From Thaumarchaeota archaeon UBA141 (GTDB lineage: Archaea; Thermoproteota; Nitrososphaeria; Nitrososphaerales; UBA141): a stretch of DNA of 49,985 nt. The notes below the pieces were generated by a model, which ran no database searches, had not been told where the DNA came from, and saw only the letters and a list, made by a program, of their open reading frames with translations. Position numbers and translations under genes: made by a program. The stretch lies in NCBI GenBank assembly GCA_002495315.1, contig DAEN01000051.1:1-49985 (forward strand), written 5' to 3'. Within the stretch, counting starts at the first letter, position 1. Each line of letters begins with the position of its first letter. Below, in pieces: positions 1 to 49,985 of the stretch.

Positions 1-141
1 CGCTATGGTTGTATCGGTTCCAATAGGAAGATGTGGCCCATGTTGTTCAAGACTACCAATGGGAATAATTGATGTTTTTGTTCGTTTCGAGAAGCTTTTG
101 ATCTCTTCCCACGTGTGGTCCGGCAGATACAAACTCTTCAC
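1..141 (-). CDS. arfB: Creatininase-fold protein, N-terminal fragment running off the left edge; likely 2-amino-5-formylamino-6-ribosylaminopyrimidin-4(3H)-one 5'-phosphate deformylase (ArfB)
   Basis: Not in the ORF track (shorter than 60 aa in-window). My minus-strand translation from GTG at 141-139 reads (M)KSLYLPDHTWEEIKSFSKRTKTSIIPIGSLEQHGPHLPIGTDTTIA and stays open to position 1. GS-x-EQHGPHLP-x-GTD is the creatininase-family metal-site block. The start lies 4 nt after the arfC stop. Confidence 0.65.
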   Translation of the reverse strand, partial: MKSLYLPDHTWEEIKSFSKRTKTSIIPIGSLEQHGPHLPIGTDTTIA

Positions 142-145
142 GGAA

Positions 146-823
146 TCACCTCGAAACCCTGTAAAACAGAACGAGATCTTGACCGTATCTTGAAGTCTTC
201 TTTAGAGACAGCTTTATTCCCTCCTTGACCAGTCGCACGCCTTCTCCATCTGCTAGAGTGATAGCTCGTTCTCCTCCTATAACTAATGGTGATAGCGCAA
301 CACTGACTTCATCTACCAATCCATTTGATAGCATGCTCCAGTTGAGTTTTCCGCCCCCCTCTAGAAGTATTCGATCGATGGATTTACTCTTTAGTATGCG
401 CATCATTTCGCTAAGATCTACTTGCTCTTTCCCACATACCAAAATTTCCGCTCCGGCTGATTCCAGACTTTCGATCCTTTCTGACGATGCATTTTCACTG
501 ACACAGATGTACGTCTTTACTTCAGGATCAACTTTGATTACTCTGGCATTTGGTGGTGTCCGTGCATTGCTATCAGCTATAATTCGTACGGGTTTCTTTC
601 CACGTGCATAACGAAGTGTTAGACTTGGATTGTCTGCAATTATTGTGCGAACGCCGACTAGAATGCCCCCAACAGAGGCTCGAAGACGATGGACTCTTTT
701 TAGATCTTGGAAAGAAGAGATCTTAGAATCTCCGGTTGCAGTAGCAATCTTGCCATCGACAGTCATAGCTGCGTTCAATATCACGTAGGGGCTATTTGTT
801 ATTGCATCTTGGGAGAGAACCAT
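146..823 (-). CDS. arfC: 2,5-diamino-6-ribosylamino-4(3H)-pyrimidinone 5'-phosphate reductase (RibD C-terminal-domain type, archaeal ArfC)
   Basis: 225 aa. N-terminus PYVILNAAMTVDGKIATATGDSKISS and LLEGGGKLNWSML are typical of the RibD_C/DHFR-like reductase fold. Lies in the rib operon. Confidence 0.85.
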   Translation of the reverse strand: MVLSQDAITNSPYVILNAAMTVDGKIATATGDSKISSFQDLKRVHRLRASVGGILVGVRTIIADNPSLTLRYARGKKPVRIIADSNARTPPNARVIKVDPEVKTYICVSENASSERIESLESAGAEILVCGKEQVDLSEMMRILKSKSIDRILLEGGGKLNWSMLSNGLVDEVSVALSPLVIGGERAITLADGEGVRLVKEGIKLSLKKTSRYGQDLVLFYRVSR

Positions 824-2033
824 GAACTAATTCACCCTTGACCATCACTGCTACTATGTCGTCAGGTCGAGCTCTGTGCACTATTGAAGAGATAATGTCT
901 TTTGAGAACTTCAAGTTTGAAGAACGACTATTTAGAAAAACAATATCTGCTATTTTCCCTTCCTCTAGTGAGCCAATTTCTCTTTCGAGTTCAAGTGCCT
1001 TGGCACCTCCTAGGGTAGCCATGCGTAGGACATCAGCCGATTTGATTGCGTTCGGGTCTCGGTGGTTTGCTCTAGACATCTTTGAAGCAAAATCCATTTC
1101 TCGGAACATGTCGCATGAATTCAGCATTACGTTGTCTGTGCCCAGACCAACATTGATTCCTAATCGTACGAGGTCGGTAATTGGTGGAAAGCCATGACCC
1201 AATATTGCATTTGCTCTTGGGCAGCATACTACTGATGTCCCTGATGAAGATATCTTTTCTATGTCTCTTCTTGTCGTGTGGACAAGATGCACTAAAAGAT
1301 GTGGCCTGAGATAAGTCAGAGCTCGAGATACTTCTGAACTTCCAAACGTTCTTATGGAGAATTCTGCAGAAGACCGAGCTTCTCCAACATGTACCGCGAC
1401 TAGTTTTCTGGCCTTCGAGGCAAGCGATGACAGATCCACTAGTGCCTGGTCAGTGAACTCGTTAGGTCCACTAACGCCAAGACCATTACCTTCCTGTAAG
1501 ACTCTCTCTGTTTCATTAATGATTTGTGTCGGAAGACCAACCCCAGTGTTGATGTCTAGTGGAGGCGAATAGTAGTTTGGTCTGCCCAGAGCTATGAGTC
1601 TATTCGCAAGTCCTTCTGCGGCTTTCTTGAGCAGTCTAAGTCCTTCTAGGCTAGTCTCTCGGAAGTCGGCTATAGTGGTGATGCCATTAGCAAGCATCTC
1701 TTGTAAGCTCTCTCTCATTCCCTCGACAAGCGTTTTTTGTGGCACTTCCTTGAGGATTCTGGATTTGAGGCCGGTGATTGGATGTACTAACTCCCCCATC
1801 GTCTTTCCAACTCCAATATCTTTGACTACTGAATCTCCTAGATGCACGTGCGCATTTATCATGCCTGGCATAGCTATCAGTCCATTTCCATCATAGCGCG
1901 TTCCACTAAAGGCAGGGAGATTGACGTCACTTAGTGTCTTGATCTTCGGGCCCTCGATCTGAAGAAAACTATCCTCCACAGGGCTGAATCCAGGCCCAGC
2001 TAGAGTCAGGGCACCTTCTATGATCGCATTCAT
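792..2033 (-). CDS. Amidohydrolase-superfamily, deaminase-type metallohydrolase (COG0402-like; cytosine/guanine/MTA-SAH deaminase pattern)
   Basis: 413 aa. Motifs: HxH (INAHVHLGDS), HxxE (VAVHVGEA), a further His (LVHLVH) and GLGTDN. ATGA stop/start overlap with arfA at 2030-2033; 32-nt overlap with the arfC start. Confidence 0.85.
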   Translation of the reverse strand: MNAIIEGALTLAGPGFSPVEDSFLQIEGPKIKTLSDVNLPAFSGTRYDGNGLIAMPGMINAHVHLGDSVVKDIGVGKTMGELVHPITGLKSRILKEVPQKTLVEGMRESLQEMLANGITTIADFRETSLEGLRLLKKAAEGLANRLIALGRPNYYSPPLDINTGVGLPTQIINETERVLQEGNGLGVSGPNEFTDQALVDLSSLASKARKLVAVHVGEARSSAEFSIRTFGSSEVSRALTYLRPHLLVHLVHTTRRDIEKISSSGTSVVCCPRANAILGHGFPPITDLVRLGINVGLGTDNVMLNSCDMFREMDFASKMSRANHRDPNAIKSADVLRMATLGGAKALELEREIGSLEEGKIADIVFLNSRSSNLKFSKDIISSIVHRARPDDIVAVMVKGELVHGSLPRCNNK

Positions 2034-2803
2034 CGTTCAGTGGACTTCATCAGTTTGCGCGTTGGTCCGTTTGTTCTTTCTTCTCTGATCTTATCTAGGT
2101 TGGCAGTAGCTAGCTCCATTGCTTTTCTAGCCCTCATTGCTATTCCAACTCCTCCTTTCAGTGAAAGGTGGAGGCCGCGACCAGTGTTTTCAAGGATTTT
2201 TTCAATAGAGTCTGCTCGAACACCATTAGCTACCGCGGCAAAGTTATCTCCTCCGAAGTAGAAGGTAAGTGCTTTCTTTTTCAGAAACTGTTCTCCTAGT
2301 GCAACTGAGATCTTTCTCATCATCATTGTAGTCTCAAACGCGGAGATAACGTCCACGTATTTCTGAGTGGCATAGTCTACATCGATATGCACCATCTGAA
2401 CTCGGTCTCCGGGGAAGTCTTGAGGCGTTCCAAGAAGGAGGCTTTTTCTCTTATTCGATTGTGCACTCCCTGCATGTTGAAGAACAACGGAGGCCATGTG
2501 TTGTGCTTCATATGGAGTATTGCCCCTTCCCACGCTCATGCTAATAGTGAAGGGGTATTTTGAGAGGATCTCTTCTTGAATGGAAGCATGTTCTGGAAGT
2601 CCTATCCCATTTGTAATAGCTAGGATCTCATCAAATCGATTGTAGAACACTATTCCATTTCTGTTTGAGATATGTTTCTGCAAATCGGAATATAGGGATG
2701 ATTGTAACATTTGAAGACGATACTCGCGATCATTCCCGAGTTCCATGGTCCAAGGACCATAGTTGTCGATCTGTATGAGCGTAATCTGGATCTTATTTGT
2801 CAT
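2030..2803 (-). CDS. arfA: GTP cyclohydrolase III (FAPy-forming, archaeal)
   Basis: 257 aa. The N-terminal IQITLIQIDNYGPWT block is characteristic of the MJ0145-type GTP cyclohydrolase III. Confidence 0.9.
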   Translation of the reverse strand: MTNKIQITLIQIDNYGPWTMELGNDREYRLQMLQSSLYSDLQKHISNRNGIVFYNRFDEILAITNGIGLPEHASIQEEILSKYPFTISMSVGRGNTPYEAQHMASVVLQHAGSAQSNKRKSLLLGTPQDFPGDRVQMVHIDVDYATQKYVDVISAFETTMMMRKISVALGEQFLKKKALTFYFGGDNFAAVANGVRADSIEKILENTGRGLHLSLKGGVGIAMRARKAMELATANLDKIREERTNGPTRKLMKSTER

Positions 2804-2805
2804 CT

Positions 2806-3267
2806 TTAATCTACCATTATCGTTTGGTTTTTGCCTTTGGTAGCTCGAATTCTTCTACTACTGTTTACCATCTTGATGGCTGCTTCTACTGATCTTCTAG
2901 AGAATTCATCTGCGCGAGCTAATCCCTGATCCATAGTCATGCCAGGTCCGGAGATCCCGAGGGTGACTGGCTTTTCATACTGAAGGGATAGATCCGTTAT
3001 CTTGGCTGCGACTTGCTGGGCTATAATCTGGTCATGTTGTGTTTCGCCCTGAACAATCGCGCCGAGAGTCACGACTGCGTCAACTTTCTGTCTCTTCAGT
3101 AGTAGCTTGATGAAAAGAGGCATATCAAACGCTCCAGGGACCTTGCAAATGTATGTGACTTTGGCTCCTGAGCTTTCTGCATATCTCTTAGCCGAGTTTA
3201 ACATCAATTGGGTGATCTCAGAATTGAATTCGGAGACTATCAGTGCCACGTGAACTTTATCATCCAT
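2806..3267 (-). CDS. ribH: 6,7-dimethyl-8-ribityllumazine synthase
   Basis: The conserved region starts at MDDKVHVALIVSEFNSEITQLM. I prefer this internal Met (3267) over the track start 3390, which would overlap ribB by 100 nt. Confidence 0.9.
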   Translation of the reverse strand: MDDKVHVALIVSEFNSEITQLMLNSAKRYAESSGAKVTYICKVPGAFDMPLFIKLLLKRQKVDAVVTLGAIVQGETQHDQIIAQQVAAKITDLSLQYEKPVTLGISGPGMTMDQGLARADEFSRRSVEAAIKMVNSSRRIRATKGKNQTIMVD

Positions 3268-3289
3268 TTGTTTTGATTCCACCTTGCGA

Positions 3290-4039
3290 CTACACATTTC
3301 TCTTGCTGGATTTTCTGGAAAGCTTCTTTGCTTCGAAGGAAGCAATAAGATCTGTTCCTTCAATGAATGGAATCCCATTTTCCTTGGCATATTTCTTAGC
3401 GAGATTATTGGTCAGGGCATTGTGAGTCTTGCCGTCTAGAATCTCACAAATCACTGTTGCCGGAATTAGGCCTGCTAGTTCAGCTAGGTATAGTGAAAGT
3501 TCTGTATGACCACGTCGAGTTGCAAGAAGTCCAGCAGCTGCGATCAGTATGTGCACATGGCCCGGGGATCTAAACTCGGAGGCCAGAAGTCTTCTAGCTT
3601 TAGCTGTGTTTTTGATTGTAGCAATTTCGCATAGTTTTGTTAATCCCTTGATAGTAATAGCTCTGTCGTGGTCTGTTATGCCTGTGTACGTGGTCCTATG
3701 GTTGACCGTAATGGAAAAGGCTGTTCTATCTCCATATGGTGCTACCCCGTCTGCCAATTCAGTGAGAATGCTGTAGTTCTTAGCTGCAAGCCGGTAGATT
3801 TCCGGCAAGAAAGGCAGGCCAAGAATTTTAGCGGTTGAATGGGTAATGGCTTGACATACAAATCCTCCAGCTTCCTCTCGCAAGCGTCTGATGTGGTCAG
3901 GAGTGACAAATTCCGCAGCAACAACCATGTCTGTTTCATCTTCCCTTGAAGAGACGTCGTGGATTAGTACAAACTTGCCCTCACGGAGAGCTCTAATGGC
4001 GTGGTCAAAAGAGAGGTCGCGATTAGCAGCTCGAGGCAT
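3290..4039 (-). CDS. ribB: 3,4-dihydroxy-2-butanone 4-phosphate synthase
   Basis: 249 aa. FVLIHDVSSREDETDMVVAAEF and GHTELS motifs match the DHBP synthase family. Confidence 0.9.
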   Translation of the reverse strand: MPRAANRDLSFDHAIRALREGKFVLIHDVSSREDETDMVVAAEFVTPDHIRRLREEAGGFVCQAITHSTAKILGLPFLPEIYRLAAKNYSILTELADGVAPYGDRTAFSITVNHRTTYTGITDHDRAITIKGLTKLCEIATIKNTAKARRLLASEFRSPGHVHILIAAAGLLATRRGHTELSLYLAELAGLIPATVICEILDGKTHNALTNNLAKKYAKENGIPFIEGTDLIASFEAKKLSRKSSKRNV

Positions 4040-4060
4040 GACGAAGAGTGTTCTACTTGG

Positions 4061-4070
4061 CTTTATATAA
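4061..4070 (-). promoter_or_regulatory. TATA-like box of the rib operon (TTATATAAAG on the minus strand)
   Basis: Centred about 27 nt upstream of the ribB ATG (4039). This geometry fits an archaeal promoter driving a leaderless mRNA. Confidence 0.45.
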
Positions 4071-4153
4071 CAATTACCAATTAATTAGCAGTAACCAATA
4101 ATATAGTAATGTACGTAGTTGATACTCTCCGGGTGGCCACACTGAGTATGGAC

Positions 4154-5728
4154 TTATGACTCTACCCTTGTCTGGGTTTGTTCCCGAAGGAATTGTGACA
4201 GATAATATGGTCCACCGACGCCCTTTCCAGTTGAGCCACTACACTTCCAGCCGCTGAATGATTGTGCGCCGGGCCAGGCACCAGTAGTAGCACCACCGCG
4301 TCTATTTGCATACGTCACTCCAAATTCAATCCCATCAAAGAACTGAGCTATCTCTGAAGGATCTTCACTGAATATTCCTGCTGTCAAGCCGAATTGTGTG
4401 TCGTTTGCCTTTCGGAGAGCTTCTTCAAGAGAATTACATTGGTCTACAATTACTATGGGTAGAAATAGCTCTTCTTTGAAGAGTTCGTGCTGAGCGGGCA
4501 GATCGGAAATGATTGTTGGTTCTACATAGTATCCTCGCGAGGCAGAACCTTTAGTGATGACCGATCCTCCCATGAGGATCTTTCCTCCTGCAGTCTTTGC
4601 TTGATCAATTACTTTTTGATATTTCGAAAGCGCGCTTGTGTTTACAACCGGTCCAACAAAAGTCTCCTTTAGTCTTGGATCGCCCACCTTGAGTTTTTTC
4701 ACTACCGGGAGAAAAGAATCAATGAATTCGTCCATTACCGTCGAAATTACATAGACTCGCGCGGTAGCGCTACATTTCTGTCCACTGTAGCCGAAAGCTC
4801 CTCGAGATATTCCTTCAGCAGCCTTTACAAGATCAGCTTTCGCCGTGACGATTGCCGGATTCTTACTCCCCATCTCTGCTATGACTGGCTTGGGATGCAG
4901 CTGGTCACTGGCAAACTTTCGATAAAGTCTCATTCCTACTGGCATTGAGCCTGTAAATGCTATGCCTGCAACCTTGGGGTTGCGTATGACCTCTTTCTCA
5001 AAGGCTTCACCTGGGCCTGTTACATAATTTAAGACGCCATCTGGGGTGCCTGCATTTCGAAAGTGTTCAAAAAGTCTCAACCCAGTGAAAGGTGCAGCGC
5101 TCGTTGGTTTCAGTACTACGGTGTTGCCAGTGATCAGCGCACCTGTAGCCATACCTGCAGTCAGCGCCAGGGGGAAATTGAACGGCGAAATTACGAACCA
5201 TGCTCCTAAAGGCTTCATTACGCTGATAGCCTGTTCTCCAGGAGCACCGGGGCCAAGCGTCCTCACAAAGCCTTGATTAGTTTCCAGTTGATCTCCATAG
5301 TATCGTAGCATGTCGACCGTTTCGCTAACTTCTGCCAGAGCTTCGTACCTATTCTTACCGACTTCGTAAGTTATCAGAGCAGAGAGGGTGTAAAGTTCCT
5401 CTTCAATCAAGTCGGCTGCTTTTCTTACAATCCCTACGCGAGTGTGGTAATCGAGTCGTCTCCAATCATGAAATGCATCCGTTGCTTCATCTATGGCCAG
5501 CTTGCCATGACTGCTCGTTCCTTTAGGGAAAGTGCCTATTGATACGTTGCGATCTATAGGACTGTGAACTTCAAATTCTCCACGGTTGGAGCGGATCTTT
5601 CGTCCACCGATATGCATATGGTGGCGCTTTCCTAACAGGCCCTTGACTCTTTGGAGAGCGCGATCATATTTCTCATGGATGCTCTCATCTCCTAGGAGAC
5701 TAACGTAAGTGAGCTTTGGGGAGCTCAT
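4154..5728 (-). CDS. Aldehyde dehydrogenase family protein (P5C / semialdehyde dehydrogenase-like)
   Basis: Catalytic Glu (EMGSKNP) and Cys (GQKCSA) motifs are present. I prefer the internal Met MSSPKLTYV (5728) over 5803. A weak TATA-like element lies about 28 nt upstream of 5728. Confidence 0.85.
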   Translation of the reverse strand: MSSPKLTYVSLLGDESIHEKYDRALQRVKGLLGKRHHMHIGGRKIRSNRGEFEVHSPIDRNVSIGTFPKGTSSHGKLAIDEATDAFHDWRRLDYHTRVGIVRKAADLIEEELYTLSALITYEVGKNRYEALAEVSETVDMLRYYGDQLETNQGFVRTLGPGAPGEQAISVMKPLGAWFVISPFNFPLALTAGMATGALITGNTVVLKPTSAAPFTGLRLFEHFRNAGTPDGVLNYVTGPGEAFEKEVIRNPKVAGIAFTGSMPVGMRLYRKFASDQLHPKPVIAEMGSKNPAIVTAKADLVKAAEGISRGAFGYSGQKCSATARVYVISTVMDEFIDSFLPVVKKLKVGDPRLKETFVGPVVNTSALSKYQKVIDQAKTAGGKILMGGSVITKGSASRGYYVEPTIISDLPAQHELFKEELFLPIVIVDQCNSLEEALRKANDTQFGLTAGIFSEDPSEIAQFFDGIEFGVTYANRRGGATTGAWPGAQSFSGWKCSGSTGKGVGGPYYLSQFLREQTQTRVES

Positions 5729-5831
5729 GACAACAATATCCTGTGCGATTCCTGTGTATAAGTAATGTGTGCATGGGATGTCCCTGGACAGCACATAGTG
5801 CAATAGAGGTTACTCCCAGTAGTGATGGATG

Positions 5832-7994
5832 TCATGTGCGGTTGATGACGCCGTTCAAATATTGGTCGATGGTATAAGAAAATCCTTGAGGAAGGACTAT
5901 TGTGGTATCTTCTGCTTCGATTATTCCCGGACCGTCTATCCTATTGCCACATCTGAGCATTTTTCTCTCATACGTCTTTGTAGCCTGAAAGGTTCCAACA
6001 TCTTGCCAAAATACCTCTCGCTTGCCCTTGAATGCATTGGTAGGGTCGGTTCCGTTTGTCTTGTGCCGTGGAAATCGAGGTTTTTCCGTTTGGACAATCG
6101 TCTTAAGCAGGAGGTTTTCCACTTCGATTCCACTCTCTGGATATGTCGCCGCACTACTGTAAAGTCGGGCATACTCTTTCTCGAACGCGCTACAGACAGC
6201 TTTCGCATCTTTTTCTCCCTCAAGGTGTAGACGCGGGGATACAATTCTGGTTGTGTTTAGCTGAGTACCCCATTTCATGTCGAGCTCGAGAATGACCTGC
6301 GTCTGACGGTCTGAGAATCCCTCGCCTCGCATATCCTTTATTGCTCGAGTTTGCAATTCATCGACTATCTCGTTGAAAATAGTGTAATCTGGGACGTACT
6401 CTCCTCTGAATCCGTTGTCCAACGTGATGCGGTGTCCCTTTTCATATGTGTGCATTATGTCCATTGTTGCAGCTCCAAAGGCACAAAAAACTGGTGAGAA
6501 TGGTAATGTGAGTATTGTTTTCACTCCTAATTCTGAAGCGAAGCCACAGCAATGAGTAGGTCCTGCGCCCCCGTATGCTACTAAAACGAGGTCACGTGGA
6601 TCATGTCCCTTTAACGCTGTTTCCTTGTAGAGCTCAGCTCCCATGTTGGCATCTGCAATCTTTCTAATAGCTGCCGCAGATTCTGCTAAATCTAGGCCGA
6701 GCGGTTCAGCGATTTTATTCTTAAGGGCATCTATTGCTCTATCACGTCCGAGAGATATGCGGCCCCCGAGGAAATATTTTGGATTGATGTACCCGAGGAT
6801 CACATCTGCATCAGTTAGAGTAGGTTCTTTTCCTCCCTGACCGTAACACGCCGGCCCGGGCATAGAGCCGGCACTCTGTGGGCCGATCTCTATTTGGTTC
6901 CCGAGGCTGTAGTTGATATGAGCTATCGAACCACCTCCGACTCCGATTGATTTCACTTCTAGAGTTGAGAGGGCCACCAACCATCTGTCAATGACGGGCC
7001 TGTACTGGTACGAGCTTGCCTGGCCGTCAGCGATCAAACCCAGGTCAAAACTCGTGCCTCCGACATCAGTGAGAATTAGATTCTTGTAGCCATATAGCTG
7101 ACTCAGGAATACTCCGCCAAGAAGGCCTGCTACTGGTCCGGCTCCATATAGTTGATACGCCATTGTTCTAGAAACTTTTCCTGTTCCACCCGAGTTGTGG
7201 ACAATCACAAGAGGCTTCGTATAGCCAGCGTTCCGGAGCTCATCACCCAAAGCCGTTAGTTGCTCTGCAGCGTCCTGGTGAAGATAAGAATTCAGAATTG
7301 CAGCATTTGTTCTGGGATATTCGCCAAGTTTCGGTAAGACCTCGCTGGATAGGATGATGGGTAGTGCACCAAGGTAGTGTTCGGGGTACTCTTCTTCTAT
7401 TATGCTGCGGATCAATTGTTCATGCGCGGGATTCATATGAGACCAGAGAAGAGCCACGACAAAACCTCTGGCGCCTGAGTCTACTAGATGTTGAACCACA
7501 TTCCTGACGTTCTCTCGGCTCAACGGCATGACTTCTTGACCGAAACAGTCGATCCTTTCATCAACCCCTGCAACCATCTCGGGCAGGACTAAGGGGACGG
7601 GTTTTCTGAGTGTCGCGTAATGAATACCGCGTTGATATTCAACTGGAAGGCCATCGGCCCATTGACGGGAACGACCTATGGTGACAGTATCCTCGAAGCC
7701 CTTTGTTGTTATGAGCCCAAGCTTAGGGCCTGTTCTTTGGATGAGGGTATTTGTAGGGATGGTTGTGGAGTATCTGATGATCTCTGCTCTGCCTAAGAGC
7801 TCGTCGCGGTCCAACCCCAACTCGCGGGCTGCCCCCTTGACTGCTGTGAGGAAACCTATGGAGAGATTGTGATGTGTTGTAGGGGACTTCGCGGTGACTA
7901 TCCGTTTCCCATGCACGACGAAGCAGTCGGTGAACGTCCCGCCAATATCGACACTTATCGTATTCTTAGGACTGTTTTCTCGCATGTTTACCAC
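5832..7994 (-). CDS. Hydantoinase/oxoprolinase A-type subunit (HyuA / acetone carboxylase beta-like), paralogue 1
   Basis: 720 aa. Shows DIGGTFTD, TDVGGTSFD and GGAGPTHC actin-fold ATPase blocks shared with the other two paralogues. The start may be ATG 7985. Confidence 0.85.
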   Translation of the reverse strand: MVNMRENSPKNTISVDIGGTFTDCFVVHGKRIVTAKSPTTHHNLSIGFLTAVKGAARELGLDRDELLGRAEIIRYSTTIPTNTLIQRTGPKLGLITTKGFEDTVTIGRSRQWADGLPVEYQRGIHYATLRKPVPLVLPEMVAGVDERIDCFGQEVMPLSRENVRNVVQHLVDSGARGFVVALLWSHMNPAHEQLIRSIIEEEYPEHYLGALPIILSSEVLPKLGEYPRTNAAILNSYLHQDAAEQLTALGDELRNAGYTKPLVIVHNSGGTGKVSRTMAYQLYGAGPVAGLLGGVFLSQLYGYKNLILTDVGGTSFDLGLIADGQASSYQYRPVIDRWLVALSTLEVKSIGVGGGSIAHINYSLGNQIEIGPQSAGSMPGPACYGQGGKEPTLTDADVILGYINPKYFLGGRISLGRDRAIDALKNKIAEPLGLDLAESAAAIRKIADANMGAELYKETALKGHDPRDLVLVAYGGAGPTHCCGFASELGVKTILTLPFSPVFCAFGAATMDIMHTYEKGHRITLDNGFRGEYVPDYTIFNEIVDELQTRAIKDMRGEGFSDRQTQVILELDMKWGTQLNTTRIVSPRLHLEGEKDAKAVCSAFEKEYARLYSSAATYPESGIEVENLLLKTIVQTEKPRFPRHKTNGTDPTNAFKGKREVFWQDVGTFQATKTYERKMLRCGNRIDGPGIIEAEDTTIVLPQGFSYTIDQYLNGVINRT

Positions 7995-8319
7995 GATGTT
8001 TTGTCTTCAGAAGGTCAATGTCTAGCTCGATGTCATTCGTAATGGGATGTCCAGGAGGGAGATATTCTACTTCTAGAACGGTTCCGCAGCCTGGGCAGAC
8101 GAATTCCAGGATTCGACACCATTTTGGATCAGGGGCGAGGGTGTATTTACCTCTAACTAGAGGTGGATGCACGTCAGTAGGATCGCGCTCCAATACCAAA
8201 CACCCCTCCTTGTAGCTCTTGCGAGCAGAGATCAGTTGTCTTCCACACCTGTTACAACACCATGACTCTTCCTCTAAATCCACTTCCAAATGGTCCGTTA
8301 TTCTGTGTCTCGATCCCAA
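7966..8319 (-). CDS. Small zinc-ribbon protein, acetone carboxylase gamma subunit-like (gamma1)
   Basis: 117 aa. Two CxxC pairs (CCNRCG ... CPGCGTVLEVEY). Overlaps the start of HyuA paralogue 1. Confidence 0.7.
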   Translation of the reverse strand: MGSRHRITDHLEVDLEEESWCCNRCGRQLISARKSYKEGCLVLERDPTDVHPPLVRGKYTLAPDPKWCRILEFVCPGCGTVLEVEYLPPGHPITNDIELDIDLLKTKHRGKHARKQS

Positions 8320-8429
8320 CTTCTAAGATCTATTGTCGATGTTTGTCCTTCTTAAACATCATATGCTTGGCATGTGCTAAACTGGATACACAGAAAGACA
8401 CAATAGACCCTGATATCTATGTAAATGGA

Positions 8430-9407
8430 ATGGCTTCTTTAGGTGGGCACACGTATCTTGATATCGTTGAAAGACTTACTTATCGATTGGGTACACAATC
8501 ACGTCACATAGACTTCACTGGAGCACCAAAGTGGGAAATTCCTGAGAAGATCATCATAGGTACTGCTGCTTATGGCGTCTTTATTGACAAGGAACAAAAT
8601 CCGAATCAGCCAGTAACTCCTGAAGAATGCATCAAGGCCTTTGAACCCTGTATAGAGATGGGTGCACCTGGAGTACATACTCATGCTCGAGGAATGAAAG
8701 GTGGGTTTTATGAGCCGAATAAAGCCCGGACCTTTCTTCATTCTGTTCTAGATCCTCTTCGCAATAAATACGGTGACAAGATCGTTACTGATGGGGGAAT
8801 TGGGTACTATGGTAAGACTATGGATGAAAACCTCTTTCCGGTAGACGAGGGACTATACGAGGTAGTGATTCTTAATCCAAGTGTGGGGCAGATGGGTGAT
8901 TATGTTCGTGTTTACTCGCCAAAAGTGGTACAAGATGAGGTGAAATATGTTCAGGATCGTGGCAAGAAAGTTCTAATTGACATCCATGATACGACACATA
9001 TTGGTAATGCACAGAAATGGCTGGTGGATACTGGAGTCCTGCAGAAGCCATACTTCTGGCATATCTTGGGACCAGTGGATGGAGGCTTCATACATATGCC
9101 AAACCTAAGAGCAATGGTCGACGGTCTTCTGTACCTGGTAGATAGAATTAGAGATATTGACAAGGACTCCATAATCTACGTGAGTCAGTCAGGGAGAGCA
9201 TCTACCTATCTTATTGCGCTCTCTATCCTACTTGGCCTGCACGTCAGGGTGGGAATGGAAGATACGATCTGGAAATGGCCACATAGAGACGAGAAGATCA
9301 AGAGTAACGAGGAAGTGGTACGGGCAGCTATTGAGATAGCCAGATATCTGGGACGGGAACCTGCGACATCAGATGATTATCGCAAGATGGTCGGACTGAA
9401 ACGCTAG
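8430..9407 (+). CDS. Beta-keto acid cleavage enzyme family (BKACE / DUF849, 3-keto-5-aminohexanoate cleavage enzyme-like)
   Basis: PVTPEECIKAFEPCIEMGAPGVHTHARG resembles the BKACE N-terminal TIM-barrel block with its HxH zinc motif. I prefer ATG 8430 over the track start 8262, which overlaps gamma1. Confidence 0.6.
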   Translation: MASLGGHTYLDIVERLTYRLGTQSRHIDFTGAPKWEIPEKIIIGTAAYGVFIDKEQNPNQPVTPEECIKAFEPCIEMGAPGVHTHARGMKGGFYEPNKARTFLHSVLDPLRNKYGDKIVTDGGIGYYGKTMDENLFPVDEGLYEVVILNPSVGQMGDYVRVYSPKVVQDEVKYVQDRGKKVLIDIHDTTHIGNAQKWLVDTGVLQKPYFWHILGPVDGGFIHMPNLRAMVDGLLYLVDRIRDIDKDSIIYVSQSGRASTYLIALSILLGLHVRVGMEDTIWKWPHRDEKIKSNEEVVRAAIEIARYLGREPATSDDYRKMVGLKR

Positions 9408-10396
9408 GTCTTCTCAGCTGACTGTTTTCTAATCGCCTTTGACACTGCAGTAATCTTCTCCGGTGAGATATCCAGGGGTAGTTCCCATTCTGTAGAGATG
9501 AAGAAAGAGCCCTTTAGTTTGAGGATATCTGAAATATTGTCGACCAAAAGGTTAGGAGAGGTTTCCAAATCTTGGTGAGAAATACAAGCTGCATAAGTTG
9601 TTGTCTCAGTTTTCTTATTGGTTATAGTACTGGCGATCTTATCAGCTGGAAAAATATTTCCAAGCGAAACCGCTGTTGCTCCTAATTCTAGTATCTTCAA
9701 TGATTCGTTGATGGATCTTGTCATGGTTACTACTATGGACGGAGTTTCATAGTGGTGAAGAACATTCCAAGCTGGTTGTATGATCTCTTTCAATTCGTTT
9801 GCAGGGAGTGTCGGAAGACGGTCATCCACAATGAGGAGGCCGTCTACACCCATATCGCAAAAGATTCTTTCTAGATCGAGTAAAACCTCCATCGCCAAGT
9901 CAAGCGATCTGGCCCGGATTCTGCTAGGAACGCTAGTAAGAGGTGAACCAAGTAGACTTTCTGCCAGCTTTGCTGGACCAGTAACTCCTGCAAGAACCGG
10001 TATCTCCTTGCTCTTGAGCGTTATTATGCGCTTCGTTGCTTCAATGACTACCGGGATTCTGCCTCTGTTGCTTACACCTTGTGGTTCAAAATCGCTGAGT
10101 TCTTGCGGTTTCTTTGAGTTTCCTAGCGTTGGGGGGCCACTACTCCAAAGTACCGGGAGTCCCAAAGCTTCAGCTTCAAGAGTAGTATCAAAATTAGTTA
10201 CGATCGCGTCATCCATAAAGAGGCGATGAGCCTTCTCTAGTGAAATAGCCAGGCTAGTTGGATCATGGAGTTGTTGCGTCACTGAAATTTGCATCAATTT
10301 CGAGGCGTAGGTGAAAACAAACGGGATGAATAGTGGGCGTTCTGTCTTCTCTCCTCTGACCATCTGCGCGAAGAGATCTCTTGGATGTTTGCTCAA
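9404..10396 (-). CDS. Uroporphyrinogen decarboxylase / MtaA (MT2) fold protein, divergent, without the usual zinc ligands
   Basis: 330 aa. The internal block RGRIPVVIEATKRI...IPVLAGVTGPAKLAESLL closely resembles the MtaA/URO-D family. No H-x-C motif and only two Cys residues. The TTG start overlaps the stop of HyuA paralogue 2 (TTGA). Confidence 0.6.
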   Translation of the reverse strand: MSKHPRDLFAQMVRGEKTERPLFIPFVFTYASKLMQISVTQQLHDPTSLAISLEKAHRLFMDDAIVTNFDTTLEAEALGLPVLWSSGPPTLGNSKKPQELSDFEPQGVSNRGRIPVVIEATKRIITLKSKEIPVLAGVTGPAKLAESLLGSPLTSVPSRIRARSLDLAMEVLLDLERIFCDMGVDGLLIVDDRLPTLPANELKEIIQPAWNVLHHYETPSIVVTMTRSINESLKILELGATAVSLGNIFPADKIASTITNKKTETTTYAACISHQDLETSPNLLVDNISDILKLKGSFFISTEWELPLDISPEKITAVSKAIRKQSAEKT

Positions 10397-12447
10397 TCTC
10401 CAAATGACCGCTTAATAATTCCATTACGGAACTCGTCAACTTCATAATTAAATCCCTCTTCAAGCACTAGAGTCATGTCTTCTCCCTCTACCAGAGCAGG
10501 CCCTTTGAGTATATTCCCAGGTTGGAGCCTTCTATTTTCATATACTGCAGTCTTTCTTAACCCATCGTTACTGTAAGAATCACGCCTTCCCTTGAGTGCA
10601 AGTCTGGGGTCTTTCCCGCTTTTCTGGTACGATCTTTGGATTTGGTCAGTATTAGATGCGGTCGCTTTCAGTGTAATATTTTCGATCCATAAAGCCCCAT
10701 CCTTGGTACCAATTTGTCTAAAGGCGCTTTGAGCGGCTTTGCACACAAGTCTAATTTCTTTTCTATTTCTTACGAAAAACACCGGCGAGAGGAAGCTTAC
10801 TGAGCGATTAGACTCTTCTGAAAAGATCTGCACCTCGACATCAAACTGGATGTTCTTCAGCGAGACACCTTCTCCTGTCATATCTGTAATTGCCTTGGTC
10901 TTCAAATTCTGCAGGGCAATGTTGAATTGATGGATATTGATCTTATTTTCTTGCAATTCCGCGTTATACTTGACTTCGTAATAATGTGTCACAGTCATAG
11001 TTGATGCGCCGAAAGCGCAGAAGACGGATGAGAATGGAAATGTCACGATCATAGGATCCTTGATTGGCTTCAAGAAACCACAGCAGTGAGTTGGTCCAGC
11101 ACCACCGTAGACCAGTATTGTGGGTTGAGCTATTTTCTGTTCCCTGCCCACCTCATTCGAAAGCGCTGTGGCCATTGTTGCGTCTACGGTTCTCTTGATT
11201 AGCGCTGCAGCTTCGATAACATCCAGGTTCAAAGGAAGGGCTATGTGTTCTTTGATCGCTAGAGCTGCCTTATTTCTATCCAACTTCATGCGCCCCCCTA
11301 GGAAATATTTTGGGTCTATGTAACCCAAAACCAAATCAGCGTCGGTTACGGTGGGTTCATAGCCACCTAGGTCAAAACAAGCCGGGCCAGGAATGGAGCC
11401 CGCGCTTCTTGGTCCTACTTTCAAAGCCGACTTCATTTTATCGTCTATTTCTGCAATTGAACTGCCACCGGCTCCAATCGATCTGACCGGAATCATCCGG
11501 AGACGAACAGGTAATCCACTGATGGTTACTTCTGAGGTGGGTCGAGAAGATCCATTGGAAATTCTACCAATATCAAAGCTAGTTCCTCCCATGTCTGATA
11601 CAACTGCTTCTTTTACTCCATAGAGCTTTGCTACACTCAAACCACCGAAAACTCCTGCCGCAGGGCCCGAACTGAATGTCTGGATGGCGCTGGTCTTTGC
11701 AACTCTGGAAAGTCCGCCATGACCATTTACGATCATTAGAGGTTTGTTATATCCTGCCTTATGGAGTTCGTCTTCTGCTTTGTATAGGTGTTTTACCATG
11801 TCCCTGTGAAGATAAGCGTTCACAACAGCAGTGTTGGTCTTTACAAAGTCTTCACGTATAGCTGCGAGCTGACTGGCTAGAAGTACTGGTACATGTCCGA
11901 GGTAATGTTTAGGAAATTCTTCGGCCACTAAGGCTGCTATCTTGTGTTCATGAACCGGTTTGAAGTAGCTATTTCGAAAGCTGACGACAATTCGAGCACC
12001 CACGTCAGCGAGTTCTTCAACAGCCTGTCGACATTCGTTGAGATCTATATTTTTGGTTATGCGTCCTGTGTGATCTATTGATTCCTTTACACCAATGACG
12101 TGATCTTTGTTTAAGAGGGTATCTGTAAGTGTGTCTGCATTTAGGTCCTGGGACTGATAAAGAGATTTTTCGAAACCTTTTGTTAGTATGAGCCCAACCT
12201 TGGGGCCGCTTTTCGTGATAATTGTGTTTGTTCCAATTGTAGTAGAATAGCGAATAATATCTGTCTGGGAGAGCATTTCGTTTAATGTACAACCAAATAG
12301 CTTCGCGCCTTCGGTAATGCAGCTGAGGAGGGATTCGGTTAGGTCATGGTGGGTAGTGAGGACCTTGGCGAACTTATTCTCATTATTCCCTGTAAAGTAT
12401 CCATCTGTGAAAGTCCCTCCCGTGTCCACATTGATAGTGAAGCCCAC
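10393..12447 (-). CDS. Hydantoinase/oxoprolinase A-type subunit, paralogue 2
   Basis: 684 aa. Motifs: VDTGGTFTDG, SDMGGTSFDIG, GGAGPTHCCGF. Confidence 0.85.
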   Translation of the reverse strand: MGFTINVDTGGTFTDGYFTGNNENKFAKVLTTHHDLTESLLSCITEGAKLFGCTLNEMLSQTDIIRYSTTIGTNTIITKSGPKVGLILTKGFEKSLYQSQDLNADTLTDTLLNKDHVIGVKESIDHTGRITKNIDLNECRQAVEELADVGARIVVSFRNSYFKPVHEHKIAALVAEEFPKHYLGHVPVLLASQLAAIREDFVKTNTAVVNAYLHRDMVKHLYKAEDELHKAGYNKPLMIVNGHGGLSRVAKTSAIQTFSSGPAAGVFGGLSVAKLYGVKEAVVSDMGGTSFDIGRISNGSSRPTSEVTISGLPVRLRMIPVRSIGAGGSSIAEIDDKMKSALKVGPRSAGSIPGPACFDLGGYEPTVTDADLVLGYIDPKYFLGGRMKLDRNKAALAIKEHIALPLNLDVIEAAALIKRTVDATMATALSNEVGREQKIAQPTILVYGGAGPTHCCGFLKPIKDPMIVTFPFSSVFCAFGASTMTVTHYYEVKYNAELQENKINIHQFNIALQNLKTKAITDMTGEGVSLKNIQFDVEVQIFSEESNRSVSFLSPVFFVRNRKEIRLVCKAAQSAFRQIGTKDGALWIENITLKATASNTDQIQRSYQKSGKDPRLALKGRRDSYSNDGLRKTAVYENRRLQPGNILKGPALVEGEDMTLVLEEGFNYEVDEFRNGIIKRSFGD

Positions 12448-12531
12448 AGAGCCATTAACTCAAATTGCACTAAAAGAACTTACAGGAATATCTAGATCTA
12501 TTGCGGTGGCGGATCCCTTCTCCACAACATT

Positions 12532-12554
12532 ATTATGACGTGTCACGTCATAAT
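12532..12554. promoter_or_regulatory. 23-nt perfect palindrome ATTATGACGTG-T-CACGTCATAAT (candidate operator)
   Basis: Checked base by base: 11-bp arms around T12543. Flanked by AT-rich TATA-like stretches on both sides. Lies 85-107 nt upstream of the HyuA paralogue 2 start. Confidence 0.45.
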
Positions 12555-12601
12555 TATTTCCAGTACATGAAGGAATGGACGTATATCTGGTTGGCGATTG
12601 A

Positions 12602-12901
12602 TTGACAGACATTGATTCTAGCTCCGTAGAAGAACAGAATCGCATTTTCAGCCTGGAACAAAAGAGATTGTATGATCCTATGCCTGTATATGTTCCTCTG
12701 GATATTGATGCAGTGACGGTATGGAAGAAGACAGGCGAAGATGAGTACTTGGTTTGTGGGAAGTACGTAGGTCCGCACCGCATTGACGGACGTGTAGTTG
12801 GGCTTCAGTATAAACCACTGCCTTCTGACGAAGCCAGGATGGTGAGTCAAAACATAAAGGGGTTGAAGAAAGAATCTAGGTTGGAATTCCTCAGTGAATA
12901 A
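12602..12901 (+). CDS. Hypothetical small protein (start uncertain; an internal ATG gives MPVYVPLDID...)
   Basis: An open frame in an otherwise non-coding 640-nt gap. I recognise no family. Confidence 0.25.
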   Translation: MTDIDSSSVEEQNRIFSLEQKRLYDPMPVYVPLDIDAVTVWKKTGEDEYLVCGKYVGPHRIDGRVVGLQYKPLPSDEARMVSQNIKGLKKESRLEFLSE

Positions 12902-13053
12902 CGGCTTTAGTTGGAAATTCTTTCCTGCAAGATAGGATCAGTTCGCGCTTTCCGGTATGCTGGGTTCTGATGGTGTTGTGTAATTGCATAGTTCGTAGCC
13001 TATGACTCACACTTAACGATGGACTAACCGCTAGAAACAACGCGCAGAACACG

Positions 13054-13059
13054 TTATAT
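13054..13059 (+). promoter_or_regulatory. TATA-like element (TTATAT) upstream of amidinotransferase-fold paralogue 1
   Basis: About 28 nt upstream of ATG 13085. Confidence 0.35.
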
Positions 13060-13084
13060 GCCACCGATTAACAGGTAATATGAT

Positions 13085-14182
13085 ATGACAATTAGATATC
13101 CGCGTGGTGATTGGAAGGGTGCAATTGAGGATTATCCATTGGACGAATACCCTGATTACGAAGCGGGCAAATCGCCAAGATTTGAAAAGATTACGACTAT
13201 AAGCCATCAAGACGAAGTCGAACGGAGTACCGGACAAAAATGGGGCGAGCAAGGAATGGGGAGGCTCAGGGAGGTAGCATTGGTGAGGCCGACAGAATAT
13301 GAACTGAATCCGCTTTTCCTTAAGAATCCTGAGTTCTTTATCATGAGATATTACTTAGTGACCGGGAACAAGCCCAACATGAAGTTGCTCTTGGAGCAGC
13401 ATGATGCGTATTCCAAGGTTCTGAAAGATAATGGAATCAAGGTCAGATATATGGAATATGAGGACAATTGGGGTGCATACGGCCCGTTAAGGAAACATTT
13501 CGTAGCCGCTCGTCTGGGATTCGTTCTAAAGGGAGGAGTAGTCATTAAGCGATGGGGCCACGGTTCATGGTGCAGGGGTATGGAATATCATGCTCAGAAA
13601 TTCTTTGCTGACATAGGTTGTCCAATACTCCTATTTCCCTCGGGAAGAGCTATCTTTGAGGATGCCTGGGTTTGGCCGGCGGAGAATGTGTTGGTGGGCA
13701 ACTATGGTATTGCATGCAATGAAGAAGCGATGGAGCAGCTCACTCCCGTCTTAAAGGCCAACGACGTAGATAATGTCGTCATGGGCAATTCCACAAGCGT
13801 TATGGATAACATGGAAGCCAGCGGGGACTTTCATACTGATGTCTTCCTTGGGATAGCAGATTTGGGTCTGGCCATGGTATATCCAGGTCAGCTGGACTAC
13901 AAGATATACACCTGGCTCAAGGAACATAACTTCAGGCTCATTGAGATACCTCCTGATGAGCAGAGGAATTGTCTCCCATCAAATGGGGTCCTCCTAGAAC
14001 CTGGGAAGATTATCATGTCCACCGAGGCAAAGAAGACCAACGCCATGCTTCGCAAAGAAGGCGTAGATGTGATAGAAGTGGACACCAACGGCCTTTCTCA
14101 GGGCGGATTTAATGGCCTTCGTTGTTGTACATGCAGACTCTTGAGAGACCAAGGTCCAGAACTTGGGGAAATACGACGTTAG
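13085..14182 (+). CDS. Amidinotransferase-fold protein (guanidino-group-modifying enzyme superfamily), paralogue 1
   Basis: 365 aa. His motif GDFHTDVF and C-terminal Cys motif GLRCCTCRLLRD resemble the catalytic His and Cys blocks of arginine deiminase and glycine amidinotransferase. Confidence 0.7.
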   Translation: MTIRYPRGDWKGAIEDYPLDEYPDYEAGKSPRFEKITTISHQDEVERSTGQKWGEQGMGRLREVALVRPTEYELNPLFLKNPEFFIMRYYLVTGNKPNMKLLLEQHDAYSKVLKDNGIKVRYMEYEDNWGAYGPLRKHFVAARLGFVLKGGVVIKRWGHGSWCRGMEYHAQKFFADIGCPILLFPSGRAIFEDAWVWPAENVLVGNYGIACNEEAMEQLTPVLKANDVDNVVMGNSTSVMDNMEASGDFHTDVFLGIADLGLAMVYPGQLDYKIYTWLKEHNFRLIEIPPDEQRNCLPSNGVLLEPGKIIMSTEAKKTNAMLRKEGVDVIEVDTNGLSQGGFNGLRCCTCRLLRDQGPELGEIRR

Positions 14183-14221
14183 GAATTTCTTCCCAAGACA
14201 CAGTACCTGATTGATCTGTCA

Positions 14222-15736
14222 CTAGCTGACGGGGTATAGCTGGGATCCAAGCTTCCTGGGCAGGTACTTGCCTGTGCCAGGTTTCCCTGTTATCTGTCCG
14301 TCTTCAAAGACTATGTTGCCTCTGAGGATGGTCATCACCGGCCATCCGGTCAACTCTCTTTCTCTGAAGAAGGCATTGAACTTGGACTGAATTGTTTCTT
14401 GTGTGACTTTCTTAGTCAGTTTCATATCTACTACTACTACATCTCCATCAGCTCCGGCGATCAGTGCCCCCTTTTTCGGGTAAAGGCCAGCTGCCCAAGC
14501 GGAGTTCTTACAACAGACTTCTACAGTTCTCTCCAGTGAGAGTCGTCCTTTGTTTACACCTTCGCTGAGCATTGAAGGTAGATGGGTTTGCATTCCTATG
14601 CCTCCTGCTCCTCTATATACTTCCATATCTTCTGTAACGAAACCTGGCCCGACATTATCGTCTGGCATGCTTGGTACGTGATCAGTCCCCATACAGAAGA
14701 TACCGCCGTCTCTCAATGCAGAAACGAGTTTATCGTTATTTGCTCTGTCTCTTATTGGTGGTGTCAACTTTCCATACATGCCAGGAGGGTCCTGGGTTTC
14801 ATCGATCCATAGATGCTGTGGGTTGGCTTCAGCGTATATCTCAGTGCCATCTGCTCGAGCTTTGAGTACTTGATCAACACCTTCCGCAGAATTGATGTGG
14901 ACCACATATAGTGGAGCACCAGTCATTTTTGCAAGATATGCATAGTTCCTAATGTGAATGGCCTCAAGCCAGCCAGGAGATATGGCACTCCAGCCAGCCA
15001 TATCGCCGCGTCCTTCTTTGAGGATCCGTTTGAAGAATATTCTTGCAATGAACGTGTTTTCTGCGTGAATGTGAGCCATACACGGAGGCCCCAATTTCCC
15101 AATGCTTTCAAAGCCTAGGTAGATCGTTCCATCATCAAAACCATCAGGTATTCCCAGACGTGACGCAAATAGTCCTAATCCTCTCCGTCTAGTAATTCTA
15201 TTGCCGCCCATGTACCCAAGATAAAACTTGTACGATGTTACTCCGTATTCTTTAGCATAGAATGGTATTTCGAGAGCTTGTTCATCAGTAGCTATTGCAA
15301 AATTGTAGAAGATGTCTATTAACGCGCCGTCTTCCACAGCCTTCTTGGCAGCAGGGAAGGTCTCTTTGTAGGAAACTTGTTTTGGAGGATCGTTACTCCA
15401 GCCACTTCCCATTCTACTACTCTTTATGATCGCTCCCATGGTGGTAGTGCCGCCAATTGTAGCGACACTGGACTCATTCATGATATCGGTGGCGAAGTCC
15501 CTCTTGCCAGGATGGGTATGAGGGTCAACTACTCCTGGCAGTATGTGTTTTCCTTCGACGTCGATTGTTCGATCTCCAACAGGTAAGTTTGGGTCTCCAG
15601 CGACTACGACTATTTTCCCTTCGTTAATAGCTACGCCTCCAGGAAAGACTCCTTCCGGAGTCACGATTCGGCCATTCTTTAAAACCAGTTCTACAGACAA
15701 TTCTGTATATCTGTCCAAGTACCTCCATTTAAGCAC
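14222..15736 (-). CDS. Dihydropyrimidinase / D-hydantoinase-like cyclic amidohydrolase
   Basis: 504 aa. GVVDPHTHPG (HxH), SYKFYLGY (candidate carbamylated Lys), HIHAEN, YVVHINS and MGTDH give a full binuclear-metal ligand set. Confidence 0.8.
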   Translation of the reverse strand: MLKWRYLDRYTELSVELVLKNGRIVTPEGVFPGGVAINEGKIVVVAGDPNLPVGDRTIDVEGKHILPGVVDPHTHPGKRDFATDIMNESSVATIGGTTTMGAIIKSSRMGSGWSNDPPKQVSYKETFPAAKKAVEDGALIDIFYNFAIATDEQALEIPFYAKEYGVTSYKFYLGYMGGNRITRRRGLGLFASRLGIPDGFDDGTIYLGFESIGKLGPPCMAHIHAENTFIARIFFKRILKEGRGDMAGWSAISPGWLEAIHIRNYAYLAKMTGAPLYVVHINSAEGVDQVLKARADGTEIYAEANPQHLWIDETQDPPGMYGKLTPPIRDRANNDKLVSALRDGGIFCMGTDHVPSMPDDNVGPGFVTEDMEVYRGAGGIGMQTHLPSMLSEGVNKGRLSLERTVEVCCKNSAWAAGLYPKKGALIAGADGDVVVVDMKLTKKVTQETIQSKFNAFFRERELTGWPVMTILRGNIVFEDGQITGKPGTGKYLPRKLGSQLYPVS

Positions 15737-15856
15737 TAAGTGATAGTTTTGAATAACGGGAATGGATGTGCTTCAGACCCTTAGCTAGAAACGCAATTCT
15801 GATAGTGAGATAAAGTCATTTTTATGAACGAGATAGCGAATTCACGGATGGAGATA

Positions 15857-15864
15857 CATATTAA
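15857..15864 (+). promoter_or_regulatory. TATA-like element (CATATTAA) upstream of amidinotransferase-fold paralogue 2
   Basis: Centred about 27 nt upstream of ATG 15888. Confidence 0.35.
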
Positions 15865-15887
15865 CAACTAGAAATGTTGTTGAAAAT

Positions 15888-16982
15888 ATGAATTTCAAGA
15901 TACCTCGATCTGAATACAAGGGGGATTTGGCAGATTATCCACTTGAAAACTATCCCGACTATGAGCCCGGATGTCCGCCGCGTTTTGAAAAGCTAGCTGA
16001 AATCGGTCATCTTGAAGAGGAAGAAAGGGTATGGGGACAGAAATGGGGTGAACAAGGCATAGGAAGATTGCGAGAAATCGCTTTGGTAAAACCTACCGAC
16101 TACGAGATTCAGCCACTTTTCAAGAAAGATCCAACATTCTTCATGCTTAGGCATCACCTGATGACTGGAAGCAAGCTCAGCATCGAAGCACTTCAACATC
16201 AACATGAAGATTACGCCAAATTAATGGAAGAAAACGGCGTAAAAGTTCGATATATGGAGTTTGAGGATTATTGGGGTGCCTATGGCCCATTGAGGAAACC
16301 GTACGTGGCCGCTCGTCTCGGAACGGCAGTGAAAGGGGGTGTGATTATCAAGCGATGGGGTCATGGATCATGGAGCAGAGGCTTGGAAAGACATGCCATG
16401 AAGTTCTTTCTTAGTATTAATTGCCCAATCTTGTTGTACCCTGCGGGCAAAGCTATCTTCGAGGGAACAATGGTATTTCCAGCGGAGAATGTTGCCATAG
16501 GTCATTACGGCCTAGCCTGCAACAGAGAGGCGATGGAACAGGTGAATCCTGTACTGAAGGCAGCAGGTTTTGAAGAGGTCGTCATGGGTCATAGCTCCAC
16601 CGTCATGGATAGCTATTCCGGTGGAGGGTATTATCACTCAGATCTGATAATGTCGATAGTTGACCTGGGACTTGCACTCGTCGTCCCATCACAGCTCGAT
16701 TGGGATGTTTACATGTGGCTCAAGGAACACAAATACAAATTGATTGAAGTACCTCCTGAGGAATTGCTCAGCTGCGTAGCCGTGAACGGGATGCCTCTGG
16801 GTGATAGGAAGATTGTAATGCCTAAAGCTGCTGTCAAGACTAACGCATTGCTCAGGAAAGAGGGAGTTGATGTAATCGAACTGGATACTTCGGGATTACA
16901 TGGTCTGATGATGGGAGGTCTACGTTGCATGACTATGAGACTATATCGGGAGCCAGGCCCAAGGCTCGAGGAGCTGAAGTGA
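15888..16982 (+). CDS. Amidinotransferase-fold protein, paralogue 2
   Basis: 364 aa, collinear with paralogue 1 and roughly 55-60 percent identical by eye. Motifs: YYHSDLI and GGLRCMTMRLYRE. Confidence 0.7.
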   Translation: MNFKIPRSEYKGDLADYPLENYPDYEPGCPPRFEKLAEIGHLEEEERVWGQKWGEQGIGRLREIALVKPTDYEIQPLFKKDPTFFMLRHHLMTGSKLSIEALQHQHEDYAKLMEENGVKVRYMEFEDYWGAYGPLRKPYVAARLGTAVKGGVIIKRWGHGSWSRGLERHAMKFFLSINCPILLYPAGKAIFEGTMVFPAENVAIGHYGLACNREAMEQVNPVLKAAGFEEVVMGHSSTVMDSYSGGGYYHSDLIMSIVDLGLALVVPSQLDWDVYMWLKEHKYKLIEVPPEELLSCVAVNGMPLGDRKIVMPKAAVKTNALLRKEGVDVIELDTSGLHGLMMGGLRCMTMRLYREPGPRLEELK

Positions 16983-17049
16983 GTGGCAAGACTAAGCTGA
17001 GCTTTTTCTGGTTGCTCTAGACGCTTTCATTCCACAAGTATTGATTGCT

Positions 17050-18633
17050 TCACCAGAAAAACCTGACAGTCTCGTCCAGTGTTCTTTTCTGTCTAAGCTC
17101 TGTCTTCAATACCTTCCCTGTGGTGTTTCTAGGTATACGTGCAATGAACTCTATCTCTCTTGGTCCCTTGTATGGTGCAATGACTTCTCGAACCCTCTGT
17201 CGAAGTTCATTTGCTAATTCTAGACTTGGCTTGTATCCTGGTCGGAGTTCCACAAAGGCCTTGACAATATTGCCGCGCGTTTGATCCGGAATCCCAAGTA
17301 CGCAGGTCTTTTGGACTGAGGGCTGCATCTCTAACACTTCCTCGACTTCGCGAGGAGAGATGGAGTACCCGCTGCTCTTGAATAGATCATCTGTTCTTCC
17401 TTCGAACCAGAAGTGTCCTTCATTGTCTATGTGTGCAAGATCGCCTGTATAGTACCAGCCGTGTCTGAAGACTTGTTCTCTAAGTTCTGGCATGTTGACA
17501 TATTCTAGGAAAAGAGCTTGGTCGTCATCTTTCACTGCAAGGAATCCTGTTTTTCCTGTCGGAACTTCAAATCCTTGTTCATCTACGATCTGAACATCAT
17601 GTCCAGGAAGCGCTCGCCCAAACGATCCGGGTTTGATCTTCGAGCCTGGACTATTGCCGCAGAAAATGGAAAGTTCTGTCTGACCAAAGCCTTCTAGAAG
17701 CTCGGCATCAAACCTCTTGTTCCATTCTCTATAATCTGATTCTCTGAGCGATTCTGTCCCAGAGACACACCTCTTTAATGTAGGGAGTTTCAATTTTGGT
17801 TGTTCGGTTACCTGAGTGAGTAACCTGGCGAGGGCTGTCACAGTCTTGAGGACAGTGACTCCGTCTCTCTGGATGACGTTCAGGACATGTAATGCTGTAG
17901 TTTTCTCGTCATCAATTACCACTGTCGAACCAAAGTAGAGGGGAACTAGTAGACCAGCTCCAAATGCCTGTATGTGGCAGATCTCATGGGGACAGAGTAC
18001 AATGTCTGAGGTGGTTAGGCCAAGGAGGCTCTTGCCTACTGGATATCCTCCACCAGTGATCCATCTGTGAGCATGGACGATGCTTTTTGGTATACCCGTA
18101 GAACCCGACGAATGGAGGATGAAAGCAGGATCTTGTGAAGTAGTATTGAAAGCTTTGAAACCATCTAATTTTCTATTTCTCCAATCTTGATGTATCCAGT
18201 TGAAGATAAGCTCCTGATCGATGGATTGGGATTCCAAAGAGATCGATTTCCAAATGTTCACATGTTTTGAACAGGTTACTACGGCTCTTATGTTGCAGTT
18301 TTTCGCAACGTGGGTCAACTCTTTTCTTCGGAAGAGGATTGATGTAGGAACAGGAACTGCGCCTATTGCCATCCCAGCTAGTGTTCCAATTACATAGCCG
18401 GGGTGGTTACTGCCATGGAGGATGAATCGATCTCCTTTATGCAGACCCTTTTCTAGTAATGCGGCGGCAAATGCGCTGACCTGGCCCCAGAGATCGCTAT
18501 ACGTAATTTTCTTATTCTTGTAGAGCAGAGCTAGTTCTTCTTGGTGGGTACCATTCGCCCACCTGCCACATACTTGCTCCGCTATGTTCAGCCGGTTCTT
18601 GGCTGAGACTGGTTCAGAATAAGATTGTGACAT
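17050..18633 (-). CDS. AMP-dependent synthetase/ligase (acyl/aryl-CoA ligase family)
   Basis: 527 aa. AMP-binding motif HSSGSTGIPKSIVH, plus YYTGD and a C-terminal PRNTTGKV block. Confidence 0.85.
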   Translation of the reverse strand: MSQSYSEPVSAKNRLNIAEQVCGRWANGTHQEELALLYKNKKITYSDLWGQVSAFAAALLEKGLHKGDRFILHGSNHPGYVIGTLAGMAIGAVPVPTSILFRRKELTHVAKNCNIRAVVTCSKHVNIWKSISLESQSIDQELIFNWIHQDWRNRKLDGFKAFNTTSQDPAFILHSSGSTGIPKSIVHAHRWITGGGYPVGKSLLGLTTSDIVLCPHEICHIQAFGAGLLVPLYFGSTVVIDDEKTTALHVLNVIQRDGVTVLKTVTALARLLTQVTEQPKLKLPTLKRCVSGTESLRESDYREWNKRFDAELLEGFGQTELSIFCGNSPGSKIKPGSFGRALPGHDVQIVDEQGFEVPTGKTGFLAVKDDDQALFLEYVNMPELREQVFRHGWYYTGDLAHIDNEGHFWFEGRTDDLFKSSGYSISPREVEEVLEMQPSVQKTCVLGIPDQTRGNIVKAFVELRPGYKPSLELANELRQRVREVIAPYKGPREIEFIARIPRNTTGKVLKTELRQKRTLDETVRFFW

Positions 18634-18788
18634 CAGCTTCCTCCAGTACTTCGCGTCTGTTTCATCGTAAGGTGAACGCTGGCAGTACTTATCTTCCGCG
18701 CCTAGTTAGTTTTTTTTCTGAGCGACATTCATCACGTAATAATCCCGTTATGACTGTACGTAGTGGTATATTTCTTGCCGTGATCCAG

Positions 18789-19568
18789 TTAATCATCAAC
18801 TTCTTCCCCACTTTTGAGTATCCGAGTTATCGTGGCTGACAATTCAACGAGACCCTCTGAAGTCTGAGCAGAGAAAGGCATCAGCTCAAAAGAGCTATCT
18901 GTCTTGACAAGGCTTCTCAGGACACCTGTAGCTAAGAGGTAATCGGACGCACTGGCTTCTTGACGGATATCCTCTTCCAGAACAGTGGCATTGGAGGCCC
19001 ACTTCATGATCTTCTTCCACTTAGTTCCGATTAGATCTATCTTTGAGAGTACCGGAATAGATGGGATCTGTAGACGCAACTGTAGTGAAGCTGCTAATAA
19101 TGCGAGCGACACAAAATGGGTTGCTGTGCTGGCCAGAATAGAATCAAACAAGAAAAGAACGGCCTTTCCCTCGGCAGTGATGTTTTCAACAATATATGGG
19201 CCGCTTGGACGATAGGCAAATAGTTCCATCTGACCAGGAGTATCAATGATGGTGTAGTCAGGGTTATACTCGTCAATTGCCTCTTGGAGCTCGGGCAAGC
19301 GGGTTGCTATCATATCTGCTGACAAAATAAGAGCTCCATTAGGACCAAGTTGATGACTCGCCATTATTGATTCAAGGTCGATGAAGTCGCGAATATCTAC
19401 TATGGGATCGTAGGGCAGGTTAGTGGCGCCTGGATCAAGGTTTACCGTTGCGACTGTGGAACCTCTCTCCTCATACCATGGAGCCAATATGGAAGTTAAT
19501 TGGGACTTTCCGGCACCTGCTGTTCCCGTTACAAAGACGACCTGCATACCTACCTGGAATAAGACCAC
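18789..19568 (-). CDS. GPN-loop GTPase
   Basis: P-loop VFVTGTAGAGKS, GPNGA (GPN loop) and DTPGQMELF. The start may be ATG 19547 (MQVVFVTG). Confidence 0.8.
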   Translation of the reverse strand: MVLFQVGMQVVFVTGTAGAGKSQLTSILAPWYEERGSTVATVNLDPGATNLPYDPIVDIRDFIDLESIMASHQLGPNGALILSADMIATRLPELQEAIDEYNPDYTIIDTPGQMELFAYRPSGPYIVENITAEGKAVLFLFDSILASTATHFVSLALLAASLQLRLQIPSIPVLSKIDLIGTKWKKIMKWASNATVLEEDIRQEASASDYLLATGVLRSLVKTDSSFELMPFSAQTSEGLVELSATITRILKSGEEVDD

Positions 19569-19610
19569 TCTTTATACTCAGCTAGTAAATGTGGGATTAT
19601 TCGAATCTAT

Positions 19611-20450
19611 ATGGTGAATAATTACGACTTCGATTGTGAACTCTTGACAATAGGCAACGAGTTGTTGATTGGGAGGACAGTGAACACAAATTCAACGTGG
19701 ATCTCGAAGAGGATTACAACAGTAGGAGGAGTTGTAACAAGGTGCGTAACGATCTTAGACGAACTTACCGATATTTCTCAGGCAATCGGGGAAGCACTTG
19801 CTAGACGCCCCCGATGGCTTATTCTTTGTGGAGGCTTAGGGCCGACTTTTGACGACAAAACCATGGAGGGTCTGGCCGATGCCCTTGGCAGGCCTTTGGA
19901 AGTGAACAAAGAAGTAGTTCGTGTGATCGATAGGAAATATTCTAAGATGCAGATGCGAGGTCTAATATCTAAGGTTGAAATGACCCCTGCGCGGATAAAG
20001 ATGGCAACTCTTCCAGAAGGCTCTTTACCACTATCAAATCCAATTGGGACTGCTCCGGGTGTTTTACTGTCACTGCAACATACTCTTGTCTTTGCTCTAC
20101 CTGGTGTGCCTTCCGAGATGAAAAGGATCTTCTTGAAATGGATCGAACCAGTAATTCAAAAGGAGATTGGAGATGTACATCGTACCTCAAAGACGTTACT
20201 CGTTCGCGGTGTTCTTGAATCTACCCTTGCCCCTCTTCTAGATGATATTCTGTCCAACTCAGACTCGGTTTACATTAAATCGCACCCGAAGGGCATTGAG
20301 AATGGGAGATCGAAATTGGAGATCGAGATCGCAACATCTTTCTCTATCGCTTCAGAAGCTGAAGAGAGGGTTACCCGAATCTCTGATCGACTCTCGCGAA
20401 TGATTGATGAAATAGGAGGCAAGGTATCTGTTGTTGGTGATGAGAAGTGA
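19611..20450 (+). CDS. CinA-like / MoCF-biosynthesis (MoaB/MogA-fold) domain protein
   Basis: ELLTIGNELLIGRTVNTNSTWIS ... LILCGGLGPTFDDKT is the CinA N-terminal domain pattern. Confidence 0.75.
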   Translation: MVNNYDFDCELLTIGNELLIGRTVNTNSTWISKRITTVGGVVTRCVTILDELTDISQAIGEALARRPRWLILCGGLGPTFDDKTMEGLADALGRPLEVNKEVVRVIDRKYSKMQMRGLISKVEMTPARIKMATLPEGSLPLSNPIGTAPGVLLSLQHTLVFALPGVPSEMKRIFLKWIEPVIQKEIGDVHRTSKTLLVRGVLESTLAPLLDDILSNSDSVYIKSHPKGIENGRSKLEIEIATSFSIASEAEERVTRISDRLSRMIDEIGGKVSVVGDEK

Positions 20451-20456
20451 ATCGAG

Positions 20457-20741
20457 CTACAGCTCTATTTCGGGAAGTTGTGGTGGTCTTGGCGCTTCCT
20501 TTACAATCGGTTCGACCTTTAGTTGTGTTGCACAGCCTGGGCAGTAGTATAGCCGAAAGAGGGTCTGATCGGTCTTGGTATAAACTGGTGATATTTCGTT
20601 TGGAATCATATTTCTTGTAACTGCACCCGAATATATTCCCTTAGAAAGCGGACCAAGTATGTAGCCACATTTTGAGCAACATACGTCTCGTTTGCCGGTT
20701 TTCCTATCTGTTATCTCTAGATATTCACTAATACGGTTCAA
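20457..20741 (-). CDS. Small zinc-ribbon protein, acetone carboxylase gamma subunit-like (gamma2)
   Basis: 94 aa. Motifs: CCSKCG ... YYCPGCATQLKVE. Starts 6 nt after the HyuB stop. Confidence 0.7.
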   Translation of the reverse strand: MNRISEYLEITDRKTGKRDVCCSKCGYILGPLSKGIYSGAVTRNMIPNEISPVYTKTDQTLFRLYYCPGCATQLKVEPIVKEAPRPPQLPEIEL

Positions 20742-20747
20742 GTAAAT

Positions 20748-22586
20748 TTACACACCGAGCCTGTCATTCCTGATTGTTTTCCTCAATGTTTCTGTCCCGG
20801 AGAGATCTACTGATCCTCGACGTAGCACCACCCCATAGATGGAGCGAGCGGCTTCAGGCGAAACTATGTCGTTGATGACATCCTGCAGTACGGATTGCGG
20901 GTCGCGGTCCAATGGATCCCCATATCCTCCCCCTCCACTGTAGCTGTTGTAGAAAACGGCGTCACTATCAAGGGAAGTTGGAGGAAACTTTGCGGAGAGA
21001 ACTTCTACATTCCCATCGATCTCTTCGATTGACTGAGGTATCTTGCCAGCAACTAGGATTGCGTCGATGTTCGTCTGTCTTTTTATTGATCTGAGAATAA
21101 AGCCTCCCGGGTAGCCACCAAAGATTCCTTGGCTTGCAGGGATAACTGCTCCATGTCCACTTCCGCCTACGGAAACATCAGTGCTTCCATACCTGACAAA
21201 GGCAAATTCAAGCGCGGCTCCTCCCCTGTATTTTCCAGATCCACCGGAATCTTTCCTAAAGCGATTGAAGAGGAAAAGGGCTGGCGCAAATGTCTCGGCA
21301 GTTTCAATGTTTGGAATGCTAGGCTTTGTAGAGGAAATACTAAAACTGCAATCATATCCATCTTTGTAGGCCATCGCGCCAGCTCCTCCACTACTCTGAT
21401 AGAGGTAAGCAGACCGTTCACCGTATTGATTTATTCCCATGATGACTGGTGCAGCTTTACCCCCTTCCCAAACGCCGCCTGCTTGTCTCCAGTGTTCTCT
21501 ACTCGATCCTAACAGCTTGCAAACTGCCTGAATGGCTGCATTTCGGACAGCGAACATTCCAGCTATAGAGGCCCAGCCTGTAGGAGCAGGGGGCTTGCAG
21601 TTCACTAAGCTGCCTTCCGGTGCGTGGATGGAAATTGCTTTCATTACGCCCTGATTCCAGGGGATGTCGTAGCAAATATACGGGAAGACGGCTCCCATTA
21701 CTCCCGTGATGAGCCCAGAAATGGTACAGTTGATGTGTCCAGGAGCCTGGTCGTCAGTTCCTGAATAGTCAAACGATAGACTATCTGATTCTTTGGTCAT
21801 TTTCAACACGATCTTGTAGATCTTGTTTGTGTGACCATCATGATCGATGTAGTCTATCGCACCAACATGACTCTCAGGGAGCTCTAGTAGCCTCTCTCGA
21901 AATTTTTTCTCTGAGCGATCTATTACTCCTTGCATGACTGATAGTGTGACTTTGCGGCCGAAACGGGATAATAGATCATATAGTCTGGCTTGACCAACAG
22001 AGTTCGTCGCAACTCTAGCTTTGATGTCTAGGCCAACAAGTCCTGCCTGTCGGACGTTGCTTAATATCATGCGAAAGATATCCCATTGAAATTTCCCTTT
22101 CTCTACGAGCTTTAACGCAGGGATCCTCAGTCCCTCCTGAAAGATCTCGGTTGCTTTGGGAGAGGGACTTCCGTGTTGCATGCCTCCAATGTCTACCTCG
22201 TGGGCTATCACGCTAGTCCAGGCGACTAGCTCATTCTGGTAATGTACAGGCGCGACTACGGCCAGGTCGAGTTGATGTAGGGCTCCCTTGTGTGGGTCAT
22301 TGATGACGAACATATCTCCCTTGCAGATTTCGTCGCCGCTGCCGTAGTCTTCTAAGATATTTCGTATGAGCAGTGGAATGACGCCTGCTACCAATGCGTT
22401 ATGTGCGCCCATTGTACTTAGCTGACCGTCGGACAAGCTAATCGCGACATTGAAGTCGTTGGCCTCAGTGACTATAGGTGAACCGGATACATTCTTCATT
22501 GCTAGCGCCATCTCCTCGGTGATCTGCCAAAGTTTGTGACTCACAATTTCGTAGGTGAATGGATCTGTGGCTTTGTTTTCCCTCAA
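20748..22586 (-). CDS. Hydantoinase B / oxoprolinase-type subunit (HyuB / acetone carboxylase alpha-like)
   Basis: 612 aa. The DPFTYEIVSHKLWQITEEMA N-terminus, SPIVTEANDF and NDPHKGALHQLD blocks are typical of the Hydantoinase_B family. Confidence 0.85.
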   Translation of the reverse strand: MRENKATDPFTYEIVSHKLWQITEEMALAMKNVSGSPIVTEANDFNVAISLSDGQLSTMGAHNALVAGVIPLLIRNILEDYGSGDEICKGDMFVINDPHKGALHQLDLAVVAPVHYQNELVAWTSVIAHEVDIGGMQHGSPSPKATEIFQEGLRIPALKLVEKGKFQWDIFRMILSNVRQAGLVGLDIKARVATNSVGQARLYDLLSRFGRKVTLSVMQGVIDRSEKKFRERLLELPESHVGAIDYIDHDGHTNKIYKIVLKMTKESDSLSFDYSGTDDQAPGHINCTISGLITGVMGAVFPYICYDIPWNQGVMKAISIHAPEGSLVNCKPPAPTGWASIAGMFAVRNAAIQAVCKLLGSSREHWRQAGGVWEGGKAAPVIMGINQYGERSAYLYQSSGGAGAMAYKDGYDCSFSISSTKPSIPNIETAETFAPALFLFNRFRKDSGGSGKYRGGAALEFAFVRYGSTDVSVGGSGHGAVIPASQGIFGGYPGGFILRSIKRQTNIDAILVAGKIPQSIEEIDGNVEVLSAKFPPTSLDSDAVFYNSYSGGGGYGDPLDRDPQSVLQDVINDIVSPEAARSIYGVVLRRGSVDLSGTETLRKTIRNDRLGV

Positions 22587-22588
22587 TA

Positions 22589-24709
22589 CTAGTCGTCTCC
22601 ATTCCGGTCTATGTGGAAGTTTAGGTATTGGTCTACTAATAGACTCTGAGAAGGGGGTACGACTACACTTGTTCCTTCTGACTCAATTACCGAGGGGCCG
22701 CTGACAATGTTTCCCGCTCTTAGTTTTTTGGCATCATATATTGCAGTCATCCCAAGATTGTCGTCAGCTTCCACTAGTGCTTCCCGTTTGCCCTTCAATG
22801 CTCTAGAAGGATCTGGACCATCGACATCGAACTTTTTCAGTTGAGGTCTCTGCCTTGTCCCTAGTACATCAATCCGGAAGTTGGTCAGTTCTGTTCCTGC
22901 CTCTGCATAGGCTGTTCCTTTACCATATCGTGACTCGTACAATTCTTGAAAACGCATCAAGATCGAACGAATTGTTTTACTTGTCACAGCTCCGGGAGGA
23001 GCAGGAACTGTGAGAGAGTTGGTTTGAGCCCTATACCTCATGTCTATACTTCTAAAGAGACGGATTTCGGAATCAGCTAATCCCCAAGCGCGACCTTCCT
23101 TCCTTGCTCTAATCTCAAGTTTAGTAAAGCTCGACTCAATCCGTTCCGGCTCAAATGGACTCCTCATGTAGTCTGAAAAAGAGAATGTCTGCTTTAGGTC
23201 AGATATCGCGACGCCAAATGCGGAGTACTGTGGTGCTAGCTGTGGAATGATAATTGACATCCCAAGTTCTGCACCGTAGCTAGTACAGTGAATTGGTCCT
23301 GCACCTCCAAAAGCGAATAATGTGAAATCATGTGGATCCAACCCTCTTCCTACTGTTACGTTCCTGATAAGATCTGACGCTTGACTATTTGTGACCTTCC
23401 ATATTCCCTTAGCTGCATCAAAGACATCGATCCCAAATGGGTCTGCAATAGTTTCTTTTAGACTCGTTATTGCTTTTCTCTTAGAGAGTCGCATCATTCC
23501 TCCTAGAAAGCTCTTCGAGCTAATGTAACCCAGGGCGAGATCGGCGTCAGTGACTGTGGCTTCAATGCCACCTCTGTTGTAACATGCAGGGCCTGGGCGA
23601 GATCCAGCGCTCCGCGGTCCAATCTTGACTTCACCGTCTTCAATGCTTACAACACTCCCCCCACCTGAACCTATCGACGTGATGTCTATCATTGGGAGAA
23701 GTAGTGAGTATCGTACAATGTGCGGGCCGCTGCGTGGTGAATATGCGGACGGAGCAAGAAGTGGTGCGTTATCAATTATCACTCCCACATCGAAGCTAGT
23801 TCCTCCCATGTCGGTAGTGATGACGTTCTTGTAACCGAGAAGTTTGGCTAAGTAGTTTGATCCGACGACGCCCCCTGCAGGGCCTGACATTAAAGCTGAG
23901 ACACCTCTGCCACAAGCTTCACTAAACGGGAGAACTCCTCCTAGCGATTGCATAATTAACGGGTCACGATTTAGACCGTTCTTCCGAAGGTAGTTCTCCA
24001 ACCGACGAAGATATTTCGTCAACATAGGACTAACGTAGCAATTTAGCACTGTCGTAGCCGTCCGCTCATACTCTCCAGAAACCGGTACTAGCTCACTTGA
24101 TGTTGTGACAAAAATCTCTGGGTGCGATTCTTCTATTAGGTCTCTCACACGCTTTTCGTGACTAGAATTCTTGAATGACCACAATAATGAAACTCCTATG
24201 GCTTTCACTTGTTGACGGACAAGCTTGTCGATGGCCTTTCGCGCGTCATCGTGATCCAACGGGACCACAACCTTGCCCTCACGATCTACACGTTCGGTCA
24301 CCTCCTCGGTCAAGCTCAGTGGTACGATGGGAGTTGGCCTCACCACGCGGTTCATGTCGCGGAGCTCAGATTCTGGCAGTCCTGCTCCTCTGCCAACTCT
24401 CATCATTACAAGATGGTTCTTGAATCCCTTGGTGGTTATGAGTCCGGTCTTGACCCCCCGATACTGGAGAAGTGCATTTACCACGACCGTAGTCCCGTGA
24501 GAGAAGAGATGGGTATTCTTGAGAAGATCGCGGGGCAACAGGTTAATTTGCTTAGCCAGAAGACTAACGCATTCTCTGACTCCTATAGCTAGATCTTCTT
24601 GAGTAGATTGCGTCTTAGCACTAACCATGGTGCCTAATTCATCCATCAGGAAACCATCGGTGAATGTTCCTCCAACATCTATGCCGATAGTATACATCGT
24701 AGATCCCAT
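22589..24709 (-). CDS. Hydantoinase/oxoprolinase A-type subunit, paralogue 3
   Basis: 706 aa. Motifs: IDVGGTFTDG, TDMGGTSFDVG, GGAGPIHC. Separated from HyuB by 2 nt. Confidence 0.85.
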   Translation of the reverse strand: MGSTMYTIGIDVGGTFTDGFLMDELGTMVSAKTQSTQEDLAIGVRECVSLLAKQINLLPRDLLKNTHLFSHGTTVVVNALLQYRGVKTGLITTKGFKNHLVMMRVGRGAGLPESELRDMNRVVRPTPIVPLSLTEEVTERVDREGKVVVPLDHDDARKAIDKLVRQQVKAIGVSLLWSFKNSSHEKRVRDLIEESHPEIFVTTSSELVPVSGEYERTATTVLNCYVSPMLTKYLRRLENYLRKNGLNRDPLIMQSLGGVLPFSEACGRGVSALMSGPAGGVVGSNYLAKLLGYKNVITTDMGGTSFDVGVIIDNAPLLAPSAYSPRSGPHIVRYSLLLPMIDITSIGSGGGSVVSIEDGEVKIGPRSAGSRPGPACYNRGGIEATVTDADLALGYISSKSFLGGMMRLSKRKAITSLKETIADPFGIDVFDAAKGIWKVTNSQASDLIRNVTVGRGLDPHDFTLFAFGGAGPIHCTSYGAELGMSIIIPQLAPQYSAFGVAISDLKQTFSFSDYMRSPFEPERIESSFTKLEIRARKEGRAWGLADSEIRLFRSIDMRYRAQTNSLTVPAPPGAVTSKTIRSILMRFQELYESRYGKGTAYAEAGTELTNFRIDVLGTRQRPQLKKFDVDGPDPSRALKGKREALVEADDNLGMTAIYDAKKLRAGNIVSGPSVIESEGTSVVVPPSQSLLVDQYLNFHIDRNGDD

Positions 24710-24731
24710 TAGGTATCGATCTCTTATTCTT

Positions 24732-24747
24732 GCCTCTAAGTAGAGGC
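24732..24747. promoter_or_regulatory. 16-nt palindrome GCCTCTA-AG-TAGAGGC upstream of the HyuA3-HyuB-gamma2 operon
   Basis: Perfect 7-bp arms, 23-38 nt upstream of ATG 24709, where a TATA box or TSS would be expected. Confidence 0.35.
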
Positions 24748-24820
24748 CTAATTTTGAAGTGTATTGAATACGTCACCTGTTTCTGAGTGGCGTTGAATGT
24801 GTTTGAAGCTGAGAGTCACC

Positions 24821-24839
24821 GTGAGGGTACGGTGAGGGT
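24821..24839. repeat. Direct repeat GTGAGGGT x2 with 11-nt period
   Basis: Copies at 24821-24828 and 24832-24839, in the divergent intergenic region 24710-24895. Confidence 0.3.
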
Positions 24840-24858
24840 TAAGTTAACATTGACTGGT

Positions 24859-24885
24859 TGTAAGAACGAATGATGCATTCTTACA
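24859..24885. repeat. Inverted repeat TGTAAGAA-(11 nt)-TTCTTACA
   Basis: Perfect 8-bp arms, ending 10 nt upstream of ATG 24896. Confidence 0.3.
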
Positions 24886-24895
24886 GTGAGTTTCG

Positions 24896-25261
24896 ATGCG
24901 TCTGACACCTGAAATTACGAGTTGGATCGAGGAATTGGTCATTCAATATTCTATGCAGTTGTCTATTCGGAAGCCCAAATATTTGCTGAAAGTCAGGGAT
25001 GTACTTGCTCTGCCTCTGGAAATAACACGAGGTCGGCGAACTTCTGCCTATCGATATCAAGGCGTTACATATCTCAAACATTGGATAGTCTTCATCAATG
25101 TTCGTCGTTCACGTACGTTGTACGAGCTTAAACAAACTGTAGTACATGAGCTAGTGCATCTTAGATTCCCATATCTGAGTCACGGTGATGGATTTAGAAA
25201 GAAAGTAGAAGCAGTGATGTTGGGTAGATCTTTCAGAGCATACAGACGGCGAGTTCCATAG
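24896..25261 (+). CDS. Small HExxH metallopeptidase-like protein (SprT / DUF45 YgjP-like)
   Basis: 121 aa. VVHELVHLRFPYLSHGDGFRKKVE resembles the HExxH...H..F block of DUF45/SprT proteins. Confidence 0.5.
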   Translation: MRLTPEITSWIEELVIQYSMQLSIRKPKYLLKVRDVLALPLEITRGRRTSAYRYQGVTYLKHWIVFINVRRSRTLYELKQTVVHELVHLRFPYLSHGDGFRKKVEAVMLGRSFRAYRRRVP

Positions 25262-25575
25262 CATCTAATTCTGAAATTCGACGGCTTGTATCTAGATGAT
25301 AGGTGATGTGAAGTTATCATGTAATCTTGGCGACTCGAACTTTCAAAGTATTATACAATTATGGGTACGCCGTAGGTAGTTGGTTTCACTATAATGCTTG
25401 ATAAATCTGAAATTTTGTTCTAGGTGTGCCTTTTCATGGCCAGTGTACCAAATTTTACTAGATGAATGCCGCAGATTATTACTAATAATCCCGGTTTTCT
25501 CAAATCAAACATTGGGGCCGGATGATAAGATCTTTTGTTTTGAATCTGTTGGTTGGCTATTGGATCATCGAATAA

Positions 25576-25803
25576 CTATTTCTTCGAGAGCCACCAATCC
25601 AGATATTCAGTTCTTTCCCGTCGTTTCTTTCGCTCTGGATCTAGATCAACTCGTAATCGGTTTTTGAGATCGGAGAGTTGGTCACGAGTTACAGAGAGAC
25701 CGCAGGTCTTACAGCCATAGCTTTTAGCCGACGGGTCAAAGAAGAGGACACCACCACATTCGGGGCAAAAGCGTTGAGTCTCAGGAGGCTTTCCCTGTTG
25801 CAT
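25576..25803 (-). CDS. Small zinc-ribbon protein (CPECGG...CKTCG) with a basic C-terminal tail
   Basis: I prefer the internal Met (MQQGKPPETQRFCPECGG). A TATA-like box sits about 28 nt upstream, and the longer track ORF would overlap prs. Confidence 0.5.
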   Translation of the reverse strand: MQQGKPPETQRFCPECGGVLFFDPSAKSYGCKTCGLSVTRDQLSDLKNRLRVDLDPERKKRRERTEYLDWWLSKK

Positions 25804-25826
25804 AACTGTACGGGGTTCTAAAAATT

Positions 25827-25836
25827 CATATAAAAA
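25827..25836 (-). promoter_or_regulatory. TATA-like box (TTTTTATATG on the minus strand) for the zinc-ribbon gene
   Basis: Centred about 28 nt upstream of ATG 25803. Confidence 0.4.
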
Positions 25837-25886
25837 GTTTGAATTTATTTCAGACTCTGGAGCAGATTTAACAACTGGACATACAG

Positions 25887-25896
25887 TCAAATAATG
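25887..25896 (+). promoter_or_regulatory. TATA-like box (TCAAATAATG) for prs
   Basis: About 31 nt upstream of ATG 25923. Confidence 0.35.
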
Positions 25897-25922
25897 CGCC
25901 GCGAGATTTGCGTTTGCCTGAC

Positions 25923-26813
25923 ATGATGGAATGGCTGGTAGCTCCGGGTCCCGCATCAGTGGAACTGGCAAATACTGTCGGGAAGAAATTAGACGCGAAG
26001 CTTCTGGACGTCGAAATTCGGGTCTTCCCAGACGGAGAAAGTGTGATTAACGTAGTGGGTGAAGTAACCAATAAGCGAGTTCTTCTTCTGCAGTCTCTTT
26101 ATCCTCCTGTAGATACCCATCTGATCCAGGCTCTGATGTTGAGCCATAGACTCAGCCAAGACGGTGCTGAAGTCTACGTGGCTATGCCGTATCTTGGCTA
26201 TGCAAGGCAAGACAAAGAATTCGTTCAGGGAGAGATAGTTAGCGTTGGCGTCATAGCAAGACTATTGAGAGCCGTAGGAGTAAAGAGATTAGTTACTGTA
26301 GATATACACAGCATCGAAGGTTTGGGCCATTTCTCGTTTCCTACATTCAGTCTATCAGCATTTCCACTGCTAGCGGAATATGTGAAGAAGAATTACCGTC
26401 TTGAACGCGCTGTGGCAGCGTCCCCTGATTTAGGAGGATCAGCTAGAATTGAAGCCTTCGCTAGGGTGCTGGGAATCGAGCATTTTGTCCTAAAGAAAAG
26501 TAGAGATCGAAAGACCGGTGATGTAACAGTTGAAGGTGAATCAATACCTGAGCTAGATGGTAAAGACGTCATTTTTGTAGACGATATAATTAGCACAGGG
26601 ACTAGCATATGCAGAGGAGCGGAGGTGTTGAAGAAGTCAAATCCTAGATCTCTTTATGCTGTCTGCACTCATCCACTACTAGTTGATGGCGCTCTGGATA
26701 GACTGTACGAAGTCGGAATTAAAGAGGTGATAGGTACTAATACCATTCCAGGGCCAATTAGCAAGATCGATGTCGCTCCACTCTATTCTGAGTACTTCTC
26801 CTCAGTCGACTAG
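25923..26813 (+). CDS. prs: Ribose-phosphate pyrophosphokinase
   Basis: VFPDGES, YLGYARQDK and VDDIISTGTS (PRPP-binding loop). I prefer ATG 25923 over the TTG at 25908. Confidence 0.9.
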   Translation: MMEWLVAPGPASVELANTVGKKLDAKLLDVEIRVFPDGESVINVVGEVTNKRVLLLQSLYPPVDTHLIQALMLSHRLSQDGAEVYVAMPYLGYARQDKEFVQGEIVSVGVIARLLRAVGVKRLVTVDIHSIEGLGHFSFPTFSLSAFPLLAEYVKKNYRLERAVAASPDLGGSARIEAFARVLGIEHFVLKKSRDRKTGDVTVEGESIPELDGKDVIFVDDIISTGTSICRGAEVLKKSNPRSLYAVCTHPLLVDGALDRLYEVGIKEVIGTNTIPGPISKIDVAPLYSEYFSSVD

Positions 26814-27834
26814 AATAGAGAACAGCAGTCTCTTCTTGCTCTCTGGAGAAACAAATCTTTTACCTCAGGCAGAACTTCGTGCTTTGTTGGAGACATATGG
26901 AAACAATGACACTCAACTGTTCTTTCCTCACCCTAGAGTAGGAATAGCAACTAATTTTCACGACAGGGCTGGAGCAACGCGGCGTGGTGCCTTCATTCGA
27001 TACGGTGGACAACTGATTGCTATCTATTCTAGTAAGAGATTTGCTGAGAAATATTCAATGAATGACGTTCTCGGCCCACGACAAAGTTTCGCAGTACGCG
27101 TCGTCAGTCTGTCTGGTACAGTGGATACTGGTCAATGGGAGCGAGTTCTTGGCGAAAATTTGAAACGGAGTAATCCAAATTCTATAGTTAATCTCGATTC
27201 TCCTGAAGAATTGATCTTGGGAATCCTGTATGGCGATATCTTACTTGTGTCAAAATCTGTCGTAGATATGTCGAGCCGGCAATGGCGCTCTAGAAGACCC
27301 AGTGAAAGACCATTCTTTCATCCTAGTGCTCTCGAACCAAAATTTGGTTGTGCTCTGGTCAATCTATCTAGGATTAGAACTGATCAATGGCTACTTGATC
27401 CATTCTGCGGTACGGGGAGCATCCTGATGGAGGCAAACAGACTCGGAATCCAATCCATTGGTATTGATATTGCAGGCAAGATGGTTAGAGGTACTCTTGT
27501 TAACCTTCGTAGTTTCAACTTACAATCTTGCGGAGTTGTCCATGCAGACTCCACTCAACCTCCAGTTTGTGGCGTTGATGCCGTAGTGACTGATCTTCCC
27601 TATGGGCGGTCATCTTCAACGATCGGTCGGTCCACTGAAGATCTTGCCTTAGATTTCATTAATAGGTTGCCAGAAGTACTCCGATCAGGTGGACATGCTT
27701 GTATTGTTCACCCAAGCGAGTTGAATCTTGAATCGTTAGGAGAAATTGAACTACAAGAACAATATCAAGTCAGGGTACATAAGCGACTTACGCGGACTAT
27801 CTCTATCTTCAAAAATGTCGGTATATCCAGTTAA
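26770..27834 (+). CDS. THUMP-domain tRNA (guanine-N2)-methyltransferase (Trm11 / TrmG10-like)
   Basis: N-terminal LFLLSGETNLLPQAELRAL, SAM motif DPFCGTGSILMEA and motif IV VVTDLPYGRSS. Confidence 0.7.
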   Translation: MSLHSILSTSPQSTRIENSSLFLLSGETNLLPQAELRALLETYGNNDTQLFFPHPRVGIATNFHDRAGATRRGAFIRYGGQLIAIYSSKRFAEKYSMNDVLGPRQSFAVRVVSLSGTVDTGQWERVLGENLKRSNPNSIVNLDSPEELILGILYGDILLVSKSVVDMSSRQWRSRRPSERPFFHPSALEPKFGCALVNLSRIRTDQWLLDPFCGTGSILMEANRLGIQSIGIDIAGKMVRGTLVNLRSFNLQSCGVVHADSTQPPVCGVDAVVTDLPYGRSSSTIGRSTEDLALDFINRLPEVLRSGGHACIVHPSELNLESLGEIELQEQYQVRVHKRLTRTISIFKNVGISS

Positions 27835-27877
27835 GTGTGAAAATAGGCAAGAGTGACGGCATCTGGTAGAACTCAAA

Positions 27878-28780
27878 ATTGTCTTTCTTGGGACCTCTGC
27901 AGCAACTCCTACGTATAGACGCGGTTTGTCTTCTGTTGCAATTATTCGAGGAGACGAGCTCCTTCTATTTGATGCGGGAGAAGGCACACAAAGAGCTTTC
28001 CTGAGAGCAGGTATAGGTCTGAATAGAAAGACCAGGATATTCATAACCCATCTGCATGGTGATCATTGTATTGGCGTTCTTGGACTATTGCAAACTATGT
28101 CTCTTGCTTCCCGCGACAAACCAGTGGATATTTACGGCCCCAGTGGACTTTCAGGCTTCATTAGATCCAGTCAGAAGTACCTTCGTTTCGGCCTTACCTT
28201 TGATGTCAGAATAATTGAGATACGTCCAGGTCTTGTACTCAATTGCAAGGAATACGTAGTACGCGCAACTCCAGCTAGACATTCAGTACCATCATTCTCA
28301 TATTGTCTTGAAGAGAAGGAGAGACCGGGTGTCTTCTATCCCGCGAAAGCTAAGAAACTCCGCGTCCCTGAGGGAATTTTGTGGTCATCACTGCAACATG
28401 GTCATCAGGTCAAGATAGGCCGAAGAATTGTTCGCCCAGTTGATGTATTAGGTTCTCCTCGTCGAGGCCGGAAGATAGGTATTTCGGGTGACACTAGACC
28501 ATCAGCAAAGTTGCGAGCTTTGTTTAAAGCGTGTGACGTTCTTATCTTTGAATCCACTTATGGAGACGACCACCGCGACAAGGCAATAGAAAATCTACAT
28601 TCAACTTCACGCGAGGCTGGACAATTAGCAAAACAAGCGGGTGCAAAGCAGCTTGTTTTGACCCACTTTAGTGCTCGTTACGCTGACGTCAAGCCTTTGG
28701 TTAAACAAGCAAGAGAGATCCACGATGATGTAATTCCTGCAGAGGATCTCATGACTCTTCAAGTTCCTTACTTGGATTAA
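27878..28780 (+). CDS. rnz: Ribonuclease Z (tRNA 3' endonuclease)
   Basis: Has the HLHGDHCIG motif. The track ORF begins at TTG 27926, but in-frame upstream codons (open back to the stop at 27854-27856) read RHLVELKIVFLGTSAATPTYRRG. That is the conserved RNase Z N-terminal strand. Only CTG 27863 and ATT 27878 are available there as starts, so the 5' end is uncertain. Confidence 0.85.
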   Translation: MVFLGTSAATPTYRRGLSSVAIIRGDELLLFDAGEGTQRAFLRAGIGLNRKTRIFITHLHGDHCIGVLGLLQTMSLASRDKPVDIYGPSGLSGFIRSSQKYLRFGLTFDVRIIEIRPGLVLNCKEYVVRATPARHSVPSFSYCLEEKERPGVFYPAKAKKLRVPEGILWSSLQHGHQVKIGRRIVRPVDVLGSPRRGRKIGISGDTRPSAKLRALFKACDVLIFESTYGDDHRDKAIENLHSTSREAGQLAKQAGAKQLVLTHFSARYADVKPLVKQAREIHDDVIPAEDLMTLQVPYLD

Positions 28781-28828
28781 GGCATGTGCTAGCACGTTGG
28801 TGACTATTGTAGTCGCTATTCACATGCC
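28781..28828. repeat. Nested inverted repeats in a convergent intergenic region: GGCATGTG...CACATGCC plus the internal palindrome GTGCTAGCAC
   Basis: Arms 28781-28788 and 28821-28828 are perfect 8 bp. A 10-nt palindrome lies at 28786-28795. The structure starts 1 nt after the rnz stop. Confidence 0.35.
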
Positions 28829-28876
28829 AACTCGCGGATAATGATCGTTCGGATGGACGTTTATGGATATTGTTGT

Positions 28877-29281
28877 TTATTGCGGGACTAGCCAATCAAT
28901 CAAATCGACTATGGGATTAGCGGTTATTCTTAGAATTATCGGACCAAGAGGAGACTCACTAGCATCTTCACAAACTACAACTACGCCGACAGTTGCTGCT
29001 TGCTTATTCAAGTGCATCCAGGTAGAAGATTCGGTTGAATTTCTTAGCATTATTTTCCTGAATGCTGCACTTGTTCTACGTTGACGTATTTGTTCGTAGA
29101 TGTGGTGGAGTGTCCGCTCTTCTACTGAATGTGCTTCTAAGATTTCTTTATCATGCAGGATTGGGTCTAGAGACGGAAGGACATTCTTTATGGCATCGGC
29201 AACCTTGTAATGGTCTTCAGACGGATTGACTCGTGTCTGGGCAACAATGGCCACTGAACGGCCAAAACCTGGTATTTTCAA
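28877..29281 (-). CDS. UPF0201-type RNA-binding domain protein
   Basis: 134 aa. VAIVAQTRVNPSEDHYKVADAIKNVLP matches the UPF0201 N-terminal pattern. Paired with a UPF0200-type gene, as is common in archaea. Confidence 0.6.
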   Translation of the reverse strand: MKIPGFGRSVAIVAQTRVNPSEDHYKVADAIKNVLPSLDPILHDKEILEAHSVEERTLHHIYEQIRQRRTSAAFRKIMLRNSTESSTWMHLNKQAATVGVVVVCEDASESPLGPIILRITANPIVDLIDWLVPQ

Positions 29282-29282
29282 C

Positions 29283-29843
29283 CTACTTCATCCATCGCAA
29301 GAACAAGGCTCTTGCCTTGACGCGCAGAGATCTAACATCAGTGTTGTTATCAAGGATCTCATCAGCCATATTTTCGAGGTTACTGAGTCCGATGTTAATC
29401 TCTCGTTTATCTCTTTCACGAAAAAGTCTAAGACTTGGGGGGGCGTCTGGACGTGCGCGTTGTCTTAGGAAACGGTATCTTGTGGCAGGAGAAGCATGTA
29501 CTGCGAGAGTCTGCACTTTTCCAAATCTTTTGAAGAGATTTACTTCGTCTTCGCTCCTTACACCATCAATAACCAGATAGTGGGCGCGACTCCTTCTAAT
29601 CTTCGTGGCAGCTAAGAGACCTACTGCTTCCATTCCTTTTTCCTTGCGCATCTCTACCATTAGTGTACCTAGATTCTCGTCAGTCAGCTCCAGGGAGCGC
29701 CTTTCTGCTTCCTGACGTACTACATCGCCCATAACTACAACTTCAAAACCTAATGACTTCGCCACTGCTACTACAGTCGACTTTCCAGATCCAGGTAGAC
29801 CGGTAAGACAGACTATTAGTTTGGGTTTAGGCTTTACCAACAA
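29283..29843 (-). CDS. UPF0200-type P-loop kinase-like protein (dephospho-CoA kinase / NMP kinase-like)
   Basis: 186 aa. P-loop LTGLPGSGKST followed by MGDVVRQEAERRSLELTDENLG. Confidence 0.65.
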   Translation of the reverse strand: MLVKPKPKLIVCLTGLPGSGKSTVVAVAKSLGFEVVVMGDVVRQEAERRSLELTDENLGTLMVEMRKEKGMEAVGLLAATKIRRSRAHYLVIDGVRSEDEVNLFKRFGKVQTLAVHASPATRYRFLRQRARPDAPPSLRLFRERDKREINIGLSNLENMADEILDNNTDVRSLRVKARALFLRWMK

Positions 29844-30007
29844 ACGTGGCTTCTTTATTTGTGTTCTATCTGAAGCTTATGACCCTTTCGTGATTTCAAA
29901 AAACCATGGCGATAATTTCAAGAGTTTTTGAAGATCATTCTGGTTTGTGGATCTGCGCTTCCTGGATCGAAATACAAAATACTCTCGTCATGCAGTTCTA
30001 CGAGTAC

Positions 30008-30577
30008 ATGGTTCGCGCATTCATCGCTATTGAAGTTAACAACTCTGCAACAATTGACCGGATCGTGAAGCTCCAACAGGAACTGATGGCCTCCACGGAT
30101 GCAGACATTAAACCCGTTGAAAAGCAAAACCTTCATTTTACCATGAAATTTCTCGGTGAAATTTCTGAGTCGGAAATTTCCCAACACATCGAAAGCCTAC
30201 GCAAGATTGAGTCTGAGTGTCTAGATGTAGTCTATGAGGGACTGGGAGTCTTTCCAAATATGCAGCGAATGTCTGTGGTTTGGATTGGGGTCGGCGGAAA
30301 GGGGAAAGAGATGTTTGGGCGACTCGGAAAAAAGATTTTAGCTATTACGACGACAGCAGGACGAAGTGGTGATGCTGTTTTCGTTCCACATTTGACAATC
30401 TTGCGCGTCAAGAGTGGAAGAAACAAAGAGCGATTGATACAGGCGATCAACGCTTTGACCAGCGAGCGGTTTGGAAAAGACAAATTGACTAGTTTGAAAC
30501 TGAAGCGGAGCCAGCTTACTCCACGTGGACCAATCTATACCGACCTGTTTGAAATCCCATTCAGAGAGTCAAAATGA
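30008..30577 (+). CDS. thpR: RNA 2',3'-cyclic phosphodiesterase / 2'-5' RNA ligase (LigT/ThpR, 2H family)
   Basis: Two H-x-T motifs (HFTMKFLGE and HLTILRVK). I prefer the Met at MVRAFIAIEV (30008) over 29906. Confidence 0.75.
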   Translation: MVRAFIAIEVNNSATIDRIVKLQQELMASTDADIKPVEKQNLHFTMKFLGEISESEISQHIESLRKIESECLDVVYEGLGVFPNMQRMSVVWIGVGGKGKEMFGRLGKKILAITTTAGRSGDAVFVPHLTILRVKSGRNKERLIQAINALTSERFGKDKLTSLKLKRSQLTPRGPIYTDLFEIPFRESK

Positions 30578-31974
30578 GCTATTCTACTCTGGATAAGGTT
30601 CTGGAACGTGCCCGCCAGCTTGTAACTCCTTCAATCTTAGAGGAGAAGAAAGTTGCCCGCGTCGCCAATTTTCTCCTTACCCAGGTCCGCGAGGTAACTG
30701 ACAAATCAGGTCTAGATCTAGACCTGGTCATAGGTGGTTCTTATGCTAAAGGTACATGGTTACCGGGCGAAGCTGATCTAGATCTCTTTCTAAAATTCCC
30801 ACTCGACACCTCTAAAGTAGATCTGGAGCGCCAAGGAATCGCCATTGCCGAGAAAGCCCTCCACTCTCATCCCCGAGGTCTCCGTTACTCTGAACATCCG
30901 TATCTTGAAGCATGGGTCAAAGATATCAGAGTCAATGTGGTTCCTTGCTATGATGCCAAGAAAGGTCAGTGGAAGAGTGCAGCAGACCGATCTCCTTACC
31001 ATACCACGGTCATCAAGGAGGCGTTTGATCAATCGTTATGTCTGGAGACCCGAATTCTCAAGAGATTTCTCAAGAAAAGCGGACTGTATGGCGCCGAGAT
31101 CAAAGTACAAGGATTCAGTGGATACGTTTGTGAGGTCATTATGCTAGCCTACAAAACTTTCGAGGCGACTCTCAGAGAAGCCTCTGACTGGGAAGATCAC
31201 CAAGTGATCTTGACGGACCCATTGAAGAATGGTCTATCTGCAAATTTTATGAGTTCACTGATAATCCCTGACCCTGTCGATGCGCGGCGGAATCTGGGAT
31301 CTGCAATATCGGCAAGGAATGTAGCTGCTTTCACGCTTATTGCTAGTGACTTTCTCAAAAGACCACGATTTAGTAATTTCTCGTTCACTAACGCTCGAAA
31401 AGCTTGGTCGTCTTCGCAAAGTTCACCTATTCTTGAACGTCTGGTAATGGTCACTTTTCGTCACCACAAGGTGCCAGTCGACATCCTCTGGGGACAGCTC
31501 CGACGGACACTGCGCGGACTCGTCAGACAGTTGGAGTCACACGACTTCAAGGTCATGAGGGCAAACGTGGCGAGCGACGACCAGACCAAATCGGCGTTCC
31601 TATTTCTGATAGAATCGACTACCCTTTCGAAATTTAGGCGGCGGATAGGTCCTCATGCTCATCGCGGTGCTGACGCTCGGGTTTTTCTCAAAAAAAATGC
31701 TGGGAAGCTGCTGATCTCGTGGATTTCTGACGATGGCCGCATTATCGGCTTAACCGACCGCCAGTTCATTACCGCAGAATCAGTACTTCGAGAAGCCATG
31801 TCGGGATCTATCGCCCTAAGTGTGGCTGGTAATCTGAAGAGAGAGCTAAAACAAAACTTCGAAATTCAAATAGGTCGCCCTATCCTATCTCCTCAATACT
31901 CAAAACCCTGGCTTTTGGAGGCCATTGGAAATATTGTCTTTACAGAACGATTGCTCTCTGATCAACGTCGATGA
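30574..31974 (+). CDS. cca: CCA-adding enzyme (archaeal class I tRNA nucleotidyltransferase)
   Basis: 466 aa. Motifs: GGSYAKGTWLPGEADLDLFLKF and RSPYHT. ATGA overlap with the thpR stop at 30574-30577. Confidence 0.9.
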   Translation: MSYSTLDKVLERARQLVTPSILEEKKVARVANFLLTQVREVTDKSGLDLDLVIGGSYAKGTWLPGEADLDLFLKFPLDTSKVDLERQGIAIAEKALHSHPRGLRYSEHPYLEAWVKDIRVNVVPCYDAKKGQWKSAADRSPYHTTVIKEAFDQSLCLETRILKRFLKKSGLYGAEIKVQGFSGYVCEVIMLAYKTFEATLREASDWEDHQVILTDPLKNGLSANFMSSLIIPDPVDARRNLGSAISARNVAAFTLIASDFLKRPRFSNFSFTNARKAWSSSQSSPILERLVMVTFRHHKVPVDILWGQLRRTLRGLVRQLESHDFKVMRANVASDDQTKSAFLFLIESTTLSKFRRRIGPHAHRGADARVFLKKNAGKLLISWISDDGRIIGLTDRQFITAESVLREAMSGSIALSVAGNLKRELKQNFEIQIGRPILSPQYSKPWLLEAIGNIVFTERLLSDQRR

Positions 31975-32722
31975 CCTGGTTGCGGAGCCTTATGCCTCTG
32001 TTATCAGCTATCCAAAAGCCGATAACTCAAATTTGGATGACATACTTGCAGAGATCAAAACTCTAGGCGTCGAATCAATTATCTTTGAAGGCCCAACTAG
32101 GATTGGCGGTCTGGAAGTACTAGGAAAGGGATGTGTCGGTATAGTTGTAAAGGCTGTCTTGAATGATCGGATCATGGCGCTGAAAGTAAGAAGGGCAGAC
32201 GCTAACCGGCCTAGTATGAAAGCGGAAGCAAAGTTCTTGAGGATTGCCAATTCTGTTGGCGTTGGTCCCATACTTGAATCATACTCAAAGAATTGTATGC
32301 TGATGGAACTAGTTCCTGGCCAAAACTTGAAAGAATGGTTGTCGAAGCTCCATAGGAAAGAAACTGCGCCGTTGCTTCGTTCGATTGTTCGGGATATCCT
32401 TGACCAGTGTCGCCGATTGGACGATCGAGGGATTGATCATGGGGAACTATCAAATGCGAGTAAGCACGTAATCGTCGTTGATCGTCCCATTATCATCGAT
32501 TTCGAGAGTGCAAGCACCAAGCGCAGGCCTCGCAATGTTACATCTTGCGCTCAATATCTTTTCTTGGGAGGTTCAACATCCAATCGTGTGGCCCGAATCC
32601 TTAGAATCCTCCCTGAAGAACAAATAATCAAGGTCTTACGTCAATATGGATCTTCAGCTCAGGATGGGCCTAGTTTTGCAGAACTTCTTAGACGGCTGAA
32701 GTTGACTAAAAAAAATGAATAG
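31925..32722 (+). CDS. Atypical RIO/Bud32-like protein-kinase-fold protein (COG2112-type); start uncertain
   Basis: G-loop LGKGCVGIVVKA, Lys ALKVRR, catalytic-loop-like HGELSNASKHVIV and IIDFESAS. The TTG start overlaps cca by 50 nt. Confidence 0.55.
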   Translation: MEILSLQNDCSLINVDDLVAEPYASVISYPKADNSNLDDILAEIKTLGVESIIFEGPTRIGGLEVLGKGCVGIVVKAVLNDRIMALKVRRADANRPSMKAEAKFLRIANSVGVGPILESYSKNCMLMELVPGQNLKEWLSKLHRKETAPLLRSIVRDILDQCRRLDDRGIDHGELSNASKHVIVVDRPIIIDFESASTKRRPRNVTSCAQYLFLGGSTSNRVARILRILPEEQIIKVLRQYGSSAQDGPSFAELLRRLKLTKKNE

Positions 32723-32769
32723 AAGGAGCTGGAAAGTTGATAGGCAAGCCCAAAAAACCTGATATTACA

Positions 32770-32859
32770 GGGGCCGTCGTCTAGTTTGGTCTAGGATACC
32801 AGCTTGGGGGCGTCATGCCAAATTGCTGGCGGTCGTGGGTTCAAATCCCACCGGCCCCA
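32770..32859 (+). tRNA. tRNA-Pro(GGG): tRNA-Pro (anticodon GGG) with a 14-nt intron at the canonical 37/38 position; no encoded CCA
   Basis: Folded by hand. Acceptor stem GGGGCCG/CGGCCCC. D stem GTCT/GGAT with two G-U pairs. Anticodon stem CCAGC/GCTGG. T arm GTGGG-TTCAAAT-CCCAC. Discriminator A at 32859, followed by CTT. Confidence 0.85.
32810..32823 (+). other. tRNA intron (GCGTCATGCCAAAT) within a bulge-helix-bulge-like motif
   Basis: Central 4-bp helix 32804-32807 (TTGG) with 32818-32821 (CCAA). It is flanked by 3-nt bulges GGG (32808-32810) and ATT (32822-32824). The inner helix is weak (one C-G pair). Confidence 0.7.
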
Positions 32860-33123
32860 CTTATGTTTAGGTTCTGTTCTTACCGGCACGCGCTGTCGGA
32901 TCAGAGAAGATTCCTTTTCTTAACTCAAGTAGCCAGGAACTAGCACTGGGAGAGCCTAACAGGATCGATTCTTCCCTAGGGTTTGTGCGAGATCTCCACT
33001 GAAACGAATGCACAGAAACGTATAGACCTATCGAAGTTGTTTTTGCTCTTCTGGATAAGATGTCCGTTGAAAGATAACTGGAGTGGGGAACTATCGTTTT
33101 GATTCTCGGCGCGTTCAGCTAGG

Positions 33124-33133
33124 ATATATATTT
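33124..33133 (+). promoter_or_regulatory. TATA-like box (ATATATATTT)
   Basis: Centred about 27 nt upstream of GTG 33155. Confidence 0.4.
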
Positions 33134-33154
33134 CAACGCTGATTTTACGCGACT

Positions 33155-33439
33155 GTGGCTAAGAGACAGTTCACGATTGACATCGGAACTGAACGAATAG
33201 CTGTGGATGGATATGAACCGCGAGCCGTCGCACTCAAGTACTTGATGAAAAGGAGGCGAAGTTTATTGGTGACTCGGGACAAGGACAAGGTCGAGGTCCT
33301 ATATCTTGCATTGCCGCATTCCATTCGAATTGACGGTGCAAGATTGAGCAAATCATACAAAGTAAATTGGGAACGAATCGGTACTACTGAATTTGAGGGA
33401 GCGCGCTTCACTTTTACCTTGGAAGAAATGACAGGTTGA
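33155..33439 (+). CDS. Hypothetical protein, 94 aa
   Basis: An open frame with a well-placed TATA-like box. No recognisable family. Confidence 0.35.
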   Translation: MAKRQFTIDIGTERIAVDGYEPRAVALKYLMKRRRSLLVTRDKDKVEVLYLALPHSIRIDGARLSKSYKVNWERIGTTEFEGARFTFTLEEMTG

Positions 33440-33516
33440 TGATATCACTAAATGAACATCCTTGCTTTCCTGAATAATAATCTAAAGTTTGGTATATTGT
33501 CAAGGGGATATTCATA

Positions 33517-34506
33517 ATGGGTAAGACACGGTTTGGGTTGGCATTATCAAATAGACTGCCAGTAATAAATCCAAAAATCGATATGAAGCAATCGTTATTG
33601 GAACTTGGGGTCAATGCTGAGCGGAGTGGTGTTTTTGACTCTCTTTGGGTCGGAGATAATATCCTAACCAAGCCAAGAGCTGATCCTATTTCCATCTTGA
33701 GTGGATTGGCTGCACTTACTAGCAAAGTGAAGCTCGGTGTTGCCTGTATGGCAACTTTGGGTCTAAGAAATCCCATTTTCTTGGCGCAACAGTGGGCTAC
33801 TTTGGATAGATTATCCAACGGTCGAACAATAATGGTTGCTTGCATGGGCGGATCAGACGGTCAAATTAGTGGTTCACAAGAATTCAAAACCTTTGGACAT
33901 AAACTGAACGAAAGGGTAGCAATGATGATTGAAGGAATAGAGGTACTCAGGAAGCTCTCTAGTGAACAAGAAGTATCCTATAGTGGTCGATTCCATGTTC
34001 TTGACAAAGTTACAGTCGAACCCAAACCTGTACAACAACCATTGCCAATATGGATTGCCGGTTATCCGCAGGATCCAGAGATTGAAGAAAGGGCATTGAG
34101 GCGTATCGCAAGGCTTGCAGACGGATGGTTAGTGAATGTCATTAGTCCTGAGAAACTCTCCAGTCTTTGGAAGAAGATACAATCGTATTCAACTGAATAC
34201 GGTAGGACGATGCGAGATAATATGCTCTTTTATCATATCTGCATAGATGAAGATCAAGAGCGCGCCGAAAAGGAACTTTCGGCCTATGGTTCTGCCTACT
34301 ATTCACCCGCGTTTATTGACAAGATGAAGAAGAATGAATCATTAGATTTGTGGGCTTCGTATGGCAGAGCTGATGACTGCATAAAGGGAATAGAAAAGTT
34401 TGTGAATGCGGGTGCTAATTCTATCCTTGTCCGCTTTGCCACACTGGAGAAAACACAACGTCAAATGGAGATCTTCGTGAAAGATGTTGCTCCTTCCTTC
34501 CTGTAA
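33517..34506 (+). CDS. Luciferase-like monooxygenase (LLM) family flavin/F420-dependent oxidoreductase
   Basis: 329 aa. FDSLWVGDNIL ... LDRLSNGRTIMVACMGG fits the LLM pattern. Confidence 0.75.
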   Translation: MGKTRFGLALSNRLPVINPKIDMKQSLLELGVNAERSGVFDSLWVGDNILTKPRADPISILSGLAALTSKVKLGVACMATLGLRNPIFLAQQWATLDRLSNGRTIMVACMGGSDGQISGSQEFKTFGHKLNERVAMMIEGIEVLRKLSSEQEVSYSGRFHVLDKVTVEPKPVQQPLPIWIAGYPQDPEIEERALRRIARLADGWLVNVISPEKLSSLWKKIQSYSTEYGRTMRDNMLFYHICIDEDQERAEKELSAYGSAYYSPAFIDKMKKNESLDLWASYGRADDCIKGIEKFVNAGANSILVRFATLEKTQRQMEIFVKDVAPSFL

Positions 34507-34521
34507 CTCTATGTACTTTCC

Positions 34522-35649
34522 ATGATAATCAGTAAATTTGACCTATTCTTAACGAAGATACCTCTAGTTCGTCCTCAACGGATGGCTACTGGTACGAGTG
34601 AGAATCAGGAAAATGTCATAATAAAGATGTATTCTGACGAAGGTATAGTTGGTGTGGGTGAGGTACCTCATATGTTGGGTACATCTTTGATGGGAGAGTC
34701 TCAGCAGACGGCTAAAGTTGTCCTTGAGAACCATATATTCCCACAACTCATGGGAGAAAATCCCTTCGAGATAGAACGATTACATGGAATCATGGATAGT
34801 TCGATAAGATGCAACCCTAGAGCTAAGAGCGGAGTGAGTTTGGCTCTATATGATATCGTTGGAAAAGCCCTGGGAGTTCCAGTTTATACTATTCTTGGGG
34901 GCAAGGTTAGAGATAGTGTGCCACTGAGCTGGTCTATACCAATCACGAGCTATGAAAATGGAGTCAGGGAAGCCCGACAAAAGACAGAGAGTGGATGGAA
35001 AATTCTGAAGATAAAATTGGGTAGGGATGATCCTGCTGATGATATTGAAATGGTCAAGAGAATTCGAGATACTGTTGGAGATGAGGTGCAGTTAAGAGTG
35101 GATGCCAATCAAGCCTATGACGTTAAGACCGCGATACGTGTAGGGCGATCCATAGATCGGTATGGGATCGAGTTCTATGAACAACCTGTGTCTGCAGAGA
35201 ACCTGGATAGTCTAGCCGAAGTTAGTCGAGCGACTGCGATACCATTGATGGCTGACGAAAGCTTGGTAACTTTGCAAGACGCTGTTGCTATATTGAGCAA
35301 AGACGCCGCGCAGTTACTCAGCATTTATGTTTCGAAGTCGGGCGGTTTACTGAATGATAAGAAGATCGCCCATCTTGCAGAATCGTATGGTTCTGAGTGT
35401 TATCTTGGAGGAGCGCTCGAGAGTACAATAGGTGCATGTGCTGGATTACAGTTAGCAGCATCAACTCCTAATCTATCATTGGGATGTGAGCTTTATGGCC
35501 AGTATATTTTGAAGGAAGATATAGGCTGCAAACTCCTAGACTTCAGAGATGGGGAGCTAGTGGTCCCTACGGATCCTGGACTCGGACTTGAAATTGATGA
35601 AGATAAGTTAGAACGATATGTAACTGATTATTCATCAGTCGAGATCTAA
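34522..35649 (+). CDS. Enolase-superfamily enzyme, muconate-lactonizing-enzyme subgroup (dipeptide epimerase / racemase / cycloisomerase-like)
   Basis: KxK motif (LKIKLG), metal ligands in RVDANQAY, FYEQP and MADES, and a second Lys in YVSKSGG. Confidence 0.8.
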   Translation: MIISKFDLFLTKIPLVRPQRMATGTSENQENVIIKMYSDEGIVGVGEVPHMLGTSLMGESQQTAKVVLENHIFPQLMGENPFEIERLHGIMDSSIRCNPRAKSGVSLALYDIVGKALGVPVYTILGGKVRDSVPLSWSIPITSYENGVREARQKTESGWKILKIKLGRDDPADDIEMVKRIRDTVGDEVQLRVDANQAYDVKTAIRVGRSIDRYGIEFYEQPVSAENLDSLAEVSRATAIPLMADESLVTLQDAVAILSKDAAQLLSIYVSKSGGLLNDKKIAHLAESYGSECYLGGALESTIGACAGLQLAASTPNLSLGCELYGQYILKEDIGCKLLDFRDGELVVPTDPGLGLEIDEDKLERYVTDYSSVEI

Positions 35650-35719
35650 GGCCCTTGGGATTTGACTTCCACCTGAAACCGATAACGTCTGCTGGGGATC
35701 AATGATTTACGTGGAGTAA

Positions 35720-36766
35720 TTAGTTGCGCCAAACTCGTTTGAATACCCTCAAGAAGTTTCCTCCCAGTACTTTCTCTATCTCATTGTCAGAGTATCCTTT
35801 TGTGACAAGAGCTCGAGTAATGTTTTCAGTTTCGGAAACATCCCCTATGCCTTTTGGATATCGAAGTTTTCTAGGAATACTGACAAAACTTCCAAGCTCT
35901 GGGTGGCTCTCTGCCCACTTAGCTAACTTCATCCAAGTGCGTCCTCCAGACTTCTCCTCTTCTCTGATATCGGTTCCAATTCCTACATGTTCTATTCCTA
36001 TGTGATCTATTATGTACTCTACGTGTTTTAGGTAATCATCCAATGTGGAACCTTTTCTCGTTTTACTAGTGAGGAAGGAAGTAGCACCCGGGACGCCTAT
36101 TACTCCATCCTTTTCTGCTACAAGGGTCATTTGATCGTCCTTGACATTTCGAATGTGAGGGCATATTGACCAGACTGCAGAATGCGAGAAGATCACGGGA
36201 TCTCTGGAGACTTCAATCACATCCAGACTTGTACGATAGCCAACATGAGAAAGGTCGACTATCATTCCTGCTTCATTCATATTTTCCACAGCTTTCACTC
36301 CCATGTTGCTTAAACCGGCATCCGACCTTTCTCCACAGCCATCTCCGAAGTTATTCCTACCTTGGTAAGTTAGAGTTGCCATGCGGATCCCAAGTCTATG
36401 AAATATTCGAATGTGCTGGAGATTCTCTTGCATGGGTTTTGCGTTTTGGAAGGCTAGGATGACAGCAGCCTTGTTTCTTCTCTTTGCTGAGATGATGTCC
36501 TCGATCTTAGTGGCTACTATGACGTTATTTGGCCTTATTTCATCTAATTGTTCATACCACTCTTCTGTGTGCTCAACAGCATCTTGGAATGTGTCGTCTG
36601 GCCAGTTAACTGTGATGACGACTCCTGTAACTCCACCGATTTCCAATTTCTTGGTAAAATGTGAATCGAATTCATCTAGATGTGTAGCTTCAGCTGCATT
36701 TATCACTATATTCTTATCATGAATTCTAGATGCTTTCTGTACGTCATTTGCGGTAAATGTGTTCAA
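35720..36766 (-). CDS. Membrane (renal)-type dipeptidase, peptidase family M19
   Basis: VDLSHVG, IFSHSAVWSICPHIRNVKDDQ and VGIGTDI blocks. Confidence 0.8.
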   Translation of the reverse strand: MNTFTANDVQKASRIHDKNIVINAAEATHLDEFDSHFTKKLEIGGVTGVVITVNWPDDTFQDAVEHTEEWYEQLDEIRPNNVIVATKIEDIISAKRRNKAAVILAFQNAKPMQENLQHIRIFHRLGIRMATLTYQGRNNFGDGCGERSDAGLSNMGVKAVENMNEAGMIVDLSHVGYRTSLDVIEVSRDPVIFSHSAVWSICPHIRNVKDDQMTLVAEKDGVIGVPGATSFLTSKTRKGSTLDDYLKHVEYIIDHIGIEHVGIGTDIREEEKSGGRTWMKLAKWAESHPELGSFVSIPRKLRYPKGIGDVSETENITRALVTKGYSDNEIEKVLGGNFLRVFKRVWRN

Positions 36767-36892
36767 ATCTAATTTTTTGAGATGTTCATTTCATATTTAA
36801 ACAAGATGAGTTAGTAGGCGTCTCTAATATGATAAAACATAAGATCTGCTAAAGTAATGCATAAGTATCAATCTTAGGAACTTTAACAAGAT

Positions 36893-37957
36893 TTGGCTCA
36901 AATCAAGAGCTTCGATACGGATATGTATGATCGGACATATTGTGCATTGGTAACTGCTTTCAAGCCAGACAGTCTTGAGGTAGATGAGGAGGCGTATCGG
37001 AAACTTGTTCGATATTATACTACAAACAAGTACTTCATAGAGACAAAGGGATCTCTGGTAGTGAATCCTGAGGCGGGGGAAATCTTCTACTTGACTGCTG
37101 AGGAAAGGAGATGTCTAATACGAATTGTAATGAAAGAACGCCCTTCGGAAATGCCGATTTTTGCTGGCTGTTATGGACTACGGATGGATGAGGTCATTGA
37201 ATCAGCACTCGATGCTAAGTCCCTTGGGGTTGACGGAATCTTTGTCATGCCGCCAGCTGGGGCAAGTGAAGTTTCGACTTACTATGATGGTTCTGGTAAC
37301 CCTGAAGTATTCACAGCTTATGTGCGAGACATTGCTGAAGCTACACAGCTGCCAATTATTGTCCATGCCAGCCATCCGAGTACCCCCAAATGGGGCAAGG
37401 GCCTCCCTATAGAAACGGTCAAGATGGTGCTTGAGGAGGTACCAAGTGTCGTTGGATGGAAGATGATCTACGGAAGCATGGACGCACATTTCAGAATTGC
37501 ACGGTACATAAGATCCTTGTCACGACATGTTGGAATACTGAACGCTCCTCATTTCTGTTATCATACCGCGCTGATTTGCAACCTCCTGGACGGGGCAGTG
37601 CAGGGCGCCTACAACTTTAACATGGAAAGTCTTGTCGCACATACGATTGCCTGGGAACAGGGAAATCTCGATGGAGCAAGGAAAATCTGGAATAAGGAGA
37701 TTATGCCATTGCAGGAATACGTCTATGCAGACCGGCCAAGATTACATGTACGGTATAAGCTGGCGACTTGGATTCGCGGCCTAATCTCGCACCCGTTCAT
37801 GAGGCCTCCAAACCCCCAGCCAAATGCAGATGAAGCGGAACGTATGTATGAAGTAATCCGGAAGACCGGACTGAGTCATATCGAACGGGTGGAATTCGAT
37901 GATGTTTTGGAGAAAAGACCTAACATTACAAATCATGTCCCTCTTACGCACACATAA
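36893..37957 (+). CDS. Dihydrodipicolinate synthase / N-acetylneuraminate lyase family (class I aldolase-like) protein
   Basis: 354 aa. NPEAGEIFYLTAEERR corresponds to the GTTGE..LT.EER block, and VVGWKMIYG to the Schiff-base Lys block. Longer than typical DapA. Confidence 0.6.
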   Translation: MAQIKSFDTDMYDRTYCALVTAFKPDSLEVDEEAYRKLVRYYTTNKYFIETKGSLVVNPEAGEIFYLTAEERRCLIRIVMKERPSEMPIFAGCYGLRMDEVIESALDAKSLGVDGIFVMPPAGASEVSTYYDGSGNPEVFTAYVRDIAEATQLPIIVHASHPSTPKWGKGLPIETVKMVLEEVPSVVGWKMIYGSMDAHFRIARYIRSLSRHVGILNAPHFCYHTALICNLLDGAVQGAYNFNMESLVAHTIAWEQGNLDGARKIWNKEIMPLQEYVYADRPRLHVRYKLATWIRGLISHPFMRPPNPQPNADEAERMYEVIRKTGLSHIERVEFDDVLEKRPNITNHVPLTHT

Positions 37958-38052
37958 ATCACACTGGAAAGTCACCGCATCGATTAGTTTGCCAGAACTA
38001 AGACTAAATTGCAGGGTTTAGATTTTCATTTAGTATAAGCTCTGCATCCAAA

Positions 38053-38850
38053 CTAGTTGCTGCTCTTTACAATATCGAGGAATTCTTCAACTACGTGGTT
38101 GAAGAAGGCCGGTTGCTCCAGGCAACAACCGTGTCCAGCCCCGGCCACTTGGATATGTCTGCTTCCAGGAATCTTCTCGCTCATTTCGATGCTACCATTC
38201 AGAGCGTTGTCAAATTCGCCGGCTATTACGAGTGTCGGCACGGTGAAATCCTGACTGCCTACCGGATCTTTCCATTCCTTGATGGCCTGATAGATTTGCA
38301 TGATGGTTTGGACGTTCAAGTTCGGGGCTATCTTCAGGAATTGGCTGATTAGATACTTGCCAAGGTCGCTTTTGACAAACTGTTCGCTTAGTAGAGATTT
38401 TAGATGCACCGGATAGTAAGTCAAAACTCCCTCGTTCCCGTAGCGTTCGATATTCTTATCCGCAAACTGTTTGGAATTGGGATTTGAATAAGATCCCGTC
38501 CCGACGAGTATGAGGGCTCTTACTAGATCTCCATGGTCGACGTAGAGCTGTCTTGCTATTATCCCGCCTACCGAAATACCCATAACGATTGTTTTGGTTA
38601 TTCCTGCTGTTTTACAGACGGAAAAAACGTCATCTGACATATCACGAAGGGTGAAATCTCCTCCTGGCTTATCGGAGTGGCCGTAGCCTCGAAGGTCCAT
38701 CGAAGTGGTTCTGTACGACGTGCTGAATTTGCTCACTTGGTACATCCAGAGGCGATGATCAAAGGGGTTTGCATGTACTAGAAGGAGGTCCGGTCCTAGG
38801 CCGGAGGTCTCGTAGTATATCTTGACTTTTCCATTATTGGCCCACGGCAT
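38053..38850 (-). CDS. Alpha/beta-fold hydrolase
   Basis: Nucleophile elbow GISVGG, HG-type oxyanion region LLLVHANPFD and C-terminal AGHGCCLEQP. Confidence 0.75.
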   Translation of the reverse strand: MPWANNGKVKIYYETSGLGPDLLLVHANPFDHRLWMYQVSKFSTSYRTTSMDLRGYGHSDKPGGDFTLRDMSDDVFSVCKTAGITKTIVMGISVGGIIARQLYVDHGDLVRALILVGTGSYSNPNSKQFADKNIERYGNEGVLTYYPVHLKSLLSEQFVKSDLGKYLISQFLKIAPNLNVQTIMQIYQAIKEWKDPVGSQDFTVPTLVIAGEFDNALNGSIEMSEKIPGSRHIQVAGAGHGCCLEQPAFFNHVVEEFLDIVKSSN

Positions 38851-38886
38851 CAGAATGTCTACAACGCTGTCTCAATAAATCGATAT

Positions 38887-39660
38887 TTAACGCATCCCTG
38901 GGATGGGATCGACAGGTTTTCTGCATATTGTGGCAGCTACTGCTATGTCATCCGGGTAATTGTCGAAGAAGCTTCTGAATTCTCTCATCATGCGTCTAGC
39001 TTGAGGGTTCTTTGCGGATGTCCAGAGCGCCTTCCCCATATCCATGACGGTGGCAAGTTTTTCTCTGTGGAAGTCATCCAAGAACTTGGACCTGAGGGTC
39101 AGACGCTTGATTCCGAACTGCATAACAGAGAAACCTGTTTCGGTGAGAATCTTCCTCCAGGCGGGTTCATCCATAGGCTGAAATGGGAGTCCAAAAAAAT
39201 TGTTTAGTTCTTCTTGTTTCTGAGATGATAACTTCTCCCTGAGGTTTATCAGCTCAAGCAAAGCTAACGTCCCTCCCGGTCGGAGATTCAGGAAGATCTC
39301 GCGTATCAAGGGTTCCTTTCTGTGGATAAACGCTAGTATTGATTCCGCAAATACTGCGTCAAAGGCTCCATCTGGAGTCTTTGGATCGTCTTTGTTAAGG
39401 ACTGATGTGGAGATGGTATTGCTGACGCCCGTTTTATCAGCTGTCGTGACGGTCTTCTTAACCAGATCATCTGAGATATCCATCGCCGTTAGGCAGCAGC
39501 CATATTTCGACGCTAAATATATCGCGCTCTTTCCAAAGCCACAACCGATATTGAGTATCCTCATGCCCGCCTGAGGTTCTATACGATCGGCAAGCCCGAA
39601 AGGAACGTCAAAGCCGTAGAGCCATTTTGACTGCATGTAACGGAGATCCCTGAAGGACAC
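38887..39660 (-). CDS. Class I SAM-dependent methyltransferase
   Basis: Motif I ILNIGCGFGKSA followed by the acidic loop LTAMDIS. Confidence 0.75.
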   Translation of the reverse strand: MSFRDLRYMQSKWLYGFDVPFGLADRIEPQAGMRILNIGCGFGKSAIYLASKYGCCLTAMDISDDLVKKTVTTADKTGVSNTISTSVLNKDDPKTPDGAFDAVFAESILAFIHRKEPLIREIFLNLRPGGTLALLELINLREKLSSQKQEELNNFFGLPFQPMDEPAWRKILTETGFSVMQFGIKRLTLRSKFLDDFHREKLATVMDMGKALWTSAKNPQARRMMREFRSFFDNYPDDIAVAATICRKPVDPIPGMR

Positions 39661-39765
39661 GTCTGAGTTACGTTGTCACCACTTTCGTATATCTCTTCGA
39701 GCTGAAAAATGATCGACTAATTCTCCACTGAAAAGTTAACTTCGTTACCATATCAGTATGTTGCC

Positions 39766-40536
39766 ATGGATCGGCATAGGCTCCTTGGGAAGGTTGGAGT
39801 AGTCACAGGCGGCGGCTCGGGAATAGGAAGAGCGACGGCGGAGCTCTTCGCTCATGAGGGAGCAAAGGTGGTGGTCGTAGATAACATATCTCTAAGTGGC
39901 GAAGAGACAGTTCAACTTATTGAGAAAGGAGGCGGCAATGCGTTGTATCTTAACGCAGACGTATCAATAGATGGTCAAGTCCGCGAAATGGTCGAATCAA
40001 CTATATCAAAATTCAAGAAAATTGACATTCTCTTCAACAACGTTGGTCAAAACCTGTACAAGCCAGTGTTAGATGTCGAAGAGAGAGAATGGGATCACAT
40101 CATTGCAGTAAATCTAAAGAGTATCTATTTGGCCTCTAAGTATGCTCTTCCATATATGATAAAGGGTGGAGGTGGCAGTATAGTCAACACCGCGTCCACT
40201 TTCGGTCTCATTGGAAACCCAAAGATGCCTGCTTATTGTGCTTCTAAGGGGGGCATAGTGTCTCTCACTAAGCAGATGGCTTTGGATTATGCCGCGCATA
40301 ATGTTCGAATTAATTGTATTTGCCCTGGTCCAACGCTTACGCCCAGAATCGCAAAGAAGATAAGCTCTGTTGAAGATCCTGACGGATACCGACAAGATCT
40401 CCTTTCCACTGTCCCTCTTGGCAGGTTCGCTGAGGCTATTGAAATAGCCCACAGTGTCCTCTTCCTTGCATCTGATGAATCATCATTTGTCACTGGATCG
40501 GCACTTGTGGTGGACGGTGGCCAAACAGCACATTGA
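39766..40536 (+). CDS. Short-chain dehydrogenase/reductase (SDR)
   Basis: TGGGSGIGRA, NNVG and YCASKGG motifs. Confidence 0.9.
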   Translation: MDRHRLLGKVGVVTGGGSGIGRATAELFAHEGAKVVVVDNISLSGEETVQLIEKGGGNALYLNADVSIDGQVREMVESTISKFKKIDILFNNVGQNLYKPVLDVEEREWDHIIAVNLKSIYLASKYALPYMIKGGGGSIVNTASTFGLIGNPKMPAYCASKGGIVSLTKQMALDYAAHNVRINCICPGPTLTPRIAKKISSVEDPDGYRQDLLSTVPLGRFAEAIEIAHSVLFLASDESSFVTGSALVVDGGQTAH

Positions 40537-40692
40537 TGTTGTATGATTCTTGTACGCTGAGGTTGGTTCAACACTCAGAAATGGGCTTTCTATCAATCCC
40601 TTCTCATTTTTAGAGGAAAAACTAGATTTACTCTATTTTATTCTGTATTTGAATAGTCATAAGATTTAACATGTCGTAATATCTATTGGAAA

Positions 40693-41670
40693 ATGAAAGT
40701 CGTAATGAGTAGCCTATCCAGAGGAAAACTACTCGAGTTCTATCGGAAGATGCTTTTGATGCGAAGGTTTGATGAGAAGGCGGGCGAGTTAATAGCTGAT
40801 GGAGAGCCGATCTATGAAACTCATCCCGTCATGGGTCAAGAAGCTGTACCCGTCGGCGTCTGTGCCCATTTAGAGCGGGGTGACTATATTGTCCCAAACT
40901 ATCGGAATCACGGTCACTGTATAGCTATGGGGATGAATGTAAAAGGGATGATGGCGGAGCTCTATGGAAAATCCGGTGGAGTCTGTAAGGGAAAAGGTGG
41001 TCCCATGCACATGGCGGACATGTCGAAAGGCGTTCTCCCAGGAATCGGAATCGTGGGAGGTACTATACCTCCTGCCGTTGGCGTGGCGCTGGCAGCGAAG
41101 ATGAAACAGACCGATCGCGTTTCTGTATGTTTCTTTGGTGACGGAGCTACTTCCATAGGCGCCTTTCATGAAGGATTGAATCTGGCGTCTCTCTGGTCAC
41201 TTCCTGTGATCTTTGTATGTGAAAACAACCAATATGCTAGCCGAGATCCGCTAGAACTGACTAGTCCTGTCAAGGACGTGGCAACTCGTGCCTCCGCTTA
41301 CGCTATACGTAAGAGAACTGCTGGAGGAAACGACGTTTCCGAAGTCTACAAGGCTGCTGGCGAATCAATAAGGGATGCTAGGAAAGGTAAAGGTCCAACC
41401 TTACTGGAATTCAAGACCTTCCTTACTGCACCGCATTCACTTAATCCCGTGATGTATGAAAATGTTCCAAAGGCTGAACTAGCGAAATGGAAAAAGAAAG
41501 ATCCTGTGCAACTCCTGCGCGGTAGATTAGTCAAGGCGAATCTCCTCACAAGGCAAGCAGATGAACAATTGATCGCAGAGGTGGCTAATCAAATAGAAGA
41601 CGCCTATACTTTCGCAAGAAAAAGTCCATATCCATCTCCCAAAGAAGTCCTAGAGGATTTGTACGCGTAA
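40693..41670 (+). CDS. Thiamine-diphosphate-dependent 2-oxoacid dehydrogenase E1 component, alpha subunit
   Basis: YRNHGHCIAMG, GKGGPMH and FFGDGATSIGAFHEGLNLA ... CENNQYA motifs. Confidence 0.85.
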   Translation: MKVVMSSLSRGKLLEFYRKMLLMRRFDEKAGELIADGEPIYETHPVMGQEAVPVGVCAHLERGDYIVPNYRNHGHCIAMGMNVKGMMAELYGKSGGVCKGKGGPMHMADMSKGVLPGIGIVGGTIPPAVGVALAAKMKQTDRVSVCFFGDGATSIGAFHEGLNLASLWSLPVIFVCENNQYASRDPLELTSPVKDVATRASAYAIRKRTAGGNDVSEVYKAAGESIRDARKGKGPTLLEFKTFLTAPHSLNPVMYENVPKAELAKWKKKDPVQLLRGRLVKANLLTRQADEQLIAEVANQIEDAYTFARKSPYPSPKEVLEDLYA

Positions 41671-41688
41671 TAGGACTGGTGTTGAGTT

Positions 41689-42654
41689 TTGCGTGAGATT
41701 TCTTACAACGATGCAATCAATGAAGCACTCTCTGAAGAGATGAGCAGAGATGATGCGGTTTTTCTGATGGGTGAAGGTGTTCATTCACCGGCCGCACTTG
41801 TAGATCGATTTGGGACTGAAAGAGTGAGAACTACGCCGATATCAGAGAATGGTTTCGGAGGAACGGCAGTGGGAGCGGCTGTTGTTGGCCTCCGGCCAGT
41901 CGTGGAGTTTCGAAATGCAGCATTTCTCTTGTCTGGATTTGATCAGATCGTCAGCAATGCTGCGAAGCTGCGTTACATGTCTGGTGGACAGCTCACAATT
42001 CCCGTAGTCTTTATGCTCAGTTTTTCTTCTGGCCTTCGCAGAGGTGCCCAACACAGCTTCAATCCATTATCTTGGTTTGCGAACTGTCCTGGATTGAAGA
42101 TTGTTGTACCGAGTACGGCATACGATGCCAAGGGACTCCTAAAGACTGCTATACGCGACAACAACCCGGTTATCTATATGCGACAAGGAATGGTCGCAAC
42201 AACAAGGGGGGAAGTACCAAGAAAAGACTATACTATTCCATTTGGTTCTGCTGAGATTCGTCGAGAAGGTGTTGATGTTACAATATTGGCGACACTTAAT
42301 TCAGTCTCGATGAGTCTTGCGGTAGCAGAGAAACTTGCTAAACAAGGGATCAGCGCTGAAGTAGTCGATCCCAGAAGCTTAGTGCCACTAGACAAGAAGA
42401 AAATCCTGAGCTCAGTGGAAAAGACAGGACGGCTAGTAGTCGTTGATGAGTCATATGAAACTGCAGGCTTGGCTAGCGCGTTGGCTGCTATTGTGGCCGA
42501 AGAAGGATTTCAATATCTCAAGTGTCCAATAAAACGTGTTTCTACACTCGATGTACCTTTTCCATACAGTCCTCCCTTGGAAGATTACATGCTTCCAACT
42601 CCAGAGAAAATCACGAAAGCGGTTCGAGAAACGTTCAACACGAAGTCCCGTTGA
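41689..42654 (+). CDS. 2-oxoacid dehydrogenase E1 component, beta subunit (TTG start)
   Basis: ISYNDAINEALSEEMSRDDAVFLMGEGV and TPISENGFGGTAVGAA match the transketolase-like pyrimidine-binding domain pattern. Confidence 0.85.
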   Translation: MREISYNDAINEALSEEMSRDDAVFLMGEGVHSPAALVDRFGTERVRTTPISENGFGGTAVGAAVVGLRPVVEFRNAAFLLSGFDQIVSNAAKLRYMSGGQLTIPVVFMLSFSSGLRRGAQHSFNPLSWFANCPGLKIVVPSTAYDAKGLLKTAIRDNNPVIYMRQGMVATTRGEVPRKDYTIPFGSAEIRREGVDVTILATLNSVSMSLAVAEKLAKQGISAEVVDPRSLVPLDKKKILSSVEKTGRLVVVDESYETAGLASALAAIVAEEGFQYLKCPIKRVSTLDVPFPYSPPLEDYMLPTPEKITKAVRETFNTKSR

Positions 42655-42983
42655 ATGATCTAGCATGACATGCATTCTTCTTTAAATGAGATTGTGGTCG
42701 TATTAGGATCCAAGCATCATTCAACTTCATTACTTCAGGATTCAGCTAACAAGTACGACAATCCTTCTGTTTTCTGTTCTGCATATCACAAATTACATGA
42801 ATTACGAGAATTTCGAAAGACAGTGGTGCCATTGAATGCTAATGATCTGCTATTTGTCGTTCACGTCTCGAGGCATCCTTTTTTGCCAGATGCAAGTGTA
42901 CTTGCGGGTGCACTTGTAGGTTTGAACGGACTCTTGCCGCCAGGCTCTACCGTATCCGTTCAGACTCCTCCATTTGGGATGGG

Positions 42984-44363
42984 TTACATTCTTTCCTTTA
43001 TTGGAGCGGTAAACTTCCCGTAGCCTGGCTTCACCACAACCTCTGCATTCTCCATGACTACCTTGCCCCTCAGGATGGTGTAGAGCGGTATCCCCTGGAC
43101 CTCTTTGTCTTCGTAGGGTGACCACCCTACTTTCGTGTACAGATGTTCTGAAGTTATGGTCCGCTTCGCCTTGAGATCGATGATGGTGAGGTCGGCGTCG
43201 GATCCCACGGCTATCACTCCCTTCTTGGGATAGAGGCCAATAAGCTTGGACGGCTCTTCGCAAGAGATCTGCACAAGTCTGTTCAGGGTTATGCGTTCCT
43301 TATTTACTTCTGTCAACATCATCGAAAGATAGTGTTCCAGCTGAGGGCTGCCAAACGGGGCACTCCACGCATCCTTCCTTGCTACGGCGATCTCTTCTTC
43401 GGTATGAGGAGCGTGGTCCGTCGCTAAGACACTAATCGTACCATCATTTAGCGCCTTCCAGACGGCATCAATTCTATCTCTGCTGAAGAAGCCAGCGGGC
43501 ATGGCCAATGGCCCTATCTTGTCGAGGTCGGATCTACCAAGCAGGAAGTACTTTGGGTCGACCTGAGCACTGACATTTAGTCCCTCCTGTCTTGCCTTCC
43601 TGATTAGATCTATTGCCCTAACGGAATGTGTATGAAGAAGATGGAGGCCTACACCGGTCTCTCGTGCTAGCGCCAGGAGCGAAGATATGGAACTTTCATA
43701 GATAAGTTCGTCCACGTAGACTTCTGAGAAGGCTTCGTAGTCTCGTCTACCAATATTCCAAAAGTCCTCAGATTTGGCATCGAATATCTGCATATCACAG
43801 GGATGAACTAGACACGGGAGCCCGGTTTTGCGAACCTCGCGAAAGGTCTTCAGCAGGAGACCATGATCCTCTATGCATACCCTTGGATCGTGAGGATATG
43901 CTCCTCTGACCATGAATACTTTGAAGCCAGAGGCTCCTGCTGAGGCCATTCCTTCAGCAGCCCCAAGGCTCGGAAAGACGAAATGACCAAAGTCTACGCT
44001 GGCCTTCCCAGAAGCCAGAGCCTTCTTCTCTTCCAAGGTCTTTACGCTGTTTGTAGGCGGTTCCGTGTTTGGCATGTCTACCAACATAGTTACTCCACCT
44101 GCTGCGGCTGCTTTCGTACCAGTCTCAAAATCCTCTTTGTGTGTGTAACCCGGCTCTCTCAAGTGAGCGTGAGTGTCTACCAGACCGGGAATGACGATCT
44201 TCCCTTCGGCATGAATTGACTGGGTCGCGTTAGCCAGAGAGGTGTCGTTCGTGATGCCTGCTATCCTGCCACCATCAACAAGAATGTCCGCTTTGAGCAA
44301 CTGGCCTGCCTGAAATATCATTGCGTCTCTTACTATGAGATCATATGTAGTCATGCACAACAT
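42984..44363 (-). CDS. Allantoinase / dihydroorotase-like cyclic amidohydrolase
   Basis: 459 aa. Motifs: GLVDTHAHLREPG..KEDFETGTKAAAAGGVTMLVDMPNTEPP, FKVFM, LHLLHTHS and ATDHAPH. Confidence 0.8.
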   Translation of the reverse strand: MLCMTTYDLIVRDAMIFQAGQLLKADILVDGGRIAGITNDTSLANATQSIHAEGKIVIPGLVDTHAHLREPGYTHKEDFETGTKAAAAGGVTMLVDMPNTEPPTNSVKTLEEKKALASGKASVDFGHFVFPSLGAAEGMASAGASGFKVFMVRGAYPHDPRVCIEDHGLLLKTFREVRKTGLPCLVHPCDMQIFDAKSEDFWNIGRRDYEAFSEVYVDELIYESSISSLLALARETGVGLHLLHTHSVRAIDLIRKARQEGLNVSAQVDPKYFLLGRSDLDKIGPLAMPAGFFSRDRIDAVWKALNDGTISVLATDHAPHTEEEIAVARKDAWSAPFGSPQLEHYLSMMLTEVNKERITLNRLVQISCEEPSKLIGLYPKKGVIAVGSDADLTIIDLKAKRTITSEHLYTKVGWSPYEDKEVQGIPLYTILRGKVVMENAEVVVKPGYGKFTAPIKERM

Positions 44364-44364
44364 C

Positions 44365-45360
44365 TCATTGAAAAGTCGGGGCGACTTCCTTCATGAAGAG
44401 CTCCATCATCTCCAACATAGATTCTGACGAGGAAGCTAAGAACTTCAATTCGAAGCCCTCGACGCCTGTAACCTCGAAATCCTTCATTCTTCTAGCAACT
44501 GTTTTGGGAGAACCTATCAAGTTTGCGGTACCGAAATCTCCAGGATGTGTTCGTCTGGTCTCCTTCAACGTCGAAAATGTATCCAACGTCTTGGAGGATA
44601 TTGACGTGGCTTCGTCTTCACTGCTAGCCAGACAAAGGAAGGATTCGTTATAGATCTCCAGCTCTTCCATATTCCTGCCTCTCTCCTTCATCAAGGGCTC
44701 GAGCTTCCTTAGCCCTATTGATATGTTCTCGGCGCTTGTAGCTGGTAGCCAGCCATCACCAAATCTAGCCAACCGGTTCAGAGCTTGATCGCTGATGCCC
44801 GAGGCTATCCAGAAGGGAAGCCCATCGGGCTTCGGGTAGAAAGATGCATCTTTGAAGTCCACAAATTTGCCTGTGAAGCTGCTGGTGGCCTTCTTTGAAA
44901 AGACGGTCTTGAGGGCGAGGAGGTACTCGTCAGTTATTTTGCCCCTCTTTTTCCAGGGCACTCCAAGTACCTCAAAGTCCTTTTCGACGTTTCCTATTGA
45001 CGCACAGAAGATAAGTCTCCCCCCTGAGAGTTGATTAAGAGTGGCAACTTGTTTGGCTAGAACTAGAGGGTGCCTTAGCGGTAGTACGAATGCTGCCGGG
45101 AGAAGCTTGATCCTTGTCGTAGCCGCTGCCACATAAGCAAGGACGGTGCTGCTTTCGTAGAAGTTGAGCTTACTATCTGTTTTATCCAAGGCTTCTACGG
45201 TGCCCGCAGAAAAATGGTACTTTTGACTCTCCCCCCAAGGTATATGGTCATGAGCAGTCAGTAGGTCGTACCCCAACCTCTCAGCTTTTCTTGCTACCTC
45301 CAAAACGACCGAAGGTATCGCGAAAGGGCCGGAATTGGGCAGTCTAACACCAAACCTCAT
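44365..45360 (-). CDS. LLM-family flavin/F420-dependent oxidoreductase
   Basis: 331 aa. MRFGVRLPN ... LNQLSGGRLIFCASIG. Its stop lies 1 nt from the start of the downstream amidohydrolase. Confidence 0.75.
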   Translation of the reverse strand: MRFGVRLPNSGPFAIPSVVLEVARKAERLGYDLLTAHDHIPWGESQKYHFSAGTVEALDKTDSKLNFYESSTVLAYVAAATTRIKLLPAAFVLPLRHPLVLAKQVATLNQLSGGRLIFCASIGNVEKDFEVLGVPWKKRGKITDEYLLALKTVFSKKATSSFTGKFVDFKDASFYPKPDGLPFWIASGISDQALNRLARFGDGWLPATSAENISIGLRKLEPLMKERGRNMEELEIYNESFLCLASSEDEATSISSKTLDTFSTLKETRRTHPGDFGTANLIGSPKTVARRMKDFEVTGVEGFELKFLASSSESMLEMMELFMKEVAPTFQ

Positions 45361-45452
45361 AGTCGAACATTAAGCTGACTATCCTAAAAATCTAGTATAT
45401 TGCAATGTTAGTCATGCTTATTTCATTCCCTATGCCCTAGTCGTCCAGGGAA

Positions 45453-45881
45453 ATGGAGAAGATTCCAATCTATACGGACCGGGTATTCAGGCCCGGACCC
45501 ATAGGCGGTAAGGCGTACATTTCGCACGCTATCAGGTGGGGCGATCTGGTCTTTGTCTCGGCAAAATATGGGGTCGATCCCTCTGGGAGACTAGCGGAAG
45601 GCGTTGAGAAACAGACAATTCAAACTCTTGAAAATATCGGCCTCATACTAGATGCGGCTGGAACATCTCTAGAAGGCGTCTTGAAAGCAACCATCTTTGT
45701 TAAGGAGATAAAGAACTTCTCTATCATAGACGGTGTATACTCTAAATATTTCAGAGTCGCACCAGCGCGGAGCTTCATCGAGGTATCAAATCTCTTAGTT
45801 CCTGGTGTCCATGTCCAGATCGAGGTCGTTGCGGGAATGATAAAGAAGACTAATGAACAAGTAGCTGATAATATCAGATAG
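45453..45881 (+). CDS. RidA / YjgF / L-PSP family protein (reactive imine/enamine deaminase family)
   Basis: 142 aa. LVFVSAKYGVDP ... ATIFVKEIKNFSIIDGVYSKYF..APARSFIEVSNL fits the RidA pattern. Confidence 0.8.
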   Translation: MEKIPIYTDRVFRPGPIGGKAYISHAIRWGDLVFVSAKYGVDPSGRLAEGVEKQTIQTLENIGLILDAAGTSLEGVLKATIFVKEIKNFSIIDGVYSKYFRVAPARSFIEVSNLLVPGVHVQIEVVAGMIKKTNEQVADNIR

Positions 45882-45884
45882 GGC

Positions 45885-47561
45885 TTGGGCCTAAAGTTCC
45901 CTATATTCCTCGCAGTCTCTGTAGCTGCTTTCATCATGATCCCTATAGGCATGTTGATAGTGGGTAGTTTTTCTTCTTCGGGGCTTGGAGAGCCGCTGGT
46001 CCCTTCGACGCTAAACTATGAGAAGGCCTTTTCGGACAAGCTATTTTTCCCATCACTGACCAATACTATCATCTTTGCGGTAGGTAGTACAATACTTGCC
46101 ATCAGCGTCGCCGTTGGAATGGCATGGATAGTGGTTCGGACTGACACACCAATGAAGAGATTCGCGGAATTCTTACCAATATTTCCACTACTATTGCCCC
46201 CAATGATGGATAACATAGCTTGGATTTTTTTGATATCACCAAGGGCTGGAATAATCAATAGGTTTCTCCAGGACGCCTTCGGCTTACAACCACTCTTCAA
46301 CGCATTCAGTCTCTCTGCTATGATATGGGTCTTCGGCCTTTCGCAAGTGCCTCTGGCCTACCTGATTATAGCTTCGGCCTTCACTTCTCTTGATCCTTCC
46401 CTGGAAGAGTCTGCTACTGTAAGTGGATCGGGAGTGATTAGGACTTTCTTCAGGATCACAGTACCACTCATGGTACCAGCTATACTCTCTGCTGGTATCC
46501 TGACCTTCGTGGCCACAATGAGATCCTTTGAAACGCCTACTCTCCAGGGCATCCCTGGAGGCGTTTTCGTCTATGTATCGAGGATTTACTCGGCGATGCA
46601 GCTCTCGACGCCACCTGATACTGGCCTGGCTACGGCCTATTCGGTTGTACTACTTGCAATAACATTGTTAGCTGTGGGCTTATACCTCTGGAGCTTGAAA
46701 CGTGTGTCGAAGTTTCAGGTGATCACTGGGCGTGGTTATAGGCCTAGAATCATTGCCATAGGGAGATGGAAGTATGCAACTCTGGCCTTCGTCTTCTTCT
46801 ATTTTGCAGTAGCTGTCCTCTTGCCGTTCTTCGTGGTGACCGTCATGTCGGTGATGCCATACTTCAGCTATAGCCTCCTCTCTGAGAATCTATTAGGATC
46901 CCTTACTCTAAGGAACTACATGCGCATCTCCGACCATCCTCTAATCACAGAGGGCATGTTCAACAGCGCGTGGTTTGGTTTGTCGTCCGCCTTCTTATGT
47001 GTCTTCATCGGGTTCGTCACCTCCTATATTGTCTACCGGACGAGACTGAGGGGTAGGAAGTTCCTTGAGGCCATAGGGACGATTCCAATAGCCTTCCCTG
47101 GCCTCGTGATAGGTCTGGCCCTCTTGTGGACCTTCTTCTATATGCCAGGAAAGATATACGGAGGTCCGATCGCTGTCATTTTGGCACTCATAGTTTTCAA
47201 ATTGCCTATAGCATTACGTTCGTTATCGGGATCTATCGTACAAATTCATCATGAGCTGGAAGAAGCTGCGCGGGTTCACGGTGGAAGCTGGGCCTATACG
47301 TTCCGACGGATTACCTTCAGCCTAATGAAGCCAGCACTAGCCGCTGTATCTCTCTTCCTATTCTTGGCCGCCTTCAAGGAGGTTGGAGCTGTGATACTCC
47401 TATCGGGTCCTGGTACAACCGTCGCTGCTGTTGCGCTTTTCAACTATTACGGAACTGGGCAGTGGATGGCTTTGTCTGCAGGGGCAGTAGTCTATTCCAT
47501 TGTGCTATTCGCAGTAGTTGTAGCGGCCAGATTCATATTCAAGATCAAGCTAAGACTGTAG
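45885..47561 (+). CDS. Fused two-domain ABC transporter permease (iron(III)/thiamine/polyamine-type, two BPD-transporter domains)
   Basis: 558 aa and highly hydrophobic. Two EAA-like loops (LEESATVSGSG and LEEAARVHGGS). The TTG start is 3 nt after the RidA stop. Confidence 0.75.
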   Translation: MGLKFPIFLAVSVAAFIMIPIGMLIVGSFSSSGLGEPLVPSTLNYEKAFSDKLFFPSLTNTIIFAVGSTILAISVAVGMAWIVVRTDTPMKRFAEFLPIFPLLLPPMMDNIAWIFLISPRAGIINRFLQDAFGLQPLFNAFSLSAMIWVFGLSQVPLAYLIIASAFTSLDPSLEESATVSGSGVIRTFFRITVPLMVPAILSAGILTFVATMRSFETPTLQGIPGGVFVYVSRIYSAMQLSTPPDTGLATAYSVVLLAITLLAVGLYLWSLKRVSKFQVITGRGYRPRIIAIGRWKYATLAFVFFYFAVAVLLPFFVVTVMSVMPYFSYSLLSENLLGSLTLRNYMRISDHPLITEGMFNSAWFGLSSAFLCVFIGFVTSYIVYRTRLRGRKFLEAIGTIPIAFPGLVIGLALLWTFFYMPGKIYGGPIAVILALIVFKLPIALRSLSGSIVQIHHELEEAARVHGGSWAYTFRRITFSLMKPALAAVSLFLFLAAFKEVGAVILLSGPGTTVAAVALFNYYGTGQWMALSAGAVVYSIVLFAVVVAARFIFKIKLRL

Positions 47562-47837
47562 AATCACGACCTCAACCGAATAGGTTGGTAGAGGGAGAGT
47601 TCTGGCGCGAATCCCATAAACTTAGTCAGAGTGGAGCTGCTCATTTTGAGTCTTTGAATATGCCACGAATCTCATCTGAATTAATAGTCCAACGTCTGGA
47701 AAAATCTCTTTCACTGAAAATTGTAAAAGACTGTCATCTTTAAGACCCCATTAGGCATATGAAAAACGATGCCAGAGATCAGGATTCTTGACAAACGTAA
47801 AGGAGAATTTCTGCAACAGGGTTAAGATGAGCACGCA

Positions 47838-48833
47838 ATGATCAAAGTGATCTTCTTTGGATTAGGGGAGATTGGGAGACAAATAGCTAGACTAGTTCTA
47901 AAGAAAAAGGAATTAGAGATTGTGGGTGCTCTAGATCTTGCTCCAGATCTTGTAGGAAAAAAGCTAGGAGATGTCTTGGGGCTTAATGCACCGGATCTGA
48001 ACATTACTGATGATGTAGACGGTTTACTATCTCAGGTCAGAGCTGACATAGTTCTCCATGCTACTGTGTCCAATCTTACAGTCGCATTACCACAGATCAC
48101 GAAGTGTATCAAGGCCAAGCTGAACGTTATATCTACCTGTGAGGAGCTATCATACCCATATTACAGGCATCCAGAGCTTTCATCCGAGCTAGCCAATCTT
48201 GCTGACTCAAACGGAGTAAGTGTTTTGGGTACCGGCATAAACCCTGGTTATCTTATGGACACTCTTCCCATAACTCTCACTGGAGCATGCCAAGACGTTC
48301 AGAGGATCAAAGTGACTCGTATGATGAATTCGAGTAAACGGAGGGTTCCATTTCAGAAAAAGATAGGAGAAGGGTTGACTCCTGAATTATTCAGAAAGAT
48401 GATCGAGGACAAGAAGATCACTGGACATGTTGGTCTAGTCGAATCGATAGCGATGATAGCTTCTGCCGTGGGATGGAAACTCGACGAAATACGGGAATTG
48501 CTCCCGGAACCGATTATCGCTGAGAGAGAACTAGCCACACCATACATTACCATCCAACCAGGGCAGGTCGCTGGGCTGAAGAGTGAGGCTCATGGTGTCA
48601 AGGGAGGAGTTCGAGTTATCGAATTGGAGTTTAATGCTAACGCGGCCGTCCAAGACGAATATGATGCCATAGATATTGATGGCGAGCCTCCTATTCGGCA
48701 AAAGATCATTGGTGGTGTTCACGGAGACCTCGGTACATCTTCTGTTATCGTAAACATGATTCCGAGGGTCCTCAAGTCTTCTTCTGGACTGGTCACCATG
48801 AAAGATCTACCACCTGTTTCTGCCTATCTTTAG
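47838..48833 (+). CDS. DapB-like NAD(P)-binding protein of the 2,4-diaminopentanoate dehydrogenase / native amine dehydrogenase type
   Basis: N-terminal Rossmann motif KVIFFGLGEIGRQIA and the GTGINPGYLMD block. Confidence 0.5.
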   Translation: MIKVIFFGLGEIGRQIARLVLKKKELEIVGALDLAPDLVGKKLGDVLGLNAPDLNITDDVDGLLSQVRADIVLHATVSNLTVALPQITKCIKAKLNVISTCEELSYPYYRHPELSSELANLADSNGVSVLGTGINPGYLMDTLPITLTGACQDVQRIKVTRMMNSSKRRVPFQKKIGEGLTPELFRKMIEDKKITGHVGLVESIAMIASAVGWKLDEIRELLPEPIIAERELATPYITIQPGQVAGLKSEAHGVKGGVRVIELEFNANAAVQDEYDAIDIDGEPPIRQKIIGGVHGDLGTSSVIVNMIPRVLKSSSGLVTMKDLPPVSAYL

Positions 48834-48924
48834 TGAGTCTCCACTAACCACGAACCACTTCGAGATCATAAGATGGTGGCTAATCAAAAAAGACTATCGT
48901 GACAATCTATCCAAAGCTACAATT

Positions 48925-49985
48925 CTAAATTGTTGTCTGCTTTTTTGCTAGCTTTTCGCCTACTCGATGGTAGTCGCCAGATATGATGAAGTCTGCATTT
49001 TCCTCGTCATCCTTGGTCCAAGATCCCAGATCATATCCGTGCCACGGCGTCTTCAGATCCAGCTCCGGTAGTCCTTCTTCCTTCCATATCTCGAGAGCGT
49101 GATCAACGAACTCCTTCTTTGGAAGGGCAACTGGTGGGTAAGGCCATTTTGTTGTTGCGTCGATCAGTAGAGCTGAGGTTCCACTAGGAGGAGGAAAGAG
49201 TGCCTCTTCCCTCGGTGTTCCAGGCGGTACAGCTGATGGATCGAGCAACGGTACTTTACCCGTGATGATCTCAATATCCCGATGAGGTTGCATCCGGTAG
49301 CTAAGAGCCCATATTACCGATTGTGGATCATGCGGATCTATGTCATCGTCAACAACTATTATGACCTTGCCAATCCGGGGATCATAACCGGAAAGTGAAT
49401 GGAGCGCCTGCTTTGGCTGAGCAGGATGCGTCTTCTTCATCTGTATAACGCAAAAGTGTCTCACGCCGCTCATCTCGTACACAGCAACATCGGTAATGCT
49501 TGGAATATTGGAATCATGCTTGAGATACTTGTGATAGACGCCCGTTGAGCCTATGCGCTTCATTGTACTGCTTTCGCTAGGAGCCATTTGGCTCAGAATA
49601 TGCTGATAGATGGGACGTTTTCGGTGAGCTATACATGTGACAGTCATGATTGGATCGCCGCGCTCACCCTTGAACATGAAGCCTGTATGTTCGCCGAAAG
49701 CAGGTGTAGGCTCCAAATAGTCGATGCCGACTTTTCCTTCAATAACGTACTCTGCGTTCGCGGGGACCTCGAGTCCAATGGTCTTGCACTTTACCAACTC
49801 TACAGGCTCGCCAGCTATTCCTCCTGCGACAGCCAGCTCATCAACACCATATGGAAGTCTCACCCCTGCAGCATAAGCTATGTTAGGTGTAGAACCTATG
49901 ATAATCGCAGCCTCAAGAGGTACTCCTTTTTCCTTGGACTTTGTCCAGTGCAAGTAAGCATGTTGGCCGGGATTGACGCCAAATG
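48925..49985 (-). CDS. UbiD-family (prFMN-dependent) decarboxylase, N-terminus beyond the right edge
   Basis: PLEAAIIIGSTPN...GVDELAVAGGIAGEPVELVKCKTIGLEVPANAEYVIEG is the UbiD core. The frame stays open upstream of the track start (…FGVNPGQHAYLHWTK) to position 49985. Confidence 0.8.
   Translation of the reverse strand, partial: FGVNPGQHAYLHWTKSKEKGVPLEAAIIIGSTPNIAYAAGVRLPYGVDELAVAGGIAGEPVELVKCKTIGLEVPANAEYVIEGKVGIDYLEPTPAFGEHTGFMFKGERGDPIMTVTCIAHRKRPIYQHILSQMAPSESSTMKRIGSTGVYHKYLKHDSNIPSITDVAVYEMSGVRHFCVIQMKKTHPAQPKQALHSLSGYDPRIGKVIIVVDDDIDPHDPQSVIWALSYRMQPHRDIEIITGKVPLLDPSAVPPGTPREEALFPPPSGTSALLIDATTKWPYPPVALPKKEFVDHALEIWKEEGLPELDLKTPWHGYDLGSWTKDDEENADFIISGDYHRVGEKLAKKQTTI

What the first reader, a model, noticed from the sequence alone, without database searches (positions are those of the whole stretch)
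792..2033. Deaminase-type amidohydrolase translationally coupled inside an archaeal riboflavin operon: candidate for the unassigned pyrimidine deaminase step
Six minus-strand genes are packed head to tail: ribB (3290-4039), ribH (2806-3267), arfA (2030-2803), this ORF (792-2033), arfC (146-823) and arfB (1-141). The ORF shares an ATGA stop/start overlap with arfA and overlaps arfC by 32 nt, so it is very likely co-expressed with them. It carries the mononuclear-metal deaminase signature of the amidohydrolase superfamily: HxH (INAHVHLGDS), HxxE (VAVHVGEA), a further His (LVHLVH) and GLGTDN. That is the pattern of cytosine, guanine and MTA/SAH deaminases. In the archaeal/fungal order of the pathway, the ArfC product 2,5-diamino-6-ribitylamino-4(3H)-pyrimidinone 5'-phosphate must be deaminated to 5-amino-6-ribitylaminouracil 5'-phosphate. 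Archaea generally lack the cytidine-deaminase-fold RibD/Rib2 domain. To my knowledge the archaeal enzyme for this step has not been shown biochemically, although subsystem-style predictions may exist. The only non-canonical gene in the operon is a deaminase-type hydrolase sitting between arfA and arfC. That points to a non-orthologous replacement.
Basis: partly seen in the sequence, partly recalled or inferred. Interest (0 to 1): 0.72.

Follow-up and report, generated by a model that had tools for sequence, protein, structure and literature searches.

The report
Predicted archaeal riboflavin pyrimidine deaminase gene
A metal-dependent deaminase gene sits inside an archaeal vitamin B2 operon and very probably carries out the pathway's missing deamination step, but this gene family (MJ0699 type) was already proposed for that role in 2010 and 2017 and I found no report that it has been tested at the bench.

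Summary
ORF 792-2033 (-) encodes a 413-aa amidohydrolase with an intact mononuclear deaminase site. It overlaps arfA by ATGA and arfC by 32 nt, inside ribB-ribH-arfA-X-arfC-creatininase.

The same gene sits between arfA and arfC in 14/14 Nitrososphaerota loci retrieved. It lies next to arfC in Bathyarchaeota, Heimdallarchaeota and an unclassified archaeon. In two further loci it lies in X-arfC-cofG-cofH clusters. None of 61 bacterial paralogues is adjacent to a rib gene.

The operon carries a degenerate tandem RbkR-type operator, in the position where relatives have exact sites.

Family-specific residues replace the substrate-contact positions of the paralogues, and three conserved cationic residues are added.

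The idea is not new. The ORF belongs to NCBIfam NF005552, as does MJ0699 (Q58110; 37% identity). MJ0699 and HVO_2483 are the published candidates ('PyrD', Rodionova 2017, after Osterman 2010; Pfeiffer 2021). A Methanocaldococcus member is already named 'Pyrimidine deaminase archaeal predicted'. I found no biochemical proof.

Verdict: a correct rediscovery of a published, untested prediction. Interest is low to moderate.

The parts
792..2033 (-). 413-aa amidohydrolase of the MJ0699 family (NF005552/PRK07213). Predicted 2,5-diamino-6-ribitylamino-4(3H)-pyrimidinone 5'-phosphate 2-deaminase.
   Evidence: ORF. PF01979 E 1e-55. NF005552 323.8 bits against a cut-off of 294, the only model passed. 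37% identity and E 2e-66 to MJ0699. AF2 model pLDDT 96.2.
1842..1850 (-). Codons for H62-V-H64 (HxH metal ligands, strand beta-1). Family-specific D67 follows at 1833-1835.
   Evidence: Invariant in 19 and 52 family members. H62 and H64 are shared with the paralogues. D67 is Met in 87% of the paralogues.
1380..1391 (-). Codons for H215-V-G-E218 (HxxE: metal ligand plus proton-shuttle Glu).
   Evidence: Invariant.
1287..1289 (-). Codon for H249 (catalytic His of strand beta-6).
   Evidence: Invariant in the family and in the paralogues.
1131..1136 (-). Codons for D300-N301 (the metal-ligand Asp of GTDN, and the family-specific Asn).
   Evidence: D300 is invariant everywhere. N301 is invariant in the family and is Gly in 89% of the paralogues.
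2030..2803 (-). arfA, GTP cyclohydrolase III. Its stop overlaps the start of the amidohydrolase (ATGA).
   Evidence: PF05165 E 5e-72. Sequence.
146..823 (-). arfC, archaeal diaminopyrimidine nucleotide reductase. Its start lies 32 nt inside the amidohydrolase ORF.
   Evidence: TIGR01508 233.7 bits against a cut-off of 186. Coordinates.
1..141 (-). 5' end (47 codons, GTG start) of a creatininase-family gene, a probable ArfB-like formamidase, cut by the window edge.
   Evidence: Sequence. 40/47 identical to the 248-aa PF02633 gene of L081. Not canonical ArfB by NF033501.
2806..3267 (-). ribH, lumazine synthase.
   Evidence: TIGR00114 132.8 bits against a cut-off of 84.6.
3290..4039 (-). ribB, DHBP synthase, the first gene of the operon.
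   Evidence: TIGR00506 214 bits against a cut-off of 177.
4074..4109 (-). Two adjacent 18-nt RbkR-type operator half-palindromes: TTACTATATTATTGGTTA and CTGCTAATTAATTGGTAA. They have 1 and 2 mismatches to TTAC-N10-GTAA.
   Evidence: Same position and 18-nt spacing as the exact tandem sites upstream of ribB in L002, L009, L012 and others. Consensus taken from PMC5397151. An exact-pattern search of the window found nothing, so this assignment rests on conserved architecture.
4062..4070 (-). TATA-box-like TTATATAAA, about 25 nt upstream of the ribB ATG.
   Evidence: Sequence. The same element follows the operators in related loci.

Best explanation
The ORF encodes the archaeal, amidohydrolase-fold enzyme for the deamination step of riboflavin and Fo/F420 precursor synthesis. 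The proposed reaction is 2,5-diamino-6-(5-phospho-D-ribitylamino)pyrimidin-4(3H)-one + H2O -> 5-amino-6-(5-phospho-D-ribitylamino)uracil + NH3.

**Proposed mechanism (inferred from the superfamily).** One divalent metal (Zn or Fe) is held by H62, H64, H215 and D300 and activates water. E218 of the HxxE motif and H249 shuttle protons. Hydroxide attacks C2 of the 2-amino-4-oxopyrimidine ring and ammonia leaves. This is the chemistry of guanine, 8-oxoguanine and isocytosine deaminases of the same COG0402 branch.

**Specificity (inferred).** Family-only residues (D67, K90, E126, S188, R273, N301, R387) replace the adenine and ribose contacts of MTA/SAH-type paralogues. The three added cationic residues plausibly bind the 5'-phosphate.

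**Expression.** The gene is expressed as part of one operon, ribB-ribH-arfA-X-arfC-creatininase(-ribE), from a TATA promoter carrying an RbkR-type operator. It is translationally coupled to arfA and arfC.

**Shown here:** gene, fold, catalytic residues, family membership, conserved linkage and operator architecture. **Inferred:** substrate, metal, and the order of steps relative to ArfC.
For: 1. **Family.** NF005552 is the only NCBIfam model passed (323.8 bits against 294). All 52 diverse relatives hit it. MJ0699 scores 589 bits on it and is 37% identical to the ORF.
2. **Operon position.** ATGA overlap with arfA and a 32-nt overlap with arfC.
3. **Conserved linkage.**
   - arfA-X-arfC in 14/14 Nitrososphaerota loci; upstream ribB-ribH is also present in every one whose contig reaches that far (11 of 14).
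   - X next to arfC in Bathyarchaeota and Heimdallarchaeota loci, and within a rib gene cluster in an unclassified archaeon.
   - The seven-gene operon in L081, L092 and L093.
   - ribE-ribB-ribH-arfA-X-arfC in L082, and ribB-ribH-X-ribE in L083.
4. **Independent context.** Flavin_Reduct-X-arfC-cofG-cofH in L094 and L095. Fo synthase consumes the dephosphorylated product of this step.
5. **Negative control.** None of 61 bacterial paralogues (24-32% identity) is adjacent to a rib gene. One has RibD/RibE-like genes about 7 kb away.
6. **Regulation.** A tandem TTAC-N10-GTAA operator lies just upstream of the TATA box and ribB in relatives. The window has the same architecture in degenerate form.
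7. **Residues.** The catalytic residues are conserved while the substrate-contact positions are switched.
8. **Structure.** The AF2 model (pLDDT 96.2) matches COG0402 deaminases at TM 0.8-0.88 but only 18-23% identity. Matches include an isocytosine deaminase and guanine deaminases, which act on the same ring.
9. **No competitor in the window.** The window holds no CDA-fold gene. Its two other amidohydrolases are of the dihydroorotase/hydantoinase type.
10. **Literature.** RibD-type deaminase domains are apparently missing in Archaea, and this family is the published candidate.
Against: - No enzymatic or genetic test of any family member was found.
- In Methanobacteriaceae, Methanocaldococcus, Methanocellales/Methanosarcinales and Thermoplasmatota the orthologue is not near rib genes. 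Linkage evidence therefore comes mainly from TACK and Asgard lineages, and the 14 Nitrososphaerota loci are not independent.
- One member (P0101) sits among nitrilase and Rieske oxygenase genes.
- The rest of this genome could not be searched for a CDA-fold deaminase.
- The operator in the window is degenerate, with no exact match.
- The substrate-pocket argument rests on alignment, not on a ligand-bound structure.
Confidence: 0.78

Rival explanations
1. The enzyme works in the riboflavin/F420 branch but not on the step proposed. It might deaminate the ribosyl form (the bacterial order, before ArfC) or a dephosphorylated intermediate. It might instead be a damage-control hydrolase that removes a reactive side-product of the diaminopyrimidine intermediates.
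For: All the linkage evidence ties the gene to the pathway, not to one substrate. Adjacency to arfC is compatible with either order of steps.
Against: Archaea follow the reduce-then-deaminate order, as stated in PMC5397151 and PMC12542839. The pathway otherwise lacks any deaminase candidate in these operons. The full catalytic deaminase set is conserved.
Confidence: 0.12
2. It is a general COG0402 salvage or catabolic deaminase whose place in the operon has no bearing on riboflavin chemistry. Candidate substrates are MTA/SAH/5'-deoxyadenosine, guanine, or cytosine/creatinine.
For: Sources name family members 'cytosine deaminase', '5-methylthioadenosine/S-adenosylhomocysteine deaminase' or 'chlorohydrolase'. 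A paper on sponge Thaumarchaeota counts COG0402 as cytosine/creatinine deaminase. The window also holds hydantoinase/oxoprolinase genes and a creatininase-family gene.
Against: Scores on the characterised families are far below their cut-offs: 5'-dA deaminase 140 against 522, MTA/SAH deaminase 72 against 779, guanine deaminase 100 against 375. The nucleoside-contact positions of the paralogues are replaced: Met to Asp67, His to Ser188, Gly to Asn301. None of the 61 paralogues shares the rib context. The overlapping ORFs inside a biosynthetic operon are conserved across phyla.
Confidence: 0.07
3. It is the missing phosphatase for 5-amino-6-ribitylaminouracil 5'-phosphate, using the amidohydrolase fold as a phosphoesterase.
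For: The phosphatase step also has no assigned archaeal gene. The amidohydrolase superfamily includes phosphoesterases (my own knowledge). The family has extra conserved cationic residues.
Against: The active site is the mononuclear HxH/HxxE/H/D deaminase type, not the binuclear carboxylated-Lys type. All close structural and sequence neighbours are deaminases or dechlorinases. If this were the phosphatase, the deaminase step would be left without a candidate.
Confidence: 0.03

Closest known systems
[quoted passage not shown] 2017)
   Same: It passes the same equivalog HMM. It is 37% identical to MJ0699 and has the same invariant residues. It has the same rib-operon and RbkR-regulon context as described for Thaumarchaeota.
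   Different: Nothing of kind. It is a divergent member: beyond two near-identical metagenome sequences (99% and 89% identity), no relative exceeds about 53%. Its operon adds a creatininase-family gene, and in relatives a bacterial-type ribE. The family's function is itself only predicted.
Rib2 / RibD N-terminal deaminase (cytidine-deaminase fold) of fungi and bacteria
   Same: It carries out the same (Rib2) or an analogous (RibD) pathway step: hydrolytic removal of the 2-amino group of the diaminopyrimidinone nucleotide. It is co-located with the reductase partner.
   Different: The fold and active site are unrelated. This is a (beta/alpha)8 amidohydrolase with His/His/His/Asp metal ligands, not a CDA fold with H/C-A-E...PCxxC. 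It would be a non-orthologous replacement. No CDA motif occurs in the window.
COG0402 deaminases acting on 2-amino-4-oxopyrimidine rings: guanine deaminase, 8-oxoguanine deaminase, isocytosine deaminase Vcz (PDB 2UZ9, 6OH9, 7WW2, 8IS4)
   Same: Same fold (TM 0.8-0.87), the same catalytic HxH/HxxE/H/D set, and the same leaving group on the same ring system.
   Different: Only 18-22% identity. The guanine deaminase HMMs are far below their cut-offs. The residue five positions after the first His is an invariant Asp here. The substrate would carry a ribityl phosphate.
MTA/SAH and 5'-deoxyadenosine deaminases (Tm0936, 4F0R, DadD/MJ1541 type)
   Same: These are the best PDB sequence matches (4F0R, E 3e-28) and are of similar size and fold.
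   Different: The HMM cut-offs are not met. Positions conserved in the 61 bacterial paralogues retrieved here, whose own function was not tested, are replaced in the family. Those paralogues have no rib context.

Membership tests
NF005552 / MJ0699-type amidohydrolase ('pyrimidine deaminase, archaeal, predicted') | Whole-protein score above the curated equivalog cut-off | tested here: met
   323.8 bits against a cut-off of 294. It is the only NCBIfam model passed. MJ0699 scores 589 bits on the same model.
NF005552 / MJ0699-type amidohydrolase ('pyrimidine deaminase, archaeal, predicted') | Direct homology to the named candidates (MJ0699 = Q58110) | tested here: met
   37% identity, E 2e-66 over 349 residues. 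HVO_2483 itself was not retrieved.
NF005552 / MJ0699-type amidohydrolase ('pyrimidine deaminase, archaeal, predicted') | Family-invariant residues beyond the catalytic set (D67, K90, N301, R387; nearly invariant R273, S188, E126) | tested here: met
   All are present in the window ORF. They are invariant or at least 90% conserved in 52 members and absent from 61 paralogues.
NF005552 / MJ0699-type amidohydrolase ('pyrimidine deaminase, archaeal, predicted') | Chromosomal clustering with riboflavin genes, the basis of the published prediction | tested here: met
NF005552 / MJ0699-type amidohydrolase ('pyrimidine deaminase, archaeal, predicted') | DArPP deaminase activity | not testable with these tools
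Amidohydrolase superfamily, mononuclear deaminase subtype (COG0402) | HxH (beta-1), His of HxxE plus Glu (beta-5), His (beta-6), Asp (beta-8), and a (beta/alpha)8 barrel | tested here: met
   H62, H64, H215, E218, H249 and D300 are invariant. The AF2 model has pLDDT 96.2 and TM 0.8-0.88 to COG0402 structures.
MTA/SAH deaminase and 5'-deoxyadenosine deaminase (MtaD/DadD) | Score above the curated cut-off of the equivalog models | tested here: not met
   NF005557 scores 140 bits against 522. NF012037 scores 71.7 bits against 779.
MTA/SAH deaminase and 5'-deoxyadenosine deaminase (MtaD/DadD) | Conserved ligand-contact residues of the paralogue group (Met after HxH, His at the position aligned to S188, GTDG) | tested here: not met
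   These positions are Asp67, Ser188 and Asn301 instead. Which contacts these residues make in Tm0936 is recalled from memory, not tested.
Guanine deaminase | Score above the cut-off of TIGR02967 / NF006679 | tested here: not met
   100.2 bits against 375.4, and 88.9 bits against 351.
RibD/Rib2 CDA-fold pyrimidine deaminase | Cytidine-deaminase fold with the [HC]AE...PCxxC zinc motif | tested here: not met
   The ORF is an amidohydrolase barrel. No such motif occurs in any frame of the window.
RbkR regulon (Thaumarchaeota type) | Tandem TTAC-N10-GTAA operators upstream of the rib operon | tested here: inconclusive
   Relatives have exact tandem sites. The window has the same spacing and position but 1 and 2 mismatches, and no exact match. 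No rbkR gene lies in the window.
ArfB (NF033501), for the neighbouring gene at 1-141 | Score above the curated cut-off | tested here: not met
   The full-length orthologue in L081 scores 36.9 bits against 180. It is creatininase family, PF02633.

The most novel reading that the evidence does not exclude
The MJ0699-family enzyme may do more than deaminate. It might, for example, also remove or help remove the 5'-phosphate, which would explain why these near-complete rib operons encode no phosphatase. Alternatively it might act on an unexpected intermediate, so that the archaeal pathway differs from the textbook order. A more modest outcome is that the first biochemical proof, obtained with this or another orthologue, would close a gap left open since the archaeal pathway order was established in 2002.
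Probability: 0.04. Interest if true: 0.7.

Novelty: already known. Interest (0 to 1): 0.25.

Why it matters
The deamination step is one of the last unassigned reactions of archaeal riboflavin and F420 precursor synthesis. If the MJ0699 family is the enzyme, it is a clean case of non-orthologous replacement of a cytidine-deaminase-fold enzyme by an amidohydrolase.

That hypothesis is already in the literature and in SEED-derived annotation, so this window does not open the question. What this analysis adds is supporting detail:

- linkage that extends to Bathyarchaeota, Heimdallarchaeota and the cofG/cofH clusters;
- a paralogue negative control;
- a list of family-specific residues to mutate;
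- a warning that many databases still call these genes cytosine deaminase, MTA/SAH deaminase or chlorohydrolase.

Tried and rejected
- **Exact RbkR consensus in the window.** Zero matches. The operator was recognised only by comparison with relatives.
- **CDA-fold deaminase in the window.** A regex over six frames plus Pfam on 47 ORFs found none.
- **The window's two other amidohydrolases as rival deaminases.** Rejected: they are of the dihydroorotase/hydantoinase/allantoinase type.
- **Reaching MJ0699.** The first two homology searches did not get there. It was reached through the representative library, then Methanotorris igneus, then the Methanocaldococcus clusters.
- **HVO_2483.** Never retrieved.
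- **Literature.** Searches for experimental validation (MJ0699, HVO_2483, 'ArfD', 'pyrimidine deaminase archaeal predicted', pathway terms for 2017-2026) found only predictions. The 2010 chapter by Osterman and colleagues and the supplement of Rodionova 2017 were not readable.
- **Sigma-70 and terminator scan.** Uninformative for an archaeon.
Full report
**1. Observation**

The window starts inside a minus-strand gene cluster.

- One search lists ORFs at 3290-4039, 2806-3390 (the start at 3267 is the supported one), 2030-2803, 792-2033 and 146-823. One search shows a GTG-initiated fragment at 1-141.
- Pfam and NCBIfam identify them as RibB (PF00926, TIGR00506), RibH (PF00885, TIGR00114), ArfA (PF05165), an Amidohydro_1 protein (PF01979, E 1e-55) and ArfC (TIGR01508, 233.7 bits against a cut-off of 186).
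- The arfA stop and the amidohydrolase start share ATGA. The amidohydrolase and arfC overlap by 32 nt.
- The fragment at 1-141 is 40/47 identical to a 248-aa creatininase-family (PF02633) gene in an 89%-identical relative. That protein does not reach the curated ArfB model: 36.9 bits against 180. 'arfB' is therefore a plausible role, not a demonstrated family membership.

**2. What the protein is**

- Of all NCBIfam models only NF005552 (PRK07213, 'chlorohydrolase', equivalog) is passed, at 323.8 bits against 294.
- Models for 5'-deoxyadenosine deaminase (140 against 522), MTA/SAH deaminase (72 against 779), 8-oxoguanine deaminase (128 against 532) and guanine deaminase (100 against 375) are far below their cut-offs.
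- All 52 diverse relatives hit NF005552.
- No close solved structure exists. The best PDB sequence match is the MTA/SAH deaminase 4F0R at E 3e-28.
- An AlphaFold2 model built on the 52-sequence alignment is confident (pLDDT 96.2, pTM 0.94). It superposes on COG0402 enzymes at TM 0.8-0.88 with 18-23% identity. The matches are AtzA, TrzN, MTA/adenosine deaminases, isocytosine deaminase Vcz, Tm0936 and guanine deaminases.
- The family is large. At least 150 clusters at 50% identity score 265 bits or more against its profile.

**3. Context elsewhere**

A scan of species-representative genomes returned 19 archaeal loci and 61 bacterial paralogue loci. I searched their six-frame ORFs with the window's Rib proteins.

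- All 14 Nitrososphaerota loci (Nitrososphaera, Nitrosopumilus, Nitrosotalea and others) carry arfA-X-arfC in the same order and with overlapping ORFs. The 11 whose contigs extend upstream also carry ribB-ribH, and 9 of those carry ribE.
- An unclassified archaeon (L017) has X inside a rib gene cluster. Bathyarchaeota (L018) and Heimdallarchaeota (L019) loci have X directly upstream of arfC.
- Methanocellales (L015) and Methanomethylicia (L016) loci show no linkage.
- None of the 61 bacterial paralogues (24-32% identity) is adjacent to a rib gene. One has RibD/RibE-like genes about 7 kb away.

Pfam-annotated contigs add the following.

- The seven-gene operon ribB-ribH-arfA-X-arfC-creatininase-ribE occurs in the 89% relative L081 and in L092/L093.
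- ribE-ribB-ribH-arfA-X-arfC occurs in L082, and ribB-ribH-X-ribE in L083.
- In two further loci, one from a Bathyarchaeota/Hecatellales assembly and one from an unnamed metagenome, the order is Flavin_Reduct-X-arfC-cofG-cofH. Fo synthase (CofG/CofH) uses 5-amino-6-ribitylaminouracil, the dephosphorylated product of the proposed reaction. This context points to the same intermediate independently.
- Orthologues in Methanobacteriaceae, Thermoplasmatota, Methanosarcinales Met12 and Methanocaldococcus are unlinked. That neither supports nor contradicts the assignment.
- One member (P0101) lies among nitrilase and Rieske oxygenase genes.

**4. Regulation**

Rodionova et al. (PMC5397151) give TTAC-N10-GTAA, usually as two adjacent sites, as the RbkR operator of Thaumarchaeota.

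- Exact or one-mismatch tandem sites 18 nt apart sit immediately upstream of a TATA box and ribB in L002, L005, L006, L009, L011, L012 and L082. L010 has one exact site in that position.
- The window has the same architecture at 4109-4092 and 4091-4074, followed by TTATATAAA at 4070-4062. It has one and two mismatches. An exact search found nothing, so I rate this as probable.

**5. Mechanism**

I aligned the 52 family members with the 61 paralogues.

- The catalytic set is shared: H62, H64, H215, E218, H249 and D300.
- Other positions are conserved in the family and different or absent in the paralogues:
  - D67 is Met in 87% of paralogues.
  - K90 lies in a family-specific insertion.
  - S188 is His in 92% of paralogues.
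  - N301 is Gly in 89% of paralogues.
  - F124, E126, R273, P283, M303 and R387 also differ.
- The enzyme therefore keeps deaminase chemistry but has a re-tooled pocket with three extra cationic residues. That fits a ribityl-phosphate substrate.
- The target ring is a substituted isocytosine. This is the same 2-amino-4-oxopyrimidine nucleus that guanine, 8-oxoguanine and isocytosine deaminases of this branch deaminate, so the chemistry has precedent.
- Substrate, metal and step order are inferences.

**6. Comparison with what is known**

- PMC5397151 states that RibD-type deaminase domains are apparently missing in Archaea. [quoted passage not shown] PyrD is listed in RbkR regulons of 15 genomes.
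- Pfeiffer and Dyall-Smith (PMC8305020) name HVO_2483 and MJ0699 (Q58110) as these candidates and say they 'require experimental confirmation'.
- I tied the window ORF to these names as follows.
  - The family profile finds Methanotorris igneus WP_013798840.1.
  - Its homologues include a cluster containing AAB98692.1 / UniRef100_Q58110, 'Uncharacterized protein MJ0699'.
  - Another cluster contains a protein named 'Pyrimidine deaminase archaeal predicted [Methanocaldococcus lauensis]'.
  - MJ0699 is 37% identical to the window ORF (E 2e-66) and scores 589 bits on NF005552.
- No paper in the searchable library reports an assay or a knockout.

**7. Rivals**

- A general salvage or catabolic deaminase (MTA/SAH, guanine, cytosine/creatinine) is suggested by database names. 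It is also suggested by a Thaumarchaeota paper that reads COG0402 as part of creatinine degradation. The HMM cut-offs, the switched pocket residues, the paralogue control and the conserved overlapping-ORF position in a biosynthetic operon all contradict it.
- A different substrate within the same pathway cannot be excluded computationally.
- A phosphatase role is unlikely given the mononuclear deaminase site.

**8. Verdict**

It is, however, a rediscovery of a published and database-propagated prediction. The window adds one more, fairly divergent, orthologue in the canonical Thaumarchaeota-type operon. Novelty: already known. Interest: 0.25.

Noticed in passing
window 4062-4109 (-): A degenerate tandem RbkR-type operator plus TATA box lies upstream of ribB, with the same 18-nt spacing as the exact TTAC-N10-GTAA pairs in Nitrosopumilus and Nitrososphaerota relatives. 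No rbkR gene is in the window.
   Followed up: partly
window 1-141 (-); L081 11893-12639; L092 8882-9625: The creatininase-family gene that closes the rib operon is not a canonical ArfB (NF033501 36.9 bits against 180). It scores higher, though still below the cut-offs, on the MftE and creatininase models. It may be an alternative formamidase like the predicted haloarchaeal ArfB candidate or the bacterial BrbF.
   Followed up: partly
L081 12654-13304; L092 9630-10301; L001-L012 upstream of ribB: These archaeal rib operons use a bacterial-type riboflavin synthase (RibE, PF00677; NF006767 217 bits) rather than the archaeal RibC. In this window the gene would lie just beyond the 5' edge.
   Followed up: partly
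L094 5427-10278; L095 5361-10358: In one Bathyarchaeota/Hecatellales locus and one unnamed metagenome locus the amidohydrolase and arfC are clustered with cofG and cofH (Fo synthase) and a flavin reductase-like gene. This amounts to a module supplying the deazaflavin precursor.
   Followed up: partly
window 5832-12447 and 20748-24709 (-): Three Hydantoinase_A genes and one Hydantoinase_B gene lie here, together with an acetone-carboxylase-gamma-like gene, a BKACE gene and a URO-D-like gene. Part of this block is syntenic in L081. It suggests ATP-dependent lactam or ketone carboxylase/hydrolase metabolism in a heterotrophic Nitrososphaerota-related archaeon.
   Followed up: no
window 13085-16982: Two arginine-deiminase/DDAH-like (amidinotransferase-fold) genes flank a 504-aa dihydropyrimidinase/hydantoinase-like amidohydrolase on the opposite strand.
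   Followed up: no
window 42984-45360 (-): A dihydroorotase/allantoinase-type amidohydrolase (TIGR00857 281.8 bits against 279) sits next to a luciferase-like monooxygenase. It is not a deaminase and has no link to the finding.
   Followed up: partly
P0408, P0177, P0391, P0071, P0438 (database names): Family members are variously named MTA/SAH deaminase, cytosine deaminase or chlorohydrolase. Some sit in MAGs labelled Methylomirabilota or Actinomycetota, although the P0071 contig carries an archaeal-type arfA operon. This suggests misannotation, mis-binning or transfer.
   Followed up: no
L084 (P0101): One family member (39% identity) lies among nitrilase, Rieske oxygenase, PrpD-like and amino-acid permease genes with no rib genes. 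It may be a paralogue recruited to catabolism.
   Followed up: no
whole window; The organism is divergent. Apart from two metagenome sequences at 99% and 89% identity, the closest relatives of the amidohydrolase reach only about 49-53% identity (Nitrososphaerales MAGs). Species-representative genomes give 37-39% on the best segment.
   Followed up: no
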